NCBI RefSeq assembly: GCF_003334785.1
Contig: NZ_QOWV01000017.1
Reading direction: 5' to 3' (one strand)
Length of the DNA: 64,000 nt
From: Escherichia coli
Lineage (GTDB): Bacteria; Pseudomonadota; Gammaproteobacteria; Enterobacterales; Enterobacteriaceae
Shown here: positions 1 to 64,000 of the stretch, piece after piece
Layout: each line of letters starts with the position of its first letter
How positions within the stretch are numbered: position 1 is the stretch's first letter
The notes under the pieces: generated by a model
Seen by the model: the letters and a program-made list of their open reading frames with translations, nothing else
Database searches by the model: none
Told to the model about the DNA's origin: nothing
Program-made: the position numbers and the translations under genes

Positions 1-20668: not shown

Positions 20669-22088
20669 TCTTTTTCTCCTGCGCCTGATGTTTCTTAAAC
20701 CAACTACGGAAACTCTCTCCGTCAGCTTCAGGAAGATCGCGTGCTTCCATCCAGTCGCTAATCGCGCCAAATTTGAGTGGTGTTTTGCCGCCATTGATAA
20801 ACCAGCTTGCCGCATGAGCACCGGCCATCATCCCGACTTTCCACAATCCTGGATGACTATTGGCATAAGCGAACATTTTTATCGCCCGTTGCTCTGCTTT
20901 TGCGGTGATCCCTTTTTCAGCCATCACCCGACGATGACGCAAAATCAGTTTTGACAGCGGAATACGCACCGGACACACGTTGTCACAAGCTGTGCATAAA
21001 GAGCAGGCGTAGGGTAAATCTTTAAAATCTTTATAGCCGCCAAGTAGCGGAGAAATCACCGCACCAATTGGCCCTGGATAAATAGAGCCATATCCATGAC
21101 CGCCAATATGGCGATATGCCGGACAAGTATTCATACAAGCCCCGCAGCGAATACAGCGCAGCACATCCCGAAATTCAGAGGCCAGCACCTCAGAACGCCC
21201 GTTATCGACAATAACCAGATGAAACTCTTCAGGACCATCAACGTGCCCAGCTTCGCGCGGTCCTGTCAGCCAGGTGTTGTATCCCGTCAAACGTGCACCA
21301 ACGGCACTGCGCGCCAGCATGGTGATCAATACATCTACCTCGGCAAACGTGGGGGCAATACGCTCCATTCCCATCACTGCAATATGCGTTTTAGGCAGCG
21401 TGGTACACATTCGCGCATTACCTTCATTGGTCACCAGGCATACCGAACCGGTCTCTGCCACCGCGAAATTACAGCCGGTAATACCTATTTCAGCACTGAG
21501 GAAATCTTCGCGGATTTTTTGCCGGATGAATAAGGTCATCGCTTCAGGCGTTTCCGGCCCCTCATAGCCCAGACGTTCGTGTAGCACTCGACGGATCTGA
21601 TGGCGATCTTTATGAATTGCCGGGACCACAACATGAGATGGCGGATCTTGATCCAGCTGGAGAATATATTCACCCAGATCGGTTTCAATCACCTGAATGC
21701 CAGCATCCTGCAACACATGATTGACACCAATCTCTTCGGTCACCATCGATTTAGATTTCACCACCTTCCGGGCATTTTTGCGTTGGGCAACCTGTAAAAT
21801 GTAGCGGGTAGCGTCTTCTTTGGTTCTTGCAAAATAGACGTGACCGCCGTTTTGCGTCACTTTTTCTGAGAGCTGGTACAGATAAGCGTCGAGATTACTC
21901 AGAACATGATCACGTATCTGGGCGGCCCGATCGCGCCACTCCTCCCAGTGCCCCAATTCATCGACCATTTTTTGCCGATTTGCCCCAATACGCTGCTGCG
22001 CGTTTGCCACCGCTTTGCGCATGATCGGATCTTCAATTTGCTGACGGATGCGTGTCTTAAAATCTGTATTACTGGTTTTGATCGACAT
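20661..22088 (-). CDS. ykgF: LutB-like iron-sulfur protein
   Basis: 475 aa; two 4Fe-4S ferredoxin motifs CIRCGACMNTCP and CSLCTACDNVCP. Confidence 0.9.
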   Translation of the reverse strand: MSIKTSNTDFKTRIRQQIEDPIMRKAVANAQQRIGANRQKMVDELGHWEEWRDRAAQIRDHVLSNLDAYLYQLSEKVTQNGGHVYFARTKEDATRYILQVAQRKNARKVVKSKSMVTEEIGVNHVLQDAGIQVIETDLGEYILQLDQDPPSHVVVPAIHKDRHQIRRVLHERLGYEGPETPEAMTLFIRQKIREDFLSAEIGITGCNFAVAETGSVCLVTNEGNARMCTTLPKTHIAVMGMERIAPTFAEVDVLITMLARSAVGARLTGYNTWLTGPREAGHVDGPEEFHLVIVDNGRSEVLASEFRDVLRCIRCGACMNTCPAYRHIGGHGYGSIYPGPIGAVISPLLGGYKDFKDLPYACSLCTACDNVCPVRIPLSKLILRHRRVMAEKGITAKAEQRAIKMFAYANSHPGLWKVGMMAGAHAASWFINGGKTPLKFGAISDWMEARDLPEADGESFRSWFKKHQAQEKKNG

Positions 22089-22098
22089 CTTTATATCC

Positions 22099-22818
22099 TC
22101 AGCGGCTCATCAACACTTCAGCAATATGCATCACTTTGACTTTCTGCCCTTCCCGTTGTAATCGCCCACTGATGTTTAGCAGGCAACTCACGTCAGCACC
22201 AATTAAATACTCAGGGCGGACTTCCATCAGGTGCGCAACCTTTTCTTTCACCATCTCGCCGGATATTTCGGCCATTTTGACCGAGAACGTGCCGCCAAAT
22301 CCGCAGCAGGTATCCTGTTCAGCAAAGGTCAACAGCTCCAGTCCACGCACATTTTTCAGCAGCGTAAGTGGCTCGTCCTTCACTCCCAGCTTACGGGCCA
22401 GGCTACAAGATGGGTGATACACCGCTCTCCCTTGCAAACTGGCACCTACATCGACTACCCCTAATTTATTAACAATAAAAGAGGTGAGATCCTGCATACG
22501 CGCGGCAACCTTTGCGGCACGTGATGCCCATTCAGGTTCATCCGCCAGATACGTCGGGTAACTTTTTACGGCATAGGTGCAAGAGCCAGCCGGTGAAATA
22601 ATGGGATCGTCGTTATCCTCCAGTGCGGCGATCAGATTTTTCATCCCTGGAATCGCTTCTTTGATATAACCGCTATTGATCGCAGGCTGACCGCAGCATC
22701 CCTGTTTCTCCGGGAAATTTACGCGACAGCCGAGTTTTTCCAGTAGCAGCACGGAGTCTCGTGCCATTCTTGATTTCAGGGCGTCACCAATACAGGTGAC
22801 AAAGAAATTGACATTCAC
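22099..22818 (-). CDS. ykgE: LutA-like cysteine-rich (CCG-domain) oxidoreductase subunit
   Basis: 239 aa; CCG motifs QGCCGQP and TCCGFGG. Confidence 0.9.
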   Translation of the reverse strand: MNVNFFVTCIGDALKSRMARDSVLLLEKLGCRVNFPEKQGCCGQPAINSGYIKEAIPGMKNLIAALEDNDDPIISPAGSCTYAVKSYPTYLADEPEWASRAAKVAARMQDLTSFIVNKLGVVDVGASLQGRAVYHPSCSLARKLGVKDEPLTLLKNVRGLELLTFAEQDTCCGFGGTFSVKMAEISGEMVKEKVAHLMEVRPEYLIGADVSCLLNISGRLQREGQKVKVMHIAEVLMSR

Positions 22819-23344
22819 AACTAATACTCCATTACTTCATGCCCATTTATGCCCGATGTTTCCCCCCCACCGGGGGATCAATCATCAATAAATATGGCGT
22901 TCTTTTTTAATTGGCTAGCAACATACCACCCCTCATTTGTATGACAAATGATAATCTTTCATCCAAACGTCAAATGCAATAACTAATTTTATTTCTTTCG
23001 GCATCGCTCACATTTTATGGGGAAATCGACGATCATTTTTGGCATAAGAAATCCATTTAAAAATGGCTACATCCCTTATACCTATTCAGAGCTACTTATT
23101 CAGGGGTTATTGAGATATACACTGATGGTGTACAAAAAAATCACCGACAATAATCACGTATCAAGTAATAGTCGGGATTTTATTTAATTGAAGCAATTTA
23201 GTTTGCATTTTTATTTAAAAACTGAGCTAGAGTCCATCAGAAAAAATATATAAAGCCCAAACCACCGTTGGAAATAGAAATAGTTGAAAGGCTCACAACT
23301 CCCGGAATGCGGATTATCTTTGCCCTGATTTCTGGCGGTTTTAT

Positions 23345-24199
23345 TCAGGGTGCAAGCTGTCTGACCCTTTCCCGATATTCTCCCGGGGTACAACCAAACT
23401 CGCGGACAAACGCCTTGTGAAAAGATGATTCACTGGCATAGCCTACTGACTCAGCGATCACCACAACAGGGAGCGTTTCCCGGGAAAACATCTGGGCCGC
23501 TATTTGTAGACGCAACTTTGTTAATACAGCCAGCGGCGTGGTTCCGGAAACATCACGGAAAAGCTGGGCAAAACTTGCCCGGGACATGTGAGCGATGCTG
23601 GCCAGCGATTCGACGGTCCAGGCGTGTCCTGGCATTTCCAGCATTTGCTGTATTACCGCACCAAGACGTGGATGCAGAAGCAAACTGAGAATGTTTTTCT
23701 CAGTATTAACCTGTGCAATCCACTCACGCACCGCGAGGGTAAAGAATGTAGCGCAGATCTGGCTACACAGTGCATCCACTCCCGGCATTGCCGATCTGGA
23801 TTCCTGTTGTAAAAACGGGATCGCCTCCCTCAGCCAGTTATATTCCACGCTGTGGTTAACCGGTGCTAAAAACAGCGTTTCCGGCAAAGACGTTAAAAAA
23901 TAACGCGCCGAATGTTGCAACCGAAGAGTGCCGCAGACAATACTGGTCGATTCATTATCGACATGACTCAGGCGATGAGCTGAATTTTGTGGTAGCAGGA
24001 CCACATTTCCCGGGCGTAATGTAAAAATCTCCCCCGTCGGCATTTCCAGCTTCGCCGCTCCTTGCGTTAACGCATGCCAACGAATAACCGATAATTCCCC
24101 GGCACCATGTGGAAGCTGCCAGTCACTTCCTAACACGCAATTCTTATCGATCGTTCCTTGTGGAGCGTTAAGCATCAACAAACGGCTAAGGGCATCCAT
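23345..24199 (-). CDS. rclR: AraC-family redox-sensing activator of the rcl operon
   Basis: 284 aa; C-terminal AraC-type HTH; divergent from rclABC. Confidence 0.85.
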   Translation of the reverse strand: MDALSRLLMLNAPQGTIDKNCVLGSDWQLPHGAGELSVIRWHALTQGAAKLEMPTGEIFTLRPGNVVLLPQNSAHRLSHVDNESTSIVCGTLRLQHSARYFLTSLPETLFLAPVNHSVEYNWLREAIPFLQQESRSAMPGVDALCSQICATFFTLAVREWIAQVNTEKNILSLLLHPRLGAVIQQMLEMPGHAWTVESLASIAHMSRASFAQLFRDVSGTTPLAVLTKLRLQIAAQMFSRETLPVVVIAESVGYASESSFHKAFVREFGCTPGEYRERVRQLAP

Positions 24200-24424
24200 A
24201 TCAGACTCCTGAGTGGTTTTTGATTACAAACACCAACAATCTTAGTAAATAACTAATCTAATACCATCAAATAGTTAATCATGATTTTTGTTTTGTGATT
24301 CTGATTAAGAAAAAGAAAATATCAGACGATAAGACAAAATATCAAGCGTTGTGAAGAAATGTTATTTGCTCTTTTGCGTCTATAGTCATGATGTCAAATG
24401 AACGCGTTTCGACAGGAAATCATC

Positions 24425-25750
24425 ATGAATAAATATCAGGCAGTGATTATTGGTTTTGGCAAGGCTGGAAAAACATTAGCCGTCACGCTGGCAAAAGCAG
24501 GTTGGCGAGTGGCTCTCATCGAACAATCAAATGCAATGTATGGCGGGACCTGTATTAATATCGGCTGCATCCCAACCAAAACATTGGTTCATGACGCACA
24601 GCAGCACACAGATTTTGTCCGTGCCATACAGCGTAAAAATGAAGTGGTTAATTTTTTACGTAATAAGAATTTTCATAATCTTGCGGATATGCCCAATATC
24701 GACGTGATCGACGGCCAGGCGGAGTTTATCAATAATCATAGCCTGCGTGTTCATCGGCCTGAGGGAAATCTGGAAATTCATGGCGAGAAAATTTTTATTA
24801 ATACCGGTGCACAAACCGTGGTTCCGCCAATTCCTGGAATTACCACCACGCCAGGAGTATATGACAGCACCGGATTACTTAATCTAAAAGAATTGCCTGG
24901 GCATTTAGGTATTTTGGGCGGCGGATATATTGGCGTTGAGTTCGCCTCTATGTTCGCTAATTTTGGCAGCAAGGTAACCATTTTAGAAGCAGCTTCGCTG
25001 TTTTTGCCTCGGGAAGATCGGGATATTGCTGATAATATCGCGACGATTTTACGCGATCAGGGCGTCGATATTATCCTCAATGCCCATGTGGAGCGAATCA
25101 GTCACCATGAAAATCAAGTGCAAGTGCATAGCGAGCACGCCCAACTGGCGGTGGATGCACTGTTAATAGCTTCCGGTCGTCAACCGGCTACCGCTTCGTT
25201 ACATCCAGAAAATGCCGGTATCGCAGTAAACGAGCGCGGGGCAATTGTCGTTGACAAGCGATTACATACCACCGCAGACAATATTTGGGCGATGGGAGAT
25301 GTTACCGGCGGGCTGCAATTTACTTACATATCACTGGATGATTACCGCATTGTACGTGATGAGTTACTGGGTGAAGGCAAACGTAGTACTGATGATCGGA
25401 AAAATGTGCCTTATTCCGTATTTATGACACCGCCCCTGTCCAGGGTTGGTATGACAGAAGAACAAGCCAGAGAGAGTGGTGCTGATATTCAGGTGGTGAC
25501 ATTGCCTGTAGCTGCAATTCCGCGTGCCAGAGTGATGAATGATACTCGTGGGGTATTAAAAGCGATTGTTGATAATAAAACCCAACGTATGTTAGGGGCA
25601 TCACTGCTGTGTGTTGACTCCCACGAGATGATCAATATAGTGAAAATGGTGATGGATGCCGGGCTGCCTTATAGCATATTACGCGATCAGATATTTACTC
25701 ATCCGTCGATGAGCGAATCACTCAATGATCTATTTTCATTAGTCAAATAA
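24425..25750 (+). CDS. rclA: pyridine nucleotide-disulfide oxidoreductase (RclA)
   Basis: 441 aa from MNKYQAVIIGFGKAGK; redox-active GGTCINIGCIPTK; FAD/NAD dinucleotide folds. Confidence 0.9.
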   Translation: MNKYQAVIIGFGKAGKTLAVTLAKAGWRVALIEQSNAMYGGTCINIGCIPTKTLVHDAQQHTDFVRAIQRKNEVVNFLRNKNFHNLADMPNIDVIDGQAEFINNHSLRVHRPEGNLEIHGEKIFINTGAQTVVPPIPGITTTPGVYDSTGLLNLKELPGHLGILGGGYIGVEFASMFANFGSKVTILEAASLFLPREDRDIADNIATILRDQGVDIILNAHVERISHHENQVQVHSEHAQLAVDALLIASGRQPATASLHPENAGIAVNERGAIVVDKRLHTTADNIWAMGDVTGGLQFTYISLDDYRIVRDELLGEGKRSTDDRKNVPYSVFMTPPLSRVGMTEEQARESGADIQVVTLPVAAIPRARVMNDTRGVLKAIVDNKTQRMLGASLLCVDSHEMINIVKMVMDAGLPYSILRDQIFTHPSMSESLNDLFSLVK

Positions 25751-25858
25751 ACTCAAAATCAGACGCCAGAACAAATATTCTGGCGTCTCAGAGAAAAGAA
25801 TCTTATTAATTCTCTGTTACTCTATAACTTCTTAATCACTTCATTGATGGTATTTTAT

Positions 25859-26095
25859 ATGTTTAAAAAATCTGTTTTATTTGCAACACTATTATCTGGC
25901 GTTATGGCATTTTCCACCAATGCAGATGATAAAATAATTCTGAAACATATCAGCGTCTCGTCAGTATCAGCATCACCGACAGTTCTGGAGGATACCATTG
26001 CTGATATAGCCAGAAAATATAATGCTTCATCCTGGAAAGTCACATCGATGCGAATTGATAATAATTCAACCGCAACAGCAGTATTGTATAAATAA
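25859..26095 (+). CDS. rclB: small periplasmic protein RclB (signal peptide)
   Basis: 78 aa from MFKKSVLFATLLSGVMAFSTNA. Confidence 0.8.
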   Translation: MFKKSVLFATLLSGVMAFSTNADDKIILKHISVSSVSASPTVLEDTIADIARKYNASSWKVTSMRIDNNSTATAVLYK

Positions 26096-26106
26096 GGATG
26101 TTCACA

Positions 26107-26700
26107 ATGGAAAAATACCTGCACCTGTTAAGTCGGGGAGATAAAATTGGCCTGACATTGATTCGTCTGAGTATTGCAATTGTTTTTATGTGGATTGGGT
26201 TATTAAAGTTTGTCCCTTACGAGGCAGACAGCATTACACCATTCGTCGCAAACAGTCCACTAATGTCGTTCTTTTATGAACACCCGGAAGACTATAAACA
26301 GTATCTGACTCACGAAGGCGAATACAAACCAGAAGCAAGGGCATGGCAAACGGCCAATAATACCTATGGTTTTTCCAACGGTCTTGGCGTCGTGGAGGTG
26401 ATTATTGCTCTGCTGGTTTTGGCTAATCCTGTCAATCGCTGGTTAGGTTTATTGGGAGGACTGATGGCATTTACCACGCCGCTGGTAACACTCTCATTTT
26501 TAATCACCACCCCGGAGGCATGGGTACCCGCATTGGGTGACGCTCATCATGGTTTCCCTTATTTATCCGGTGCTGGTCGCCTGGTATTGAAAGATACTCT
26601 GATGCTGGCAGGTGCAGTCATGATAATGGCAGATTCGGCGCGGGAAATTCTTAAACAACGCAGTAATGAATCCAGTTCAACGTTAAAAACTGAATATTGA
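26107..26700 (+). CDS. rclC: inner-membrane protein RclC (DUF417)
   Basis: 197 aa from MEKYLHLL; multiple TM helices. Confidence 0.8.
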   Translation: MEKYLHLLSRGDKIGLTLIRLSIAIVFMWIGLLKFVPYEADSITPFVANSPLMSFFYEHPEDYKQYLTHEGEYKPEARAWQTANNTYGFSNGLGVVEVIIALLVLANPVNRWLGLLGGLMAFTTPLVTLSFLITTPEAWVPALGDAHHGFPYLSGAGRLVLKDTLMLAGAVMIMADSAREILKQRSNESSSTLKTEY

Positions 26701-27256
26701 TAATCCGAACACTGTCTGTTGTTCACTTTTTCAGGCGTCAGGCCCCCTTTCTGATGATGAAGCCTGACGCCATATTACCGGAGATATGACAGAGTGAAGA
26801 TCAATATCACTCCCTGTTAAAAGGTTTTTGTCGTCTTAGGTAAAATACATGATTAATATCAATCATGTATTTTTACAGCAAGACAACCACGAACAAATTC
26901 AGGATTAAAATGTTTTACCGACTCCCCAACATAACCCAAATCAAGCGAACTAATTTGTGCCATTTCTTTATCTGTCAGTGAGAAATCGATTTTTGATGGG
27001 CATCTGCAATACTCTGAAGCAGACTATACGGAAAATTCCACTGTCAGTCCCTCCATTAGGCATGAACAATGAGTCTACGTTAAAACGTAACCTCAAAGTA
27101 GTATGTGGATTTTGATATCACTTATGCAAAAAATTCATTAATAATGTAGGACTGAAACCTCTCTATTTTCGGGGACAACGAAGCAGACGCTACCAGTGCT
27201 TTTGCCTTCGCCCTTGCTATTTTTGATACACTTAGGGCCCAGGGTATAACGAAAAT

Positions 27257-28141
27257 GTGCGATATGACAAAGAATTAACGGAGAATGAGATGATCAGGCA
27301 GAAGATTCTACAGCAGCTCCTGGAGTGGATTGAGTGCAATCTTGAGCACCCTATTTCAATCGAAGATATCGCACAGAAATCTGGCTACAGCAGACGCAAC
27401 ATCCAGCTTCTGTTCCGAAATTTCATGCATGTGCCTTTGGGAGAATACATTCGCAAACGAAGGCTTTGTCGTGCCGCCATTCTTGTCCGGCTCACCGCGA
27501 AATCTATGCTTGATATTGCACTCTCTTTGCATTTTGATTCACAGCAGTCATTCAGCCGCGAATTTAAAAAGTTATTCGGCTGCTCTCCCCGTGAATACCG
27601 CCACCGTGATTATTGGGATCTCGCAAATATCTTCCCTTCTTTTTTAATACGTCAACAGCAAAAGACGGAGTGTAGATTAATCAACTTTCCTGAGACACCT
27701 ATTTTTGGCAACTCATTTAAATATGACATTGAAGTGTCGAATAAATCACCGGATGAAGAAGTCAAACTACGACGTCATCATTTAGCCAGATGTATGAAGA
27801 ATTTTAAGACGGATATCTATTTCGTTTCCACGTTTGAACCGTCAACAAAATCGGTCGATTTGCTCACGGTTGAAACTTTTGCTGGTACGGTATGTGAATA
27901 TGCTGACATGCCAAAAGAGTGGACAACGACCCGAGGACTTTATGCCTCTTTCCGTTATGAAGGAAACTGGGGAAATTATCCTGACTGGGTGCGTAACATC
28001 TATCTGATAGAGTTACCTGCCAGGGGGTTAGCCAGAGTGAACGGCAGCGATATTGAGCGCTTTTATTACAATGAAGATTTCGTAGAAAAGGATGGCAATG
28101 ATGTTGTTTGCGAAATTTTTATTCCCGTTCGTCCGGTTTAG
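27257..28141 (+). CDS. ykgA: Rob-like regulator: AraC-type HTH N-domain + GyrI-like C-domain
   Basis: 294 aa ORF; N-terminal dual HTH similar to MarA/Rob; C-terminus CEIFIPVRPV resembles the Rob C-terminus; an internal start at MIRQKIL is possible. Confidence 0.75.
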   Translation: MRYDKELTENEMIRQKILQQLLEWIECNLEHPISIEDIAQKSGYSRRNIQLLFRNFMHVPLGEYIRKRRLCRAAILVRLTAKSMLDIALSLHFDSQQSFSREFKKLFGCSPREYRHRDYWDLANIFPSFLIRQQQKTECRLINFPETPIFGNSFKYDIEVSNKSPDEEVKLRRHHLARCMKNFKTDIYFVSTFEPSTKSVDLLTVETFAGTVCEYADMPKEWTTTRGLYASFRYEGNWGNYPDWVRNIYLIELPARGLARVNGSDIERFYYNEDFVEKDGNDVVCEIFIPVRPV

Positions 28142-28169
28142 TTGGTCACTATCTCTTATTGAGTTTTAT

Positions 28170-28205
28170 CCTTGCCTGATACTATTTAATCAGTATCAGG
28201 CAAGG
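28170..28205. terminator. perfect 14-bp inverted repeat between convergent ykgA and eaeH
   Basis: ccttgcctgatact-atttaatc-agtatcaggcaagg read directly; no strong U-tract on either side, so function uncertain. Confidence 0.4.
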
Positions 28206-28280
28206 TATTCAGTGAATAATGGCGTTGAATATTTCAACACCATTATTCTTTATTAGATCGTAACTTTCATACTATTCAAA

Positions 28281-31200
28281 TTATGGCATCTCCTCCTCGC
28301 CATTTTCAGTCTCTGCAGCAACGGCGTTAATTGTCACCTTCACAGGCGTCATTTCGTACCCGCCATACGTCAGTGCGTTGAATGTGAACGTATAGACACC
28401 TGGCTTGCTGGTACTAAATGTACGCGTGATTTTCCCACCTGAGAAATGGTCAGCCTTCGACGGCAGGAATTGATAATCCTTCTCCGTCACTCCTTCCGGA
28501 GCCTCAATGTCGACCCACATACTTCCTCCTACGGGATTGACTCCCGCCATCAGGGTAACCGTCATTGTTGCAGTAGTCTTCCCGTCCGCCACCAGAGAAT
28601 CTACACGTTCTGGAGATGCGGCGAGCACCGCGTTTTTATCATCCGCGACGAATTTAGATTCAGCAGTTTTCGTCGATACCTGACCGTTGGCCTGTTCCAC
28701 TTTCGCCGTGAGTGTATATGTCGCTGCGATAGTGGTAGAGCCGGTGAAAACAGCCTGTCCTTGCTCATTAGTTTTCGCCGTCCCTTTAGGATCCAGAACT
28801 AAATTTTCCGAGCTGGCAGTCAGCGTCACGTCGCTATCCTTCAACAGGTTGTTATTGGCATCAGTCACCGTAACTTTATACGTCTGTTTGGTTTTGCCAT
28901 CCGCCACTGCACGGTTGCCAATCACCTCAATACTGGAGATGGTCGCCGTAGTCTTATCGGCCACAAACGTTACAGACTGCGCATTCGAAGGCTGGTCATT
29001 TCCTGCCGACGCCGTGATCTCATACGTTCCGGCAGTCACGGAGACCACTTTCAGTTCCGCTTTACCCTCCTTGTCGGCGTTCACCATGATATTACCGTCT
29101 GCAAGCGGTTTGACGCCCCGAGGCAGATTAAAGACGACCACAGCGCCAGGCAGAAGGTTGCCGTATTGATCCTTAACCGTTGCCGTCAGCGTAAAGGCAT
29201 CATTGTCGTTTGCCACTTTTGGCGTGCTGCCATCAACCTCCAGGGTCGCCTGACCGGTACTGAAATCCGCCTTGAATTTCACCGTAACCGTCTTCTGAGC
29301 ATTATTCACTGAGGCCGTGATGCTGTGTTCCCCCGCAACCGTTGACATAAGCTCAATGTCCACTTTCCCTGCCGCATTGGTTGTTACTGTATTCCCCGTC
29401 TTGCTGGTCACACCCTGCGGTAAAGTCAGCGTAACTTCTTGCCCCTGCAACGGGTTACCATAGCTGTCCACGACGGTCAGGGTTATCTGGTTAGCAGACT
29501 GTCCATTAGCCAGTTGGTTATTAACCTTCACTGTCATATCACGAATCTCAGCCTTAGATGCGTCACCTGCAACGTTCAGCACCAGTGGCTGAGCAACGGC
29601 ATTTTGGCCGTTCACTCGCGGCATCACAGACAACTGACCCGCGGCAGATCCCAGCGTTAAGGTCGCCACGTAGACCCCATTACCTTTCTCTGTCCAGTTT
29701 CCTGCTGAAGGACGCTCACTCCCCGTGCTGGCGGCACCGCTAAACACTGGTGCATCTGGCTTCAGCCCGGTGACCGGGTTCCCGTACGCATCCTTCACGG
29801 TGAAGGTGAGTTCCGTCGTCATTTTGACGGTCGGAGCCTTATTGTCCGCAACAAGCGTAGAGTTCGCTGATGACATCTCTCCGGCGATGACCGTCAACTG
29901 CGCGGCTTCGGTGGCTGCTGGCTGGCCGTTGAAGAGCGGCATGACACGAAGCTCGCCCGTCTTTCCGCCTGTAGTTAACGTAGCAACATAGGAACAGTCA
30001 CCTTTTTCGGTCCAACTGGAAACGGTCGCCCCTTCAGAGGCGGTCCCCGTCAAACTTGCCGACAACGAAAGACCACTGATAGTGTTGCCATGTGCATCTT
30101 TTGCAATAAGCGTCACGGTTGTGCTTTCGCCGGCTTTTACGTGATCTCCTGCGACAGAGACTTTCGACTGGTTTGAAGATAACGCATCAGCCACCACGGT
30201 TACTTTTGCCGCATTTGCTGCCGCATCCTGTCCATTTAGCTTCGGCATAACTTCTAATTCACCCGCCGTAGAGCCGAGAGTAATCTGCGCAGTCCACGTC
30301 CCATCACCATTATTTGTCCAGCCAGATGCCGTAGAACCTACAGCAGCGGCACCCGCTAATGACGGCGCTTCCGGCGTGAGGCTGGTCACAGGGTTGTCAT
30401 AGGCATCTTTTGCCGTCCAGATTGCCGTAACTGTACCGCCAACCACCGGTTTATCAGGATTCAGGGTGATGGACGAATGTGCTGCATCAAGCGGACCGGC
30501 AACAAACTTCAGCGTTTGTTGTAATGTGCCCAGCTGATACTGCTCGCTGAAAGCACGCACAACAACGTTTCCGGCACGGGTCGAAGAAACCGTGGCGCTG
30601 TAAACGCCTGGTTTTATTTCCGAAATGGCACCAACGGTTACACCATTAGTGTCTTGCGGAACAAATCGCAAGCGGCTGGCTTCTCCCGTCACCGGATTAC
30701 CCTCGGAGTCCACCGCAGTCAACGTCAACGTATAGGCTTGCTGACCATCAGCAACCACATCACCTGACGGCTCGTTAGCGCTCAGGGTGGAGTTTGCCAC
30801 ATCCATCATCGTGGCCCGCAGTTCTGCAGTGACGGTTTTGCTCATGCCATCAACGCTAACAGTAATCGTTGCCTCACCTGACTGCGTTCCGGTAGTAAAG
30901 ACAGACTGATACACCCCTGCTTCAGTTTCGGTGAACTCACCCAGTGTTGGCTTTGCCTGTGATTTAGTGGCCTTCAGGGAACGAGTCACAATATTTCCAG
31001 CCGGTTTGAAGGCTAGTTCAGTCTTGATCTGATCTTTCATGCCCGTGACTGGCTGCCCCTCGGCGTCGCGCAGAGACAGCACCAGCGGTCTTTGCTCATT
31101 ACCGTTAGCAAGCATTTGAATACGGCTCTGACCGTCAAGCGTTAACGCCGTGCGATCGGCGCTCATACCTGCTCCGGTAATGACCACCTCTGTCTGCACG

Positions 31201-42711: not shown

Positions 42712-43041
42712 ATGAGCAATCTGAATCCATGCATGACGTGTGGTGCCTGTTGTGCATTTTTCCGCGTCTCTTTTTACTGGGCCGAAGCCGACGATGCTGG
42801 CGGTACTATTCCCGCCAGGCTCACTGAACAAATATCCCCTTTTCACCGATGCATGAGCGGTACCAATCAGAAAAACCCCCGATGTATTGCCCTTGCAGGA
42901 ACCCCGGGCAAAAATGCCTGCTGCACGATATATAAAAATCGATCGTCCACATGCAGAGAATTCGCCATGTCTGGTGAGAACGGAGTCGTCAATGAGGCTT
43001 GCAATCGTGCAAGGGCTAAATACGGGCTGACACCGTTATAA
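42712..43041 (+). CDS. ykgJ: small Cys-rich ferredoxin-like / zinc-iron chelating protein
   Basis: 109 aa; CxxCGxCC N-terminal cluster ([11 protein letters not shown]) plus additional Cys pairs. Confidence 0.8.
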
Positions 43042-43246
43042 ACATACAATAATTAATTGCACTGCCCCGCCAGCGATAATAGCGGGGCTTCGTTTTTCAG
43101 GGGTAACAAAACCCGATACTTCTTCTATTTGCCAGCAACAATGCCTCTCTTCTGTAGCGTTCTTCGGATCTACATCATCCTGAAGTAGCGCGATATACTC
43201 ACTGACTATCTGCATCAGAATATAAAAAGCAATGTTTTTAACCTAT

Positions 43247-43275
43247 AAAAATGGCGCTGTATTTGCGCCATTTTT
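43247..43275. terminator. bidirectional rho-independent terminator between convergent ykgJ and yagU
   Basis: aaaaatggcgc-tgtattt-gcgccattttt: 9-bp GC-containing stem flanked by an A-run and a T-run. Confidence 0.65.
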
Positions 43276-43288
43276 ATCATTCAATGCA

Positions 43289-43903
43289 TTATCTGTTTGA
43301 GCCTAAAGGGATCTCAGGGTCTGGCTCATGAGTAATTCTGTTTCGTAAATCTCTGCGAATAATTTCAATAGACCAGAACCAGACTAAATGTCCAAAAATT
43401 TCAGAAACATTCTCATACCACGGGAGATCAAACAGAGGTGGCGTCAGTCCCATGAGAGGGAATGAAATCATATGAACAAAAAGTTGGGCTAAAGCACCTG
43501 CCAGTAAGCCCTGCCAGAGTTTAATTTTTGGAAATACTTCAGCGACCACACAATAACCGACAGCAAACACTATCGAAAAGATAATGTGCGTAACACCAAC
43601 CCAGTTAAAGACATGCCCGGCAAAGGTATAAACAGCCGCATTGGGATCTGTCAGCCCCAACCAGTCTCGAAGAAAAATATACGGTGGATTGAGAAAATTA
43701 CGCGAGCAATCAATTTGGCCTGCAGCCCTGATTAATGATTCCGGGCCACACGCTGCATTAAACATATCCACCGGGCTACGTGGCGGCAATGGAACTTCAG
43801 CCCCCCACTTCACGAATGCGGAAACAACGCCAGCAATCAGCCCAATGAATGCAGCAAGACCATAACGTCTGCGGTTCGGTGGAGTTTGTTCAAATATATT
43901 CAT
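43289..43903 (-). CDS. yagU: inner-membrane protein YagU (DUF1440)
   Basis: 204 aa with multiple TM segments. Confidence 0.85.
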
Positions 43904-44320
43904 ATCTACCCTGCTTGTACCATTATGTTATACACCTCTTCAGGAGTATTCATAAAACAAGGCAAATGTAAAGAACTGTATTGTTTTGTATAACAAGATA
44001 GTTTCCTAATCGCCAATGAATATAAGCTCCATCATTTCTCCCTATTTTTATATTAGAAGTGACAGAGATTTGCAGGGTGATGTAGAGCTGAAAATCACAG
44101 GTTTCCTTATTGGTTTTTGCATCGTACAACTAAAGCAATAAACCAGCTCCCATCATCATCAACATCCCGGCGAACATGAATTTATTAGCCGGGCTCATAG
44201 CTGCATTCGCGTTTTAAGAATAATCCTCCTGCTGTCGCCGACTATGCTTAACGTTTAAAAAAGCATCAGCACTCTCGCAACGCACTCTTATTTTCCCCTT
44301 TAGAATACCGGAGGCCTGGT

Positions 44321-45010
44321 ATGAGCAACCAAGGCGAATACCCCGAAGATAATCGGGTTGGGAAGCACGAGCCGCACGATTTAAGTTTGACCCGTCGCGA
44401 TCTGATTAAAGTGAGCGCCGCAACAGCGGCGACCGCCGTGGTTTATCCTCATTCTACGCTGGCGGCAAGCGTTCCGGCAGCTACACCCGCGCCAGAGATA
44501 ATGCCCCTGACACTGAAGGTGAACGGCAAAACCGAGCAGCTTGAGGTGGATACCCGAACCACGCTACTGGACACTTTGCGTGAAAATCTGCATTTGATCG
44601 GTACCAAGAAAGGTTGCGATCACGGACAGTGCGGAGCCTGTACCGTGCTGGTCAATGGTCGCAGGCTTAATGCCTGCCTGACGCTTGCAGTCATGCATCA
44701 GGGGGCCGAGATCACCACCATTGAAGGCCTGGGTTCGCCAGATAATCTTCACCCCATGCAGGCGGCCTTTATCAAGCATGATGGCTTCCAGTGCGGCTAC
44801 TGCACCTCCGGGCAAATTTGCTCATCAGTAGCGGTGCTAAAAGAGATTCAGGACGGCATTCCCAGTCACGTCACGGTCGATTTGGTTTCCGCTCCAGAAA
44901 CAACTGCCGATGAGATCCGTGAACGTATGAGCGGCAACATCTGTCGCTGTGGTGCATACGCTAACATCCTTGCCGCCATTGAAGATGCTGCGGGGGAGAT
45001 AAAATCATGA
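44321..45010 (+). CDS. paoA: periplasmic aldehyde oxidoreductase, 2Fe-2S subunit (Tat signal)
   Basis: 229 aa; twin-arginine motif TRRDLIK; two [2Fe-2S] motifs [11 protein letters not shown] and CGYCTSG. Confidence 0.9.
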
Positions 45011-45963
45011 AGGCGTTTACCTATGAACGAGTGAATACCCCAGCCGAGGCGGCACTTAGCGCTCAGCGCGTACCCGGCGCAAAATTTATCGCGGGCGGGA
45101 CCAATCTGCTGGACCTGATGAAGCTGGAAATTGAAACGCCCACCCACCTTATCGATGTGAACGGCCTCGGGCTCGATAAGATTGAAGTGACCGACGCGGG
45201 TGGGCTGCGCATCGGCGCACTGGTACGGAACACCGACCTGGCGGCTCACGAGCGCGTGCGTCGTGATTACGCGGTACTCTCCCGCGCCCTGCTCGCTGGC
45301 GCGTCTGGTCAGTTACGTAATCAGGCAACCACCGCAGGTAATCTGCTCCAGCGCACGCGCTGCCCCTATTTTTACGACACCAATCAGCCCTGCAATAAGC
45401 GCCTGCCCGGGAGCGGCTGCGCGGCGCTTGAAGGCTTTAGCCGTCAGCACGCGGTGGTAGGCGTAAGCGAAGCCTGCATTGCCACCCATCCGAGCGATAT
45501 GGCGGTCGCAATGCGGTTGCTGGATGCGGTGGTGGAAACCATCACGCCGGAGGGAAAGACTCGCAGTATCACACTGGCTGATTTTTATCACCCTCCGGGA
45601 AAAACGCCGCACATTGAAACCGCCCTGCTTCCCGGTGAGCTTATCGTTGCGGTGACGTTACCTCCACCGCTCGGCGGAAAACATATCTACCGTAAGGTGC
45701 GCGATCGCGCCTCCTACGCCTTTGCCCTGGTATCGGTCGCGGCGATTATTCAGCCTGACGGCAGCGGGCGCGTCGCGCTGGGCGGAGTAGCACATAAGCC
45801 CTGGCGCATTGAGGCTGCGGATGCTCAGCTATCCCAGGGGGCGCAGGCCGTATATGACACGCTGTTCGCCAGCGCCCATCCCACCGCTGAAAACACCTTT
45901 AAACTCCTGTTGGCGAAGCGAACGCTTGCCTCCGTACTGGCTGAAGCGAGGGCACAGGCATGA
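45007..45963 (+). CDS. paoB: aldehyde oxidoreductase FAD-binding subunit
   Basis: 318 aa; 4-nt overlap with paoA and paoC. Confidence 0.9.
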
Positions 45964-48158
45964 AATTTGATAAACCCGCAGGGGAAAACCCGATCGATCA
46001 GCTGAAGGTTGTCGGTCGTCCCCATGACCGCATCGACGGACCGCTGAAAACTACCGGCACGGCACGCTACGCCTACGAATGGCATGAAGAAGCCCCCAAC
46101 GCCGCCTATGGCTATATCGTCGGTTCCGCCATTGCCAAAGGACGCCTCACCGCCCTTGATACGGACGCCGCGCAAAAAGCGCCGGGCGTACTGGCTGTCA
46201 TTACCGCCAGTAACGCCGGGGCACTCGGCAAAGGCGACAAAAACACCGCCAGGCTGTTAGGCGGCCCCACTATTGAGCACTATCATCAGGCCATTGCGCT
46301 GGTAGTGGCCGAGACCTTCGAACAGGCGCGAGCGGCGGCCTCGCTGGTGCAGGCACACTATCGCCGTAATAAAGGAGCTTACTCCCTGGCGGACGAAAAA
46401 CAGGCCGTCAATCAGCCGCCGGAAGACACGCCCGACAAAAACGTCGGTGACTTTGACGGGGCTTTCACCTCCGCTGCGGTGAAGATTGATGCTACCTACA
46501 CGACCCCGGACCAGAGCCATATGGCGATGGAGCCGCATGCCTCGATGGCCGTCTGGGATGGAAATAAGCTTACCCTCTGGACCTCAAATCAGATGATTGA
46601 CTGGTGCCGCACCGATCTGGCAAAAACGCTGAAAGTTCCCGTGGAGAATGTGCGTATTATCTCCCCGTATATCGGCGGAGGGTTTGGCGGCAAGCTGTTC
46701 CTGAGAAGCGATGCGCTGCTGGCGGCCCTCGCCGCCCGAGCGGTGAAACGTCCGGTTAAAGTGATGCTCCCCCGCCCCTCTATTCCCAATAACACCACGC
46801 ACCGCCCCGCCACCCTTCAGCACTTGCGTATCGGTGCCGACCAGAGCGGGAAAATCACCGCTATCTCACATGAAAGCTGGTCTGGAAACCTGCCCGGCGG
46901 CACGCCGGAAACGGCGGTACAGCAAAGCGAATTACTCTACGCCGGGGCGAATCGTCATACCGGCCTGCGGCTCGCCACGCTTGATTTGCCGGAAGGGAAC
47001 GCCATGCGTGCGCCCGGCGAAGCCCCCGGTCTGATGGCGCTCGAAATCGCGATCGACGAACTGGCGGAAAAAGCGGGCATCGATCCCGTCGAGTTTCGCA
47101 TCCTGAATGACACTCAGGTTGACCCCGCCGACCCGACGCGCTGCTTCTCTCGCCGTCAGCTTATCGAGTGCTTGCGCACCGGAGCGGATAAATTTGGCTG
47201 GAAGCAGCGCAACGCCACACCCGGACAGGTGCGCGACGGGGAGTGGCTAGTCGGCCACGGTGTTGCGGCGGGCTTTCGCAATAATCTGCTGGAAAAATCG
47301 GGTGCTCGGGTTCACCTCGAACAAAACGGCACCGTTACCGTAGAAACGGACATGACCGACATTGGCACCGGCAGCTACACCATTCTGGCCCAGACGGCAG
47401 CGGAAATGCTTGGCGTACCGCTGGAGCAGGTTGCGGTTCACCTCGGCGATTCCAGTTTCCCGGTTTCTGCGGGTTCTGGTGGACAATGGGGCGCGAATAC
47501 CTCCACCTCCGGCGTTTACGCCGCCTGTATGAAGCTTCGCGAAATGATTGCCTCGGCAGTCGGGTTTGATCCTGAGCAGTCGCAGTTTGCCGACGGCAAG
47601 ATTACCAACGGTACCCGAAGCGCCACGCTACATGAAGCCACCGCAGGCGGCAGACTGACAGCGGAAGAGAGCATTGAATTCGGAACACTGAGCAAAGAGT
47701 ACCAGCAGTCGACCTTTGCCGGGCATTTTGTGGAGGTCGGCGTGCATAGCGCGACGGGAGAAGTTCGGGTCCGGCGTATGCTCGCTGTGTGTGCTGCAGG
47801 ACGCATCCTGAATCCGAAAACTGCGCGCAGCCAGGTCATTGGCGCAATGACTATGGGCATGGGCGCGGCACTGATGGAGGAGCTGGCGGTGGATGACCGT
47901 TTGGGCTACTTCGTTAATCACGATATGGCGGGGTATGAGGTGCCGGTTCATGCGGATATCCCAAAACAGGAGGTGATTTTCCTGGATGATACCGACCCCA
48001 TATCCTCCCCGATGAAGGCCAAAGGTGTCGGTGAGCTGGGCCTGTGCGGCGTGAGCGCGGCTATCGCCAACGCGGTGTATAACGCCACCGGTATTCGGGT
48101 ACGGGATTATCCCATCACTCTGGATAAGCTGCTCGATAAGCTGCCGGATGTGGTTTAA
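45960..48158 (+). CDS. paoC: aldehyde oxidoreductase molybdenum-cofactor subunit
   Basis: 732 aa xanthine-dehydrogenase-family large subunit. Confidence 0.9.
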
Positions 48159-48167
48159 GGAGGAACA

Positions 48168-49124
48168 ATGTCATACCCGCTTTTTGACAAAGACGAACAC
48201 TGGCATAAGCCAGAGCAGGCGTTTCTCACCGATGACCACCGGACCATTCTGCGCTTCGCCGTAGAGGCGCTAATGTCCGGTAAAGGAGCGGTGCTGGTGA
48301 CGCTGGTGGAGATACGCGGCGGCGCGGCGCGCCCGCTCGGGGCGCAGATGGTGGTGCGCGAAGATGGTCGTTACTGCGGTTTTGTCTCTGGCGGCTGCGT
48401 GGAGGCCGCTGCCGCTTTTGAAGCGCTGGAGATGATGGGCTCAGGCCGCGATCGCGAAATTCGCTATGGCGAAGGTTCGCCGTGGTTTGACATCGTTCTG
48501 CCCTGCGGCGGTGGGATCACGCTGACGCTCCATAAACTACGCTCGGCACAGCCTCTGCTCGCCGTGCTGAACCGCCTGGAACAGAGAAAACCGGTGGGGC
48601 TGCGCTACGATCCGCAAGCACAATCGCTGGTGTGCCTGCCCACGCAAACCCGGACGGGCTGGAATCTCAATGGCTTTGAGGTGGGGTTCAGGCCATGCGT
48701 CAGGCTGATGATTTACGGACGTTCTCTTGAGGCGCAGGCAACCGCGAGTCTTGCAGCAGCCACAGGCTATGACAGCCATATCTTCGATCTTTTTCCGGCC
48801 TCAGCCAGCGCTCAGATCGATACCGATACGGCGGTCATTTTGCTGTGCCATGATCTCAACCGGGAGCTGCCAGTGTTGCAGGCCGCGCGAGAAGCAAAAC
48901 CCTTTTATCTCGGCGCATTGGGCAGCTATCGAACCCACACGTTACGTCTGCAAAAGCTCCACGAGCTGGGATGGTCCAGGGAGGAAACAACGCAAATCCG
49001 GGCACCCGTCGGGATATTCCCCAAAGCCCGGGATGCGCATACTCTGGCACTCTCCGTGCTGGCAGAAGTCGCCTCTGTACGTCTCCATCAGGAGGAGGAT
49101 TCATGCCTGCCCCCGTCGTCCTGA
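48168..49124 (+). CDS. paoD: XdhC-like molybdenum cofactor insertion chaperone
   Basis: 318 aa; follows paoC with a 9-bp gap and AGGAGG SD. Confidence 0.85.
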   Translation: MSYPLFDKDEHWHKPEQAFLTDDHRTILRFAVEALMSGKGAVLVTLVEIRGGAARPLGAQMVVREDGRYCGFVSGGCVEAAAAFEALEMMGSGRDREIRYGEGSPWFDIVLPCGGGITLTLHKLRSAQPLLAVLNRLEQRKPVGLRYDPQAQSLVCLPTQTRTGWNLNGFEVGFRPCVRLMIYGRSLEAQATASLAAATGYDSHIFDLFPASASAQIDTDTAVILLCHDLNRELPVLQAAREAKPFYLGALGSYRTHTLRLQKLHELGWSREETTQIRAPVGIFPKARDAHTLALSVLAEVASVRLHQEEDSCLPPSS

Positions 49125-49513
49125 TCCTTGCGGCCGGGCGTGGAGAGCGCTTTCTCGCCTCCGGGGGAAATACCCATAAGTGTATCGGCTGGCGTCAGTC
49201 CCCGGAGGTTGCGCCTTATCGCTGGCCATTTGAAGAAAACGGGAGAACTTTCGACCTTGCGATTGAACCGCAGATTACGACTAATGATCTGCGTCTGATG
49301 TTGAGGCTGGCTCTTGCCGGCGGAGGAATAACAATTGCCACTCAGGAAACTTTCAGGCCATATATTGAAAGCGGTAAGCTTGTATCGCTGCTTGATGACT
49401 TTCTTCCACAATTTCCGGGCTTCTATCTGTATTTCCCACAGCGTCGCAATATTGCACCAAAGCTCCGCGCCCTGATTGACTACGTCAAAGAATGGCGGCA
49501 GCAATTGGCTTAA
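49103..49513 (+). pseudogene. yagP: yagP remnant: short MobA/MocA-like N-terminus fused to the C-terminal part of a LysR-type regulator
   Basis: 136-codon ORF from MPAPVVLILAAGRGERF (nucleotidyltransferase-like motif) continuing into a LysR C-terminal-like sequence; overlaps paoD 3' end by 22 nt in another frame. Confidence 0.55.
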
Positions 49514-49639
49514 ATGTCTGCACCTGCACTGCCTGATGTCAGAACAGTATTTTGATGAATTGCCAAGGTTACAATGGCACAAATACGGCACAGGAGGAAA
49601 CGTGGTGTATTTAAATATGGGGTAACTCTTTGATTTTAA

Positions 49640-49715
49640 TGGTGCCGATAATAGGAGTCGAACCTACGACCTTCGCATTACGAATGCGCTGCTCTACCAA
49701 CTGAGCTATATCGGC
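49640..49715 (-). tRNA. thrW: tRNA-Thr (anticodon CGU)
   Basis: Reverse complement GCCGATATAGCTCAGTTGGTAGAGCAGCGCATTCGTAATGCGAAGGTCGTAGGTTCGACTCCTATTATCGGCACCA folds as cloverleaf with 7-bp acceptor stem, CGT anticodon and encoded CCA. Confidence 0.92.
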
Positions 49716-49829
49716 CCTGAAAGGACATGTTCACGAACGTGAATCACGGTGGACAAGGTTAAAACTAACCGGGCGATGCGTCAATGGCCTTGTGAATCAA
49801 ATGGCTACTTTTGCATCACCCGGTTTTAT

Positions 49830-51083
49830 TTACGCACGAATGGTGTAATCACCAATGCCGATCCACTTGTAAGTGGTCAGTGCTTCCAGCCCCATTGGGC
49901 CACGCGCGTGGAGTTTTTGTGTGCTTACCGCCACTTCCGCACCCAGACCAAACTGGCCGCCGTCGGTAAAACGCGTAGAGGCGTTAACGTAAACAGCGGA
50001 CGAATCCACTTCGTTAACAAAACGCTGGGCGTTGCGCATATCGCGGGTCAGGATCGCATCGGAGTGTTGTGTGCCGTGTTCACGAATATGGGCGATGGCA
50101 TCGTCAAGATCGCTGACGATTTTGACGTTCAAATCTAATGACAGAAACTCATCGTCATACTCTTCGGCTTTAACAGCAACCACCTTCGCAGGGCCTGCCT
50201 GCAACTGCGCCAGTGCAGCTGCATCTGCGTGTAATGTCACGCCACTTTCCGCCATTTGTTTGCTTAATGCGGGCAGGAAGCTATCGGCGATGTTTTTATT
50301 CACCAGCAACGTTTCAACCGTATTACATGTGCTCGGACGCTGAGTTTTCGCGTTGACGATCACTTTTAATGCTTCAGCGATCTCTACACTTTCATCAACG
50401 TAAATATGGCATACGCCTATACCACCTGTGATCACCGGGATTGTCGACTGTTCACGGCACAGTTTATGCAAACCAGCGCCACCACGCGGGATCAGCATGT
50501 CGATGTATTTATCCATACGCAGCATTTCACTGACCAGCGCACGGTCAGGATTATCAATCGCCTGCACGGCACCCGCCGGTAAGCCGCAGGATTTCAGGGC
50601 GTCCTGAATCACCGCCACCGTTGCAGCGTTAGTGCGACACGTTTCTTTGCCACCGCGCAGGATCACCGCATTACCGGTTTTCAGGCACAGCGAAGCGACA
50701 TCAACCGTCACGTTCGGGCGCGCTTCATAAATCACGCCAATAACCCCCAGCGGTACGCGACGACGCTCAAGACGCAGGCCGCTGTCCAGTACGCCGCCAT
50801 CGATTACCTGCCCCACCGGATCGGCGAGGTTGCACACCTGACGTACATCGTCGGCAATGCCTTTCAGCCGTGCGGGCGTCAGTGCCAGACGGTCAAGCAT
50901 CGCTTCGCTAAGGCCATTGGCTCGCGCGTCAGCAACATCCTGGGCGTTAGCGTTGAGGATGATTTCGCTTTGTGCTTCCAGTTCATCGGCGATTTTTTCC
51001 AGCACGCGATTTTTTTCGCGGCTGGAGAGTTGCGCTAATTTATACGAGGCTTGCTTCGCGGCAATGCCCATTTGTTCCAGCAT
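49830..51083 (-). CDS. proA: gamma-glutamyl phosphate reductase
   Basis: 417 aa; aldehyde-dehydrogenase-like fold. Confidence 0.95.
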
Positions 51084-51094
51084 CAGCCTGCTCC

Positions 51095-52198
51095 TTAACG
51101 GGTAATCATGTCATCACGGTGAACGGCAACCGGGCCGTATTCATATCCCAGTATTGCATCAATTTCTTGCGAGTGGTGTCCGGCAATACGGCGTAATGCA
51201 TCGCTGTTGTAACGACTGACGCCGTGGGCGATATCGCGGCCTTCGAGGTTGCAAATGCGGATGACTTCACCACGCGAGAAATTGCCAGTCACGCTTTTAA
51301 TGCCTTTCGGCAACAGGGAGCTGCCGCGTTCCAGAATGGCGGCAGTTGCCCCTTCATCTACCGTGATTTCACCCGCCGGCGGCGCACCGAAAATCCAGCG
51401 TTTACGGTTTTCAAGCGGAGTCGCCTGGGCATGGAACAGCGTACCGACGGAAATGCCTTCCATCACATCACCAATAACGCCCGGCTTGCTGCCCGCGGCA
51501 ATAATGGTGTCGATACCCGCACGGCAAGCCACGTCAGCGGCCTGCAATTTGGTACTCATGCCGCCAGTTCCGAGGCCTGAAACGCTGTCACCGGCAATCG
51601 CGCGCAGTGCGTCATCAATGCCGTAAACATCTTTAATCAGTTCTGCCTGCGGATTGCTGCGCGGGTCAGCGGTATACAAACCTTTTTGATCGGTCAGCAG
51701 CAACAGTTTATCGGCACCCGCAAGAATCGCCGCCAGCGCAGAAAGGTTATCGTTATCGCCGACCTTAATCTCTGCCGTAGCGACAGCATCGTTCTCATTG
51801 ATTACCGGAACGATATTGTTATCGAGCAACGCTCGCAGGGTGTCGCGGGCGTTCAGGAAGCGTTCACGGTCTTCCATATCAGCACGGGTCAGCAGCATTT
51901 GCCCGACGTGAATGCCATAAATCGAAAACAGCTGTTCCCACAGTTGAATCAGTCGACTCTGCCCTACCGCCGCCAGCAGTTGTTTCGAGGCGATGGTCGC
52001 TGGCAGTTCCGGGTAACCCAGGTGCTCACGTCCGGCGGCGATCGCGCCCGACGTCACAATAACAATCCGATGCCCGGCGGCATGTAACTGCGCGCACTGG
52101 CGAACAAGTTCAACGATATGGGCACGGTTCAGACGGCGCGATCCGCCTGTTAGCACACTGGTGCCGAGTTTTACCACCAGCGTCTGGCTGTCACTCAT
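51095..52198 (-). CDS. proB: glutamate 5-kinase
   Basis: Start at [19 protein letters not shown] (367 aa); amino-acid kinase domain + PUA domain. Confidence 0.95.
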
Positions 52199-52386
52199 GA
52201 TTCTCTGCCATTCAATTTTAGGAAAAATGATATCAAACGAACGTTTTAGCAGGACTGTCGTCGGTTGCCAACCATCTGCGAGCAAAGCATGGCGTTTTGT
52301 TGCGCGGGATCAGCAAGCCTAGCGGCAGTTGTTTACGCTTTTATTACAGATTTAATAAATTACCACATTTTAAGAATATTATTAAT

Positions 52387-52412
52387 CTGTAATATATCTT
52401 TAACAATCTCAG
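52387..52412 (+). promoter_or_regulatory. pho box (PhoB binding site) in the phoE promoter
   Basis: CTGTAATATATCTTTAACAATCTCAG read about 75 bp upstream of the phoE start, CTGT-N7-CT direct-repeat style. Confidence 0.6.
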
Positions 52413-52485
52413 GTTAAAAACTTTCCTGTTTTCAACGGGACTCTCCCGCTGAATATTCGCGCGTTAATTAAAATCAGGAATGAAA

Positions 52486-53541
52486 ATGAAAAAGAGCACT
52501 ATGGCATTAGTGGTGATGGGCATTGTGGCATCTGCATCTGTACAGGCTGCAGAAATATATAATAAAGACGGTAATAAACTGGATGTCTATGGCAAAGTTA
52601 AAGCCATGCATTATATGAGTGATAACGCCAGTAAAGATGGCGACCAGAGTTATATCCGTTTTGGTTTTAAAGGCGAAACACAAATTAACGATCAACTGAC
52701 TGGTTATGGTCGTTGGGAAGCAGAGTTTGCCGGTAATAAAGCAGAGAGTGATACTGCACAGCAAAAAACGCGTCTCGCTTTTGCCGGGTTGAAATATAAA
52801 GATTTGGGTTCTTTCGATTATGGTCGTAACCTGGGGGCGTTGTATGACGTGGAAGCCTGGACCGATATGTTCCCGGAATTTGGTGGCGATTCCTCGGCGC
52901 AGACCGACAACTTTATGACCAAACGCGCCAGCGGTCTGGCGACGTATCGGAACACCGACTTCTTCGGCGTTATCGATGGCCTGAACTTAACCCTGCAATA
53001 TCAAGGGAAAAACGAAAACCGCGACGTTAAAAAGCAAAACGGCGATGGCTTCGGCACGTCATTGACATATGACTTTGGCGGCAGCGATTTCGCCATTAGT
53101 GGGGCCTATACCAACTCAGATCGCACCAACGAGCAGAACCTGCAAAGCCGTGGCACAGGCAAGCGTGCAGAAGCATGGGCAACAGGTCTGAAATACGATG
53201 CCAATAATATTTATCTGGCAACTTTCTATTCTGAAACACGCAAAATGACGCCAATAACTGGCGGCTTTGCCAATAAGACACAGAACTTTGAAGCGGTCGC
53301 TCAATACCAGTTTGACTTTGGTCTGCGTCCATCGCTGGGTTATGTCTTATCGAAAGGGAAAGATATTGAAGGTATCGGTGATGAAGATCTGGTCAATTAT
53401 ATCGACGTCGGTGCTACGTATTATTTCAACAAAAATATGTCAGCGTTTGTTGATTATAAAATCAACCAACTGGATAGCGATAACAAATTGAATATTAATA
53501 ATGATGATATTGTCGCGGTTGGCATGACGTATCAGTTTTAA
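52486..53541 (+). CDS. phoE: phosphate-starvation-inducible outer-membrane porin
   Basis: 351 aa from [22 protein letters not shown]-terminal F typical of OM beta-barrels. Confidence 0.95.
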
Positions 53542-53549
53542 TGAATATT

Positions 53550-53570
53550 GCCGGATGTGATGCATCCGGC
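53550..53570. terminator. hairpin terminator between convergent phoE and crl
   Basis: gccggatg-tgatg-catccggc followed by acatttc. Confidence 0.55.
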
Positions 53571-53579
53571 ACATTTCAC

Positions 53580-54038
<459 letters not shown>

Positions 54039-55283
54039 TTAACACAAGCGTTTTTCGATCCAGTCGGTGATTTCCTGAAGACCTTTGTCAAAATTCCGAT
54101 ACACCGGGTTAAATGGGATCTCTAATAATTTACCGTCAGCAGATGATGAGGTGATTAAGCGTGAGTCCTCTTCCGGGCTGAACGGATCGTTCTTCCAGTA
54201 GCCTGATAACATTGGCGTTGGGCAGCGACGTCCCAGCAATCCTTGCACTTTTAATGAATAGCGATTCAGCTCCACGCGCAACGCTTCATCGGAAGCATCA
54301 TGCATCCCCAAACGACTGGCCAGAACGTCAAGATACATTTCCGGCACCTGTTGCTGGCACTTAAAATCACTCAACAGGGTATGAACTACCGGACCAAGAC
54401 AGGCAACCGCTTTCAGACGCGGCGATTCAAGGTATGCCAGACGCACGGCAACGTTAGCGCCGAAACGGAAACCAAAGGCCGCGACGCGAGTGTGATCCAC
54501 CCACGGTACGTTAGGCAGCGCCTTTAAGACGTGCTGATGCAACAGGCTGGAGTCCTGGGTGAGCTTCCATTTTGAAGAAAAGCCCACCGACGGCATATCA
54601 ATAGTCAGCATCGCAATGCCGCGCGGCGCAAAATAACGTTCATACAGGCTGTAATAGTCCGTCTGCATCGCATCCAGACCACCACACATTAATACCGTCG
54701 GGAACGGGCCATCGCCTTTCGGCATATGCAAAAAGCCGGTGATGGGCGCACCGCCGGGTACGGTAAACTCCATCTGCCGCATCGTGCCCGGTAGACGCTG
54801 AGCGGCCTCTTCATAGGCGCGGTTTGACAAAGCCTGCGCTTGCTCGGCCAGGTCATCTCCTTTCAGATGAGGATAGGCGGCAATGTTGTACAACGTAGCC
54901 GCATGCAGCCAGTGACGACCACTGAGTTGCGGATCGTCTTCCGCACAGGCTTTTTGTTGCCACACCATCGCCTGGGTGGCCCACTCATAAATCCAGTTGC
55001 CGCCACGGTAGCCAATCACCGTATCGTATAAATCATCGTCGGTACGTTCGGCATCGCTCATCACAATACGTGCCTGGACGTCGAGGATTTCGCGTGGGTC
55101 AATGCCGCGCCAGATCCACATCAGACGGTTAATCATGCGATACCAGTGAGGGATGGTTTTACCATCAAGGGCCGACTGCACAGGCGGTTGTGCGCCGTGA
55201 TTAAAGCGGCGGACTAGCGTCGAGGTTTCAGGATGTTTAAAGCGGGGTTTGAACAGGGTTTCGCTCAGGTTTGCCTGTGTCAT
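54039..55283 (-). CDS. frsA: alpha/beta-hydrolase esterase FrsA
   Basis: 414 aa ORF recognised as FrsA. Confidence 0.9.
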
Positions 55284-55374
55284 GGATGCAGCCTCCAGAA
55301 TACTTACTGGAAACTATTGTAACCCGCCTGAAGTTAAAAAGAACAACGCCCGGCAGTGCCAGGCGTTGAAAAGA

Positions 55375-55833
55375 TTAGCGACCGGAGATTGGCGGGACGA
55401 ATACGACGCCCATATCCCACGGCTGTTCAATCCAGGTATCTTGCGGGATATCAACAACATAGTCATCAACCAGCGGACGACCAGCCGGTTTTGCGAAGAT
55501 GGTGACAAAGTGCGCTTTTGGATACATTTCACGAATCGCAACCGCAGTACCACCGGTATCCACCAGGTCATCAATAACGATGAAGCCTTCGCCATCGCCT
55601 TCTGCGCGTTTCAGCACTTTAAGCTCGCGCTGGTTGTCGTGATCGTAGCTGGAAATACAAACGGTATCGACATGACGAATACCCAGTTCACGCGCCAGTA
55701 ACGCACCCGGTACCAGACCGCCACGGCTTACGGCAATAATGCCTTTCCATTGTTCAGAAGGCATCAGTCGGCTTGCGAGTTTACGTGCATGGATCTGCAA
55801 CATGTCCCAGGTGACGATGTATTTTTCGCTCAT
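55375..55833 (-). CDS. gpt: xanthine-guanine phosphoribosyltransferase
   Basis: 152 aa; PRPP-binding motif [13 protein letters not shown]. Confidence 0.95.
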
Positions 55834-56093
55834 GTGAAGTGTCCCAGCCTGTTTATCTACGGCTTAAAAAGTGTTCGAGGGGAAAATAGGTTGCGCGAGA
55901 TTATAGAGATCTGGCGCACTAAAAACCAGTATTTCACATGAGTCCGCGTCTTTTTACGCACTGCCTCTCCCTGACGCGGGATAAAGTGGTATTCTCAAAC
56001 ATATCTCGCAAGCCTGTCTTGTGTTGACAACATTTTCTGCTAACCCTGTGACCTGCAATACTGTTTTGCGGGTGATCGACAAGGAGACTTAAC

Positions 56094-57551
56094 GTGTCTG
56101 AACTGTCTCAATTATCTCCACAGCCGCTGTGGGATATTTTTGCCAAAATCTGTTCTATTCCTCACCCGTCCTATCATGAAGAGCAACTCGCTGAATACAT
56201 TGTTGGTTGGGCAAAAGAGAAAGGTTTCCATGTCGAACGCGATCAGGTAGGTAATATCCTGATTCGTAAACCTGCTACCGCAGGTATGGAAAATCGTAAA
56301 CCGGTCGTCTTACAGGCCCACCTCGATATGGTGCCGCAGAAAAATAACGACACCGTGCATGACTTCACGAAAGATCCTATCCAGCCTTATATTGATGGCG
56401 AATGGGTTAAAGCGCGCGGCACCACGCTGGGTGCGGATAACGGCATTGGTATGGCCTCTGCGCTGGCGGTTCTGGCTGACGAAAACGTGGTTCACGGCCC
56501 GCTGGAAGTGCTGCTGACCATGACCGAAGAAGCCGGTATGGACGGTGCGTTCGGCTTACAGGGCAACTGGTTGCAGGCTGATATTCTGATTAACACCGAC
56601 TCCGAAGAAGAAGGTGAAATCTACATGGGTTGTGCGGGGGGTATCGACTTCACCTCCAACCTGCATTTAGATCGTGAAGCGGTTCCAGCTGGTTTTGAAA
56701 CCTTCAAGTTAACCTTAAAAGGTCTGAAAGGCGGTCACTCCGGCGGGGAAATCCACGTTGGGCTGGGTAATGCCAACAAACTGCTGGTGCGCTTCCTGGC
56801 GGGTCATGCGGAAGAACTGGATCTGCGCCTTATCGATTTCAACGGCGGCACACTGCGTAACGCCATCCCGCGTGAAGCCTTTGCGACCATTGCTGTCGCA
56901 GCTGATAAAGTCGACGTCCTGAAATCTCTGGTGAATACCTATCAGGAGATCCTGAAAAACGAACTGGCAGAAAAAGAGAAAAATCTGGCCTTGTTGCTGG
57001 ACTCTGTAGCGAACGATAAAGCTGCCCTGATTGCGAAATCTCGCGATACCTTTATTCGTCTGCTGAACGCCACCCCGAACGGTGTGATTCGTAACTCCGA
57101 TGTAGCCAAAGGTGTGGTTGAAACCTCCCTGAACGTCGGTGTGGTGACCATGACTGACAATAACGTAGAAATTCACTGCCTGATCCGTTCACTGATCGAC
57201 AGCGGTAAAGACTACGTGGTGAGCATGCTGGATTCGCTGGGTAAACTGGCTGGCGCGAAAACCGAAGCGAAAGGCGCATATCCTGGCTGGCAGCCGGACG
57301 CTAATTCTCCGGTGATGCATCTGGTACGTGAAACCTATCAGCGCCTGTTCAACAAGACGCCGAACATCCAGATTATCCACGCGGGCCTGGAATGTGGTCT
57401 GTTCAAAAAACCGTATCCGGAAATGGACATGGTTTCTATCGGGCCAACTATCACCGGTCCACACTCTCCGGATGAGCAAGTTCACATCGAAAGCGTAGGT
57501 CATTACTGGACACTGCTGACTGAACTGCTGAAAGAAATTCCGGCGAAGTAA
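56094..57551 (+). CDS. pepD: cytosolic dipeptidase (M20 family) PepD
   Basis: 485 aa from GTG start (MSELSQLSPQPLWDIF...). Confidence 0.95.
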   Translation: MSELSQLSPQPLWDIFAKICSIPHPSYHEEQLAEYIVGWAKEKGFHVERDQVGNILIRKPATAGMENRKPVVLQAHLDMVPQKNNDTVHDFTKDPIQPYIDGEWVKARGTTLGADNGIGMASALAVLADENVVHGPLEVLLTMTEEAGMDGAFGLQGNWLQADILINTDSEEEGEIYMGCAGGIDFTSNLHLDREAVPAGFETFKLTLKGLKGGHSGGEIHVGLGNANKLLVRFLAGHAEELDLRLIDFNGGTLRNAIPREAFATIAVAADKVDVLKSLVNTYQEILKNELAEKEKNLALLLDSVANDKAALIAKSRDTFIRLLNATPNGVIRNSDVAKGVVETSLNVGVVTMTDNNVEIHCLIRSLIDSGKDYVVSMLDSLGKLAGAKTEAKGAYPGWQPDANSPVMHLVRETYQRLFNKTPNIQIIHAGLECGLFKKPYPEMDMVSIGPTITGPHSPDEQVHIESVGHYWTLLTELLKEIPAK

Positions 57552-57563
57552 TTATTTGATTTG

Positions 57564-57595
57564 CTGCCGGATGGCGTTTAATCGCCTTCCGGCAG
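57564..57595. terminator. bidirectional hairpin terminator between convergent pepD and prfH
   Basis: ctgccggatggcg-tttaat-cgccttccggcag (13-bp stem, one mismatch) followed by tttca. Confidence 0.6.
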
Positions 57596-57607
57596 TTTCA
57601 TCCTTCA

Positions 57608-58165
57608 TTATCCTTCGATAAAAGCCATCCCTGTAAATGTCCGTCGCGGGTTGCCACGTTCAATCTGGTGATGGAACATTCGCCGCTGCGATTTCAGCGC
57701 CGCGCTATTTTCCTGTTGCTGTTGCTCCAGCTTCCAGGCAATCAGCAATCGTGCCAGCCGCTTGTTAGCATGCTGACTACGCTCTGACTGAACCTTCACG
57801 CTAATACCGGATGCCAAATGCGTGGCGCGTACCGCCGAGTCGGTTTTATTGACATGTTGACCGCCCGGCCCCGACGAACGCAGCGTCTCATAACGGATTG
57901 CATCCGATTGTTCCTGCTCATCAGCGGTAAAACGCCCAATGCCCAGAAACCAGTTTTTGCGCCCATGATGAGGCCGATACGGACTCGGACAAATCCACTG
58001 AATAGTGCCACACCAGCTTTCGCTTAATGCCCATGCGTTATCGCCATCGAGAGAAACCAGCGCCGAACGCAGTGTGTCAGAGTAGCGGCCCGTTTCTGTT
58101 TCCAGCACCGTTACCGCGACGTCTTGCCGGGTAAAAACGACCAACAGAGAAGAACGCTGCGCCAA
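57608..58165 (-). CDS. prfH: peptide chain release factor homologue PrfH, probably N-terminally truncated remnant
   Basis: 185-aa ORF containing GGQ motif ([11 protein letters not shown]); its 5' end overlaps an rtcB fragment in a different frame. Confidence 0.6.
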
Positions 58166-58343
58166 TCGGGTAGCCGCGTCCGGGGTGTAAATCTGGCATC
58201 CCCACTACGCGCTGCATGTTGGGTAAATTTGCCGTGGTGTGTAATTGTTGGATCGCTAAACTCTCGATCCACAGGTCATCAGATGCGATGGTAAATACCG
58301 CATCGGATAAGGGACGAATATATTTGCCCATGTACCATTCCAT
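58077..58343 (-). pseudogene. ykfJ: N-terminal fragment of an RtcB-family RNA ligase (ykfJ-like)
   Basis: 88-aa ORF with RtcB-like N-terminus ([19 protein letters not shown]) that then degenerates; overlaps the prfH 5' region. Confidence 0.55.
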
Positions 58344-58648
58344 TTATACTCGTCATACTTCAAGTTGCATGTACTGCGACTGCGTTCGTTCACCCCAGTC
58401 ACTTACTTATGTAAGCTCCTGGCGATTCACTCGCTTGTCGCCTTCCTGCAACTCGAATTATTTAGAGTATATAAATATAAAAATCAGGAAATGGCAGACG
58501 AATCCAGGGCAAGAAAAAAAGAATTAATCCTGGAAAGGTCTGCAAAGAGTCATTGATAAAGGATTTGTCATGATTTACCTCCTTGCAGTTTGTGGAATCA
58601 GAAAACGCGCACATACCAGGCGGGCGTTATTTTCATTGCAAGCTGGAT

Positions 58649-59101
58649 TTAATGTTGCGGTTTATATCGCATATAAAAATTAGTAAACCACGCTCCCCGG
58701 CATTCAACGCGCTGCTGCTTAACTGTCTGAAAACCATAACGTTCAAAAAAGGGTTTTGCGGTTATGCTTGCGTCCACCGTAAGTTCGGATTCAGACTTAA
58801 TCAAAGGTTTTAACAAAGCGCTGGCAACCCCACGGCGGGTGTATTCAGGGTCAACAAATAACATATCGATATAATGTTCAATGCGGGAAATAAAACCAAC
58901 CGGTTGTGCATTAATGATCGCAACCCACACTTGTGATTTCGCGAGTTTCTCCTTCCAGCGAGATTCGTCAATCTGCGCCCAGGCGGAAATTTGTTGTGGT
59001 GAATAATGCTGACTGGCGGTCATCGTAACCGCTCTAATGAAAATAGCGCATAGTTGCTGAAAATCGCCAGGCTGATAGTTTCTTATTTGTATGTTATTCA
59101 T
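58649..59101 (-). CDS. yafP: GNAT-family acetyltransferase
   Basis: 150 aa; last gene of the dinB operon. Confidence 0.85.
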   Translation of the reverse strand: MNNIQIRNYQPGDFQQLCAIFIRAVTMTASQHYSPQQISAWAQIDESRWKEKLAKSQVWVAIINAQPVGFISRIEHYIDMLFVDPEYTRRGVASALLKPLIKSESELTVDASITAKPFFERYGFQTVKQQRVECRGAWFTNFYMRYKPQH

Positions 59102-59110
59102 AATATAAAT

Positions 59111-59509
59111 TCAAAAACGCATGCGAAACGCTTCTGCCATTTTCCCAATTTTATGCATTTGGTTGTTATCTCGAGCCAGTTTATGAGGTTCAGGTTTCAG
59201 AATGGCAATGAGCAACCATGCTTGCTCATCAAACGCCCCCTGACAATATACCAAATGCGCTTCGTCATTCGTTCTGCTGAATTGGCGCAACTGTGGCGGA
59301 AATGGATTATTCTCATTTGCCAGATGAATATGAGCAACTCGCTCAAATTTGATTAATGGCCAGGTAAAGGAGTCGTCGTAGAGTGCATCGCGACCAAATA
59401 TATCTGGCAAAACACCGTCACGCTTATAGGAAATAAAATCCGCCGTTAACGCATCAAGTTCCTCTGCTGTAAGTTGCAGGCGAATAAGTTTTGTTTTGAA
59501 TACCCGCAT
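59111..59509 (-). CDS. yafO: ribosome-dependent mRNA interferase toxin YafO
   Basis: 132 aa; 2-bp gap after yafN. Confidence 0.85.
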   Translation of the reverse strand: MRVFKTKLIRLQLTAEELDALTADFISYKRDGVLPDIFGRDALYDDSFTWPLIKFERVAHIHLANENNPFPPQLRQFSRTNDEAHLVYCQGAFDEQAWLLIAILKPEPHKLARDNNQMHKIGKMAEAFRMRF

Positions 59510-59511
59510 CC

Positions 59512-59805
59512 TTATTCCTTAAAGTCATTGAAATCATCATCCGTCATATCATTAAGATATTGTTCAGCGCGGCGTGTAATTTCCTCTAATCTTGCAGCAC
59601 TTGGACGGAAGCGCGCCTTTATGGGCTTTTTCTCCTCTTGTTCAGCAAGCATGTCCATTAACGCTTCGAATGCGCTGGCACTTAAGAGATATCCTGCGGG
59701 GCGATTATTAGAAAGAACCGCAACCGGTTGATCAATAAAGTATTTAGCTGGGTTTTTACGTAACTCAGTGATATTGACCGATTTTTCAGCGAGAATTCGA
59801 TGCAT
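59512..59805 (-). CDS. yafN: antitoxin YafN (Phd/YefM-like)
   Basis: 97 aa, acidic C-terminus. Confidence 0.85.
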   Translation of the reverse strand: MHRILAEKSVNITELRKNPAKYFIDQPVAVLSNNRPAGYLLSASAFEALMDMLAEQEEKKPIKARFRPSAARLEEITRRAEQYLNDMTDDDFNDFKE

Positions 59806-59856
59806 ACAGTGATACCCTCATAATAATGCACACCAGAATATACATAATAGTATACA

Positions 59857-60912
59857 TCATAATCCCAGCACCAGTTGTCTTTCCATTTGCGGGTCAAGCA
59901 ACGTCACATGCAGCCCCACCAGACGCACACCGCGCCCGCCGCGGCGTTCATCCCAGGTTTTACGCGCGGTGGCGATTAGATCAGCTTTATTCAGCCGCGG
60001 CCAGACGTGCTCCTGGGTGGTTTGCTGAAAATCGTCGAACTTTAATTTCACCCCCTGGCGAGCAATCAGTAAATCAGGTTTTACCTTTGCCAGACGGCGT
60101 TCAAGTTCCGGATACAGCCGCTCGATAATCGCTTCACATTCAGACCAGTGATGAATATCTTCCGCCATCGTGCGTTCCACGCCGACGGATTTTCGCAACC
60201 GTTCGCTGTTAACATCGCGTTCGTCAATCCCCTGACTACGCTCCCACAAAATGCGGCCAAATTTGCCAAAGCGTTTAAGCAGCATCACCAGATCACACTT
60301 TTGTACATCACCGCAGGTCCGCAGCCCCATCGCTTCCAGTTTTGCCGCTGAGACTTTGCCGACGCCGGGGATTTTTGCCAGCGGTAAGGTTTGTAAAAAT
60401 GCCGGAACTTCTGCCGGCGTAATCACAAACTGGCCGTTGGGTTTATTCATGTCGGAGGCGATTTTGGCGAGAAACTTTACTGGTGCCACGCCCGCAGACG
60501 CCGTCAGTTGCAGCTCGTTGAAGATTGTCTGGCGGATTTCCTGGGCGATGAGGGTCGCAGAACCGTGGCAATGGACGCTATCGGTGACATCGAGATAAGC
60601 CTCATCCAGTGACAACGGTTCAATGCGCGAGGTGTAGCGCGAGAAGATTTCACGGATATGATTTGAGGCTTCTTTGTAGGCGTCAAAGCGCCCCGGAAGC
60701 AAGGTGAGATGTGGGCATAATTTGAGCGCCATCCCTGTCGGCATAGCGCTACGTACGCCAAATTTACGCGCGGGATAATTGGCGGTGCTGATCACCCCCC
60801 GACGTTCGCGGCTGCCGCCAATAGCAATAGGGATATCGCGCAGGGCGGGATTGTCGCGCATCTCCACTGCGGCGAAAAAGCAGTCCATATCCACATGAAT
60901 GATTTTACGCAT
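59857..60912 (-). CDS. dinB: DNA polymerase IV (Y-family, SOS-inducible)
   Basis: 351 aa from [20 protein letters not shown]. Confidence 0.95.
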
Positions 60913-60926
60913 TGCTCACCTCTCAA

Positions 60927-60946
60927 CACTGGTAAAGTATACAGTG
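60927..60946 (-). promoter_or_regulatory. LexA (SOS) box of the dinB promoter
   Basis: cactggtaaagtatacagtg on + strand = CACTGTATACTTTACCAGTG on the dinB strand (CTG-N10-CAG), 15 bp upstream of the dinB start. Confidence 0.75.
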
Positions 60947-60982
60947 ATTTCAGGGTTTGAGAAATGCGTAAAGATTCAGCAT

Positions 60983-61873
60983 TTAACGCGTTCGCTGCGA
61001 AAGCACCTGCTGCTTATCCAGCTTTTGCACCAGCGGCTGCACCACTTTATCCCCATGCTGACCAAAGTATTGATACAGCGTATCGGACGCACTTTTGGTC
61101 AGCACCATAATCTCAATGCGCCGGTTGCCCGCGCTTTGCGGATTTTTGGAATCCAGCAGCATCTGGTCCGCCATTGCGCTTACCTGCATCACTTTATCTT
61201 CCGGCATTCCGGCCTCTTCCAGCACCCGACGAGCCGAAAGCGCGCGGTCACCCGAAAGGTTCCAGTTGTTGTAGATATTGTTTTTGTAGGCCATCGCATC
61301 GGTATGCCCGGTAATAATAATTTTATTATCGAGCGAGTCGAACACTGGCGCGAGCTCCACCAGCAGCGTTTTAAAGAACGGCATAATCTTCGCGCTGCCG
61401 CGTTCAAACATATTGCGGTTCTGGTCGTCTTTAATCAGCACGCGTAATCCCTGGGGAACAATCTCCATCTCCAGATTCGCTTCCATATGCGCATCACGGG
61501 CAATGGTGTTGATACTGGTTGCCAGCTCACCAAGCTCGGTGGCGGATTTCTTCTTCAGCAGCGCCGTTTTCTCATTCACATCACGCGCTTTTTTCTCCGT
61601 CTCTTCCGGCACCGCCACGGTGGCAGGTTTTGGCGGATGAGACGGGCTGATTTTATTTAACGGCGACAGCCCACCACCGTTAAAAATCGACTGCCCGTGC
61701 AGCGCGGCGATAATGCTTTCACGCTCGGATTTACTGACGCTGTTGACAATCAACTTTATTGTCGTCACCAAAGGGGCCGAGCGTATTTCCGAGGTTTCTG
61801 CCCGCTTTACCTTAGACGCGATGCCCGGCAAACAGATGGCGATTGACGCCGATCTTAACGCCGGATTGATCAA
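60983..61873 (-). pseudogene. lafU: MotB-like stator protein of the Flag-2 lateral flagellar system, N-terminally truncated
   Basis: ORF has OmpA/MotB-like C-terminal peptidoglycan-binding region but no N-terminal TM helix; its 5' end overlaps the lfhA fragment. Confidence 0.6.
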
Positions 61874-63452
61874 CCAGGCGCAGGCGCAAACCCGGCGTAA
61901 AGATGTTGCCAGCGAGGCCGATTTCTACGGCGCGATGGACGGGGCATCGAAGTTTGTGCGCGGGGACGCCATCGCCGGGATGATGATTCTGGCGATCAAC
62001 CTGATCGGCGGCGTCTGTATCGGGATCTTCAAATACAACCTGAGCGCCGATGCTGCCTTCCAGCAGTATGTGCTGATGACCATCGGCGACGGCCTGGTGG
62101 CGCAGATCCCTTCCCTGCTGCTCTCCACCGCGGCGGCGATTATCGTCACCCGCGTCAGCGACAACGGCGATATCGCCCATGACGTGCGTAACCAGCTGCT
62201 GGCAAGCCCGTCGGTGCTCTACACCGCCACCGGGATTATGTTCGTGCTGGCGGTGGTACCGGGAATGCCGCACCTGCCGTTTTTGCTGTTCAGCGCCCTG
62301 CTTGGTTTTACCGGCTGGCGGATGAGCAAACAGCCGCTGGCGGCGGAGGCGGAAGAGAAAAGCCTCGAAACGCTGACCCGCACCATCACCGAAACCAGCG
62401 AGCAGCAGGTCAGTTGGGAAACCATTCCGCTGATCGAGCCTATCAGTTTAAGCCTCGGTTACAAACTGGTGGCGCTGGTGGACAAAGCACAGGGTAACCC
62501 GCTCACCCAGCGGATTCGCGGCGTGCGGCAGGTGATTTCTGACGGCAACGGCGTGCTGCTGCCGGAGATCCGCATTCGGGAAAACTTCCGCCTTAAGCCC
62601 AGTCAGTACGCCATTTTCATCAACGGCATAAAGGCTGATGAAGCGGATATTCCGGCGGATAAACTGATGGCCCTGCCCTCCAGCGAAACCTACGGCGAGA
62701 TTGACGGCGTGCAGGGGAACGACCCGGCGTACGGGATGCCGGTCACCTGGATCCAGGCGGCGCAGAAAGCGAAGGCGCTGAATATGGGGTATCAGGTGAT
62801 CGACAGCGCCAGCGTGATCGCTACCCATGTAAATAAGATTGTGCGCAGCTATATTCCTGATTTGTTTAACTATGATGATATTACGCAGTTGCATAACCGT
62901 TTATCGTCGACGGCACCGCGTCTGGCGGAAGATTTGAGCGCGGCGCTCAATTACAGCCAGTTGCTGAAAGTGTACCGGGCGCTGCTGACCGAAGGCGTTT
63001 CCCTGCGCGATATCGTCACCATCGCCACCGTGCTGGTCGCCAGTAGCACGGTGACGAAAGATCATATTCTGCTGGCGGCCGATGTGCGCCTGGCATTGCG
63101 GCGCAGCATTACCCATCCGTTCGTTCGCAAGCAGGAGCTGACGGTGTATACGCTGAATAATGAGCTGGAAAATCTGCTGACCAACGTGGTGAATCAGGCG
63201 CAACAGGGCGGGAAAGTGATGCTCGACAGCGTGCCGGTCGATCCGAATATGCTCAACCAGTTCCAGAGTACGATGCCACAGGTGAAAGAGCAGATGAAAG
63301 CGGCGGGGAAAGACCCGGTGCTGCTGGTGCCACCGCAGCTGCGCCCTTTGCTGGCGCGTTATGCAAGGTTGTTTGCGCCGGGGCTGCATGTGCTGTCGTA
63401 TAACGAAGTGCCGGATGAGCTGGAGTTGAAGATTATGGGGGCGTTGATGTAA
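61713..63452 (+). pseudogene. lfhA: FlhA-like flagellar export gate protein of Flag-2, lacking about the first 115 residues
   Basis: ORF aligns with FlhA from GAERI(S/A)EV(S/G)ARF...MPGKQMAIDADLNAG onward; no FHIPEP N-terminal TM region. Confidence 0.65.
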
Positions 63453-63475
63453 GTATCCAGCATTGGTGCACAACT

Positions 63476-63667
63476 GCCGGATGCGGCGTGAACGCCTTAT
63501 CCGTCCTACCGTTCAGGCACAAGTTTGTAGGCATGATAAGACGCGCCAGCGTCGCATCAGGCATCTGCGCATAACTGCCGGATGCGGCATAAACGCCTTA
63601 TCCGGCCTACCGATCCGGCACAAGTTTGTAGGCATGATAAGACGCGCTAGCGTCGCATCAGGCATCT
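63476..63667. repeat. REP array, four units in two inverted pairs
   Basis: tgccggatgcggc(g/a)t(g/a)aacgccttatccg(t/g)cctac at 63476-63510 and 63577-63611; gtaggcatgataagacgcgc(c/t)agcgtcgcatcaggcatc at 63528-63566 and 63629-63667. Confidence 0.85.
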
Positions 63668-63675
63668 GCGCACAA

Positions 63676-64000
63676 TTATGAAATGATACGCTCCCCGGCA
63701 CTAAAATCCGTTACGTCCCCCGCCCAATCGATGGGATATAACCCTCGCGCGACATCGCGATGGAACGTTGAGAATGGCCAATCACTCACTTGCTTTACCC
63801 AACCATGCTTTACTGGATTTATATAAATATAATCAACATGATGCCTATAATCTTTGGTATTGCGGATGGCGTGCTCCCAAAAACGTGGTTGCCAGATATT
63901 TTTCAATCCACAAGCATGGGTAAATTGCTTTTTAATTTCCCGCCAGCGCGAGGAAAAATCATCATCGCCTTCAGGTAATGTCCAGATACAGTGCATATGC
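63676..64000 (-). CDS. rayT: REP-associated tyrosine transposase (RayT/TnpA-REP), 3' part only; 5' end lies beyond the window
   Basis: C-terminal 106+ residues incl. ...HCIWTLPEGDDDFSSRWREIKKQF...; flanked by REP array; HUH motif region truncated by window edge. Confidence 0.75.
   Translation of the reverse strand, partial: HMHCIWTLPEGDDDFSSRWREIKKQFTHACGLKNIWQPRFWEHAIRNTKDYRHHVDYIYINPVKHGWVKQVSDWPFSTFHRDVARGLYPIDWAGDVTDFSAGERIIS

What the first reader, a model, noticed from the sequence alone, without database searches (positions are those of the whole stretch)
26701..27256. rclC-ykgA spacer carries two strong palindromes
A 10-11 bp GC-rich inverted repeat with an 18-nt loop (aggcgtcaggc...gcctgacgcc, about 26733-26771) and a perfect 13-bp AT-rich palindrome aaaatacatgatt-aatatc-aatcatgtatttt (26842-26873) lie in a 556-bp gap with no credible ORF. 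Neither looks like a canonical terminator. They could be operator sites, for example for the Rob-like YkgA downstream, or relics of a degraded gene.
Basis: seen in the sequence. Interest (0 to 1): 0.3.

Follow-up and report, generated by a model that had tools for sequence, protein, structure and literature searches.

The report
Tail hairpins beside a decayed reductase gene
The "spacer" is the wreck of an aldo-keto reductase gene that is intact in about half of E. coli strains, and the two palindromes are the ordinary hairpins at the ends of two genes that once met tail to tail, not operator sites for YkgA.

Summary
Both palindromes are real and non-random. The GC-rich one has 10-bp perfect arms (26734-26743 / 26762-26771) and an 18-nt loop. 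The AT-rich one is 13+6+13 (26842-26873).

The 556-bp gap is not a true spacer. It is a DkgA-like aldo/keto reductase gene (AKR; K-12 pseudogene ykgQ) on the minus strand, gutted by two deletions of 100 bp and about 587 bp. The gene body is still present in 2,950 of 5,426 complete E. coli genomes.

In the ancestral layout, rclC and the AKR converge. Both palindromes lie in their 158-bp tail-to-tail junction. The right arm of the AT palindrome encodes the AKR's last codons (K-I-H-D) and the first base of its stop codon. The GC hairpin starts 33 nt after the rclC stop, about where other rclC copies carry canonical terminators.

All six convergent junctions in the annotated part of the window hold a perfect inverted repeat of at least 10 bp. 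The inner AT stem shows two compensatory changes in sister Escherichia species, but 44% of E. coli genomes carry an uncompensated broken version.

Best reading: transcript-end hairpins (non-canonical or bidirectional terminators, or 3' stabilisers). The AT hairpin is largely vestigial here. The YkgA-operator idea is not supported. This is ordinary and of low interest.

The parts
26107..26700 (+). rclC coding sequence, last gene of rclABC; stop codon at 26698-26700
   Evidence: RefSeq annotation of identical K-12 and EC-129 sequence; ORF list
26734..26771 (.). GC-rich inverted repeat, 10-bp perfect arms and 18-nt loop, starting 33 nt after the rclC stop. Proposed 3' stem-loop of the rclABC transcript, without a U-tract.
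   Evidence: Single copy per genome and identical over 65 nt in 3,598 of 5,049 matching records. The divergent allele L055 keeps 9 of 10 stem pairs while the loop is rewritten. Other rclC copies have canonical terminators at a similar distance after the stop.
26792..26812 (.).
   Evidence: Read from the sequence; predicted on both strands
26842..26873 (.). AT-rich palindrome 13+6+13. The right arm (26861-26873) is the last codons K-I-H-D of the reductase plus the first base of its stop codon (stop at 26859-26861, minus strand). Layout is A-tract/stem/T-tract on both strands.
   Evidence: Compensatory changes in the inner stem in sister species. Allele counts.
26826..26889 (-). Extended imperfect hairpin around the AT palindrome on the reductase-sense strand (GUUGUCUUG...CUAAGACGAC outer stem)
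   Evidence: Folds
26859..26987 (-). Remnant of the aldo/keto reductase gene (K-12 ykgQ): the C-terminal 42 codons
   Evidence: Annotated as a partial aldo/keto reductase in K-12 HMS174 and EC-129. Aligns to L002 2660-2788. Translation.
26979..27027 (-). 49-bp internal fragment of the reductase gene between the two deletions. Junction 1 is a 9-bp direct-repeat microhomology TGAGAAATC (26979-26987; 100 bp lost). Junction 2 lies near 27026/27027 (about 587 bp lost).
27026..27041 (-). First five codons or so of the reductase gene, still attached to its promoter region
   Evidence: Window 27026 onward matches L002 3514 onward; the annotated start is L002 3529
27042..27289 (.). Divergent promoter region shared by the reductase gene and ykgA. 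This is the place where YkgA operators would be expected.
   Evidence: Synteny with intact loci L002 and L003
27290..28141 (+). ykgA, an intact Rob-like AraC-family regulator

Best explanation
The rclC-ykgA 'spacer' is a decayed gene. In the ancestral E. coli arrangement, a 289-aa DkgA-like aldo/keto reductase (AKR) lies on the minus strand. It is transcribed divergently from ykgA and convergently with rclABC. In the lineage of this window (as in K-12, where the remnant is called ykgQ), two internal deletions removed about 687 bp. What remains is the promoter, the first five codons or so, a 49-bp scrap and the last 42 codons.

Both palindromes sit in the 158-bp junction where the 3' ends of rclC and the AKR meet.

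The AT palindrome is the AKR's own 3' hairpin. It closes over the stop codon and has an A-tract on one side and a U-tract on the other. It therefore looks like a weak bidirectional terminator or 3' end-protecting stem-loop. In this genome the AKR is dead, so the hairpin is mostly vestigial. At most it acts as a weak barrier to read-through from rclABC and from the orphaned AKR promoter.

The GC hairpin is the 3' stem-loop of the rclABC transcript. It has no U-tract, so it most likely marks or stabilises the RNA 3' end, either as a pause or collision point at a convergent junction or as a block to 3' exonucleases after Rho-dependent termination. It is unlikely to act as a classical intrinsic terminator.

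Shown: the gene remnant, the positions relative to both stop codons, the folding, the population and cross-species patterns. Inferred: the termination or stabilisation function.
For: Gene decay.
- The spacer is 100% identical to K-12. In O157 and B2 strains it aligns in three pieces spread over about 1,243 bp that carry an intact 870-bp AKR gene.
- The deleted body is present in 2,950 of 5,426 genomes.
- The junctions are mapped; one has a 9-bp microhomology.

Position.
- The AKR stop is at 26859-26861, so the right arm of the AT palindrome is coding (K-I-H-D plus the first stop base).
- The GC hairpin starts 33 nt after the rclC stop.
- Other rclC copies (L060, L061) carry canonical GC-stem plus T-tract terminators at a similar distance.

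Structure.
- Each hairpin forms on both strands.
- The whole junction is unusually structured, z -6.0 and -5.6.

Context.
- All six convergent gene junctions in the annotated part of the window hold a perfect inverted repeat of at least 10 bp. They account for 7 of the 12 such repeats, and most lack T-tracts.
- This matches the class of stem-loop-dependent bidirectional terminators at convergent E. coli gene pairs, described as unlike intrinsic terminators and Rho-independent (bioRxiv 10.1101/2022.10.23.513370, citing Ju et al. 2019).

Evolution.
- In sister Escherichia (L005, L006) the stop-spanning hairpin persists with two compensatory double changes (G-C to A-U, U-A to C-G) and the same 6-nt loop.
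- The divergent GC-hairpin allele L055 keeps 9 of 10 stem pairs while about a third of the loop changes.
Against: - No experimental 3' end could be found here. The Term-seq supplements searched list no rclC or ykgQ 3' end. rclABC is poorly expressed without hypochlorite stress.
- Neither hairpin passes a canonical terminator scan. The GC hairpin has an 18-nt loop and no U-tract on either strand. The AT stem has only two G-C pairs.
- The AT palindrome is not under tight constraint within E. coli. It is perfect in 2,812 genomes. It is broken, with no compensation, in 1,180 genomes (CA to AG) and 675 genomes (C to T), including strains whose AKR is intact.
- The covariation rests on only two independent events in few sequences.
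Confidence: 0.6

Rival explanations
1. The palindromes are neutral leftovers with no present function. The AT palindrome is only the fossil 3' end of a dead gene, and the GC hairpin is a chance-fixed structure in non-coding DNA.
For: - The AKR is dead in this genome.
- 44% of E. coli genomes that carry the element have an uncompensated broken AT palindrome.
- IS1 has inserted in the spacer in some strains. In one strain the match ends inside the loop of the GC hairpin, next to an IS1.
Against: - Perfect inverted repeats of this size are about 10 to 100 times more frequent in the window than in random sequence, and every convergent junction has one.
- The inner AT stem shows compensatory changes across species.
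- The GC stem is retained in the divergent L055 allele while its loop is rewritten.
Confidence: 0.25
2. One or both palindromes are operator sites for a DNA-binding protein: YkgA, or another dimeric regulator. For example, the AT core ATGAT-TAAT-ATCAA resembles the FNR/CRP-type TTGAT-N4-ATCAA motif at 9 of 10 positions (my reading of the sequence, compared with the consensus from memory).
For: - The symmetry is perfect, and the AT palindrome has the 13-6-13 layout typical of dimer sites.
- A weak promoter-like match (26817-26846) overlaps its left arm.
Against: - The location is at the 3' ends of two convergent genes, far from any promoter in the ancestral layout.
- Rob, MarA and SoxS-type proteins bind asymmetric marboxes as monomers (established knowledge). 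YkgA is of this type, and no marbox lies in the spacer.
- Promoter-like matches are fewer than expected by chance (1 against 2.4).
- The symmetry is broken in 44% of genomes.
- Half of the AT palindrome is dictated by conserved codons.
Confidence: 0.08
3. The AT palindrome is a DNA-level recombination site or scar marking the edge of the rclR-rclABC block, which is present in E. coli but absent at this spot in sister Escherichia species.
For: - Homology with E. whittamii, Escherichia sp. E1V33 and a third Escherichia lineage stops within a few bases of the palindrome. It resumes at about window 23254-23262.
- Arms plus a 6-bp centre resemble tyrosine-recombinase core sites (resemblance recalled from memory, not tested).
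Against: - No copy of either half-site lies at the left edge of the block.
- No integrase or transposase lies in the block.
- A shorter version of the hairpin already exists in the species that lack the block, so the hairpin predates or is independent of the indel.
Confidence: 0.04

Closest known systems
Bidirectional terminators at convergent E. coli gene pairs (Ju, Li and Liu 2019, as summarised in bioRxiv 10.1101/2022.10.23.513370)
   Same: They lie between the 3' ends of convergent genes. They form a stem-loop on both strands. They do not resemble canonical intrinsic terminators. The same kind of palindrome is found at all six convergent junctions of this window.
   Different: No transcript-end data exist for this locus. 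In this genome one partner gene is dead, so convergent transcription, and any collision mechanism, is largely lost.
Intrinsic (Rho-independent) terminators
   Same: A hairpin shortly after a stop codon. The AT hairpin has the A-tract/stem/U-tract symmetry of a two-way terminator. Other rclC copies have true intrinsic terminators at about the position of the GC hairpin.
   Different: The GC hairpin has an 18-nt loop and no U-tract. The AT stem has only two G-C pairs. Neither passes the scan.
3' end-protecting stem-loops of Rho-terminated mRNAs, including REP elements (established knowledge)
   Same: A stable GC-rich hairpin without a U-tract, downstream of the last gene of an operon.
   Different: It is single-copy, not a dispersed repeat (1 place per genome). 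No Rfam family matches. A Rho-dependent 3' end is recorded inside rclB, not after rclC.
K-12 pseudogene ykgQ (aldo/keto reductase fragment)
   Same: The window sequence is 100% identical to K-12 across the spacer. RefSeq annotates 26859-26987 as a partial aldo/keto reductase. The literature names the ykgA-ykgQ intergenic region (PMC3118216).
   Different: The annotation covers only the C-terminal 42 codons. The internal scrap, the retained start and promoter, and the hairpins are not annotated.
Marbox operators of MarA, SoxS and Rob
   Same: YkgA is a Rob-like paralogue (PMC2064960).
   Different: Marboxes are asymmetric sites of about 20 bp in promoters. The palindromes are symmetric and sit at gene 3' ends. 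No marbox match lies in the spacer.

Membership tests
Intrinsic terminator | G+C-rich stem with a short loop (about 3-8 nt) | tested here: not met
   The GC hairpin has a G+C-rich 10-bp stem but an 18-nt loop. The AT hairpin has a 6-nt loop but only 2 G-C pairs in 13. The scan found no terminator-like site in 26500-27500.
Intrinsic terminator | U-rich tract immediately 3' of the stem | tested here: not met
   GC hairpin: followed by AUAUUACC on the + strand and UGAAAAAG on the - strand. AT hairpin: UUUUU (+) and UUUU (-), but largely paired with the A-tract.
Bidirectional terminator at a convergent gene pair | Located between the 3' ends of two convergent genes | tested here: met
   In strains with the intact reductase, both palindromes lie in or at the edge of the 158-bp rclC/AKR tail-to-tail junction.
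Bidirectional terminator at a convergent gene pair | Stem-loop able to form in transcripts of both strands | tested here: met
   The folds are significant on both strands.
Bidirectional terminator at a convergent gene pair | Overlapping transcript 3' ends from both directions, mapped experimentally | not testable with these tools
   No 3' end for rclC or ykgQ appears in the supplements that could be searched. The original SEnd-seq paper is not held.
REP / dispersed extragenic palindromes | Many copies per genome | tested here: not met
   The GC hairpin has a median of 1 place per genome in 5,046 genomes. It has one match in the window.
Curated RNA families (Rfam 15) | Match to a covariance model | tested here: not met
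   No match at E up to 1 in 26000-28000.
Marbox (MarA/SoxS/Rob-type operator) | Asymmetric consensus AYNGCACNNWNNRYYAAAY in a promoter region | tested here: not met
   There are no matches with at most 1 mismatch in the spacer. The two window matches lie elsewhere and are at chance level.
Pseudogene (decayed aldo/keto reductase) | Collinear homology to an intact gene at the same locus in related genomes, with a disrupted reading frame | tested here: met
   Three collinear pieces match the intact gene of L002 and L003. There are two deletions, and the frame is broken. The intact body is present in 2,950 genomes.

The most novel reading that the evidence does not exclude
Loss of the reductase gene has placed the intact Rob-like regulator ykgA co-directionally downstream of rclABC, 590 bp away, with only U-tract-less or weak hairpins between them. 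In this lineage, hypochlorite-induced, RclR-driven transcription might read through both palindromes into ykgA. That would rewire a MarA/SoxS/Rob-family regulator into the reactive-chlorine response. The allelic state of the AT hairpin (perfect or broken) would tune the leak. A second, independent novel reading is that the stop-codon-spanning hairpin of the reductase is a conserved regulatory structure. It would couple translation termination to mRNA fate, and it would be kept by compensatory changes across Escherichia species.
Probability: 0.1. Interest if true: 0.4.

Novelty: new member of a known kind. Interest (0 to 1): 0.13.

Why it matters
It matters little beyond annotation. The result corrects the picture of the rclC-ykgA "intergenic region". 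It is a pseudogene plus a tail-to-tail junction, and the natural partner of ykgA is a divergently transcribed aldo/keto reductase, which is a plausible first target for this uncharacterised Rob paralogue. It also adds two examples, with natural perfect and broken alleles, to the class of non-canonical hairpins at convergent gene ends. These could serve as a ready-made allelic series for testing how such hairpins affect read-through.

Tried and rejected
- Rfam scan of 26000-28000 at E up to 1: nothing.
- Canonical promoter/terminator scan: no terminator, and one promoter-like site, below chance.
- Published 3' end maps. Adams et al. 2021 lists only a Rho-dependent 3' end inside rclB. No supplements are held for PMC9023263. 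No hits in PMC10687069. No paper combines rclC with Term-seq. The Ju et al. 2019 paper is not held.
- Marbox search: no site in the spacer.
- Recombination-site idea: no half-site of the AT palindrome at the left edge of the rcl block.
- More divergent alleles of the GC hairpin, sought through RclC homologues. The closest homologues had the same flank. More distant ones are in other contexts with canonical terminators. So there is no covariation test beyond the L055 allele.
- One literature query was badly posed and returned only unrelated aldo-keto reductase papers.
- A possible wider hairpin between the Arg-Gly-Cys codons and the bases just after the stop in reductase orthologues of other genera was seen in the folds. 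It was not pursued, because minimum-energy folds always find some pairing.

Full report
**Observation**

The GC-rich one has perfect 10-bp arms, GGCGTCAGGC at 26734-26743 and GCCTGACGCC at 26762-26771, separated by 18 nt. The claimed 11th pair does not form. The AT-rich one is AAAATACATGATT-AATATC-AATCATGTATTTT at 26842-26873.

Each pattern occurs once in the 64-kb window, against 0.01 or fewer expected. Each folds much better than shuffled sequence on both strands.

Counted my own way, the window has 12 perfect inverted repeats of at least 10 bp with loops up to 20 nt, against 1.1 in Markov-1 random sequence. It has 5 of at least 13 bp, against 0.03. So the palindromes are real features, but of a kind that recurs in this window.

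The consensus scan finds no canonical terminator in 26500-27500. Rfam has no match.

**What the "spacer" is**

The 556 bp are 100% identical to E. coli K-12 and are found in 5,064 of 5,426 complete E. coli genomes. In many genomes the same sequence aligns in three pieces spread over about 1,243 bp. There RefSeq annotates an intact 870-bp aldo/keto reductase (AKR) gene on the minus strand, between rclC and ykgA. Examples are O157:H7 TT12B and UM146.

The pieces map as follows:

| Window | L002 (O157, intact gene) |
|---|---|
| 26701-26987 | 2501-2788 |
| 26979-27027 | 2880-2928 |
| 27026 onward | 3514 onward |

The window therefore carries two internal deletions. One removed 100 bp between 9-bp direct repeats (TGAGAAATC). 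The other removed about 587 bp.

What is left is the AKR's promoter region and first five codons or so, a 49-bp scrap, and the last 42 codons. K-12 and EC-129 annotate that last piece as a partial aldo/keto reductase. The literature calls the remnant ykgQ (PMC3118216).

The deleted body is present in 2,950 of 5,426 genomes, so roughly 2,100 genomes carry the decayed form. The intact protein is DkgA-like but scores below the equivalog cut-off. YkgA is Rob-like, also below its cut-off.

**Where the palindromes sit in the ancestral layout**

rclC (+) and the AKR (-) converge. Their stop codons are at 26698-26700 and 26859-26861, leaving a 158-bp tail-to-tail junction.

The GC hairpin starts 33 nt after the rclC stop. 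The AT palindrome straddles the AKR stop. Its right arm (26861-26873) is the codons for K-I-H-D plus the first base of the stop codon, and its left arm is the first 13 non-coding bases beyond the loop.

The C-terminal peptide VKIHD is conserved in AKR orthologues across Enterobacteriaceae. Half of the palindrome is therefore fixed by coding, and the other half has evolved to match it.

On the AKR-sense strand the hairpin extends to about 64 nt (26826-26889). A third short hairpin (26792-26812) lies between the two. The 200-nt junction is unusually structured on both strands, z -6.0 and -5.6.

**Context in the window**

I used the annotation of strain EC-129, whose coordinates equal window coordinates minus 6700. 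The annotated part of the window has six convergent gene junctions: yahB/pdeL, ykgH/ykgG, rclC/AKR, ykgA/fdeC, ykgO/ykgL and ykgJ/yagU.

Every one holds at least one of the 12 perfect inverted repeats, and together they hold 7 of the 12. Only the ykgJ/yagU repeat looks like a textbook two-way terminator. The others lack T-tracts, like the pair under study.

This matches a described class. [quoted passage not shown] A nascent-RNA stem-loop is needed there to position RNA polymerase collisions (bioRxiv 10.1101/2022.10.23.513370, summarising Ju et al. 2019).

**Evolution of the AT hairpin**

A sample of eight E. coli haplotypes shows substitutions in the non-coding arm and none that compensate. 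Exact-match counts over the complete genomes are:

| Allele | Genomes |
|---|---|
| Perfect palindrome | 2,812 |
| CA to AG (B2-type, two adjacent mismatches) | 1,180 |
| C to T | 675 |
| Other | about 380 |

About 44% of genomes therefore carry a broken stem, including strains with an intact AKR. The predicted energy of the 90-nt region falls from -26 to -16 kcal/mol in the B2 allele.

Between species the picture differs. Three sister lineages were compared: Escherichia sp. E1V33 (L006), a lineage labelled E. coli SCPM-O-B-8794 (L005), and E. whittamii (L034).

In L005 and L006 the AKR ends AAC-TAA instead of GAT-TGA. The downstream arm has changed with it, AUAACU-AAUUAG-AGUUAU against AUGAUU-GAUAUU-AAUCAU. 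That gives two compensatory double changes with the same 6-nt loop. On the 12-sequence alignment the inner helix is 88% paired, with both-side changes at two of its six pairs. The true register beats all slid registers.

These are only two independent events, so the support is modest. E. whittamii has replaced most of the stem with a different hairpin just after the stop.

**Evolution of the GC hairpin**

The GC hairpin is single-copy, with a median of one place per genome. It is identical over 65 nt in 3,598 of 5,049 matching records. The sampled variants change only the loop.

One divergent allele, at 80-90% identity in 176 records and exemplified by L055, has a rewritten loop and a diverged 5' flank. 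It still keeps 9 of 10 stem pairs and a similar folding energy.

The hairpin belongs to the rclR-rclABC block. In L005, L006 and L034 the AKR stop is followed after about 60 bp by the ykgE upstream region, which matches window 23254 and below. The block from about 23262 to about 26838 is therefore absent there.

Other rclABC copies carry canonical GC-stem plus T-tract terminators 50-85 nt after rclC. These are a second E. coli type (L060) and a Salmonella copy (L061). A transcript-end element is thus expected at about the position of the GC hairpin. The chromosomal E. coli version simply lacks the U-tract.

**Mechanism proposed**

Shown:
- Each convergent transcription unit carries its own 3' hairpin.
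- Both hairpins form on either strand.
- Neither hairpin is canonical.

Inferred:
- The GC hairpin defines or protects the rclABC 3' end. It could be a pause or collision point, or a block to 3' exonucleases after factor-dependent termination.
- The AT hairpin, with A4-stem-loop-stem-U4/5, was the AKR's weak two-way terminator or 3' stabiliser overlapping the stop codon.

In this genome the AKR is dead, so the AT hairpin is largely a relic.

I put 0.6 on this reading as a whole. The structural and evolutionary part is close to certain. The functional part is about even odds against "no present function".

**Why the operator idea fails**

In the ancestral layout the palindromes are separated from ykgA by a whole gene, and they lie at gene 3' ends. 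The place to look for YkgA sites is the divergent AKR/ykgA promoter region (27042-27289).

YkgA belongs to the SoxS/MarA/Rob group (PMC2064960, which also states that its targets are unknown). By established knowledge, members of this group bind asymmetric marboxes as monomers. No marbox match with at most one mismatch lies in the spacer. The GC hairpin is also absent from species that keep ykgA.

A resemblance of the AT core to an FNR/CRP-type half-site pair is noted but untested. It is unconvincing in such AT-rich, half-coding sequence.

**Verdict**

It is partly wrong: these are not operators. The feature is an ordinary member of a known kind and of low interest.

The only mildly interesting residue concerns the reductase-deleted lineages. 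There the intact ykgA now lies co-directionally downstream of the HOCl-inducible rclABC operon, with only weak hairpins in between. That could allow read-through regulation. It is untested, and I put it at about 10%.

Noticed in passing
window about 23262-26838 (compare L005, L006, L034 at 3868-4200): The whole rclR-rclABC block is absent at this locus in E. whittamii, Escherichia sp. E1V33 and a third Escherichia lineage. There the reductase is followed directly by the ykgEFG upstream region. Whether E. coli gained the block or the sister species lost it was not resolved. No mobile-element signature was seen at the edges.
   Followed up: partly
window 10910-10946, 19826-19866, 28170-28205, 34570-34606, 43245-43277: Perfect inverted repeats of 10-15 bp sit at each of the other five convergent gene junctions (yahB/pdeL, ykgH/ykgG, ykgA/fdeC, ykgO/ykgL, ykgJ/yagU). 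Only the last has classic A- and T-tracts. The ykgO/ykgL repeat overlaps the 3' end of ykgL, much as the AT palindrome overlaps the reductase stop.
   Followed up: partly
window 25761-25788: An 11-bp perfect inverted repeat (AGACGCCAGAA caaata TTCTGGCGTCT) lies 11 nt after the rclA stop, inside the rclABC operon and before rclB. It could be an intra-operon attenuator or processing hairpin. Adams et al. 2021 list a Rho-dependent 3' end inside rclB.
   Followed up: no
window 9250-9270: A 10-1-10 perfect palindrome TTGTTGAATA-a-TATTCAACAA lies in the divergent yahD/yahC intergenic region. Unlike the palindromes studied, it is placed where an operator would be expected.
   Followed up: no
window 27022-27041: The sequence ACTATACGGAAAATTCCACT was reported as an AtoC-bound site in the 'ykgA-ykgQ' region by ChIP (PMC3118216). 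It spans deletion junction 2 of the reductase remnant, so its left end is a lineage-specific chimera.
   Followed up: partly
L056 (NZ_CM142823.1); hit H1 (NZ_AP045775.1): IS1 elements have inserted in this spacer in some strains. In LB858871 the match ends at about window 26759, inside the loop of the GC hairpin, next to an IS1A. It is followed by unrelated genes, including one for a NACHT-domain protein, in place of the reductase and ykgA.
   Followed up: no
L065, L066 (Logan SRR27475578, SRR27475715): These assembled contigs look C-to-T converted throughout, as after bisulfite or deaminase treatment. The exception is the cytosines inside the arms of the GC hairpin, as if the snap-back hairpin resisted conversion. 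The nature of the libraries was not checked.
   Followed up: no
L004, L005: In two Escherichia lineages the reductase is kept but ykgA and fdeC are missing. The reductase promoter region abuts sequence matching window about 32998-33087. The reductase can therefore persist without its presumed regulator.
   Followed up: no
L028-L032, L037-L041: Close relatives of this reductase (53-77% amino-acid identity) occur in Lachnospiraceae, Erysipelotrichaceae and Treponema genomes assembled from gut metagenomes. This suggests cross-phylum transfer of the gene.
   Followed up: no
L055 (NZ_CP195351.1) 1440-1570; 176 records: A divergent allele covers the rclC 3' end, changing the C-terminus to ...STLKAE*, and runs through the 5' half of the GC hairpin. 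It switches back to the common sequence within the 3' arm. It looks like a recombination tract from a diverged Escherichia donor.
   Followed up: partly

Follow-up and report, generated by a model that had tools for sequence, protein, structure and literature searches.

A Rob-like regulator encoded by ykgA and a predicted marbox-like operator at the promoter of the adhesin gene fdeC in Escherichia coli

Rob of E. coli (PDB 1D5Y, 7VWY) joins a MarA-like double helix-turn-helix (HTH) to a GyrI-like domain and is encoded at a core housekeeping locus. MarA, SoxS and RamA are single-domain proteins controlled by abundance. STM3175, the Salmonella albicidin resistance protein (PDB 7R3W), and other AraC–GyrI-like fusions likewise combine an AraC HTH with a GyrI-like domain; STM3175 sequesters its drug. 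That YkgA is homologous to MarA/SoxS/Rob was recognized in 2000, the year in which Martin, Gillette and Rosner reportedly published a note on ykgA, to judge by its title. In 2007 neither the function nor the targets of YkgA had been identified (PMC2064960). One likely reason why targets were missed is that the K-12 test strain has lost the sensor domain of YkgA together with most of fdeC; both genes are already known to be pseudogenes in K-12.

The adhesin FdeC (EaeH) is widely conserved in E. coli and is a candidate for a vaccine. Its control by H-NS and temperature was reportedly the subject of a 2014 study by Easton et al., to go by the title. Expression of FdeC is absent in vitro and is triggered when the bacteria meet host cells; Nesta et al. 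noted, but did not study, ‘putative regulatory genes’ in its locus (PMC3324786). A full-text literature search returned no paper connecting ykgA, a marbox or SoxS/Rob with eaeH/fdeC, and the searchable literature contained no account of what activates FdeC.

The stretch of E. coli DNA analysed here, referred to as the window, is 64 kb long. A sequence-only reading had placed an intact, two-domain Rob-like regulator in it at 27257..28141 on the plus strand. That frame exists exactly as claimed, with a GTG start, 294 aa and a single open frame, and it holds neither a frameshift, which would have told against the claim, nor an internal stop. The likely start is nevertheless the ATG at 27290 rather than the GTG at 27257. 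We prefer this ATG because a GGAG Shine–Dalgarno sequence lies 7 nt 5′ of it, because the N-termini of all ykgA orthologues read M(I/V)R(Q/K)K, and because the 11-codon GTG extension shows no conservation outside Escherichia. RefSeq, for the identical sequence in strain VE-F10, also begins ykgA at ATG 27290 (WP_021544824.1, ‘helix-turn-helix domain-containing protein’); an intact ykgA is by itself ordinary and already annotated. With this start, YkgA and Rob numbering coincide across the whole N-terminal domain. A candidate ykgA promoter may be read from the sequence and the alignment, in which its conservation is confined to Escherichia; a consensus promoter scan around ykgA did not flag it. 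The features of the gene are:

27290..28141, plus strand: ykgA coding sequence, 283 aa plus stop, from the RefSeq start and orthologue N-termini
27223..27250, plus strand: candidate ykgA promoter, TTGATA, 16 nt, TATAAC
27290..27607, plus strand: AraC/MarA-type DNA-binding domain, residues 1–106, from Pfam, Rob/SoxS alignments and AlphaFold2 helices
27392–27427, plus strand: recognition helix 3, residues 35–46, from residue mapping
27542–27577, plus strand: recognition helix 6, residues 85–96, from residue mapping
27668..28138, plus strand: GyrI-like (Rob-CTD-like) putative effector-binding domain, from Pfam, Foldseek and residue mapping

Pfam, phmmer, AlphaFold2 and Foldseek all agree on the two-domain, Rob-like architecture. 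Pfam matched HTH_18 (2.4e-19), HTH_AraC (2.8e-11) and GyrI-like (3.4e-8, 155/155 model positions). Pairwise, YkgA aligns with Rob over residues 16–292 (phmmer E=4e-38), and against all PDB sequences Rob was the best match over the full length (1d5y, 7vwy; E about 4e-38). SoxS, RamA and MarA followed, covering the first 117 residues only; they share with YkgA the seven-helix DNA-binding domain with its two HTH motifs (Pfam, alignments and AlphaFold2 model; for SoxS, E=5e-27 and 46% identity in the fold alignment), whereas YkgA has in addition a sensor domain and differs in the residues that read the A-box. An AlphaFold2 model of YkgA built from 25 family sequences had a pLDDT of 90.8 and a pTM of 0.84. 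Its best PDB matches in Foldseek were again Rob (1d5y_A and 7vwy_G, TM 0.77–0.79 over about 290 columns); below these came STM3175, BrlR, BmrR, CTR107 and SbmC, matching via the GyrI-like half. The domains of STM3175 are arranged unlike those of YkgA (TM 0.37, 20% identity), and there is no sign of drug sequestration for YkgA. The Rob-like C-terminal motif that had been claimed is also present: YkgA ‘CEIFIPVR’ aligns with Rob ‘CELLIPIR’, a common ending of C-E-x-x-I-P-(V/I)-R. The label ‘Rob-like’ therefore holds for architecture and fold, but not for orthology. Against the NCBIfam RobA equivalogs (NF012228 / PRK15121), YkgA scored 191.5 bits (cut-off 380) and 169.3 (cut-off 426); these scores and an identity of about 30% mark YkgA as a Rob paralogue and not a Rob orthologue. 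Unlike Rob, YkgA has a narrow, patchy distribution and lies beside adhesin genes.

The residues through which Rob contacts its partners in the transcription-activation complex (PMC9178005) were mapped onto YkgA. All seven contacts to σ70 region 4 (L74, D75, L78, D83, S84, Q85, Q86) are identical. At the level of sequence, three of six α-CTD contacts are kept (W13, G32, Y33) and three are changed (Q3, G5, D9). In the B-site and helix 6, Q86, R90, K93, K94 and R55 are identical in the two proteins, Rob T87, T89 and T99 being Ser in YkgA; among YkgA family members the B-box readers Q86 and R90 occur in 24/24 and 21/24, respectively. In the A-site and helix 3, Y33, S34, Q39 and G51 are kept, but Rob K35/W36/H37/R40 become R35/R36/N37/L40. 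Trp36 and Arg40 are credited with specificity for the A-box (GCAC) in MarA and Rob (PMC8279559; PMC9178005). Loss of conserved DNA-contacting residues, which the sequence-only reading had named as evidence against itself, is thus found in part, at these two positions. Down to 34% identity, however, Arg35 occurs in 24/24 family members and Arg36 in 23/24, with position 40 variable, so Arg36/Leu40 is a subfamily signature and not decay. On helix 3, residue 36 faces the same way as residue 40, one turn along, and by our reasoning Arg36 could still reach the guanine of GCAC. In the C-terminal domain, the pocket glutamate E262 of Rob corresponds to E256 of YkgA, nearly invariant in the family; Rob W164 falls in a three-residue, Rob-specific insertion and has no YkgA counterpart, and the acidic loop 187–193 of Rob is absent, its equivalent not being acidic.

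The neighbours named by the sequence-only reading are in place, with rclR/rclABC to the left of ykgA and fdeC convergent with it on the right:

28281..32537, minus strand: fdeC, inverse-autotransporter adhesin of 1,418 aa, the proposed target, from the ORF list and RefSeq

Either rcl or fdeC had been offered as a target; comparison of loci favours fdeC and gives nothing for rcl. In other Escherichia (L004–L006, 89% identity) the regulator gene is convergent with a gene for a 1,415-aa inverse autotransporter and has an intact aldo-keto reductase gene on its left. The same convergent pair lies between hipA and α-amylase genes in Salmonella enterica (L003, 67% identity), and occurs in another genus with the adhesin gene split in two (L009, 64% identity). 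A probable fifth pair is found at L031 (64% identity), where the regulator gene is convergent with a large gene running off the contig end. Inverse-autotransporter genes also lie near the regulator gene on a Siccibacter plasmid (L013, 44% identity), and one lies near it in a Citrobacter island (L032, 42% identity); at L007, L010, L011/L012, L033 and L034 (36–64% identity) the regulator is encoded beside fimbrial operons or EAL-domain genes, or in mobile islands. In a scan of species-representative genomes the only real relatives were three Escherichia loci and one Budvicia locus. No rcl operon lies beside ykgA in the other Escherichia species and Salmonella examined. By this synteny, the pairing of ykgA with an adhesin gene outlasts changes in the flanking genes, and the pairing with rcl does not.

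The K-12 copy of ykgA had been said to be shorter, and so it is, through a C-terminal truncation caused by an IS3-associated deletion of 3,717 bp. K-12 MG1655 follows the window as far as 27944, then runs through IS3, and rejoins it at 31662. The deletion takes ykgA codons 219–283 (the last 65), two intergenic hairpins and the 3′ 3.4 kb of fdeC, and RefSeq flags both K-12 genes as partial pseudogenes. The segment concerned, and the features within it, are:

27945..31661, no strand assigned: segment missing from K-12 MG1655, IS3 in its place, from the K-12 comparison
28170–28205 and 28214–28248, no strand assigned: two strong hairpins between the convergent ykgA and fdeC stops, z = −6.3 and −9.0
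27971..27973, plus strand: codon 228, GGA (Gly) where the common allele has GAA (Glu), a rare missense change adjoining the near-invariant Trp227

The hairpins, which have no canonical U-run, are probably transcript-end structures; microRNA-type Rfam matches to the inter-gene hairpin, from a scan of 26600–33600, were rejected as spurious. Of 5,426 complete E. coli genomes, 312 have the junction between ykgA and IS3, while at least 4,612, or at least 85%, have ykgA at full length (coverage of 80% or more); the window-type allele runs intact across the K-12 breakpoint in 1,483 genomes. Intact ykgA is the rule in E. coli and K-12 the exception. The window gene was compared with those of B2, B1 and E strains, E. 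coli STEC367, another Escherichia species and Salmonella. Overall dN/dS was 0.11–0.26; the C-terminal domain had 0.08–0.25, and the DNA-binding domain gave 0.05–0.08 when the gene was compared beyond E. coli, with Escherichia sp. and Salmonella. These ratios indicate purifying selection on both domains. The proposal that the full-length form may be functional is thus supported in general, by low dN/dS out to Salmonella and by the number of full-length copies. For the copy in the window it is qualified by E228G, a single nucleotide difference (27972) from the gene for the common phylogroup-A protein WP_000621009.1; an exact 60-mer around this change was found in six of 1,478 genomes with the allele.

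The promoter of fdeC offers a candidate point of action for YkgA:

32751..32770, minus strand: marbox-like 20-mer CTTGCACAAAAAGCTAAATT, predicted to be the operator for YkgA, covering roughly −50 to −31 of the fdeC promoter
32727..32732, minus strand: TATAAT, −10 hexamer of the fdeC promoter, 18 nt downstream of the 20-mer

An alignment of roughly 600 bp upstream of fdeC in five taxa showed two adjacent near-invariant blocks, TTGCACAAAA(A/T)GCTAAAT and AATAAAAATATAATCCCGC. The 18-mer TTGCACAAAAAGCTAAAT and the TATAAT that follows it are nearly invariant among E. coli, Salmonella and L009, in spite of a coding dS above 1.7 between E. coli and Salmonella. The first block, the 20-mer, fits the marbox consensus, AYnGCACnnWnnRYYAAAYn, at 19/20 positions, the mismatch being at position 1. 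The promoter lacks a recognizable −35 element: in the place expected for one, 17 nt before the −10, stands AAATTT, with 0/6 consensus matches. Class II marboxes are said, after Martin et al. in 1999, to be forward-oriented and to lie 18–19 bp from the −10. With TATAAT set as −12 to −7, the site occupies −50 to −31, and its G at −47, A at −45, G at −38 and A at −35/−34 coincide with bases contacted by Rob on the class II micF promoter in the Rob–micF complex, with which contacts and geometry were compared (PMC9178005). The micF promoter, which Rob activates, and the predicted YkgA target promoter would thus have class II geometry in common. The marbox consensus by itself was not enriched in the window (two matches, 1.15 expected), so it is the position and conservation of the site that carry the argument. 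Scanning for consensus promoters and terminators, both around ykgA and upstream of fdeC, gave nothing informative.

All loci fetched were searched for this box, using the 18-mer with three mismatches or fewer. It was present without mismatch at every Escherichia fdeC promoter, at the fdeC-type promoter of L009 and, at L010, upstream of an EAL gene, where the spacing to the −10 is the same and the leader unrelated. The fdeC-type promoter of Salmonella has it with one mismatch, as does Siccibacter downstream of the regulator gene. In Klebsiella (L007) a box with three mismatches precedes a decarboxylase/permease operon that is convergent to the regulator gene, and Citrobacter (L032) has one with three mismatches in the regulator's own promoter. 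Budvicia (L021) has two, with two and three mismatches, one in the regulator's own promoter and one downstream. An E. coli adhesin island (L034) that contains two Rob-like genes, an EAL gene, a fimbrial operon and a gene for an H-NS paralogue carries five boxes in 20 kb, with two to three mismatches. In most cases where downstream sequence was read, a TAnnnT hexamer follows the box after 18–19 nt. In total 14 boxes were found in 208 kb, compared with 0.3 on average and never more than 3 in 100 dinucleotide shuffles; about eleven of the 14 are independent, since the Escherichia, Salmonella and L009 promoters are orthologous, and the query was derived from the window's own fdeC locus. None turned up in 139 kb from unrelated loci, in the remainder of the 64-kb window, the surroundings of rcl included, or directly upstream of the Citrobacter inverse-autotransporter gene. 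Nor was there one, within three mismatches, upstream of E. coli ykgA, where it would have pointed to autoregulation; that region is not conserved beyond Escherichia. The Siccibacter and Budvicia boxes downstream of regulator genes are followed by no convincing ORF.

Between the −10 and the ATG of fdeC lies a leader of about 190 nt, which we describe for its own sake:

32538..32726, minus strand: conserved fdeC 5′ leader, from the alignment and RNAalifold
32625–32651, minus strand: leader hairpin 1, from RNAalifold
32604–32624, minus strand: leader hairpin 2, terminator-like, plus U-run, from RNAalifold
32575–32598, minus strand: leader hairpin 3, from RNAalifold
32535–32572, minus strand: invariant block around the fdeC Shine–Dalgarno sequence, from the alignment

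The 3′ two-thirds of this leader is more conserved than the coding sequence. In the RNAalifold prediction the first hairpin has 9 bp, with one compensatory U-A to C-G change in L009; a GC-rich hairpin follows it directly, also with a compensatory change, and is itself followed by UUUUUCU. The U-run UUUUCUGA is predicted to pair with the Shine–Dalgarno region UCAGGAAA. As modelled, the leader looks like an attenuator combined with a fourU-like element masking the ribosome-binding site, most of the predicted pairs being invariant and covariation support correspondingly thin. The Rfam scan of 26600–33600, at a permissive threshold, assigned the leader to no family.

The simplest reading suggested by these comparisons is that YkgA-family proteins bind the marbox-like site and that fdeC in E. 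coli has a class II activator-dependent promoter. We accordingly favour, with a probability of roughly 0.55, a role for YkgA as a ligand-gated, Rob-style activator of fdeC that acts through the conserved predicted promoter site. A YkgA monomer would occupy the 20-bp site (roughly −50 to −31), with helix 6 reading the GCTAAA half-site as in Rob and helix 3, carrying Arg36/Leu40 for Trp36/Arg40, reading the GCAC half-site in a family-specific way. Through σ70 region 4 and α-CTD it would stand in for the missing −35 contact and so switch on fdeC, whose adhesin is not otherwise made in vitro; gating of YkgA by a small molecule, as in Rob, would fall to the GyrI-like C-terminal domain. This activation of fdeC by YkgA would fit the biology of FdeC, which is silent in the laboratory and appears on host-cell contact (PMC3324786). 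It is a point against it that ykgA and fdeC, being convergent, have no promoter region in common.

Since the site is a canonical marbox and YkgA lacks the A-box specificity residues Trp36 and Arg40, MarA, SoxS or Rob could be its real binders, in which case YkgA would read another sequence and control genes elsewhere. The 19/20 match to the consensus, with GCAC included, is what such an ordinary marbox would show, and the site resembles MarA ChIP-seq sites listed in PMC5684230. The main-text MarA sites of that study, in ETEC H10407, nonetheless include none at eaeH/ykg, a weak objection because H-NS could occlude the site. A second objection is the strong enrichment of the box near YkgA-like genes whose contexts are unrelated, their own promoters included; moreover, Arg35/Arg36 persist through the family, and Arg36 could still reach the GCAC guanine if our reasoning on helix 3 is right. 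We therefore think it unlikely that the site belongs to MarA, SoxS or Rob and not to YkgA, while it is possible that several regulators use it together.

It might also be that ykgA is dispensable and being lost, or that the window copy is impaired, leaving an intact frame but no active regulator here. K-12 has lost the C-terminal domain without a known phenotype, truncated forms are common among database clusters, and an O157:H7 strain has a frameshifted fdeC beside an intact ykgA. E228G alters a glutamate kept in all orthologues of at least 63% identity; position 228 does vary in more distant members of the family, however, so Gly may be tolerated. The low dN/dS of both domains across Escherichia and Salmonella, the prevalence of full-length genes and the confinement of the K-12 junction to 312 genomes make such decay, in our judgement, distinctly improbable. 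Least credible by a wide measure is control by YkgA of the adjacent rclABC, or a response to oxidative or chlorine stress, for which one can cite the adjacency of these genes on the same strand in E. coli and the grouping of ykgA with superoxide-stress genes by homology (PMC9220930). That adjacency does not extend to the other Escherichia species and Salmonella examined, a decayed aldo-keto reductase gene intervenes between rclC and ykgA in E. coli, and rclR, divergent from rclA, encodes a dedicated regulator; with synteny and any box near rcl both lacking, we rejected rcl as a target.

What is new here takes the form of hypotheses drawn from comparison: an operator, its target gene and a link to adhesin islands that runs through the whole family. 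Tentatively, and with clearly less assurance than activation of fdeC by YkgA, the YkgA-like proteins may be seen as a separate family of Rob paralogues, ligand-gated switches for horizontally acquired genes for surface structures (inverse-autotransporter adhesins and fimbriae) and for EAL-domain genes, with one marbox-like operator in common. A host-derived ligand in E. coli would then account for the appearance of FdeC on host-cell contact only, and the attenuator and fourU-like element of the fdeC leader would form a second, possibly temperature-dependent, checkpoint. If true, the predicted operator and promoter would offer a way to switch on FdeC in vitro.

The ykgA gene (27290–28141, plus strand), which encodes a Rob-like AraC-type regulator, is a mosaic within Escherichia coli, as revealed by comparison of the window with loci L014–L017 and with the corresponding locus of another Escherichia species (L004). 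Over codons 1–120, dS between phylogroups is ∼0, whereas over the remainder of the gene it ranges from 0.19 to 0.33 relative to the window allele. Between residues ∼200 and 240, the window allele is closer to that of the other Escherichia species than to other E. coli alleles, a likeness that includes a two-codon deletion. The contrast in dS, together with this stretch resembling the allele of another species, suggests that recombination has occurred at the fdeC-proximal 3' end of ykgA. The window gene also carries Gly228 (codon 27971–27973) in place of the Glu found in the common allele and in all close orthologues; this variant is rare, being present in six of the 1,478 genomes that carry this ykgA allele.

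The sequences flanking ykgA contain three further features:

26859–26987, minus strand: remnant of an aldo/keto reductase gene, between rclC and ykgA
28170–28205: very stable hairpin (z-score −6.3), in the interval separating the stop codons of the convergent genes ykgA and fdeC
28214–28248: second very stable hairpin (z-score −9.0), in the same interval

B2 strains, O157 strains and other Escherichia species carry an intact copy of the reductase gene, with a 289-aa product. Both hairpins have stems of 14–16 bp and lack a canonical U-run; microRNA matches to them in an Rfam scan were rejected as spurious.

More distant relatives of YkgA were found in islands. Two divergent Rob-like paralogues are encoded in an accessory island of E. 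coli contig DADDBJ010000044.1 (1–20039; L034). The island also holds an EAL-domain gene, a chaperone–usher fimbrial operon and genes for a BigA-like autotransporter and for a paralogue of H-NS. The marbox-like 18-mer of the proposed YkgA operator occurs there in five copies within 20 kb, two of them in a 4.5-kb stretch without called genes. In Salmonella enterica contigs (L011/L012), a YkgA-like gene (47% identical) lies inside a mobile island. Its immediate neighbours there are CBASS-like (SMODS and S_4TM) and Pycsar-like (cyclase and PycTM) defence genes, with a fimbrial usher close by.

The annotation of E. coli O157:H7 MD2019EC2705C4 (L016) marks fdeC (7169–11421) as carrying a frameshift and an internal stop; the adjoining ykgA is intact.

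The fdeC 5' leader (32538–32726, minus strand) is nearly invariant across genera (window, L003, L004, L009, L014, L018 and L020). It contains two tandem hairpins, each with one compensatory change and the second followed by a terminator-like U-run, as well as a third hairpin; base pairing is predicted between this U-run and the Shine–Dalgarno sequence. No Rfam family matched the leader, which could act as an attenuator, a fourU-type thermometer, or both.

What the first reader, a model, noticed from the sequence alone, without database searches (positions are those of the whole stretch)
49103..49513. yagP looks like a chimeric scar: MocA/MobA-like N-terminus fused to a LysR C-terminal fragment
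The first roughly 25 residues (MPAPVVLILAAGRGERFLASGG) match the glycine-rich N-terminal motif of MobA/MocA-type molybdopterin nucleotidyltransferases, which would be a logical partner for the PaoABCD molybdoenzyme directly upstream. The rest aligns with the C-terminal effector domain of LysR regulators. That pattern suggests an ancestral deletion or rearrangement that removed a mocA-like gene and the 5' part of a LysR gene, next to the thrW integration hotspot.
Basis: partly seen in the sequence, partly recalled or inferred. Interest (0 to 1): 0.5.

Follow-up and report, generated by a model that had tools for sequence, protein, structure and literature searches.

The report
yagP: deletion-made chimeric gene remnant
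yagP is a leftover made when a 6.1-kb deletion in an E. coli ancestor joined, in frame, the first 26 codons of an already broken molybdenum-cofactor nucleotidyltransferase gene to the last 110 codons of a LysR regulator gene; this is ordinary gene decay, here traced to the base.

Summary
The ORF at 49103-49513 (136 aa) overlaps the end of paoD by 22 nt.

- **N-terminal part.** Residues 1-26 are the orthologous start of a 177-197 aa MobA/MocA-like nucleotidyltransferase gene (Pfam NTP_transf_3). That gene sits intact, with the same overlap, after paoD in 26 other enterobacterial species-representative loci.
- **C-terminal part.** Residues 27-136 equal residues 190-299 of an intact 299-aa LysR regulator ("LysR2"). 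About 420 complete E. coli genomes, including O157:H7, still carry LysR2 next to thrW.
- **The join.** In those long-form genomes, 6,133 bp lie between the stub and the LysR2 breakpoint. They hold an MFS transporter, an alpha/beta hydrolase, another LysR gene, an SDR and small ORFs. Both breakpoints are the 5-nt repeat CATAA, read as His-Lys in both genes, so one microhomology deletion gave the in-frame fusion.
- **Correction.** That deletion did not remove the mocA-like gene. The gene was already cut to 81 nt in every E. coli genome searched (0 of 5,426 intact).

The fusion is present in 2,675 of 5,426 complete genomes, K-12 included. It lacks the DNA-binding domain, half the effector domain and nearly all of the transferase, so it is most likely a non-functional scar. 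Interest is low.

The parts
48168..49124 (+). paoD, the XdhC-family molybdenum cofactor insertion chaperone. Its last 22 nt overlap the yagP start.
   Evidence: ORF list; RefSeq annotation of the identical strain 1303.
49091..49099 (+). Shine-Dalgarno-like GGAGGAGGA, 3 nt upstream of the yagP ATG and inside paoD coding sequence. It is inherited from the paoD/mocA-like coupled gene pair.
   Evidence: Read from the sequence. The same motif and 22-nt overlap occur in L003, where the downstream gene is intact.
49103..49179 (+). Remnant of the pao-linked MobA/MocA-like nucleotidyltransferase gene. It supplies codons 1-25 and the first two bases of codon 26, and carries the LAAGRGER nucleotide-binding motif.
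   Evidence: tblastn to 26 intact syntenic genes; PF12804 in the L003 orthologue; alignment A1.
49175..49179 (+). Deletion junction: the 5-nt microhomology CATAA, present once in the stub and once in LysR2 of long-form genomes, in the same codon phase (His-Lys).
   Evidence: blastn segments overlap by exactly these 5 nt; sequences inspected.
49180..49513 (+). 3' part of the LysR2 regulator gene. It supplies the last base of codon 189, codons 190-299 and the stop, and is the C-terminal half of the effector-binding domain.
   Evidence: Window 49175-49656 is 96.9% identical to L084 12199-12679. Only 2 amino-acid differences from LysR2 residues 190-299. Pfam PF03466. PGAP starts its pseudogene at 49175.
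49514..49639 (.). Spacer between the yagP stop and thrW, collinear with the sequence downstream of intact LysR2 in long-form genomes.
   Evidence: blastn; sequence comparison (printout).
49640..49715 (-). thrW, tRNA-Thr(CGT), unoccupied by an island in this strain. It is the integration site for CP4-6 in K-12 and for other islands elsewhere.
   Evidence: ARAGORN; K-12 and EC1515 annotations.

Best explanation
yagP is a chimeric pseudogene made in two steps.

**Step 1 (older, shared by every E. coli genome searched).** The MobA/MocA-like nucleotidyltransferase gene that follows paoD and is translationally coupled to it in related enterobacteria was cut down to its first 81 nt. How this happened is unresolved.

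**Step 2.** In a long-form ancestor the order was paoD, stub, MFS(-), alpha/beta hydrolase(-), LysR1(+), ykgR-like fragment, hypothetical(-), SDR(-), LysR2(+), thrW. A single deletion of 6,133 bp occurred between two copies of CATAA. One copy is in stub codons 25-26 and the other in LysR2 codons 188-189. Both read His-Lys in the same phase, so the product is an open 136-codon frame: 26 transferase codons followed by LysR2 codons 190-299. It inherits the strong ribosome-binding site and the overlapping start next to the paoD stop.

**Consequence (inferred).** The product has no winged-helix DNA-binding domain, no linker helix and only the distal half of the effector domain. It also keeps only the first strand and glycine loop of the transferase. 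It therefore should neither regulate transcription nor make a dinucleotide cofactor. PaoABC cofactor supply in E. coli depends on the unlinked mocA (ygfJ) gene.

Shown: both parent sequences, the junction and the population counts. Inferred: loss of function, and that the deletion arose by replication slippage or illegitimate recombination at the microhomology.
For: - **Parent 1.** Intact 177-197 aa ORFs begin with the same 26 residues at the same overlapping position after paoD in 26 loci. They belong to PF12804. Their best NCBIfam match is TIGR03310 MocA/YgfJ, below its cutoff.
- **Parent 2.** Long-form E. coli carry a 299-aa LysR regulator whose residues 190-299 differ from YagP residues 27-136 at 2 positions.
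- **Junction.** Window 48600-49179 matches L084 5492-6070 at 98.1%. Window 49175-49656 matches L084 12199-12679 at 96.9%. The two segments overlap by the 5 nt CATAA. Strain T-HYM1 keeps the unfused stub ACCCATAAATTA with otherwise window-like flanks.
- **Polarity.** The long form holds an intact LysR2 and cannot be derived from the fusion.
- **Counts.** 2,675 of 5,426 genomes carry the fusion and 424 carry the full long form. None has more than nt 1-81 of the transferase gene.
- **Decay.** A second, independent truncation of LysR2 exists in T-HYM1. Short-form alleles carry non-synonymous changes in the otherwise conserved LALAGGGIT segment and in the stub's GxGxR motif (K-12 R16C). Frameshifted variants are present in the protein collection. 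PGAP annotates a pseudogene.
Against: - The ORF is open in all 7 short-form alleles examined, and RefSeq K-12 keeps yagP as a CDS.
- One 2-D gel study lists a weak MASCOT match to YagP (PMC3342100). One transcriptome study lists yagP as up-regulated under carbon limitation (PMC6390033). A Keio screen lists delta-yagP among epetraborole-sensitive mutants (PMC12457515). Expression of the chimera is therefore not excluded.
- dN/dS cannot settle selection after the deletion, because too few substitutions are available.
- A single origin of the deletion was not shown on a strain phylogeny.
Confidence: 0.88

Rival explanations
1. One single deletion, ran from inside an intact mocA-like gene to inside the LysR gene and removed the transferase gene body and the LysR 5' part together.
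For: The fusion junction at nt 77-78 of the stub lies only 3-4 nt before the point where long-form genomes lose similarity to the intact gene at nt 81. The two breakpoints nearly coincide.
Against: - Long and intermediate forms with unfused LysR2, or with the MFS/hydrolase genes, already have the transferase gene reduced to 81 nt. Unrelated AT-rich sequence and the 3' end of the MFS gene follow it.
- No E. coli genome has more of the gene.
- The window's flanks match the long form on both sides of a clean 6,133-bp gap.
Confidence: 0.04
2. YagP is a functional new gene. The chimera is translated by coupling to paoD and does something, for example binds a ligand, or interferes with LysR-type regulators or with PaoD/MocA.
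For: - It has a strong Shine-Dalgarno and a start overlapping paoD.
- The ORF is open in 7 of 7 sampled alleles, and it is widespread (2,675 genomes).
- There are scattered expression and phenotype mentions.
- K-12 RefSeq keeps it as a CDS.
Against: - It retains only residues 190-299 of a 299-aa regulator. That is an incomplete half of a two-lobed effector domain (Pfam model positions 103-207 of 209) with no HTH.
- Non-synonymous changes hit the most conserved segment (R to Q, A to V and G to E in LRLALAGGG) in some lineages.
- Frameshifted variants occur.
- An open 411-nt frame is expected by chance at 1-2% within-species divergence.
- The ribosome-binding site lies inside paoD coding sequence, so its conservation says nothing about yagP.
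- The Keio deletion of yagP also removes the last 22 nt of paoD.
Confidence: 0.08
3. The N-terminal resemblance to MobA/MocA is a chance glycine-rich motif in sequence downstream of paoD.
For: Pfam does not call any transferase domain in YagP, and 26 residues is short.
Against: There is 54-92% identity over 22-26 residues, always at the same position and frame overlapping the paoD stop, in 26 independent loci where the ORF continues for 177-197 aa. DNA identity to L003 over 81 nt is 87.7%.
Confidence: 0.01

Closest known systems
MocA (YgfJ), CTP:molybdopterin cytidylyltransferase of E. coli, and the wider MobA-like NTP_transf_3 family (PF12804). Includes xdhC-mocA gene pairs such as B. subtilis pucA-pucB.
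   Same: The intact pao-linked gene of other enterobacteria has the LAAGxGxR N-terminal motif and the GHP and DIDT motifs, and matches PF12804 and TIGR03310. It sits directly after an XdhC-family chaperone gene, an arrangement described for other xanthine-oxidase-family enzymes (PMC2997495). PaoABC uses the cytosine dinucleotide cofactor made by MocA and handed to PaoD (PMC3909100).
   Different: It is only about 20% identical to K-12 MocA and scores 84.7 bits against a cutoff of 186. It is a distant paralogue whose nucleotide specificity is untested. In the window only 26 codons survive.
LysR-type transcriptional regulators (PF00126 HTH plus PF03466 substrate-binding domain). The nearest named model is YafC.
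   Same: YagP residues 27-136 are nearly identical to residues 190-299 of an intact 299-aa LysR regulator of long-form E. coli. That regulator aligns end to end with LysR models.
   Different: YagP lacks the HTH, the linker and the first half of the effector domain. The parent regulator is uncharacterised (YafC model 161.6 bits against a cutoff of 470).
Chimeric pseudogenes and fusion ORFs made by microhomology-mediated (illegitimate) deletion in bacterial genomes.
   Same: Two short direct repeats (CATAA), loss of one repeat and everything between them, both parents recoverable in related strains, and a location beside a tRNA integration hotspot with several other structural variants.
   Different: There is nothing unusual. 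The only curiosity is that both repeats encode His-Lys in the same phase, which keeps the frame open.

Membership tests
MobA/MocA-like nucleotidyltransferase (NTP_transf_3, PF12804) | N-terminal glycine-rich nucleotide-binding motif (L-A-A/G-G-x-x-x-R) | tested here: met
   YagP residues 8-16, ILAAGRGER, align with the motif in 7 intact pao-linked proteins and with K-12 MocA.
MobA/MocA-like nucleotidyltransferase (NTP_transf_3, PF12804) | Complete alpha/beta transferase domain of about 160-190 residues recognised by the family profile | tested here: not met
   Pfam finds no PF12804 hit in YagP and only 26 residues remain. The intact orthologue in L003 does match, E = 2.6e-23.
MobA/MocA-like nucleotidyltransferase (NTP_transf_3, PF12804) | Orthologous position: the gene starts overlapping the stop of the XdhC-family chaperone gene paoD | tested here: met
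   The position and frame match in 26 enterobacterial loci, and L003 shows the identical 22-nt overlap.
MocA proper (molybdenum cofactor cytidylyltransferase, TIGR03310 equivalog) | Score above the curated cutoff; CTP specificity | tested here: not met
   The intact orthologues score 83-85 bits against a cutoff of 186.45 and are about 20% identical to K-12 MocA. Nucleotide specificity cannot be tested with these tools.
LysR-type transcriptional regulator | N-terminal winged helix-turn-helix DNA-binding domain | tested here: not met
   There is no HTH hit in YagP. LysR2 residues 1-189 are deleted.
LysR-type transcriptional regulator | Complete LysR substrate-binding domain (PF03466, 209 positions) | tested here: not met
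   Only model positions 103-207 are present.
LysR-type transcriptional regulator | Descent from a full-length LysR gene | tested here: met
   Window 49175-49656 is 96.9% identical at the nucleotide level to the 3' part and downstream flank of the intact 299-aa LysR2 beside thrW in O157:H7 and EC1515.
Deletion-generated chimeric pseudogene | Both flanks collinear with an undeleted relative, with a short direct repeat at the breakpoints | tested here: met
   Window 48600-49179 and 49175-49656 map 6,133 bp apart in L084, and both ends carry CATAA.
Deletion-generated chimeric pseudogene | No purifying selection on the fused frame | tested here: inconclusive
   Few substitutions are available. Some lineages have 4 non-synonymous against 3 synonymous changes, including hits in conserved residues, but the ORF is open in 7 of 7 alleles.

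The most novel reading that the evidence does not exclude
The in-frame chimera is translated through coupling to paoD. Its product would be a 15-kDa protein, a transferase N-terminal strand and loop joined to half a LysR effector domain, that has been kept in half of all E. coli because it does something, for example modulating PaoD/MocA cofactor hand-over or titrating a small molecule.
Probability: 0.07. Interest if true: 0.4.

Novelty: new member of a known kind. Interest (0 to 1): 0.2.

Why it matters
The practical value is for annotation.

- **Annotation.** K-12 RefSeq still lists yagP as a protein-coding "LysR family substrate binding domain-containing protein", and transcriptome studies count it as a transcription factor. 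It is in fact a fusion of two gene fragments and cannot bind DNA.
- **Operon history.** The pao operon of the enterobacterial ancestor had a fifth, translationally coupled gene for a MocA-like transferase. E. coli lost that gene and now relies on the unlinked mocA.
- **Knock-outs.** Because yagP overlaps paoD by 22 nt, yagP knock-outs may also damage paoD. This matters for reading yagP phenotypes.

Beyond that it is a textbook example of microhomology deletion beside a tRNA integration hotspot.

Tried and rejected
- **Extent of the transferase remnant.** I looked for remnant sequence beyond nt 81 in long-form genomes. A 16-nt match (AGCCGTTTTAGAAAAT) was reached by 20 of 500 shuffles, so it is not significant.
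- **Mechanism of the first truncation.** I compared the long-form sequence right of the stub with the region downstream of intact genes in 80 loci. The only homology was to distant MFS genes, so the mechanism stays unresolved.
- **Terminator and promoter scan of 48900-49900.** It found no terminator and one chance-level promoter-like site.
- **dN/dS of the LysR segment.** The low ratios (0.07-0.18) reflect divergence between intact alleles. Only about one non-synonymous change maps to the yagP lineage, so this is uninformative about the period after the deletion.
- **Protein search with the C-terminal 113 aa.** It returned only short proteins (about 70-190 aa) from Paracoccus, Burkholderia and others, which briefly suggested a family of stand-alone LysR halves. 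Context look-ups showed three independent truncated copies at unrelated loci. One lies directly after IS21-family istA/istB genes, and one has an unrelated N-terminus. Other short hits come from contigs of about 1 kb. The idea was dropped. The absence of full-length proteins from that list, including E. coli LysR2 itself, looks like a property of the word-indexed search.
- **Literature.** Seven E. coli papers mention yagP and none discusses its origin.

Full report
**Where the window comes from and what is at the site.** The stretch 48600-49760 is 100% identical to E. coli strain 1303. The local order is paoC, paoD (48168-49124, +), the reported ORF (49103-49513, +), tRNA-Thr(CGT) thrW (49640-49715, -), then proA and proB (-). 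The ORF is 136 codons. It starts at an ATG that overlaps the end of paoD by 22 nt and is preceded by GGAGGAGGA. It corresponds to K-12 yagP (b0282). RefSeq K-12 annotates that gene as a CDS, [quoted passage not shown]. PGAP annotates the same sequence in strain 1303 and five other genomes as a pseudogene, [quoted passage not shown], starting at window 49175.

**The C-terminal part.** Pfam finds one domain only, LysR_substrate (PF03466). YagP residues 24-131 align to model positions 103-207 of 209, E = 1.5e-14. There is no helix-turn-helix.

**The N-terminal part.**
- A scan of one genome per species with PaoD returned 80 loci.
- In 26 of them, all Enterobacteriaceae, the first 26 residues of YagP match at 54-92% identity over 22-26 residues. 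The genera include Leclercia, Enterobacter, Franconibacter, Siccibacter, Silvania, Cedecea, Kosakonia, Atlantibacter, Citrobacter and Pseudocitrobacter.
- The match always falls at the start of the frame that overlaps or abuts the paoD stop. There that frame runs on for 177-197 residues.
- The closest copy (L003, whose PaoD is 89% identical) is a MobA-like NTP transferase, PF12804, E = 2.6e-23.
- Its best NCBIfam models are MocA/YgfJ (TIGR03310, 84.7 bits, below the 186-bit cutoff) and a related NTP transferase family.
- It is only about 20% identical to K-12 MocA but shares the LAAGxxxR, GHP and DIDT motifs.
- Weaker homologues sit after paoD in several Rhizobium-group loci.

**The intact LysR parent and the deleted segment.**
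- In one search many genomes matched only window 48600-49179. In O157:H7 and EC1515 paoD is followed by the same stub. After it come an MFS transporter (-), an alpha/beta hydrolase (-), a LysR regulator (+), a ykgR-like fragment, a hypothetical gene (-) and an SDR oxidoreductase (-). A second LysR regulator of 299 aa ("LysR2", +) follows, and then the thrW-side sequence.
- LysR2 reads ...PRELVNHKCIGWRQSPEVAPYRWPFEENGRAFDL... to the same C-terminus as YagP.
- Window 48600-49179 equals L084 5492-6070 (98.1%), and window 49175-49656 equals L084 12199-12679 (96.9%).
- The two segments overlap by five bases, CATAA. This repeat is present in the stub (ACC CAT AAA TTA, Thr-His-Lys-Leu, as in the intact genes). 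It is also present in LysR2 (AAT CAT AAG TGT, Asn-His-Lys-Cys, codons 187-190).
- Removing L084 6071-12203 (6,133 bp) reproduces the window: 1,030 of 1,057 aligned positions are identical and 3 are gap positions.
- Both repeats are in the same codon phase, so the fusion is in frame. YagP 1-26 comes from the transferase stub and YagP 27-136 equals LysR2 190-299.
- Strain T-HYM1 carries the unfused stub with the exact window-type sequence up to ACCCATAAATTA. O157 has an extra 1-nt deletion in the stub.

**Order of events.**
- The long form contains an intact regulator gene and cannot be derived from the fusion, so the fusion is the derived state.
- The transferase gene was already destroyed before that. 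No E. coli complete genome (0 of 5,426) has more than nt 1-81 of it.
- In long forms the sequence after nt 81 has no significant similarity to the intact gene.
How the first truncation happened could not be determined.

**Population picture.**
- The fusion is present in 2,675 of 5,426 complete genomes. This counts places covering at least 80% of 48600-49760, which must span the junction.
- The full 6.1-kb segment is present in 424 genomes, and the LysR2 5' part in 415.
- Roughly 500 further genomes have partial versions of the segment. Among them is T-HYM1, where a different deletion leaves a 231-nt LysR2 fragment.
- The remaining genomes match only the thrW part of the query, as judged from the spread sample.
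- The region between paoD and thrW is thus structurally unstable, in keeping with its position at a tRNA integration site (CP4-6 in K-12; other islands).

**Is the chimera functional?**
- It lacks the DNA-binding domain and half of the effector domain, and it keeps only the first strand and loop of the transferase. A regulator or transferase function is therefore not expected. This is an inference from the established domain organisation of LysR-type regulators and MobA-like transferases.
- Among seven short-form alleles the frame is open in all. One lineage has R to Q, A to V and G to E within the LRLALAGGG segment, which is conserved in all homologues, and Y to H near the C-terminus (H is also the LysR2 residue at that position). 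That is 4 non-synonymous against 3 synonymous changes. K-12 has R16C in the nucleotide-binding motif, and another allele has E15K and A19T.
- Frameshifted or truncated variants exist in the protein collection.
- These data fit neutral decay but are too few to prove it.
- Weak hints of expression exist. A 2-D gel MASCOT match of score 43 is reported in PMC3342100. A transcriptome study lists yagP (PMC6390033). A Keio screen also lists it (PMC12457515), although that deletion also removes the last 22 nt of paoD.

**Comparison with what is known.**
- XdhC-family chaperone genes paired with mocA homologues are described for other xanthine-oxidase-family enzymes, for example pucA-pucB and Arthrobacter pAO1 (PMC2997495).
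- In E. coli, PaoD is described as the last gene of paoABCD. It receives the cytosine dinucleotide cofactor from the unlinked MocA (PMC3909100).
- The present analysis adds that E. coli carries the stump of a fifth, coupled pao gene, and that yagP is that stump fused to a LysR tail.
- None of the seven E. coli papers that mention yagP discusses its origin.

**Verdict.** It is an ordinary deletion scar, useful for annotation and of low general interest.

Noticed in passing
L087 7180-7410 (E. coli T-HYM1, NZ_CP141767.1): There is a second, independent truncation of the same LysR2 gene. A different deletion leaves only a 231-nt 3' fragment next to thrW, while the MFS, hydrolase and LysR1 genes are kept. 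Other genomes end the segment at about 3.8 or 4.06 kb, some next to an AbiEii toxin gene.
   Followed up: partly
L028 8958-13390 (Frateuria defendens); L036 and L059 (Pseudoxanthomonas): The genes lost in the deletion (MFS transporter, alpha/beta hydrolase, a LysR regulator, SDR) also lie next to the pao genes in Xanthomonadales. MFS identity is 63-67% and hydrolase identity about 41%. This suggests a conserved pao-associated module, or co-transfer of it.
   Followed up: partly
L083 1-647 (metagenome contig, ENA ERZ28566407): This is a third allele of LysR2. It is 91.6% identical to the window in the shared part and has the same downstream spacer. It extends further 5' but carries an in-frame TAG where homologues have TDEEFDIV, so it looks like another decaying copy in an Escherichia-like genome.
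   Followed up: partly
L049 9994-10130 (Pararhizobium polonicum): Two short, high-identity fragments of a yagP/LysR2-type C-terminus lie about 1.1 kb downstream of paoD (FPQRRNTAPKMRGLITYVR at 74% identity, and a second piece at 52%). This hints that this LysR lineage is pao-linked outside the enterobacteria and is also decaying there.
   Followed up: no
L084 9901-9969 and the matching site in other long-form genomes: A 117-nt stretch is 90.6% identical to the ykgR gene region found elsewhere in most E. coli chromosomes. It is annotated as a ykgR fragment inside the deleted segment.
   Followed up: no
L094 1662-4558 (GCA_030678915.1, contig JAUUTZ010000034.1; the protein is named Paracoccus onubensis): A 74%-identical relative of the YagP LysR part is itself truncated to 185 aa. 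It lies directly after IS21-family istA/istB genes. Truncated copies also occur in Burkholderia cenocepacia. The protein search listed only short relatives and missed the full-length E. coli LysR2.
   Followed up: partly
L086 (K-12 MG1655, NC_000913.3 297381-297791): K-12 differs from the window by one base in the whole 1,040-nt comparison (window 49148 C to T). This changes Arg16 of the stub's GxGxR motif to Cys. In K-12 the CP4-6 prophage with intF lies between yagP and thrW.
   Followed up: yes

What the first reader, a model, noticed from the sequence alone, without database searches (positions are those of the whole stretch)
49514..49829. Unoccupied thrW integration site
tRNA-Thr(CGU) is intact and flanked directly by proA on one side and the yagP remnant on the other, with only about 125 bp and 115 bp spacers, and there is no integrase or prophage gene anywhere in the window. 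From memory, thrW is the attachment site of the CP4-6 cryptic prophage in K-12 and of other islands elsewhere, so this strain has the empty-site configuration. That makes it useful for reconstructing the ancestral junction.
Basis: partly seen in the sequence, partly recalled or inferred. Interest (0 to 1): 0.45.

Follow-up and report, generated by a model that had tools for sequence, protein, structure and literature searches.

The report
Island-free thrW site with integrase relic
This E. coli strain has nothing inserted at the heavily used thrW tRNA integration hotspot, which is an ordinary and already-sequenced state shared by about one in six complete genomes, but the "spacer" beside the tRNA is really the last 59 bases of an ancient phage integrase gene, so the site is not pristine.

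Summary
An intact tRNA-Thr(CGU) lies at 49640-49715 (-), 126 bp from the yagP remnant and 114 bp from proA. The window has no island, no second thrW fragment and no integrase gene. The junction equals the left flank of K-12's CP4-6 attR joined to the right flank of attL, across a 60-bp repeat (49629-49688).

The state is ordinary. The 901 bp compared (49100-50000) are 100% identical in ATCC 8739, and 948 of 5,426 complete E. coli genomes have the contiguous junction.

The interpretation needs one correction. Positions 49567-49625 are not neutral spacer. They are the last ~19 codons and stop of an SfX/mEp213-type phage integrase (E = 6e-9 with the tRNA excluded), broken by a 1-nt deletion. They still carry two GGCACA motifs 11 bp apart that match the arm-site-like motifs flanking the phage attP core.

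The same relic, with the same frameshift, lies outside CP4-6 in K-12 and in an O157-type strain. It therefore predates those insertions.

The site is the valid pre-CP4-6 attB, but it is an old prophage-deletion scar and not the primordial junction. Interest is low.

The parts
48168..49124 (+). paoD, the last gene of the paoABCD operon; left-hand core-genome flank
   Evidence: ORF; annotated as paoD in the collinear ATCC 8739
49175..49513 (+). yagP remnant: C-terminal third of a LysR-family regulator. K-12 annotates the ORF from 49103 as yagP. The left edge at about 49175-49179 is the scar of a deletion of roughly 5.6 kb
   Evidence: PGAP pseudogene 'missing N-terminus'; translation; O157 strains have the full-length LysR gene plus six more annotated features (five genes and a ykgR fragment) between it and paoD
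49514..49566 (.). Backbone spacer after the yagP stop codon, with no phage homology
   Evidence: Only 19/57 identical to mEp213 in the alignment. The only phage-database hit is the phi458 record, whose matched end is identical to this chromosomal stretch over 49530-49685
49567..49625 (+). Relic of the 3' end of an SfX/mEp213-type tyrosine integrase gene: NGTNTAQEE, a 1-nt deletion near 49597-49599, then NVVYLNMG and the stop at 49623-49625
   Evidence: 50/60 identical to mEp213 int and 55/60 to the 204-bp int pseudogene beside thrW in strain AZ162. Phage Int ends ...SRNGTNTAQEENVVYLNAR*. With the tRNA excluded, E = 6e-9 to 9e-7 and the only significant phage-gene hits (E below 1e-6) are integrase 3' ends
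49576..49592 (+). Two GGCACA motifs 11 nt apart (49576-49581 and 49587-49592), probably arm-type Int-binding sites retained from the int-proximal attP arm
   Evidence: In mEp213 all four GGCACA in 4,115 nt lie within about 120 bp of the attP core, on the same strand and on both arms. In the window this is the only 11-nt-spaced pair among 26 occurrences in 64 kb. Binding itself is inferred
49626..49639 (.). About 14 nt directly 3' of the tRNA (CTCTTTGATTTTAA). This stretch is shared by the ends of many unrelated thrW elements and extends the att identity beyond the tRNA
   Evidence: GTAACTnATTGATTTnAA recurs downstream of thrW in many species and element types; 12/14 identical to mEp213
49640..49715 (-). 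thrW, tRNA-Thr(CGU), intact; its 3' end at 49640 faces yagP
   Evidence: The identical 76-nt gene is present in at least 120 Enterobacterales species representatives
49639..49656 (.). 18-bp identity segment used by the P4-like satellite of the near-isogenic strain LR-64-2
   Evidence: Exact identity limits of both LR-64-2 junctions against the window; island content
49639..49686 (.). 48-bp core shared with the attP of lambdoid phages mEp213, HK542, mEp043, HK75, HK446, mEpX2, ECP1 and SfX
   Evidence: misc_feature 'prophage attachment site (type CP4-6)' in mEp213 aligns here
49629..49688 (.). 60-bp segment that is duplicated at both ends of CP4-6 in K-12: 11 nt downstream of the tRNA plus 49 nt of its 3' part
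   Evidence: Exact identity limits; the annotated CP4-6 end at 297205 maps to window 49689
49716..49829 (.). thrW-proA spacer (114 bp), unremarkable
   Evidence: Identical in occupied and empty strains; no promoter or terminator consensus found here
49830..51083 (-). proA, right-hand core-genome flank

Best explanation
The region is the bacterial attachment site (attB) in the 3' part of the thrW tRNA gene, in its island-free state. Tyrosine integrases of several element families recombine a matching attP with the 3' part of thrW, and the incoming copy restores the tRNA. Families seen here use 18 bp (P4-like satellite), 48 bp (SfX/mEp213 lambdoid phages) or 60 bp (CP4-6) of identity. In this strain nothing is inserted. 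The site is not virgin, however. An SfX/mEp213-like prophage once sat here with its int gene abutting thrW. A deletion then removed the prophage from codon -19 of int outward, past its far att site, and into host DNA near yagP. That deletion left 59 nt of int 3' end, now frameshifted, with two arm-type-site-like motifs. This scarred site became the standard E. coli attB, into which CP4-6 and other elements later inserted. Shown: the anatomy, the homologies, the identity limits and the population frequency. Inferred: the order of events, that the GGCACA motifs bind Int, and that the site is still recombination-competent.
For: Intact tRNA. The window equals K-12 attR-left plus attL-right. The near-isogenic LR-64-2 is 100% identical over 25 kb but carries an 11.6-kb P4-like satellite exactly at 49639-49656. 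The contiguous junction is present in 948 of 5,426 genomes. Phage attP annotations match 49639-49686. The int relic is significant without the tRNA, matches at codon level with a frameshift, and has a sharp left boundary at about 49567. The same relic and the same 1-nt deletion occur in the O157-type flank (58/59 identical) and outside CP4-6 in K-12, where the flank is identical to the window up to 49688. The motif clusters around the phage attP core. There is no second core copy and no integrase gene in the window. Reviews list thrW among the most targeted tDNAs, and SfX/SfI integrate there (PMC7545054; PMC3306764).
Against: The relic is only 59 nt. The protein-level match alone is weak (9 residues, E = 1.1), so the case rests on nucleotide similarity plus position. 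No outgroup with a relic-free LysR-thrW junction was recovered, so the deletion model is not directly shown. Int binding to GGCACA was not tested. Never-occupied and precisely excised histories give the same sequence.
Confidence: 0.85

Rival explanations
1. The empty site is a derived state: this lineage once carried CP4-6 (or a satellite) and lost it by precise Int/Xis excision, which regenerated attB.
For: The backbone is K-12-like: 57500-64000 is 100% identical to MG1655. Strains 100% identical over 25 kb differ only by the presence or absence of 9-12 kb elements split into the matched region (at thrW where examined, in LR-64-2), which shows fast turnover. The 60-bp CP4-6 repeats are identical, so excision would leave no trace.
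Against: No positive evidence exists. The sequence is equally what a never-occupied site looks like. CP4-6 in K-12 is riddled with IS elements and is generally regarded as cryptic (own knowledge).
Confidence: 0.3
2. A pristine ancestral attB: the 126-bp spacer is native host DNA, and the phages copied it (tRNA 3' end plus downstream sequence) into their attP/int region.
For: Phage attP sites do carry host-like tRNA 3' ends. The 14 nt just past the tRNA are shared by many element families and could be ancestral host sequence.
Against: In the phages the matching stretch is the in-frame C-terminus of a 386-aa integrase, conserved as far as Edwardsiella phage GF-2. The chromosomal copy is truncated at codon -19 and frameshifted. 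In a lysogen the int end abuts the tRNA 5' part and not the host's downstream spacer, so aberrant excision could not deliver that spacer to the int 3' end (inference). Strain AZ162 has a longer (204-bp) pseudogene of the same allele at the same position.
Confidence: 0.05
3. The similarity of 49567-49625 to integrase genes is chance or low-complexity noise.
For: It is short, and tblastn alone gives E = 1.1.
Against: blastn gives E = 6e-9 against 2.3 Gb with the tRNA excluded. All significant hits are the same gene end in the same position relative to the att core. Identity drops from 83% to 33% at a sharp boundary.
Confidence: 0.02

Closest known systems
thrW attB of E. coli K-12 as reconstructed from the CP4-6 attL (thrW) and attR (ptwF) junctions
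   Same: Identical sequence on both sides. The 60-bp duplicated segment maps to 49629-49688, and the CP4-6 boundary annotated in NC_000913.3 maps to window 49689.
   Different: Here the two halves are contiguous, with no 34-kb CP4-6, no intF and no ptwF copy.
Empty thrW locus of E. coli ATCC 8739 and about 950 other complete genomes
   Same: 100% identical over 49100-50000 in ATCC 8739, with the same gene order paoD-yagP'-thrW-proA.
   Different: None at the site. The window is a different strain (99.6% identity over 4497-58231, with a K-12-type right end).
attP/int junction of SfX-type lambdoid phages (SfX, mEp213, mEp043, HK542, HK75, HK446, mEpX2, ECP1)
   Same: The 48-bp core equals the thrW 3' part. 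The stretch just outside it matches the int 3' end, including two GGCACA motifs at the same distance from the core.
   Different: The window has only the last 19 codons, frameshifted. There is no second arm, no xis and no phage genes. It resembles the int-side prophage junction truncated 73 bp (49567-49639) from the tRNA end.
Degraded integrase pseudogenes beside tRNA genes (for example the 204-bp int fragment at thrW in strain Ecol_AZ162)
   Same: Same allele (ends ...NVVYLNMG*) and same position relative to thrW.
   Different: The AZ162 fragment is longer, lacks the 1-nt deletion, and is followed by an island with a type I R-M system. The window's relic is too short to be annotated.

Membership tests
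Unoccupied tRNA-gene attB for tyrosine-integrase elements | Intact tRNA gene whose 3' part matches the attP cores of known elements | tested here: met
   tRNA; the annotated phage attP core aligns to 49639-49686
Unoccupied tRNA-gene attB for tyrosine-integrase elements | Sequence equals the recombinant of attL and attR from occupied genomes | tested here: met
   K-12 CP4-6 and the LR-64-2 satellite; identity limits 49629-49688 and 49639-49656
Unoccupied tRNA-gene attB for tyrosine-integrase elements | No direct repeat of the core and no integrase or element genes between the flanking core genes | tested here: met
   Single match of the 25-mer with up to 3 mismatches. No integrase homology beyond the relic. 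Only 126 bp separate yagP' and thrW
Unoccupied tRNA-gene attB for tyrosine-integrase elements | Site is competent for integration | not testable with these tools
   Inferred only, from near-identical strains that carry elements at this exact position
Pristine (never scarred) ancestral junction | Flanks free of element-derived DNA | tested here: not met
   49567-49625 is an integrase 3'-end relic
SfX/mEp213-type tyrosine integrase gene | Nucleotide and codon-level homology to the int gene at the expected position next to the att core | tested here: met
   50/60 nt identical; NGTNTAQEE/NVVYLNMG* against NGTNTAQEENVVYLNAR*; E = 6e-9
SfX/mEp213-type tyrosine integrase gene | Complete ORF with the catalytic domain | tested here: not met
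   Only about 19 codons remain, with a 1-nt deletion, and nothing lies upstream of 49567. It is a relic and not a gene
CP4-6 cryptic prophage | intF, the ptwF partial tRNA copy and CP4-6 cargo between thrW and yagP | tested here: not met
   All are absent
Arm-type Int-binding sites (lambda-like attP arm) | Repeated motif on both arms of attP, absent elsewhere, bound by the Int N-terminal domain | tested here: inconclusive
   The motif distribution fits, but binding was not tested

The most novel reading that the evidence does not exclude
The standard 'empty' thrW site of E. coli is a fixed half-attP. The integrase relic keeps two arm-type Int-binding sites at their native distance from the core. 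If so, the site would behave like a prophage-end (attL/attR-like) substrate and not like a minimal attB. That could change integration efficiency, Xis dependence, or tandem integration and deletion for SfX-type phages, and so contribute to the hotspot's rapid turnover. In K-12 it would also make ptwF plus the relic a second, arm-bearing target.
Probability: 0.12. Interest if true: 0.4.

Novelty: already known. Interest (0 to 1): 0.12.

Why it matters
As an empty hotspot it matters little. The same sequence is public in hundreds of genomes, and thrW is a textbook integration site. Two practical points follow. First, this window gives the correct pre-insertion reference for mapping CP4-6, P4-like satellite and SfX-type junctions. 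Second, studies that treat the yagP-thrW spacer as ancestral host DNA should know that about half of it is phage-derived, and that the true primordial sequence downstream of thrW was lost in an older deletion. The relic lies at K-12 297269-297327, where NC_000913.3 shows no annotated feature.

Tried and rejected
1. Identifying the window as ATCC 8739: rejected. Identity is 99.6%, the right end differs, and the window has the K-12-type yafP/yafO and Flag-2 scar.
2. Outgroup dating: I scanned species representatives with the exact thrW gene. All 120 loci returned were read. Many carry an integrase 3' end or a conserved element-like end directly downstream of thrW, including E. albertii and E. 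whittamii.
3. Literature search for the relic ('ptwF'; thrW with attB, excision or empty site): only general hotspot and Shigella phage papers turned up, and none describes the relic.
4. Promoter and terminator scan of 49400-49900: one weak promoter-like hit inside the tRNA and no terminator, so uninformative.
5. Rfam at a permissive threshold: only the tRNA.
6. Repeat search of 48000-52000: only short, chance-level repeats and no att duplication.
7. My first thought that the N-terminal 24 residues of the yagP ORF come from a MobA-like gene was not tested and is dropped. The O157 comparison only shows a deletion between the paoD 3' flank and the LysR gene.
8. An NCBIfam scan of yagP failed because of a frame error in my coordinates and was not repeated.

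Full report
**1. Observation**

ARAGORN finds a single tRNA in the window: tRNA-Thr, anticodon CGT, at 49640-49715 on the minus strand. Rfam agrees (tRNA, 71.8 bits, E = 1.9e-15). proA occupies 49830-51083 (-) and proB follows it. On the other side, paoD ends at 49124 and a LysR C-terminal pseudogene (K-12 yagP) runs to 49513. The spacers are 126 bp and 114 bp, so the coordinates and description are correct.

**2. What strain context this is**

The 901 bp around the site are 100% identical to E. coli ATCC 8739. The window is not that strain, however. It is 99.6% identical over 4497-58231 and diverges after 58.2 kb. There it is 100% identical to K-12-lineage strains, with prfH, yafP, yafO, yafN, dinB, lafU and a truncated flhA-like gene. 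Positions 30000-54999 are 100% identical to several phylogroup-A-like isolates.

Annotation of the collinear genomes lists no integrase or prophage gene. tblastn of three integrases associated with thrW against the whole window gives only noise, except for a 9-residue perfect match at 49573-49599.

**3. Is the site empty?**

K-12 MG1655 annotates CP4-6 from inside thrW (262898) to 297205, with intF and yagP at the far end.
- K-12's yagP-side flank is identical to the window up to 49688.
- K-12's thrW-side flank is identical to the window from 49629 rightwards.
- The two overlap in a 60-bp segment (49629-49688) that is duplicated at the ends of CP4-6.

The window is therefore exactly the island-free recombinant.

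A near-isogenic strain, LR-64-2, is 100% identical over 25 kb. It carries an 11.6-kb P4-like satellite at the same place, encoding an integrase, AlpA, a TOPRIM/DUF927 primase, Psu and an Ogr/Delta protein. Its identity segment is 18 bp (49639-49656).

A 25-nt probe of the thrW 3' end with up to 3 mismatches finds no second copy in the window. A query centred on the junction (49500-49780) is covered at 80% or more in one place in 948 of 5,426 complete genomes. The tool can join pieces across gaps of up to about 640 bp for this 281-nt query, so this count could include sites with a small insertion. The empty state is real, common and already public.

**4. The correction: an integrase relic**

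Phage searches returned lambdoid phages whose annotated 'CP4-6-type' attP matches not only the tRNA 3' part but window 49572-49685 as a whole. These phages are mEp213, mEp043, HK542, HK75, HK446, mEpX2, ECP1 and SfX.

In mEp213 the integrase CDS ends 12 bp before the 48-bp core, so the extra similarity lies inside int. Translation confirms it.

| Source | C-terminal sequence |
|---|---|
| mEp213 Int | ...IISRNGTNTAQEENVVYLNAR* |
| Window | NGTNTAQEE, a 1-nt deletion, then NVVYLNMG*, with the stop at 49623-49625 |
| Strain AZ162 (204-bp int pseudogene beside thrW, not frameshifted) | ...SRNGTNTAQEENVVYLNMG* |

With the tRNA removed from the query, 49572-49625 still hits these integrase 3' ends at E = 6e-9 to 9e-7 in 2.3 Gb. 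The only other hits are the phi458 record, which matches the whole query at 100% (see section 8), and two marginal matches at E of 0.3 and 0.9.

Identity to mEp213 is 50/60 in 49567-49625. It falls to 19/57 in 49514-49566, so the boundary is sharp.

The O157-type strain F1 E4, which has a full-length LysR gene, carries the same relic with the same 1-nt deletion (58/59 identical) on its yagP-side flank. K-12 carries it outside CP4-6. By coordinate mapping this is about 297269-297327 in K-12, where NC_000913.3 lists no feature.

The relic therefore predates CP4-6 and the split of these lineages.

**5. Arm-site-like motifs**

The relic contains GGCACA at 49576 and 49587, 11 nt apart. This is the only such pair among 26 occurrences in the 64-kb window.

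In the 4.1-kb mEp213 locus all four GGCACA copies lie within about 120 bp of the attP core, all on one strand. Two are in the int 3' end and two are in the far arm, where a GTCACA variant also lies 11 nt upstream of one copy. This is the layout expected of lambda-like arm-type Int-binding sites.

Other integrase families abutting thrW in other species show analogous 11-nt doublets. Binding itself is inferred and was not tested.

**6. Mechanism**

Established knowledge of tyrosine integrases, supported by the anatomy here, gives the following picture. Elements carry an attP that copies the tRNA 3' part. Int-mediated crossover within the identity segment inserts the element and rebuilds the tRNA, and the displaced 3' fragment ends up at the far junction.

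For the relic, the most economical history is an SfX-like prophage whose int end abutted thrW. A later deletion ran from codon -19 of int, past the far att site, and into host DNA next to yagP. That would explain why no second core copy remains and why 49530-49566 has no phage homologue other than the phi458 record's matching end (49514-49529 was not queried).

The reverse direction (phages copying host DNA) is unlikely for three reasons.
- The phage version is an intact, conserved coding end.
- The host version is truncated and frameshifted.
- In a lysogen the int end faces the tRNA 5' part and not the host spacer.

Never-occupied and precisely excised histories for CP4-6 or the satellites cannot be distinguished, because the repeats are identical.

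**7. Comparison with the known, and verdict**

Reviews list thrW among the most frequently targeted tDNAs in E. coli, with PAIs in strains 536, APEC O1 and UM146 (PMC7545054). Shigella serotype-converting phages integrate at thrW downstream of proA, sometimes in tandem (PMC3306764).

The scan of species representatives shows an identical thrW in at least 120 Enterobacterales species, nearly all with an element beside it. None of the papers I read in my limited searches mentions the relic.

The finding is a correct identification of an ordinary, already-sequenced state. The only addition is that the 'spacer' is partly an ancient integrase/attP-arm scar. This limits its use as an 'ancestral junction' to the pre-CP4-6 stage.

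**8. Side observations**
- yagP itself is the scar of a deletion of roughly 5.6 kb. O157:H7 has an MFS transporter, an alpha/beta hydrolase, a LysR gene, a ykgR fragment, a hypothetical gene and an SDR oxidoreductase between paoD and the full-length LysR gene.
- The window also has the K-12-type Flag-2 remnant.
- crl is intact in the window.
- The phage record phi458 is identical to window 49530-49685 (yagP 3' flank, relic and 46 nt of the thrW 3' part) near its end, and the 411-nt ORF just beyond that match, the length of K-12 yagP, is labelled 'tail assembly protein'.
- A 44.8-kb circular 'plasmid' is a lambdoid genome with a thrW-type attP next to int and an Avs2 gene.

Noticed in passing
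window 49103-49513, junction at about 49175-49179: yagP is the scar of a deletion of roughly 5.6 kb. In O157:H7 an MFS transporter, an alpha/beta hydrolase, a LysR gene, a ykgR fragment, a hypothetical gene and an SDR oxidoreductase lie between paoD and a full-length LysR gene. The window keeps only the C-terminal third of that LysR gene. 2,684 of 5,426 genomes cover at least 80% of a 261-bp query spanning the scar junction.
   Followed up: partly
window 60983-63452: K-12-type Flag-2 (lateral flagella) remnant: a lafU ORF and an N-terminally truncated flhA-like ORF overlap head-to-head. ATCC 8739 instead continues into motA, a FliA-like sigma factor, fliL and fliK.
   Followed up: partly
window 57608-58343: A prfH ORF (annotated as a pseudogene with an internal stop in the collinear ATCC 8739) overlaps an 88-aa ORF at 58077-58343. 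This looks like another small decay scar, shared with K-12. ATCC 8739 additionally has an IS1 next to it that truncates yafO, which the window lacks.
   Followed up: no
window 4309-4670 and 63460-63673; ORF 63676-63996: A tandem repeat of roughly 92 nt in the yahH region has an inverted, about 78% identical relative at the right end of the window. That relative sits next to a partial ORF (MHCIWTLPEGDDDF...) that I recall as the REP-associated transposase RayT/YafM. These are probably REP/BIME arrays.
   Followed up: no
window 53580-53981: crl is intact here, whereas MG1655 annotates crl as split into two fragments.
   Followed up: no
L004 (E. coli LR-64-2) 19838-31103: An 11.6-kb P4-like satellite sits in thrW of a strain otherwise 100% identical to the window. 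At the yagP-proximal end it carries a phosphoribosyltransferase plus DprA-like gene pair, possibly cargo in the satellite's variable region.
   Followed up: no
L131 (pCE-O153H30-A) 1386-5044: A 44.8-kb circular record labelled as a plasmid looks like a lambdoid phage genome. Its integrase gene ends in a 44-bp thrW-like attP, with an Avs2 anti-phage gene immediately beyond it.
   Followed up: partly
L130 (phage phi458, OP434518.1) 1-583: The phage record is identical to window 49530-49685 (yagP 3' flank, integrase relic and 46 nt of the thrW 3' part), and the 411-nt ORF just beyond that match, the length of K-12 yagP, is labelled 'tail assembly protein'. IS1 and a Pin invertase lie nearby. This suggests a chimeric or mis-delimited record.
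   Followed up: partly
L009-L128, the 100 nt downstream of thrW: Across the 120 species representatives returned, thrW is identical, and many carry an integrase 3' end or a conserved element-like end beside it. At least three distinct integrase 3'-end families each carry a doublet spaced 11 nt apart (GGCACA, GTCCCA, TGACACAA). About 18 nt past the tRNA (GTAACTnATTGATTTnAA) are shared by many of them.
   Followed up: partly
L005 (E. coli Ecol_AZ162) 2852-3055: A 204-bp integrase pseudogene of the same allele as the window's relic abuts thrW. It is followed by an island with a type I restriction-modification system (hsdM/hsdS), and may represent an earlier decay stage or an independent event.
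   Followed up: partly

Follow-up and report, generated by a model that had tools for sequence, protein, structure and literature searches.

The question raised by this locus is whether a short open reading frame with an RtcB-like N-terminus, followed by a PrfH-like frame with a GGQ motif, still represents a working RNA repair and ribosome rescue pair, or only what is left of one. The window analysed here is a stretch of 64,000 nucleotides from Escherichia coli, in which the 1.3 kb around the pair match E. coli K-12 MG1655 with 100% identity. The remnant is flanked in MG1655 by pepD on one side and by yafP-yafO-yafN-dinB on the other, and both of its pieces are already labelled as partial pseudogenes in the RefSeq annotation (PGAP), namely an "RtcB family protein" with "missing C-terminus" at window positions 58125-58331 and a prfH with "missing N-terminus" at 57608-58114. 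We regard the region as the inactivated rtcB2-prfH operon of E. coli K-12, consisting of the pseudogenes ykfJ and prfH and representing a non-functional relic, with a probability of about 95%. It is the same object as ykfJ (b0235) and prfH (b0236) in RefSeq and in the study of Baranov et al. (2006, PMC1586002), with the same sequence, the same deletion of about 1,000 nt and the same pseudogene annotation. These authors described the prfH of K-12 as N-terminally truncated, reported a deletion common to MG1655, W3110, O157 Sakai and EDL933, by which the upstream gene has lost its C-terminal portion and RFH its N-terminal portion, and called the gene a pseudogene. The locus, the deletion, the function of the intact module and its loss in K-12 are all already known from publications or annotations; the exact junction, the allele frequency of about 50%, and the signs of relaxed constraint together with a second deletion step go beyond the cited papers.

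The two open reading frames are both encoded on the minus strand. The upstream one, of 88 codons, starts with an ATG and occupies positions 58077-58343, and the downstream one, of 185 codons, starts with a TTG and occupies 57608-58165. The sequence-only reading had described an RtcB-like frame and a 185-aa PrfH frame carrying the GGQ motif in different frames, which agrees with the coordinates and with the NCBIfam matches. Its statement that the first frame runs straight into the second holds as far as the different frames are concerned, but the two do not simply abut, as they overlap by 89 nt (58077-58165). Translation against the intact RtcB2 shows that the 88-codon frame is composed of four extra upstream codons, codons 1-69 of rtcB2 and 15 codons of prfH DNA read out of frame, followed by a stop; the conserved start of rtcB is the ATG at 58331 (MGKYIRPL) and not the one at 58343. 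The 185-codon frame correspondingly consists of 12 codons of out-of-frame rtcB DNA, counted from the TTG, and of PrfH codons 32-204. Because the frames of the two remnants differ, no RtcB-PrfH fusion protein is possible.

An opposite interpretation would take the 185-aa frame for a complete PrfH and the 88-aa frame for something unrelated to RtcB. It is ruled out by both the profile matches and the alignment to intact loci. The 88-aa frame is recognized by the RtcB models NF007153 and TIGR03073 with E values of 8e-31 and 6e-29, although only its residues 5-73 are matched, on profile positions 1-69 of 379, and the scores lie well under the respective cut-offs (107.4 bits vs 407 and 101.1 bits vs 271.8). 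The residue-by-residue agreement with the intact RtcB2 is nearly perfect over residues 1-69 and stops at A69. The 185-aa frame reaches 277.3 bits with the PrfH model TIGR03072, above its equivalog cut-off of 166.65, and the match covers only residues 13-182 of the frame, on profile positions 31-200 of 200, whereas the first 12 residues stem from the out-of-frame rtcB DNA. A full-length PrfH has a length of about 200-204 aa, of which the N-terminal 30 residues belong to domain 2, and the K-12 frame is devoid of what are residues 1-31 in the 204-aa orthologue. The PrfH encoded at the same locus in intact E. coli strains indeed has 204 aa and matches chain 8 of the PDB entry 7sa4 from end to end (residues 1-204 of 204, E value 1.5e-135).

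The orthologous intact RtcB2-PrfH module, which is present in ATCC 25922, CFT073 and other strains and is represented in 7sa4, occupies the same position between pepD and yafP. At these syntenic loci, rtcB2 codes for 379 aa and prfH for 204 aa, and the stop of the former overlaps the start of the latter by 4 bp. The parts retained in K-12 share roughly 95-99% DNA identity with the intact module, and the GGQ motif is kept. The breakpoints were mapped by blastn and by base-by-base comparison with the intact locus L002, which showed that K-12 is shorter than the intact alleles by 1,027 bp; the alignment against intact loci proposed along with the sequence-only reading thereby placed the breakpoint with single-base precision. 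The junction in K-12 is the heptamer CCCGGCA (as read on the gene strand) at positions 58125..58131 of the minus strand. Its counterparts in the intact alleles are T/CCCGGCA on the left side, within rtcB codons 67-69, and CCCGACA on the right side, within prfH codons 31-33. As judged from this imperfect 7-bp repeat, the event is a deletion of the microhomology type. It has removed RtcB2 codons 70-379 with the stop codon, as well as the coupled start of prfH and the first 31 PrfH codons, which bears out the earlier proposal that most of rtcB (82% of its codons) and the first residues of prfH are deleted. The 4-bp overlap falls within the deleted 1,027 bp, and the directly coupled arrangement of the rtcB2 stop and the prfH start is gone from the window. 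When K-12 was aligned with three further deletion loci, all four showed the gap at identical columns, and the junction and the remnant lengths are equal in all 12 sampled deletion alleles.

The rtcB2 remnant (ykfJ) comprises codons 1-69 of 379 at 58125..58331 (minus strand), as supported by the PGAP annotation, the match to NF007153 and the comparison with intact RtcB2. In RtcB enzymes, an Asp and a Cys residue serve as metal ligands, and a His residue forms the covalent adduct with GMP. In the alignment with the structurally solved RtcB proteins 4dwr and 2epg, the corresponding residues of the intact RtcB2, D74 and C77 (in GNDIGCG) and H294 (in AHGAGR), fall on the conserved motifs DINCG and HGAGR. 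Both the metal-binding Asp and Cys of the D-x-G-C-G motif and the GMP-accepting His are located beyond residue 69 and are all deleted in K-12, so the remnant does not encode an RtcB active site. The H294N variant has been used as a catalytic mutant of RtcB2 (PMC9304027).

More is left of prfH (K-12 pseudogene, b0236), the remnant of which extends over codons 32-204 plus the stop codon at 57608..58129 on the minus strand, as shown by PGAP, TIGR03072 and the alignment to the intact PrfH. The codons for the GGQ motif are kept at 57857..57865 (minus strand), corresponding to residues 101-103 of the 185-aa frame and containing Q122 in the numbering of the intact protein, the catalytic glutamine that was mutated in PMC9304027. 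The K-12 piece shares the GGQ catalytic domain with RF1/RF2 and ArfB (92 bits with the prfB model, 77-80 bits with prfA and 34 bits with ArfB), but all of these scores are far under the cut-offs of the canonical families. Compared to the class-I factors RF1 and RF2, PrfH lacks RF domain 1 and the motifs for stop codon recognition (PMC1586002), and the K-12 piece is truncated in addition. The authors of the same study argued that the truncated K-12 product would be devoid of a central beta-strand of domain 2, so that its fold appears doubtful.

The sequence-only reading had assigned intact pairs to the rescue or repair of ribosomes, and this has since been shown experimentally (PMC9304027, PMC9223846). 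PrfH frees the peptide from ribosomes with a damaged decoding centre, as demonstrated with the intact PrfH of ATCC 25922, and RtcB2 religates the 16S rRNA (Tian et al., 2022, PMC9304027). Cuts of the 16S rRNA that are repaired by release via PrfH and religation via RtcB2 are those set by colicin E3 or CdiA-CT (PMC9304027, PMC9223846). The intact rtcB2-prfH operon protects ATCC 25922, and it also protects BW25113 when provided on a plasmid (Maviza et al., 2022, PMC9223846). According to this literature, the 204-aa PrfH of intact strains enters the A site when a 16S cut at A1493/G1494 has stalled the ribosome and frees the nascent peptide, and the 379-aa RtcB2 next religates the cut rRNA in the freed 30S subunit. 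In the K-12 lineage, a single deletion of 1,027 bp between the near-identical heptamers has joined the leftovers out of frame, leaving no RtcB active site and a PrfH piece which is deprived of its native start and of part of the domain-2 beta-sheet. Both proteins of K-12 were called "presumably inactive" owing to the deletion by Tian et al. (PMC9304027). The remnant is probably a non-functional relic that drifts neutrally.

The retained GGQ domain still invites the suggestion that a truncated PrfH, consisting of this domain and the C-terminal region, may be made from an internal or new start, e.g., the GTG at 58108, and that it may have a residual or new role as peptidyl-tRNA hydrolase or in ribosome binding. 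The 173 codons of the prfH remnant form a frame without interruption in K-12, which is also open in O157 and other strains. Moreover, the older record of O157 Sakai names both ykfJ and prfH and lists the latter as a 166-aa gene, whose GTG start is equivalent to window position 58108. Transcripts of ykfJ and prfH have been reported in RNA-seq studies of K-12 and B strains, so that transcription of this DNA is not wholly silent, and a reviewer in PMC1586002 remarked that expression was never checked; the literature we found on the expression of the two genes mentions them only at the transcript level, and protein-level data were not found. Nevertheless, we consider a functional truncated PrfH very improbable. 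The native coupled start is deleted, the missing beta-strand of domain 2 raises the doubts about folding noted above, and the knockouts of the remnant genes in BW25113, including that of prfH, did not alter the sensitivity to colicin E3 (PMC9223846). The phenotype test suggested with the sequence-only reading has in this way already been carried out. A consensus scan of 57500-58700 revealed no sigma-70-like promoter, which is weak evidence either way, while two terminator-like hairpins in the same interval are both oriented on the wrong strand. Finally, most of the variants seen solely in deletion alleles are nonsynonymous and affect residues that are invariant in the ten sampled intact alleles, and GGQ is wholly lost in up to about 25% of the deletion alleles.

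These last two points derive from a comparison of 12 deletion and 10 intact alleles, which were picked from lists spread over the range of identities; the sample is non-random, and the statistics ignore phylogeny. A simple pairwise comparison of the K-12 and O157 remnants yields 19 synonymous and 5 nonsynonymous differences, corresponding to a pN/pS of 0.08. Purifying selection on the remnant, as might be read from this value, was rejected as an explanation, because partitioning of the variable sites shows that the divergence mostly represents polymorphism common to intact alleles. For this partition, the two flanks of the junction were aligned separately, the junction heptamer was excluded, and the variable sites were split into shared, deletion-private and intact-private ones. 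The polymorphisms common to deletion and intact alleles amount to 3 nonsynonymous and 23 synonymous sites. The private variants are distributed as 14 nonsynonymous to 8 synonymous in the deletion alleles versus 9 to 27 in the intact alleles (Fisher p = 0.0055 for 12 vs 10 alleles). Among the deletion-private changes at residues that are invariant in 10/10 sampled intact alleles are CPSPY>[13 protein letters not shown]>RPSGPGGQ and KNW>KNL. The older synonymous diversity of the remnant may either have been inherited from the intact state or have been exchanged with intact alleles by recombination.

A further step of decay is seen in other strains, where a second out-of-frame deletion of 169 bp at a 4-bp GCAT microhomology has eliminated a segment that is still kept in K-12 (57774..57942, minus strand; from the alignment of the alleles). 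This second deletion, which removes the GGQ motif, occurs in six of the 12 sampled deletion alleles, one of which carries a nonsense codon in addition. When the 169-bp segment itself was used as query, about 670 of the 5,426 complete E. coli genomes turned out to be without it, which means that at most about a quarter of the deletion alleles carry the second deletion. Within the limits of this small sample, the patterns are supporting evidence, but not proof, that the remnant is a relic under relaxed constraint which is decaying further in some lineages.

The distribution of the deletion allele bears on the suspicion that the apparent deletion is an artefact of assembly or sequencing, or else a mutation specific to K-12 that arose in the laboratory, as a reviewer in PMC1586002 had brought up in view of the mutagenesis history of this strain. 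A match to the 1.3-kb region was found in all 5,426 complete E. coli genomes searched. When a 121-bp probe across the junction was used and a full-length match was demanded, the K-12 junction turned out to be present in 2,692 of these 5,426 genomes, while the deleted 1,027-bp segment is present in 2,715 of them. The genomes with the junction are independent of each other, stem from human, livestock, wildlife and water sources and include O157:H7, and the junction is found on diverged flanking haplotypes. Both the artefact and the laboratory mutation can be dismissed on these grounds: the deletion allele is old and common, being found in about half of the species (O157:H7 among them), and it is not a quirk of laboratory strains.

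Whether this allele goes back to one event is less straightforward. Three versions of the junction heptamer are seen in the deletion alleles, CCCGGCA in K-12, CCCGACA in O157 and TCCGGCA in TW11681, of which the O157 form is the sequence of the right site and that of TW11681 is a variant of the left site. Furthermore, the left flanks of deletion alleles resemble different intact haplotypes. The presence of three heptamer variants on different flanking backgrounds hints that the deletion may have spread across haplotypes or recurred at the heptamer microhomology. On the other hand, a synonymous change at codon 49 of rtcB, private to deletion alleles, is common to 10 of the 12. From these sequence patterns in 22 alleles, the variety of heptamers and flanks would be most simply accounted for by a single origin and later recombination with intact alleles, reaching as far as the homology extends. 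As to the frequency of about 50%, the deletion allele may be held there by selection, via a trade-off between costs and benefits against colicin E3 or CdiA toxins.

Several other features in the vicinity of the remnant vary between strains. Directly upstream of the rtcB' start lies an imperfect palindrome of 127 bp (58345-58471, with arms at 58345-58369 and 58447-58471), which matches both standard ERIC-PCR primer sequences with one mismatch each and was assigned as an ERIC/IRU repeat on account of these matches. The repeat also explains why a median of 6 matching places per genome was obtained with the 1.3-kb query. An internal part of it, about 72 bp long (58379-58450), is absent in some strains, e.g., at L002 and L006 (58382-58453 in L006), independently of the rtcB-prfH deletion. 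The yafN-yafO toxin-antitoxin pair, located between dinB and yafP (59111-59805), represents a second presence/absence polymorphism adjoining rtcB-prfH: it is contained in the window and absent from L002, L005, L009, L015 and L020. In strains without the pair, dinB directly overlaps yafP. In L017 and L022, yafO is interrupted by an internal stop. The interval between pepD and prfH is longer by about 820 bp in some intact strains (L003, positions 1661-2468, as well as L017, L018 and L022; the window equivalent is 57552-57607). This additional DNA codes for a "metal-dependent hydrolase" of 169 aa and a hypothetical protein of 93 aa, and an NCBIfam search with these two proteins gave no match.

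The rtcB2-prfH locus itself shows further independent lesions in three strains. In strain A1.S1.126 (L020, 794-1924), an otherwise full-length rtcB2 has a frameshift of 1 nt near its end, in strain Ec-2939 (H1) an IS903B element is inserted within a remnant of the K-12 type, and in strain CD45 (L016, 1-531) the annotation places an IS1A transposase gene upstream of rtcB2, with no yafP in the stretch retrieved.

As a discovery, the finding carries little weight, since the essentials were known before. It matters for the use of K-12 data, as the names ykfJ and prfH in omics data of this strain should not be taken to indicate an active RNA ligase or release factor. A transcriptomics paper from 2025, for example, read a 2.45-fold up-regulation of ykfJ as the induction of an "RNA ligase RTCB" that maintains RNA function (PMC12871917). 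This reading is an annotation pitfall, because ykfJ of K-12 encodes only 69 of the 379 residues of RtcB2 and no active site, with the qualification that the E. coli strain of that study may differ from K-12. For the biology of the species, the deletion means that this ribosome repair system is missing both from the laboratory strains of K-12 and from about half of the E. coli found in nature; its lack accounts for their sensitivity to colicin E3 and makes them a handy null background for complementation.

Follow-up and report, generated by a model that had tools for sequence, protein, structure and literature searches.

Within the window, the 64,000-nucleotide stretch of DNA that was analysed, positions 59111-60946 and their surroundings are identical to dinB-yafN-yafO-yafP (b0231-b0234) of Escherichia coli K-12 MG1655, and the locus is best explained in full as a LexA-controlled dinB operon that co-expresses the YafNO toxin-antitoxin pair and a GNAT enzyme (probability roughly 0.94). 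This is the textbook K-12 operon, already published, and nothing is new in the operon itself. Genome comparison showed that positions 55310-64000 are MG1655 sequence with a single mismatch, located in pepD. Its description goes back to McKenzie et al. 2003, which PMC2814082 and PMC3105422 both cite; the latter paper describes the four-gene operon, the induction of YafP, and a two-gene variant.

Anatomy of the operon and its induction by DNA damage

The four genes of the operon are:

59857-60912, minus strand: dinB, DNA polymerase IV (Y-family translesion polymerase), 351 aa, identical to MG1655 b0231
59512-59805, minus strand: yafN, Phd/YefM-type antitoxin, 97 aa
59111-59509, minus strand: yafO, ribosome-dependent mRNA interferase toxin, 132 aa, starting 2 bp past the yafN stop
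58649-59101, minus strand: yafP, GNAT N-acetyltransferase, 150 aa

An initial annotation had described four co-directional open reading frames in the order dinB-yafN-yafO-yafP, separated by 51, 2, and 9 bp, and had called the arrangement already described. The gaps are exactly these, all four genes lie on the minus strand, and the operon is identical to the published K-12 locus. The interval given for it, 59111-60946, encloses dinB, yafN, and yafO and leaves out yafP, which its own text includes.

Protein assignments were made against curated family-model cut-offs, and all four operon products scored above theirs. The dinB product matched the NCBIfam equivalog NF002677 over its full length (residues 1-345, 546.9 bits vs. 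a cut-off of 256). The products of yafN (NF007300, 196.7 vs. 99 bits), yafO (NF007377, 246.6 vs. 153 bits), and yafP (NF007338, 324.3 vs. 146 bits) were assigned in the same way. Pfam matches were obtained to PhdYeFM_antitox for YafN (PF02604, E = 7.8e-7), YafO_toxin for YafO (PF13957, E = 1.2e-39), and Acetyltransf_10 for YafP (E = 4.4e-20, with Acetyltransf_7 and _1 also matched). With the generic model TIGR01552 the yafN product fell just below the cut-off (19.4 vs. 20.8). A relative of YafP in the PDB, 2fiw (E = 1.3e-17), points to a GNAT fold, and no solved structures of YafO or YafN were found by sequence search.

The yafN antitoxin gene immediately precedes the yafO toxin gene in the same orientation, with almost no gap, which is the layout of a type II toxin-antitoxin system. 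The 2-bp spacing suggests that translation of the two genes is coupled. As a type II pair, YafO would cut mRNA on the ribosome and YafN would neutralise YafO. The toxin activity is taken from the literature: YafO arrests growth by ribosome-dependent mRNA cleavage and is neutralised by YafN (PMC2814082; Zhang et al. 2009, as cited in PMC3105422), and only translated mRNA is cleaved (PMC2814082). In published work, metabolism of nitroaromatic genotoxins provides a functional link between YafP and Pol IV. Reading of the 9-bp yafO-yafP gap revealed no Shine-Dalgarno sequence for yafP, and a weak terminator-like hairpin is present at the 3' end of yafO (59112-59136).

For LexA control and co-transcription we likewise draw on published work, the latter resting on the papers that cite McKenzie 2003 and on a dinB-promoter deletion experiment. 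LexA ChIP data are available too. Mitomycin C induces yafNO, and this induction is lost upon deletion of the dinB promoter, i.e. it proceeds only through that promoter (PMC2814082). A YafP-YFP fusion is mitomycin-inducible (PMC3105422), and all four genes rise in parallel after ciprofloxacin, with log2 changes at 120 min of 3.13 for dinB, 2.00 for yafN, 2.15 for yafO, and 2.00 for yafP (PMC11002266). These data bear out the core of the earlier proposal that the toxin and the acetyltransferase are tied to induction of the polymerase. Absence of DNA-damage induction of yafNOP had been named as the outcome that would refute it; the experiment had thus already been run, and induction was seen with both drugs. 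The lower induction of yafNOP than of dinB is compatible with partial termination or with a contribution from a constitutive internal promoter.

The yafNO cassette and its promoter

The following features bound the cassette or lie in front of yafN:

59857-59863, minus strand: direct repeat ATTATGA, left copy (7 bp), covering the dinB stop codon
59098-59104, minus strand: direct repeat ATTATGA, right copy (7 bp), covering the yafP start codon
59806-59885, minus strand: dinB 3' end and 51-bp spacer, candidate yafN-proximal promoter/operator (consensus scan and repeats)
59880-59885, minus strand: -35-like TGGAAA of the candidate yafN promoter (consensus scan; probable hexamer)
59856-59861, minus strand: -10-like TATGAT of the candidate yafN promoter (consensus scan; probable hexamer)
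59850-59855, minus strand: GTATAC palindrome, candidate yafN operator region
59843-59863 and 59819-59839, minus strand: two 21-nt direct repeats, candidate yafN operator region

Of 5426 complete E. coli genomes, 2847 (52%) carry yafNO, a 752-bp cassette between dinB and yafP. Strains without yafNO have a single copy of ATTATGA, and dinB and yafP overlap there at ATGA (see also PMC3105422). This presence/absence cassette bounded by ATTATGA is a by-product of the analysis. About half of E. coli thus lack yafNO, which means that toxin and polymerase are not invariably linked in this species. What is conserved is dinB(-yafP); the toxin owes its SOS control to the position of the cassette.

The SOS link of yafNO may be incidental, yafNO being a self-sufficient addiction cassette that is read through from the dinB promoter and has no selected role in DNA damage. 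We regard this as a serious candidate, at somewhat less than even odds. The cassette is missing from 48% of the complete genomes, where dinB stays fused to yafP (PMC3105422), a 7-bp direct repeat flanks it on both sides, and it brings an autoregulated promoter responsive to translation stress. Across genera the dinB-pepD interval is variable (empty, or holding yafP, yafNOP, or rtcB-prfH), one Escherichia species has kept yafN and deleted yafO, and Klebsiella plasmids and temperate phages carry distant toxins of the YafO family (32-36% identity). However, co-transcription and SOS induction are real, and E. coli has further SOS-controlled toxins in dinJ-yafQ, symE, tisB, and hokE (PMC2814082). 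The same cassette is found at the same place, with a conserved spacer, in Pseudocitrobacter vendiensis, and E. fergusonii also has the four-gene form (PMC3105422); these two occurrences suggest that the arrangement is old and has been kept, though repeatedly lost.

A second promoter, autoregulated by YafN and unresponsive to DNA damage, has been mapped experimentally upstream of yafN (PMC2814082). This promoter lies in the dinB-yafN spacer, is repressed by YafN, and answers translation stress through Lon. The spacer is conserved in Pseudocitrobacter, and a scan of it found no terminator-like site. The possibility, raised in PMC2814082, that the yafN promoter has a further LexA box was rejected, as the best weight-matrix score there was -0.4, in agreement with that paper's own result.

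The promoter-like site in the 51-bp spacer, together with the weaker induction of yafNOP, could be taken to mean that yafNOP are expressed only from internal promoters, with the LexA box governing dinB alone and the genes merely adjacent. We consider this very unlikely: it is already contradicted by the promoter-deletion experiment (PMC2814082), in which mitomycin induction of yafNO was abolished, and the lack of a terminator-like site in the spacer, the poor LexA-like score upstream of yafN, and the 4-nt overlap of dinB and yafP in two-gene strains all speak against it as well.

The dinB promoter and its LexA box

Control of the whole operon by LexA, the preferred reading, places the following features upstream of dinB:

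60927-60946, no strand assigned: LexA (SOS) box CACTGTATACTTTACCAGTG (CTG-N10-CAG, 20-mer), 14 nt upstream of the dinB ATG
60958-60963, minus strand: -35-like TTCTCA of the dinB promoter (consensus scan)
60936-60941, minus strand: -10-like TATACT of the dinB promoter (consensus scan), within the LexA box as read from the sequence

The predicted dinB promoter (TTCTCA, 16-nt spacer, TATACT) has 9 of 12 consensus matches in the scan, and CACTGTATACTTTACCAGTG has been given as the dinB box among the LexA motifs upstream of UV-induced genes (PMC3009722). The initial annotation had placed a well-formed LexA box 15 bp upstream of dinB. A box is indeed there, at 14 nt from the ATG, and to call it well-formed was too generous. 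It carries 7 mismatches to the ideal palindrome and one of its half-sites reads CTGG. Scored with a leave-one-out weight matrix derived from published boxes, it reaches 13.7 and ranks 17th of the 18 known boxes, so that on sequence alone the dinB box is one of the weakest known.

Window statistics did not single out the box. A search for the ideal LexA palindrome with up to 3 mismatches gave no match, and was uninformative because the dinB box carries 7. CTGT-N8-ACAG with 1 mismatch was found 18 times against 16.9 expected, and without enrichment simple consensus counting cannot validate the box. A score as high as that of the dinB box is expected in 27% of random 64-kb sequences. A higher-scoring LexA-like match inside gpt (55647-55666) looks non-functional. 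Comparison across orthologous promoters was informative: in all 80 Enterobacteriaceae loci a LexA-type box (scores 13.6-23.7) precedes the dinB ATG by 12-31 nt amid diverging flanking bases, and the K-12 box is the lowest-scoring of the 80. Position and conservation thus place the box beyond chance as judged by comparison, where window statistics do not. A chance 20-mer match with no regulatory role, which the rank of 17/18, the 27% random expectation, and the gpt match would allow, can be dismissed for practical purposes, being already contradicted by this conservation (80/80), by the overlap with the -10 element, and by published induction of dinB by UV, mitomycin C, and ciprofloxacin.

As long as the DNA is undamaged, dimers of LexA would occupy the box at 60927-60946. 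Since the box overlaps the dinB -10 element, bound LexA would hinder RNA polymerase, probably by occluding the -10. Repression would be leaky, and the basal level of Pol IV sizeable, because the box is weak; approximately 250 molecules of Pol IV are present per unstressed cell (PMC3105422). That K-12 has the weakest version of a box conserved across 80 species is consistent with this known high basal level. Upon DNA damage, RecA-stimulated self-cleavage of LexA would free the dinB promoter, and a single transcript would then cover dinB, yafN, yafO, and yafP.

The neighbouring rtcB-prfH remnant and comparison with known systems

Downstream of yafP, outside the operon, the following features were identified:

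58487-58641, minus strand: rtcB-prfH control region, orthologous to P. aeruginosa PA5471.1
58636-58641 and 58613-58618, minus strand: promoter-like TTGCAA, 17-nt spacer, TGGTAT
58578-58588, minus strand: leader segment 1 with Shine-Dalgarno sequence, CTGCAAGGAGG
58524-58571, minus strand: 15-codon leader ORF, MTNPLSMTLCRPFQD followed by a stop
58538-58547, minus strand: leader segment 2
58487-58499, minus strand: leader segment 3
58348-58476, minus strand: ERIC/IRU repeat element between leader segments 3 and 4 in K-12, not at this place in ATCC 25922
58326-58341, minus strand: leader segment 4 (GGAATGG) and conserved rtcB start ATGGGC of the ykfJ pseudogene (ATG at 58329-58331)

The remnant retains a promoter-like element of its own, along with a leader-peptide attenuator that is the orthologue of PA5471.1 of P. 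aeruginosa (armZ/prfH). In K-12 a -10 change and the ERIC insertion have degraded the leader, and the genes under its control are pseudogenes. Within the inserted element lie the ERIC primer sequences. Neither the K-12 leader nor that of six further loci was covered by any Rfam family, and the sole match nearby was a sub-threshold V_AS5 match to the ERIC/IRU element (58349-58472).

A short ORF with a Shine-Dalgarno sequence precedes the rtcB-like gene, which is followed by prfH, in 11/11 rtcB-bearing loci, vs. 0/71 dinB loci without rtcB. The leader ORF was also present in all 21 true metagenome matches, which were found with a search pattern that excluded the ORF start, and in P. aeruginosa itself and a betaproteobacterium. 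In Entomomonas and Pseudomonas the annotated upstream ATG of rtcB falls outside the reading frame. The leader RNA contains four segments with mutually exclusive 1:2, 2:3, and 3:4 pairings. Pairing in helix 2:3 reaches 98.6%, and one of its pairs covaries (AU 13, GC 9, GU 2). Helix 1:2 shows no covariation because both of its strands are nearly invariant. Per-sequence duplex calculations gave -8 to -12 kcal/mol for 3:4 in 31/31 sequences. In a model of the free RNA, helices 1:2 and 3:4 are predicted with median probabilities of 0.96 and 0.89, and with a ribosome on the ORF start the predicted probability of 2:3 is 0.90 and that of 3:4 is 0.25.

The 3:4 hairpin was rejected as an intrinsic terminator in enterobacteria, where segment 4 is followed by N3-AUGGGC and there is no U-tract. 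Because segment 4 abuts the rtcB start in this way, masking of the ribosome binding site (RBS) is a more likely output than termination in enterobacteria. Modelled ribosome stalling with a short footprint had almost no predicted effect on the rtcB RBS; with the Shine-Dalgarno region covered, the helices switched as expected in the model, and mean predicted RBS accessibility rose only from 0.27 to 0.32. Mimicry of the 16S rRNA 3' end by the leader was considered and discarded, CCUGC being the only common string in a by-eye comparison.

In roughly half of E. coli strains (50% of the 5426 genomes) and in other Enterobacteriaceae, rtcB2-prfH is intact and immediately follows dinB(-yafP) in the same orientation, and no convincing terminator separates the two. 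In the window, a scan likewise found no intrinsic terminator between yafP and the rtcB leader, a region that is strongly structured (z = -4.4) owing to the ERIC element and the leader hairpins. A LexA box upstream of rtcB was sought in 9 rtcB loci of the genome scan, ATCC 25922, and the K-12 window and was rejected, with best scores of -2.7 to 10.2 at no conserved place.

In such strains, SOS-induced transcription running on from the dinB promoter could feed additional leader RNA into the stalling attenuator, giving a two-signal ribosome repair that links SOS to colicin E3-type defence; we regard this as improbable. If true, DNA damage would increase the amount of transcript, and attenuation would be released by ribosomes that are stalled or damaged. 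SOS, which is also the trigger of colicin release in neighbouring cells, would then be linked to defence against colicin E3-type cleavage of 16S rRNA. The initial annotation had also offered the operon as an expression handle for the rtcB-prfH remnant; this is unsupported, since the remnant has a promoter-like element and an attenuator of its own and lacks a LexA box. In the literature searched we found no mention of SOS induction of rtcB-prfH, and the PrfH/RtcB2 literature searched did not mention regulation of the E. coli rtcB2-prfH operon. The PA5471.1 orthologue on E. coli rtcB2-prfH provides a testable hypothesis for how ribosome damage might induce its own repair in E. coli.

Compared with known systems, the operon is the same as b0231-b0234 of MG1655 in its genes, gaps, and LexA box, with no difference, read on the opposite strand. 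The two-gene dinB-yafP operon of phylogroup B2 (CFT073, ATCC 25922, Nissle 1917) shares the LexA-controlled promoter, dinB, yafP, and the place between lafU and pepD. It differs in lacking the 752-bp yafNO cassette and in the dinB/yafP overlap at ATGA. In ATCC 25922 and Nissle 1917 the downstream rtcB-prfH is intact with no ERIC insertion, unlike in K-12.

The E. coli and PA5471.1 leaders are alike in their strong Shine-Dalgarno sequence, a 13-15-codon ORF containing LCR, and the same four RNA segments (GCAAAGGAG, CUUUGCAGR, GYCUGCC, and GGAUUGG-N3-AUGGGCAA). They also precede the same gene pair, which in P. aeruginosa is armZ (RtcB-like) and PA5470 (prfH). They differ in peptide length (15 residues in E. 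coli vs. 13 in P. aeruginosa) and in the loop between segments 2 and 3 (approximately 40 vs. 190 nt). Induction of the attenuator through ribosome stalling has been shown for P. aeruginosa only, and the K-12 copy, unlike PA5471.1, is degraded and controls pseudogenes.

The toxin loci dinJ-yafQ, symE, tisB/istR, and hokE have a LexA box at their own promoter, whereas yafNO comes under SOS control only via read-through from an upstream polymerase gene. In common with yafNO, each encodes a translation- or membrane-acting toxin under LexA control (PMC2814082).

The dinB-yafNOP operon and its LexA box

Window 55310-64000, the final 8.7 kb, corresponds to positions 247810-256500 of E. coli K-12 MG1655 in reverse orientation, where the RefSeq annotation gives the gene order lfhA', lafU', dinB, yafN, yafO, yafP, ykfJ', prfH', pepD, gpt. 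The sole mismatch to MG1655 in these 8.7 kb lies at window position 56963, inside pepD (the window has A; NC_000913.3, reverse-complemented, has G at position 254847). All four operon products scored far above the cut-offs of curated NCBIfam equivalog models:

60927-60946, LexA box 20-mer CACTGTATACTTTACCAGTG, 14 nt before the dinB ATG
59857-60912, minus strand, dinB, DNA polymerase IV (546.9 bits, cut-off 256)
59512-59805, minus strand, yafN, antitoxin YafN (196.7 bits, cut-off 99)
59111-59509, minus strand, yafO, toxin YafO (246.6 bits, cut-off 153)
58649-59101, minus strand, yafP, YafP-type GNAT (324.3 bits, cut-off 146)

The intergenic gaps of 51, 2 and 9 bp given in the initial annotation match the sequence exactly. 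Its coordinates reach the end of yafO and leave out yafP, though this gene is part of the operon. Its core reading of the operon, already flagged there as published, was correct; the locus is known and the observation is confirmed. Pfam searches assigned YafO to YafO_toxin (E = 1.2e-39), YafN to PhdYeFM_antitox (E = 7.8e-7) and YafP to Acetyltransf_10 (E = 4.4e-20). Sequence searches returned no solved structure for YafO or YafN, and a distant PDB relative, 2fiw, for YafP. NCBI names YafN a "type I toxin-antitoxin system antitoxin" (NF007300, RefSeq), whereas YafNO, a pair of proteins, is of type II; the label is apparently a misnomer that has spread to thousands of genomes. The Flag-2 remnants lafU' and lfhA' lie upstream of dinB (region of window 60983-63452 and 63460-63996), followed by a REP cluster, whose equivalent repeats in ATCC 25922 match Rfam naRNA4, and by the start of rayT, a REP-associated transposase gene, at the window edge.

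The LexA site was described initially as well-formed and 15 bp upstream of dinB. The site is genuine; the distance is 14 nt and "well-formed" is an overstatement. A symmetric LexA weight matrix was built from 17 other boxes (PMC3009722 Table 4), and in a leave-one-out ranking the dinB box, with a score of 13.7, came 17th of 18. Consensus searches of the window yielded no match to the ideal palindrome at up to three mismatches, and 18 matches to CTGT-N8-ACAG with one mismatch (16.9 expected). The dinB box was the second-best matrix match in the window, and scores at least as high occur in 27% of random 64-kb sequences (0.32 hits per window). By arithmetic from this matrix rate, a chance match no more than about 40 positions from any one start codon has a probability of roughly 2 in 10,000. 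The box contains the -10 hexamer of a sigma-70-like dinB promoter (TTCTCA, 16-nt spacer, TATACT). A LexA-type box lies 12-31 nt upstream of the dinB ATG in 80/80 loci from different Enterobacteriaceae species; its left half is CTGTATACTT in most of them, and the surrounding bases vary freely. Promoter position and conservation, not consensus counts, thus settle that the box is genuine. The K-12-type box has the lowest score of the 80, which fits leaky repression and, as PMC3105422 reports, a high basal level of Pol IV. The top matrix score in the window (15.0, AGCTGGAAATACAAACGGTA, 55647-55666) belongs to a site inside gpt that has no CAG triplet; it is apparently a chance match and illustrates the limits of matrix scanning.

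Induction of yafNOP by DNA damage, on which the initial annotation had made its reading depend, is found in published data for both mitomycin C and ciprofloxacin. The yafNO mRNA rises with mitomycin C and the rise is lost on deletion of the dinB promoter; yafN has a second promoter, directly upstream, that YafN itself regulates, a LexA-like sequence there does not account for the induction, and YafO cleaves only translated mRNA (PMC2814082). The four genes form one operon in which YafP-YFP is inducible by mitomycin, and YafP is functionally linked to Pol IV in nitroaromatic genotoxin handling (PMC3105422). After 120 min of ciprofloxacin the genes were induced in parallel, with log2 changes of 3.13 (dinB), 2.00 (yafN), 2.15 (yafO) and 2.00 (yafP) (PMC11002266). 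Our LexA matrix found nothing at the yafN promoter (best score -0.4). The 51-bp dinB-yafN spacer, conserved in Pseudocitrobacter vendiensis, contains a promoter-like site, a GTATAC palindrome and two 21-nt direct repeats (window 59819-59863; 76% identical, 24 nt apart); the palindrome and repeats are candidate YafN operator sites.

A variable slot between dinB and pepD

Strain comparison showed that a 752-bp segment holding yafN and yafO (window 59105-59856) is missing from ATCC 25922, in which dinB and yafP overlap at ATGA. In K-12 this cassette is flanked by a 7-bp direct repeat, ATTATGA, at the dinB stop (59857-59863) and the yafP start (59098-59104), an extension of the ATGA (4 nt) that PMC3105422 describes. 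This study proposed repeated yafNO deletion through recombination between the repeats, and reported 60% four-gene and 40% two-gene forms among 98 genomes. Of 5426 complete E. coli genomes, 2847 (52%) carry the cassette, in nearly all cases as one copy on the chromosome. At the 3' extremity of yafO (window 59112-59136, minus strand) is a weak terminator-like hairpin with a trailing T-run; it is kept in P. vendiensis and may mark the 3' end of the cassette itself. The 9-bp yafO-yafP gap holds no Shine-Dalgarno sequence for yafP.

Among the 80 species-level loci, yafN-yafO-yafP occurred in three (E. coli, E. whittamii and P. vendiensis), yafN and yafP without yafO in one (Escherichia sp. E1V33), yafP alone in 14 and rtcB-prfH alone in four, and pepD directly followed dinB in about 50; given these mixed contents, the dinB-pepD interval is a variable slot. 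Across the fetched loci L003-L090 the interval from dinB to the convergent pepD is empty or holds yafP, yafNOP, rtcB-prfH or combinations. In E1V33 (L003, 6380-6450) yafN is an intact orphan; yafO breaks off after its first 8 codons, by a deletion at another 7-nt microhomology, and is joined to the yafP start. Klebsiella, Salmonella Infantis, Cronobacter, Kosakonia, Citrobacter and Enterobacter carry rtcB-prfH behind dinB(-yafP), in the same orientation. Distantly related YafO-family toxins (32-36% identity) were found on some 120 Klebsiella plasmids and in temperate phages, including HK639, PhiR40_1 and several Pseudomonas phages. Near-identical yafO plasmid matches in E. coli include a 214-kb K-12 plasmid record (NZ_CP014273.1) with a yafO identical to that of the window.

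The rtcB-prfH remnant and SOS control

About 1 kb of ATCC 25922 is missing from K-12, comprising most of rtcB and the start of prfH. At least 80% of the rtcB-prfH stretch was present in 2710 of 5426 complete E. coli genomes (half); as totals only, intact rtcB-prfH stands at 50% beside yafNO at 52%. K-12 has yafNO and a deleted rtcB-prfH and ATCC 25922 the reverse, and both combinations seem to exist. The initial annotation had offered the dinB operon as an expression handle for the remnant, which is on the yafP strand, 305 bp further downstream. A scan found no terminator between the two, and read-through is therefore possible. No LexA-like site was found upstream of rtcB in nine genome-scan rtcB loci, ATCC 25922 or the K-12 window, and the literature searched made no mention of SOS induction of ykfJ or prfH. 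The proposed handle is therefore speculation and is not supported. Natively, the remnant is probably controlled by a sensor of ribosome stalling and not by the SOS box.

The rtcB leader and the armZ attenuator

A conserved control region lies immediately upstream of rtcB in every examined locus that holds this gene, whatever the preceding gene, in the dinB slot or elsewhere. Its parts are:

sigma-70-like promoter (TTGCAA, 17-nt spacer, TAGTAT or TAATAT) with a GC-rich discriminator
strong Shine-Dalgarno sequence
13-15-codon ORF containing LCR
four conserved RNA segments
K-12 copy: window 58487-58641, minus strand, with segment 4 at 58326-58341 and leader ORF MTNPLSMTLCRPFQD

A pattern from this region matched 11/11 loci with rtcB and 0/71 dinB loci without it. 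A metagenome scan, with a pattern that omitted the ORF start and segment 1, gave 23 matches, 21 of them upstream of an RtcB-like ORF; a Shine-Dalgarno-preceded ORF was present in 21/21. The leader was found across Gamma- and Betaproteobacteria irrespective of neighbouring genes (fetched loci L002, L004, L005, L015, L023, L027, L036, L056, L062, L083-L091, L114, L115). No Rfam family covers it, and the E. coli PrfH/RtcB2 literature searched does not mention the leader, uORF or native promoter. The K-12 copy is degraded: its -10 hexamer is TGGTAT (58613-58618) versus TAGTAT in intact strains, and a 129-bp ERIC/IRU element (58348-58476; sub-threshold Rfam V_AS5 match) separates segments 3 and 4.

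Pairing in helix 2:3 (GCAGRC with GYCUGC) reached 98.6%, one pair covaries (AU 13, GC 9, GU 2), and covariation was seen in an inner helix too. In 31/31 sequences segments 3 and 4 are able to pair over 8-10 bp; this duplex takes three bases from helix 2:3 and ends 3 nt before the rtcB start. Segment 2 is complementary to segment 1, in which the uORF Shine-Dalgarno sequence lies; no covariation could be counted for helix 1:2 because both segments are nearly invariant. Partition-function models gave the following pairing probabilities:

free RNA: helix 1:2 0.96, helix 2:3 0.04, helix 3:4 0.89
ribosome on the uORF start: helix 1:2 0, helix 2:3 0.90, helix 3:4 0.25

Modelled accessibility of the RBS changed little, from 0.27 to 0.32.

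In P. aeruginosa the 13-residue leader peptide PA5471.1 governs armZ (PA5471, RtcB-like) and PA5470 (prfH) through a four-segment attenuator, which is released by early ribosome stalling on the leader (PMC12057347, PMC13041342). The fetched P. aeruginosa locus contains the leader ORF MIQFSTLCRLRLA, with Gln3 and Phe4 as in these studies, and a betaproteobacterium also carries the leader. An armZ-type leader attenuator on the E. coli ribosome-repair operon is mildly new; its kind is already known, and it lies outside the operon finding. In the enterobacterial leader, the start codon and not a U-tract comes after segment 4; RBS masking therefore seems a more likely output than termination, although the modelled RBS accessibility shifts little. 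The PA5471.1 leader has the same four segments as the enterobacterial rtcB leader, which is orthologous to the PA5471.1/armZ attenuator.

What the first reader, a model, noticed from the sequence alone, without database searches (positions are those of the whole stretch)
60983..63452. Flag-2 lateral flagellar locus deletion scar (lafU fused against lfhA)
An N-terminally truncated MotB-like gene on the minus strand and an N-terminally truncated FlhA-like gene on the plus strand abut at about 61713-61873, where both ORF frames overlap. This is the configuration expected after an internal deletion of a large flagellar gene cluster that left only the two outermost genes. The junction sequence near 61700-61765 should contain the recombination point.
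Basis: partly seen in the sequence, partly recalled or inferred. Interest (0 to 1): 0.5.

Follow-up and report, generated by a model that had tools for sequence, protein, structure and literature searches.

The report
Flag-2 flagellar cluster deletion scar
This is the well-known scar in E. coli K-12 where a 35-kb second flagellar gene cluster (Flag-2) was deleted, leaving two headless end genes; the scar is ordinary, but the same base-exact junction also occurs in at least four other genera.

Summary
The window is E. coli K-12 MG1655 (100% identity). Bases 60983-61751 (- strand) are the 3' part of lafU (old name mbhA) and lack codons 1-52. Bases 61749-63452 (+ strand) are the 3' part of lfhA (old name fhiA) and lack codons 1-130.

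Compared with an intact Flag-2 locus (strain FDA1077), the two parts join at a shared ATC (61749-61751) and 35,322 bp holding 38 genes are missing. The junction lies in an 11/15 imperfect direct repeat, and both breakpoints sit in hairpin-prone sequence.

The same junction is contiguous in 4086 of 5426 complete E. coli genomes. Interior Flag-2 genes are present in 1281. Ren et al. 2005 and later papers describe this scar.

Beyond the finding, the identical junction also occurs in E. albertii, Citrobacter amalonaticus, Kluyvera ascorbata, an Atlantibacter hermannii-type contig and a further Enterobacteriaceae isolate. There it sits on genus-specific flanks that are saturated at synonymous sites, yet the lfhA remnants have no stops or indels (pN/pS 0.04-0.2).

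I favour one old deletion whose flanks keep exchanging with intact alleles. Recurrent structure-directed deletion, or functional remnants, are not excluded.

The parts
60983..61751 (-). lafU' (mbhA): 3' remnant of the lateral-flagellar MotB-like stator gene. It holds codons 53-307 plus the stop codon. The transmembrane/plug region (codons 1-52) is missing.
   Evidence: LafU NF005273, profile positions 41-297 of 297; BLASTP against the intact 307-aa LafU; DNA alignment; truncated forms carry only PF00691 OmpA, intact forms also carry PF13677 MotB_plug.
61749..61751 (.). Deletion junction: an ATC shared by both parental sequences. It is the complement of the last base of lafU codon 52 plus the first two bases of codon 53, and also lfhA codon 131. 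Sequence to the left is lafU-derived and sequence to the right is lfhA-derived.
   Evidence: three-way alignment with L002 11955-11957 and 47277-47279; identical in 9 of 9 scar alleles sampled; contiguous in 4086 of 5426 genomes.
61749..63452 (+). lfhA' (fhiA): 3' remnant of the lateral-flagellar FlhA export-gate gene. It holds codons 131-697 plus the stop codon. The first 130 codons (N-terminal transmembrane helices) are missing.
   Evidence: FlhA TIGR01398, profile positions 114-677 of 678, below cut-off; 99% identity to residues 131-697 of the intact 697-aa protein; RefSeq: pseudogene, missing N-terminus.
61740..61754 (+). Chimeric copy of the imperfect direct repeat. The parental copies are CTGTTGACAATCCAC (lafU side) and CTGATGATCATCAAC (lfhA side), which match at 11 of 15 positions.
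   Evidence: the BLAST pieces from intact genomes overlap over query positions 41-55; (simulation: P about 0.002 for a random junction).
61735..61746 (+). Retained left arm (TGACGCTGTTGA) of a hairpin-capable inverted repeat in intact lafU. The right arm (TCCACAGCGTCA) was deleted apart from its first two bases. The breakpoint lies at the loop/right-arm boundary.
   Evidence: L003 2941-2952 / 2956-2967; 9-bp perfect arms with a 9-nt spacer, or 12-nt arms at 92% complementarity; only 2.7% of lafU positions lie in such a repeat.
60983..61768 (-). RefSeq/PGAP 'lafU' CDS (261 aa). Its GTG start and first 6 codons (V/M-TTIKL) are the antisense of lfhA codons 131-136, so the annotated N-terminus is an artefact of the junction.
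   Evidence: L001 3001-3786; P0001 begins MTTIKLIVNS....

Best explanation
This is the Flag-2 deletion scar of E. coli K-12.

Shown:
- An ancestral lateral-flagellar cluster lay between dinB and the yafL/rayT region. It ran lafU...lafA...lfg...lfi...lfhBA, about 40 genes in all.
- One deletion removed everything from lafU codon 52 to lfhA codon 130. Against strain FDA1077 that is 35,322 bp.
- The deletion left two divergent, 5'-truncated gene ends.

Inferred for the deletion event:
- It was an illegitimate, RecA-independent event between a short imperfect direct repeat (3-bp perfect ATC core, 11/15 overall).
- It was probably helped by secondary structure. One breakpoint lies at the apex of a 9-12-bp inverted repeat in lafU. 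The other lies inside a 12-bp palindrome in lfhA.

Inferred for K-12 today:
- The remnants are non-functional. LafU' has lost its membrane anchor and plug, LfhA' has lost about 130 N-terminal residues, and the cluster's own promoters are gone.

Inferred for origin and spread:
- The junction arose once. The same base-exact junction is found in 98.6% of E. coli genomes that lack the interior Flag-2 genes, and in five other taxa.
- It has persisted alongside intact alleles.
- On each side of the junction, the remnant keeps exchanging sequence with intact conspecific alleles by homologous recombination. Homology stops at the junction. That is why the remnants still look like live genes and why left and right haplotypes are shuffled.
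For: Identity and anatomy:
- 100% identity to K-12, with RefSeq annotation of lafU and an FlhA pseudogene.
- Intact reference locus and breakpoints.
- Truncation of both proteins.

Population data:
- The 101-nt junction is contiguous in 4086 of 5426 complete E. coli genomes.
- The interior genes lfiF-lfiI are present in 1281 of 5426.
- All 9 sampled scar alleles from diverse strains share the junction.

Repeat and structure:
- An 11/15 repeat occurs at about 0.2% of random junctions. However, 513 other register pairs between the two genes are as good or better, so simple microhomology gives no reason for recurrence at this one spot.
- Hairpin and palindrome at the breakpoints.

Exchange with intact alleles:
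- On the lfhA side, K-12 differs from intact FDA1077 at 1 of 1704 bases.
- On the lafU side, scar strain 126 differs from FDA1077 at 1 of 769 bases.
- Left and right haplotype blocks are shuffled, with the block boundary at the junction.

Signs of decay expected of pseudogenes:
- 10-bp duplication frameshift in NCTC122.
- 22-bp deletion in E. albertii.
- Internal in-frame deletions in some LafU' proteins.
- Private variants in lfhA': 11 nonsynonymous to 44 synonymous in scar alleles, against 2 to 39 in intact alleles.

Literature: PMC3032704, PMC6993521 and PMC11420993. From memory, Ren et al. 2005, J Bacteriol 187:1430.
Against: - The remnants are far better preserved than expected for long-dead pseudogenes. 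Among E. coli scar alleles pN/pS is 0.040 for lfhA' and 0.066 for lafU', the same as among intact alleles.
- Scar alleles of different genera are saturated at synonymous sites (pS 0.54-0.70), yet have no stop or indel in 563 codons.
- No scar-specific substitution is seen near the junction in E. coli. The 75 bp around it are invariant in both allele classes.
- A single origin therefore needs either a very old polymorphism kept in several genera or inter-genus transfer of the scar. It also needs frequent flank conversion running right up to the junction.
- My rough estimate of E. coli recombination rates makes this only marginally sufficient. That estimate is inference, not a computation.
Confidence: 0.9

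Rival explanations
1. Recurrent, structure-directed deletion. The junction is a true hotspot. Hairpin or palindrome formation at both sites, for example followed by cleavage and end-joining or by template switching, produces the same deletion again and again, independently in each species and lineage.
For: - The identical junction sits on genus-specific flanks in six taxa.
- Scar alleles are almost identical to conspecific intact alleles right up to the junction. E. coli strain 126 matches FDA1077 for 340 bp to the left and 377 bp to the right. The K. ascorbata scar differs from conspecific intact lafU by about 1.4%.
- pN/pS is as low as in live genes, as expected if every scar is young.
- Both breakpoints lie in hairpin-prone sequence, with a joint chance of roughly 0.002.
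- There are essentially no intermediate forms in E. coli (PMC5422975).
Against: - Perfect microhomology is only 3 bp, and only 2 bp in Citrobacter and Atlantibacter.
- 513 other register pairs between the two genes are at least as good.
- The two sites are 35 kb apart.
- The lafU inverted repeat is only partly conserved in other genera, with 6-8 of 8 arm bases matching.
- No recombinase is conserved at the locus.
- K-12 resembles FDA1077 on one side only (1 difference against 15). That pattern needs recombination at the junction in any case.
Confidence: 0.1
2. The remnants are kept by selection because they still do something. Examples would be a soluble LfhA cytoplasmic domain, a LafU OmpA-like domain, or a role as homology arms that allow re-acquisition of the cluster. 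The scar would then be an old, functional allele rather than debris.
For: - Open frames of about 563 and 255 codons are retained in scar alleles of five genera despite saturated synonymous divergence.
- pN/pS is 0.04-0.2.
- Intact and scar forms both sit at intermediate frequency. About 24% of E. coli genomes are intact and about 25% of E. albertii genomes (PMC11420993).
Against: - Both products lack their membrane-targeting N-termini.
- No dedicated promoter is evident. Only weak 9/12 consensus matches were found.
- Frameshifts and internal deletions occur in several natural alleles.
- Recent private changes in scar alleles are enriched for amino-acid changes.
- The mbhA locus appears, alongside 'pseudogene', in several E. 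coli metabolic-engineering papers (listing; papers not read).
- Near-identity of scar and intact alleles within species shows that gene flow, not independent constraint, shapes them.
Confidence: 0.07
3. This is not a deletion. Either the short lafU'/lfhA' arrangement is the ancestral empty site and Flag-2 inserts there as a mobile island, or the locus is split and the missing genes lie elsewhere in the genome.
For: The all-or-none distribution and the identical boundaries across genera superficially resemble an island with fixed attachment sites.
Against: - The 'empty site' consists of two gene fragments whose missing 5' parts lie inside the cluster.
- No integrase and no long att repeats are present. 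The shared core is only 2-3 bp.
- K-12 records show a single place for these sequences. No other Flag-2 gene is in the window.
- The literature states that only the two remnants are left in K-12 (PMC3032704).
Confidence: 0.01

Closest known systems
Flag-2 deletion scar fhiA-mbhA (lfhA'-lafU') of E. coli K-12, Shigella and most E. coli (Ren, Beatson, Parkhill and Pallen 2005, J Bacteriol 187:1430; cited in PMC6993521, PMC3032704 and PMC11420993)
   Same: It is the same object. The strain is K-12 (100% identity). The two truncated divergent genes sit between dinB and rayT/yafL. The cluster is absent and there are direct repeats at the deletion ends.
   Different: Nothing differs for the window itself.
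- Base-exact breakpoints against a phylogroup-A-like intact locus (FDA1077).
- Counts in 5426 complete genomes.
- Hairpin context at both breakpoints.
- The same junction in Citrobacter, Kluyvera, Atlantibacter and a further Enterobacteriaceae isolate.
En bloc lfhA-lafU deletions across Enterobacterales (De Maayer et al. 2020, PMC6993521)
   Same: That paper reports truncated lfhA and lafU copies in 531 of 4028 strains, mainly in taxa that also hold intact flag-2 loci. [quoted passage not shown]
   Different: In the text I read, the paper does not say whether the junction is the same in different genera and does not analyse the evolution of the remnants. Here the junction is shown to be identical at base level in six taxa.
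Deletions between short direct repeats stimulated by palindromes or quasi-palindromes in E. coli
   Same: Breakpoints lie at a short direct repeat and coincide with hairpin-capable sequence on both sides.
   Different: The classical cases span tens to hundreds of bases and use repeats of 5 bp or more. This deletion spans 35 kb with a 2-3-bp perfect core, so the analogy is mechanistic only.
Neighbouring prfH'/rtcB' (ykfJ) scar in K-12
   Same: It is a second internal deletion in the same window, which likewise leaves two truncated gene ends joined at a short imperfect repeat.
   Different: It removes about 1 kb inside a two-gene operon, and the two genes lie on the same strand. I did not examine its population distribution.

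Membership tests
Flag-2 (lateral flagellar) locus remnant, lafU'/lfhA' scar | One gene end is an orthologue of LafU, the MotB-like stator protein of Flag-2, and not of the flag-1 MotB. | tested here: met
   the LafU equivalog NF005273 scores 476.6 bits (cut-off 383), while MotB NF006548 scores 156 bits (cut-off 277); near-identity (about 98%) to intact E. coli LafU over residues 53-307.
Flag-2 (lateral flagellar) locus remnant, lafU'/lfhA' scar | The other gene end is an orthologue of LfhA, the Flag-2 FlhA. | tested here: met
   567 of 573 residues identical to residues 125-697 of the FlhA encoded at the end of the intact Flag-2 cluster (L002 46887-48980); the FlhA profile is matched from position 114 only.
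Flag-2 (lateral flagellar) locus remnant, lafU'/lfhA' scar | Both genes are 5'-truncated and abut head to head, and the cluster between them is absent. | tested here: met
   the window matches L003 1-2960 and 38268-40226 only, so 35,322 bp are missing; 52 and 130 N-terminal residues are lost.
Flag-2 (lateral flagellar) locus remnant, lafU'/lfhA' scar | The chromosomal position is the same as that of intact Flag-2, next to dinB. | tested here: met
   dinB flanks lafU in both scar and intact genomes. The lfhA side is variable (rayT, hicAB or prophage genes).
Flag-2 (lateral flagellar) locus remnant, lafU'/lfhA' scar | The missing Flag-2 genes are absent from the rest of the genome. | tested here: inconclusive
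   Only 64 kb of the genome is in hand. The window holds no other Flag-2 gene. K-12 records show one place for the query. Scar (4086) and interior (1281) counts are near-complementary. The literature states absence (PMC3032704). The K-12 chromosome was not scanned directly.
Site-specific excision element (island with att sites and a recombinase) | A dedicated recombinase gene and att repeats of at least 6-8 bp at both ends. | tested here: not met
   No integrase or recombinase is conserved in or beside the cluster in five intact E. coli loci. Recombinase genes near two loci are strain-specific insertions. The shared core is 2-3 bp.
Functional gene (lafU' or lfhA' as live genes) | Complete domain architecture with membrane-targeting N-terminus, plus evidence of expression. 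| tested here: not met
   The MotB_plug/TM region is absent from truncated LafU (Pfam column). The FlhA profile is matched from position 114 and scores below cut-off. Only weak promoter-like matches were found. Expression was not testable here.

The most novel reading that the evidence does not exclude
The Flag-2 scar may not be a one-off accident of E. coli history. It may be a base-exact deletion allele that recurs independently, or is actively maintained, across at least five genera (Escherichia, Citrobacter, Kluyvera, Atlantibacter and a further Enterobacteriaceae isolate).

Two readings remain open:
- A structure-directed mechanism at the two hairpin-prone sites repeatedly excises the 35-kb cluster at the same nucleotides.
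- The two remnants are preserved by selection, either for a function of their own or as landing pads for re-acquiring the cluster. That would explain why they evolve like live genes (pN/pS 0.04-0.2, no stops in about 563 codons) despite saturated synonymous divergence.
Probability: 0.17. Interest if true: 0.7.

Novelty: already known. Interest (0 to 1): 0.3.

Why it matters
For the window itself it matters little. This is the textbook example of reductive evolution in K-12: two pseudogenes that mark the loss of a second flagellar system. The annotation caveat is practical. RefSeq still lists lafU as an intact 261-aa protein whose first six codons are antisense lfhA.

The wider pattern could matter more. 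One nucleotide-exact deletion junction is shared by several genera. It sits at intermediate frequency next to intact alleles, and its remnants show live-gene substitution patterns.

- If it reflects gene flow, it is a clean natural system for measuring how far homologous exchange between presence and absence alleles can keep dead DNA looking alive. It would also warn against reading low dN/dS as evidence of function.
- If it reflects a recurrent structure-directed deletion, it would be an unusually long-range and precise deletion hotspot.

Tried and rejected
- Split locus or full-length genes. Rejected.
- Single recent deletion that swept E. coli. Rejected. Scar alleles carry many different haplotypes within 10-80 bp of the junction, and these are shared with intact alleles.
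- Scar alleles as a separate clade from intact alleles. Rejected.
- Simple microhomology hotspot. Not supported, because 513 other register pairs between the two genes score 11/15 or better and the best scores 13/15.
It gave only E. albertii (scar) and two Citrobacter loci (intact), so it did not settle the Citrobacter question. The LafU' protein search plus contig look-ups did.
- Ren et al. 2005 (PMC545627) is not held in the library. Its content is cited second-hand and from memory.
- Loci fetched in parallel calls were not copied to the script machine. I worked around this through DNA alignment.
- The promoter scan gave only weak 9/12 matches and is not informative.
- I did not pursue the 17 plasmid matches, or the roughly 59 E. 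coli genomes that have neither the scar junction nor interior genes.
Full report
**What is there**

The window is E. coli K-12 MG1655. Bases 60983-63452 are 100% identical to several K-12 records. In window orientation the RefSeq annotation of that stretch reads prfH', rtcB', yafP, yafO, yafN, dinB, lafU, an FlhA pseudogene ('incomplete, missing N-terminus'), then rayT and yafL.

One is 60983..61873 on the minus strand (296 aa). The other is 61713..63452 on the plus strand (579 aa).

Both are truncated:
- The minus ORF matches the LafU equivalog above its cut-off, but only from profile position 41.
- The plus ORF matches FlhA from profile position 114 and scores below the cut-off.
- BLASTP against the intact proteins of strain FDA1077 places homology from LafU residue 53 and LfhA residue 131.

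Each frame runs on, by chance, into the antisense of the other gene.

**Breakpoints**

An intact Flag-2 locus was taken from NZ_CP068155.1 (strain FDA1077; L002/L003). There, lafU (307 codons) and lfhA (697 codons) are the outermost genes of a 40-gene flagellar cluster next to dinB.

A three-way alignment gives these three sequences:
- lafU side: ...GCTGTTGACAATC|CACAGCG...
- lfhA side: ...CTGATGATCATC|AACTTTATT...
- K-12: ...GCTGTTGACAATCAACTTTATT...

The shared ATC is window 61749-61751, and 35,322 bp are missing. BLAST of the whole intact locus against the window finds only the two ends, plus scattered REP elements.

The junction lies in an 11/15 imperfect direct repeat. Only about 0.2% of random lafU x lfhA junctions do as well. 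However, 513 other register pairs between the two genes are as good or better.

Both breakpoints sit in hairpin-prone DNA:
- In lafU the breakpoint is at the apex of an inverted repeat, TGACGCTGT-N9-ACAGCGTCA. Only 2.7% of lafU positions lie in such a repeat.
- In lfhA the breakpoint is inside the 12-bp palindrome TGATGATCATCA. About 6.9% of lfhA positions lie in a repeat of that quality.

**Frequency and what is already known**

A 101-nt probe across the junction is contiguous in 4086 of 5426 complete E. coli genomes. Interior genes (lfiF-lfiI) are present in 1281. About 59 genomes have neither.

All nine scar alleles sampled share the junction exactly. They are K-12, HS, O157:H7, UTI89 and five others.

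This is the scar described by Ren et al. 2005. That paper is not held in the library, so it is cited through three others:
- PMC6993521: the deletion lies within lfhA and lafU, has direct repeats at its ends, and all 76 of 100 E. coli strains without flag-2 carry the truncated copies.
- PMC11420993: the same 2.5-kb remnant occurs in Flag-2-negative E. albertii.

The finding is therefore correct and already known.

**What I did not expect, within E. coli**

The flanks do not sort by allele state.
- On the lfhA side, K-12 differs from intact FDA1077 at 1 of 1704 bases.
- HS differs from intact O111 at 8 bases, and UTI89 from intact SCU-484 at 19.
- On the lafU side, scar strain 126 differs from FDA1077 at 1 of 769 bases.
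- Left and right haplotype blocks occur in many combinations, and the block boundary lies at the junction.
- The 75 bp around the junction are invariant in both allele classes.
- The first SNP lies 9 bp to the right of the junction and already occurs in all four combinations with allele state.

Pooled Nei-Gojobori pN/pS among scar alleles is 0.040 for lfhA' (pS 0.165) and 0.066 for lafU'. Among intact alleles the values are 0.037 and 0.060. No scar allele has a stop codon.

Some relaxation of constraint is visible:
- Private variants in lfhA' are 11 nonsynonymous to 44 synonymous in scar alleles, against 2 to 39 in intact alleles.
- NCTC122 carries a 10-bp duplication, VG888 an in-frame 6-bp deletion, and some LafU' proteins have internal deletions.

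**What I did not expect, across genera**

The E. albertii type strain has the same junction. Its lfhA' also carries a 22-bp frameshift deletion, and against K-12 its pN/pS is 0.053.

A protein search with LafU' found truncated LafU proteins with the OmpA domain only. They come from Citrobacter gillenii, C. amalonaticus, Citrobacter sp., Kluyvera ascorbata, Kluyvera sp., Atlantibacter hermannii, Atlantibacter sp. and 'Enterobacteriaceae bacterium H11S18'. Every one whose N-terminus is visible begins ...TTIKL|IVNSVSK. The peptide TTIKL is the antisense translation of lfhA codons 131-136. Intact LafU reads ...FMTLW|IVNSVSK at the same place.

The DNA of four of these loci confirms the identical junction: antisense lfhA codon 131 followed by lafU codon 53. 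It sits on genus-specific flanks and in the same yafL - lfhA' - lafU' context.

Three further points stand out:
- Where lfhA codon 131 is ATT (C. amalonaticus and the A. hermannii-type contig), the microhomology is only 2 bp.
- The lfhA remnants of these taxa are colinear over 1704 nt with no stop or indel. They are 82-92% identical to E. coli at the protein level, while synonymous sites are saturated (pS 0.54-0.70).
- Scar-scar pairs are as conserved as intact-intact pairs. The K. ascorbata scar lafU' differs by only about 1.4% from a conspecific intact lafU.

In the papers I could search and read, I found no statement that the junction is the same in different genera.

**Interpretation**

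A nucleotide-exact junction with 2-3 bp of microhomology, when hundreds of equally good alternatives exist, argues for a single origin.

On that reading the cross-genus spread is either an old polymorphism or rare inter-genus transfer. The live-gene look of the remnants comes from homologous exchange with intact alleles on each side separately. Homology ends at the junction, so conversion tracts stop there. That fits three observations:
- The haplotype block boundary at the junction.
- The one-sided near-identities of K-12 and strain 126 to FDA1077.
- The intermediate frequency of intact alleles, about 24% in E. coli and about 25% in E. albertii (PMC11420993).

This is inference. My back-of-envelope recombination rates make it only marginally sufficient.

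Two alternatives remain open. One is a recurrent, structure-directed deletion at the two hairpin sites. The other is selection on the remnants. I give these about 0.10 and 0.07.

For K-12 itself the remnants are best regarded as dead:
- Both have lost their membrane-targeting N-termini.
- No convincing promoter is present.
- The 261-aa 'LafU' in RefSeq starts inside antisense lfhA.

**Verdict**

Novelty is 'already known'. Interest is low for the scar as such. I raise it modestly because of the unexplained trans-genus identity of the junction and the preservation of the remnants.

Noticed in passing
window 57608-58343 (junction near 58125-58135): A second deletion scar lies 2.8 kb away. K-12 has prfH' (missing its N-terminus) joined to an RtcB-family gene fragment (missing its C-terminus). 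Intact rtcB-prfH is present in O111:H8, SCU-484 and AVS0578. About 1 kb is missing. The joint lies at an imperfect repeat, TGCCGGGTA on one side and TGCCGGATA on the other.
   Followed up: partly
window 63460-63680 and 63676-63996; also 4490-4680: Two tandem REP-containing units of about 115 bp lie directly downstream of lfhA', next to rayT (the REP-associated tyrosine transposase, cut by the window end). Similar REP units occur near window 4490-4680 and in several intergenic gaps inside intact Flag-2 clusters. The lfhA-distal flank is highly variable between strains: rayT, hicAB or prophage tail/invertase genes.
   Followed up: partly
window 60983-61768 (RefSeq lafU CDS): PGAP annotates the truncated lafU as a normal 261-aa protein (WP_000207552), not as a pseudogene. 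The neighbouring lfhA remnant is flagged as a pseudogene. The annotated GTG start and first six codons are antisense lfhA.
   Followed up: yes
L012, L014, L015 versus window 59111-59805: The yafN-yafO toxin-antitoxin pair between dinB and yafP is present in K-12, FDA1077 and SCU-484. It is absent in APEC37, O111:H8 and AVS0578, where dinB overlaps yafP directly. This is another presence/absence polymorphism in the same few kb.
   Followed up: no
L013 4140-9556 (E. coli SCU-484): In one intact-Flag-2 strain, about 5.5 kb holding recombinase-family genes and phage remnants is inserted between dinB and lafU. Several interior Flag-2 genes in that strain (fliI, fliJ) are frameshifted. FDA1077 and O111:H8 also carry single pseudogenes inside the cluster.
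   Followed up: no
(E. coli genome search summaries): Seventeen matches to the lafU'/lfhA' segment lie on records typed as plasmids. About 59 complete E. coli genomes have neither the canonical junction nor the interior Flag-2 genes. One protein (P0013, 429 aa) is a different fusion of a FliK-like N-terminus to the LafU C-terminus, which points to a distinct internal deletion.
   Followed up: no
window 60913-60982: The lafU'-dinB intergenic region contains the sequence CACTGTATACTTTACCAGTG on the minus strand (about 60926-60945). It looks like the LexA box of dinB (from memory). The region is almost invariant across all 14 E. coli alleles aligned. Any engineered deletion of the scar should spare it.
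   Followed up: no

What the first reader, a model, noticed from the sequence alone, without database searches (positions are those of the whole stretch)
63476..64000. REP array adjacent to its cognate RayT transposase
Four REP units in two inverted pairs lie immediately downstream of the 3' end of a rayT-like gene. The two REP classes here differ from the REP sequences at 4498-4670 (different consensus), so the window contains at least two REP families. Only one is next to a RayT gene, which matters for inferring which REPs may still be mobilisable.
Basis: partly seen in the sequence, partly recalled or inferred. Interest (0 to 1): 0.35.

Follow-up and report, generated by a model that had tools for sequence, protein, structure and literature searches.

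The report
E. coli rayT REPtron BIME-2 array
This is the well-studied cluster of short palindromic repeats (REPs) next to the single rayT gene of Escherichia coli; it is real but ordinary, and it shares a repeat class with the other array in the window instead of belonging to a separate family.

Summary
Four GTAG-headed REP hairpins (y-, z2+, y-, z2+) lie at 63475-63664 as two tandem 101-nt units. They sit between the stop of the lfhA pseudogene (63452) and the stop of rayT (63676, minus strand, cut by the window end). The pattern is not chance: 8 matches in the window against 0 in 100 shuffles.

The sequence is 100% identical to E. coli K-12 MG1655. The full RayT scores 1.4e-118 over residues 1-165 against PDB 4ER8. 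So this is the 3' BIME-2 arm of the published E. coli "REPtron".

- The array at 4497-4670 also contains y REPs, 33-34/35 identical to the rayT-side y units.
- Only the partner differs: z1 (30 nt) there, z2 (37 nt) here.
- Both arrays pass the same Rfam model (naRNA4, 78 and 77 bits, gathering score 59.5).
- Ton-Hoang et al. 2012 showed that purified RayT cleaves y, z1 and z2 substrates, including these 3' BIMEs, acting in trans.

Being next to rayT therefore does not mark a separate cognate or mobilisable class. rayT is single-copy and was found in 3575 of 5426 complete E. coli genomes, whereas REP-containing queries matched in all 5426. Already known; low interest.

The parts
61713..63452 (+). 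3' part of lfhA, the FlhA-like Flag-2 pseudogene, convergent with rayT. Its stop codon bounds the array on the left.
   Evidence: ORF list. RefSeq annotation of the identical K-12 sequence reads 'flagellar biosynthesis protein FlhA, incomplete, missing N-terminus'.
63475..63509 (-). y REP (a): GTAGGACGGATAAGGCGTTCACGCCGCATCCGGCA
   Evidence: ssDNA hairpin of -9 kcal/mol. 34/35 identical to the y REPs at 4543 and 4636.
63510..63526 (.). 17-nt head-to-head (S-type) linker, CGTTCAGGCACAAGTTT
   Evidence: No IHF consensus site.
63527..63563 (+). z2 REP (a): GTAGGCATGATAAGACGCGCCAGCGTCGCATCAGGCA
   Evidence: Hairpin of -9.7 kcal/mol. The 37-nt class is named z2 in PMC3333891, PMC2817692 and PMC8266576.
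63564..63575 (.). 12-nt tail-to-tail linker, TCTGCGCATAAC
   Evidence: Sequence read directly; REP ends.
63576..63610 (-). y REP (b): GTAGGCCGGATAAGGCGTTTATGCCGCATCCGGCA
   Evidence: Hairpin of -11 kcal/mol.
63611..63627 (.). 17-nt head-to-head linker, CGATCCGGCACAAGTTT
63628..63664 (+). z2 REP (b): GTAGGCATGATAAGACGCGCTAGCGTCGCATCAGGCA
63468..63675 (.). The whole BIME-2 array as a tandem repeat: 101-nt period, 2.1 copies, 92% matches.
   Evidence: Tandem Repeats Finder; the repeat finder family D1.
63530..63607 (-). Tail-to-tail y->z2 pair that matches Rfam RF02564 (naRNA4) at 77 bits, above the gathering score of 59.5.
63676..64000 (-). 3' two-thirds of rayT (tnpAREP, formerly yafM): stop codon at 63676-63678 and codons 59-165. 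This part includes the HUH motif (H59-M-H61) and Tyr115. Codons 1-58 lie beyond the window end.
4497..4670 (.). Comparison array between yahG and yahI: z1 (4497-4526, -), y (4543-4577, +), z1 (4589-4618, -), y (4636-4670, +). Linkers are 16-17 nt head-to-head and 11 nt tail-to-tail. 4546-4615 (+) matches Rfam naRNA4 at 78 bits.

Best explanation
The feature is the 3' arm of the Escherichia coli 'REPtron'. That is the single chromosomal rayT (tnpAREP, formerly yafM) gene, sited between lfhA and yafL and flanked on both sides by BIME-2 elements, which are alternating y and z2 REP hairpins.

Mechanism as published for this exact sequence:
- RayT is a monomeric HUH/Y1 single-strand DNA endonuclease.
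- It binds a folded REP hairpin only when the hairpin carries its 5' GTAG head and the AA/GC stem mismatch.
- It cleaves at CT dinucleotides in the neighbouring inverted REP or in the linker, forming a 5'-phosphotyrosine intermediate.
- It can then transfer strands, so it recombines BIME units.
- It acts in trans on all three E. coli REP classes (y, z1, z2) wherever they lie.

Inferred, not shown: this activity produces the copy-number variation of BIME arrays, including this one, in vivo. The array lies between two convergent genes, so it probably also serves as the structured 3' end (transcription barrier or mRNA stabiliser) of the rayT transcript, as shown for other REPs. The array at 4497-4670 is an ordinary y+z1 member of the same REP population, not a different family.
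For: - Identity to K-12: window 62900-64000 is 100% identical to K-12 MG1655 and many other strains, annotated 'rayT: REP-associated tyrosine transposase RayT'.
- Protein: NCBIfam equivalog NF047646 at 179 bits (cut-off 80) and PDB 4ER8 chain A over 1-165 at E 1.4e-118. HMH at residues 59-61 and Tyr at 115. Y115F is the published catalytic mutant (PMC8266576).
- Flanking on both sides: REPs on the 3' side lie in the window. On the 5' side a z2+/y- pair lies at L001 4370-4453. That y REP carries the exact 32-mer that was co-crystallised (PMC3479197).
- Determinants: all 8 REPs in the window carry GTAG and the GATAAG...GCATC mismatch context.
- Published biochemistry: cleavage of the 5' and 3' REPtron BIMEs, of y, z1 and z2, and of BIMEs from other loci, plus strand exchange (PMC3333891). 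The flanks are described as BIME-2 in PMC2817692 and PMC3333891.
- rayT is single-copy: 3575 of 5426 genomes have a match, median 1 place per genome. REP-containing queries match in 5426 of 5426 genomes.
- Copy number varies between strains on the 3' side: 3 to 10 REPs detected in six loci, against always 2 on the 5' side. Spans run from 634 to 842 nt against 748 in K-12.
- No intrinsic terminator pattern was found in 63300-64000, so the REPs are the only structured elements between the convergent genes. REPs between convergent genes correlate with raised expression of both genes (bioRxiv 10.64898/2026.03.23.713779).
Against: - No in vivo RayT-dependent movement or amplification of E. coli REPs has been shown. 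Ton-Hoang et al. saw only minor differences in REP number between strains with and without tnpAREP (PMC3333891).
- Pfam Y1_Tnp matches RayT only weakly (E 0.082), so the link to IS200/IS605 rests on the NCBIfam model, the solved structure and the literature.
- The rayT-side REPs are slightly off-consensus. GACGGAT and GCATGAT each add a stem mismatch. They are therefore no better substrates by sequence than the distant array.
- The terminator or stabiliser role at this particular locus is inferred from other loci.
Confidence: 0.93

Rival explanations
1. The rayT-adjacent REPs are a distinct REP family with their own cognate transposase. The array at 4497-4670 belongs to another family that lacks a transposase, so only the rayT-adjacent family may still be mobilisable.
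For: The non-y partner does differ between arrays: z2 of 37 nt against z1 of 30 nt, 28-29/37 identical. Only one array in the window is next to rayT.
Against: - y REPs occur in both arrays at 94-97% identity.
- All units share 21 invariant alignment columns, including GTAGG, GATAAG and GCATC.GGCA.
- Both arrays pass the same Rfam model.
- Purified RayT cleaves y, z1 and z2, and BIMEs from other loci (PMC3333891).
- E. coli has a single rayT locus.
- In strain STEC346 a short 30-nt REP sits inside the rayT-side array itself.
Confidence: 0.03
2. The array matters mainly as a host 3'-UTR element, independent of RayT. It would act as a partly Rho-dependent transcription barrier and a block to 3'-exonucleases for the convergent rayT and lfhA transcripts. 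Its adjacency to rayT would be a historical relic of how the REPtron arrived.
For: - The array lies exactly between two convergent stop codons, at 63452 and 63676.
- No canonical intrinsic terminator is present.
- The array folds strongly as RNA: -97.5 kcal/mol, z -4.55.
- REP325 acts as a dual terminator and stabiliser, and convergent gene pairs with REPs show raised expression (bioRxiv 10.64898/2026.03.23.713779).
Against: - This is not exclusive of the main explanation.
- lfhA is a pseudogene remnant, so regulating it has little value.
- BIMEs flank rayT on both sides in every rayT-bearing locus examined and in other species (PMC2817692). A purely regulatory role does not predict that.
Confidence: 0.35
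3. The array encodes a nucleoid-associated non-coding RNA of the naRNA4 type that binds HU and helps condense the chromosome.
For: Rfam RF02564 (naRNA4) matches 63530-63607 (-) at 77 bits, above the gathering score of 59.5.
Against: The model was built from REP325 and in effect describes any tail-to-tail y/z REP pair. It hits the yahG-yahI array equally well, at 78 bits. [quoted passage not shown] Nothing here shows expression of a discrete RNA.
Confidence: 0.05

Closest known systems
E. coli K-12 MG1655 REPtron (tnpAREP/rayT/yafM with flanking BIME-2): Nunvar 2010 (PMC2817692), Ton-Hoang 2012 (PMC3333891), Messing 2012 (PMC3479197, PDB 4ER8), Corneloup 2021 (PMC8266576)
   Same: Identical sequence over 62900-64000. 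Same gene order, lfhA - BIMEs - rayT - BIME - yafL. Same y and z2 REPs. The protein matches the crystallised one over its full length at E 1.4e-118.
   Different: Nothing at the locus itself. The window comes from a K-12-like strain that is not MG1655: thrW at 49640-49715 has no CP4-6 prophage beside it. The window cuts off rayT codons 1-58 and the 5' BIME.
BIME-2 elements of E. coli (y + z2 REPs, short S linker, tandem copies; bound by DNA gyrase)
   Same: Alternating y and z2 units, 17-nt head-to-head and 12-nt tail-to-tail linkers, two tandem copies, and no IHF site.
   Different: The z2 units here read GCATGAT and one y unit reads GACGGAT. Each adds one stem mismatch compared with the y and z1 units of the yahG-yahI array, which read GCCGGAT and GCCTGAT. 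Gyrase binding was not tested.
IS200/IS605-family insertion sequences (Y1 HUH transposase TnpA bordered by subterminal hairpins)
   Same: A coding sequence bordered by hairpins, an HUH + Tyr catalytic core, and single-strand DNA substrates (PMC3333891, PMC8266576; HMH and Y115).
   Different: RayT is a monomer, is single-copy and shows no sign of moving itself. Its hairpins are dispersed genome-wide in hundreds of copies (PMC3479197, PMC3333891). The Pfam Y1_Tnp match is only marginal.
Rfam RF02564 naRNA4 (REP325-derived RNA)
   Same: Sequence and structure match above the gathering score.
   Different: A different locus: REP325 lies in the yjdM-yjdN operon. No evidence of expression here. The model also matches the other array in the window, so it marks REP pairs in general.

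Membership tests
E. coli REP / palindromic unit (y, z1, z2 classes) | Conserved 5' GTAG tetranucleotide at the foot of the hairpin | tested here: met
   All four units, and the four at 4497-4670, start with GTAGG.
E. coli REP / palindromic unit (y, z1, z2 classes) | 30-40 nt imperfect palindrome that folds into a stem-loop interrupted by the AA/GC mismatch | tested here: met
   ssDNA folds of -8.6 to -12.2 kcal/mol. All four y and z2 folds show the 2x2 internal loop at GATAAG/GCATC. The z1 minimum-energy fold shows the AA as a one-sided bulge instead.
E. coli REP / palindromic unit (y, z1, z2 classes) | Extragenic and present in many copies per genome | tested here: met
   The array lies between stop codons at 63452 and 63676. 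Queries containing the array match 5-46 places per genome (median 27, capped at 40 pieces per record) in all 5426 genomes. K-12 has 584 REPs according to PMC3333891.
BIME-2 | y and z2 REPs in alternating orientation with a short head-to-head linker, in tandem copies | tested here: met
   The order is y-, z2+, y-, z2+, with 17-nt and 12-nt linkers and a 101-nt period repeated 2.1 times. PMC2817692 and PMC3333891 call these flanks BIME-2.
BIME-2 | Binding and cleavage by DNA gyrase | not testable with these tools
   Known from the literature for BIME-2 in general (Espeli & Boccard 1997, cited in PMC8266576). Not examined for this locus.
BIME-1 (considered for the 4497-4670 array) | A single y + z1 pair separated by a long L linker that carries an IHF site | tested here: not met
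   The array has two tandem copies and 16-17 nt linkers. No WATCARNNNNTTR site lies in either array. By the definitions quoted in PMC3333891 it fits 'atypical BIME'; that assignment is my inference.
RayT / TnpAREP (REP-associated tyrosine transposase) | HUH motif and catalytic tyrosine in a Y1-transposase fold | tested here: met
   H59-M-H61 and Y115. NF047646 equivalog at 179 bits for the full protein and 111 bits for the window fragment, cut-off 80. PDB 4ER8 match over 1-165, E 1.4e-118. Pfam Y1_Tnp is only marginal, E 0.082.
RayT / TnpAREP (REP-associated tyrosine transposase) | Gene flanked on both sides by REP/BIME (REPtron) | tested here: met
   The 3' side lies in the window. The 5' side was seen in the identical K-12 locus, L001 4370-4453, and in five further strains.
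RayT / TnpAREP (REP-associated tyrosine transposase) | Single copy per genome at a fixed locus | tested here: met
   3575 of 5426 genomes have a match. Places per genome: median 1, highest 2. The gene lies between the flhA-like gene and yafL in every locus fetched.
RayT / TnpAREP (REP-associated tyrosine transposase) | Binds single-stranded REP and cleaves the adjacent iREP or linker at CT | not testable with these tools
   Published for this exact protein and these exact BIMEs (PMC3333891, PMC3479197, PMC8266576).
   y units are 33-34/35 identical across arrays. There are 21 invariant columns across all 10 units. Both arrays exceed the gathering score of the same Rfam model.
Rfam RF02564 naRNA4 | Score at or above the curated gathering threshold | tested here: met
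   77 bits against 59.5. Expression and HU binding were not tested.

The most novel reading that the evidence does not exclude
In the six rayT-bearing loci compared, the BIME-2 array on the 3' side of rayT ranges from 3 to 10 detected REPs, while the 5' side always has one pair. This could reflect ongoing, cis-preferential RayT-driven amplification at the end of its own gene in natural E. coli populations. That would make this locus a natural read-out of RayT activity in vivo. Variation in REPtron structure between strains is already shown in Ton-Hoang 2012, so only the 3'-versus-5' asymmetry and the cis preference would be new.
Probability: 0.12. Interest if true: 0.35.

Novelty: already known. 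Interest (0 to 1): 0.08.

Why it matters
The finding matters little beyond correct annotation. This locus is the model system on which REP-RayT biochemistry and structure were worked out.

The useful correction is conceptual. In E. coli, adjacency to rayT does not define a private, cognate REP class. One RayT serves the y, z1 and z2 REPs in trans. Mobilisability should therefore be judged from the GTAG head, the stem mismatch and nearby CT sites, and all eight REPs in this window carry the first two. It also warns annotators that ORFs and 'hypothetical proteins' called across such arrays are artefacts.

Tried and rejected
- **Swapped probe labels.** My first probe labels named the 37-nt REP 'Z1' and the 30-nt REP 'Z2' from memory. 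Ton-Hoang 2012, Nunvar 2010 and Corneloup 2021 use the opposite naming (z2 = 37 nt, beside rayT; z1 = about 29 nt), so I relabelled. The Figure 1 legend of Messing 2012 calls the REPtron partner 'z1', which is inconsistent with the other three papers.
- **Length-based classification.** The length rule mislabels 35-nt z2 variants of B2 strains as 'y'. I use that output only for counts and sequences.
- **Pfam Y1_Tnp.** It gave only a marginal hit (E 0.082), so it is not used as support.
- **Terminator scan.** No intrinsic terminator was found in 63300-64000.
- **IHF consensus.** No site in either array, so neither is BIME-1.
- **Other inverted repeats.** Pairs I2, I3 and I5, which link the linkers to the inside of rayT, are short and 82-91% complementary. 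I treated them as chance.
- **ORFs across the array.** The 43, 62 and 72 aa ORFs were rejected as artefacts of the repeats.
- **Genome-wide REP census.** Not possible for this strain, because only the window and fetched loci are available. Short REP queries would also saturate the limit of 40 pieces per record.
- **Minus-strand rows.** These 2-piece rows join the 5' BIME to the match and do not measure the 3' array length. I used only plus-strand spans.

Full report
**1. What is in the sequence**

Reading 62400-64000 shows three things in order. A long + strand ORF ends at 63452. About 200 nt of palindromic repeats follow. A minus-strand ORF has its stop at 63676-63678 and runs off the window end.

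A pattern built from the shared repeat features, GTAGGNNNGATAAG-N(3-21)-GCATCNGGC, finds exactly eight sites in the 64-kb window. It finds none in 100 dinucleotide-preserving shuffles. Four sites are here and four are at 4498-4669.

With the terminal A included, the units here are:

| Unit | Coordinates | Strand | Length |
|---|---|---|---|
| y (a) | 63475-63509 | - | 35 nt |
| z2 (a) | 63527-63563 | + | 37 nt |
| y (b) | 63576-63610 | - | 35 nt |
| z2 (b) | 63628-63664 | + | 37 nt |

The GTAG heads of each y/z2 pair face each other across 17 nt. The two pairs are joined tail-to-tail by 12 nt. The array is therefore a 101-nt unit repeated 2.1 times at 92% match. Each unit folds as single-stranded DNA into the expected stem, 2x2 internal loop, stem and loop, at -9 to -11 kcal/mol and z -2.1 to -3.5. 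The last REP ends 11 nt before the stop codon.

**2. Identity of the locus**

Window 62900-64000 is 100% identical to E. coli K-12 MG1655 and to many other strains. There the two genes are annotated as a truncated FlhA-like pseudogene (lfhA, a Flag-2 remnant) and 'rayT: REP-associated tyrosine transposase RayT'.

- The full gene from the identical K-12 locus (L001 3777-4274) encodes 165 aa.
- It scores 179 bits on the NCBIfam equivalog NF047646 (cut-off 80). The 107-aa fragment inside the window alone scores 111 bits.
- It matches PDB 4ER8 chain A ('TnpArep') over residues 1-165 at E 1.4e-118.
- The HUH motif (H59-M-H61) and Tyr115 are both inside the window part. Y115F is the published catalytic mutant (PMC8266576).
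- Pfam Y1_Tnp is only marginal (E 0.082).

Beyond the window, the 5' side of rayT carries one more pair, z2+ at L001 4370-4406 and y- at 4419-4453. That y REP contains the 32-mer GTAGGACGGATAAGGCGTTTACGCCGCATCCG, which was co-crystallised with the protein (PMC3479197). The finding is therefore the 3' arm of the published E. coli REPtron.

**3. Naming**

Ton-Hoang et al. 2012 (PMC3333891), Nunvar et al. 2010 (PMC2817692) and Corneloup et al. 2021 (PMC8266576) call the 37-nt partner z2. They describe rayT as flanked by BIME-2 (y + z2, short linker, tandem copies). The probe labels in my one search had z1 and z2 swapped. The Figure 1 legend of Messing 2012 also says z1. I follow the majority usage.

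Neither array has an IHF consensus site. The 4497-4670 array, between yahG and yahI, is z1-, y+, z1-, y+ with 16-17 nt head-to-head linkers in two tandem copies. By the definitions quoted in PMC3333891 it is an 'atypical BIME', not a BIME-1. That assignment is my inference.

**4. Are the two arrays different REP families?**

No. The evidence:
- **Multiple alignment.** All ten units (eight in the window plus the two on the 5' side of rayT) share 21 invariant columns: GTAGG, GATAAG and GCATC.GGCA.
- **y units.** Those of the distant array are 33-34/35 identical to the rayT-side y units. That is as close as the rayT-side y units are to one another, at 32-34/35.
- **Partner units.** z2 and z1 are 28-29/37 identical. 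They differ essentially by a 7-nt indel at the top of the hairpin.
- **Curated model.** Rfam RF02564 (naRNA4) was built from REP325 and in effect describes a tail-to-tail y->z pair. It matches both arrays above its gathering score of 59.5: 77 bits at 63530-63607 (-) and 78 bits at 4546-4615 (+).

It is met for half of the units and for the family as a whole. What differs is the sub-class of the partner.

**5. Does adjacency tell which REPs are mobilisable?**

- Purified TnpAREP binds only single-stranded REPs that carry the GTAG head and the stem mismatch.
- It cleaves the neighbouring inverted REP or the linker.
[quoted passage not shown] - It also catalyses strand exchange between BIMEs. The authors argue that any spread must occur by mobilisation in trans.

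All eight REPs in the window have the GTAG head and the GATAAG/GCATC mismatch context. The rayT-side units are in fact slightly further from a clean stem than the distant ones. GACGGAT in y(a) and GCATGAT in both z2 units each add a mismatch. Adjacency therefore does not define a private cognate class.

**6. Population context**

- rayT is single-copy. It is found in 3575 of 5426 complete E. coli genomes, with a median of one place per genome.
- This agrees with the loss of rayT in some clades with little change in REP content reported in PMC3333891.
- The spread rows show two kinds of rayT-less locus: only the lfhA end retained, or the array retained without rayT. These fit the two loss routes that paper describes, which are hicAB replacement and precise deletion.

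In six rayT-bearing loci the 5' side always has one z2/y pair. The 3' side varies:

| Strain(s) | REPs detected 3' of rayT |
|---|---|
| EC1515 | 3 |
| K-12 and this window, ST131 strain 5392, BL21 derivative BLK16 | 4 |
| STEC346 | 6, including one short 30-nt REP with a y-type lower stem |
| PSUO2 | 10 |

Plus-strand spans range from 634 to 842 nt against 748 in K-12. Variable BIME number at a locus is a known property (PMC3333891).

**7. Mechanism, and what is shown versus inferred**

Shown in the literature for this protein and this DNA:
- binding of the GTAG-headed hairpin by a monomer;
- Mn2+-dependent cleavage at CT with a 5'-phosphotyrosine link;
- strand transfer.

Inferred:
- that this activity generates the copy-number changes seen between strains;
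- that the array also acts as the structured 3' end of the rayT transcript.

For the second inference, the array lies between convergent stop codons and no intrinsic terminator is present. As RNA it folds at -97.5 kcal/mol, z -4.55. REPs elsewhere act as partly Rho-dependent terminators and mRNA stabilisers (bioRxiv 10.64898/2026.03.23.713779). [quoted passage not shown] I therefore read the Rfam naRNA4 hit as a marker of a REP pair, not as evidence for a nucleoid RNA gene.

**8. Verdict**

The feature is already known in full detail and is of low interest.

Noticed in passing
window 63530-63607 (-) and 4546-4615 (+): Rfam RF02564 'naRNA4' matches both BIME arrays above its gathering score (77 and 78 bits). 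The model seems to recognise any tail-to-tail y/z REP pair, so automated annotation would call many such 'sRNA genes' in E. coli.
   Followed up: partly
L002 457-486 (strain STEC346, 3' side of rayT): A 30-nt REP, GTAGGCCGGATAAGCGCAAGCGCATCCGGC, combines a y-type lower stem with a short z1-like top. It sits inside the rayT-side array, which has 6 REPs in this strain. It looks like a hybrid of REP classes at the REPtron.
   Followed up: no
L003 553-687 and L006 256-587 (B2-type strains ST131 5392 and PSUO2): Several z2-type units beside rayT have GTCG in place of the GTAG head. One unit on the 5' side of rayT in L003 (1294-1328) has ATAG. According to PMC3333891 and PMC8266576 no GTAG mutation is tolerated by E. 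coli RayT, so these units should be inert as binding sites. In PSUO2 the GTCG unit has nevertheless been amplified four times.
   Followed up: no
L006 262-705 (strain PSUO2): RefSeq annotates a 147-aa 'hypothetical protein' (WP_139059028.1) that lies entirely across the 10-REP array. It is almost certainly an annotation artefact. ORFs of 43-72 aa across the array in this window are the same kind of artefact.
   Followed up: partly
window 49640-49715 (-): tRNA-Thr(CGT), thrW, is the attachment site of CP4-6 in K-12 (from my own knowledge) and of a P4-like satellite in strain LR-64-2. By position arithmetic it seems unoccupied here, so the window comes from a K-12-like strain that is not MG1655.
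   Followed up: partly
window 60983-63452: lafU (-) and the N-terminally truncated lfhA (+) overlap head-to-head. They are the Flag-2 lateral-flagella remnants typical of K-12-like strains. Some strains (EC1515, PSUO2) carry a full-length flhA-like gene at this position.
   Followed up: no
window 43084-43283 (-): Rfam RF02111 'IS009' RNA match at 202 bits. Not examined further.
   Followed up: no
summary (E. coli genomes): Nine of the 3587 rayT matches lie on plasmids, and a few genomes have two places. This is unexpected for a gene described as fixed and single-copy. It could reflect chromosomal fragments on plasmids or assembly artefacts.
   Followed up: no
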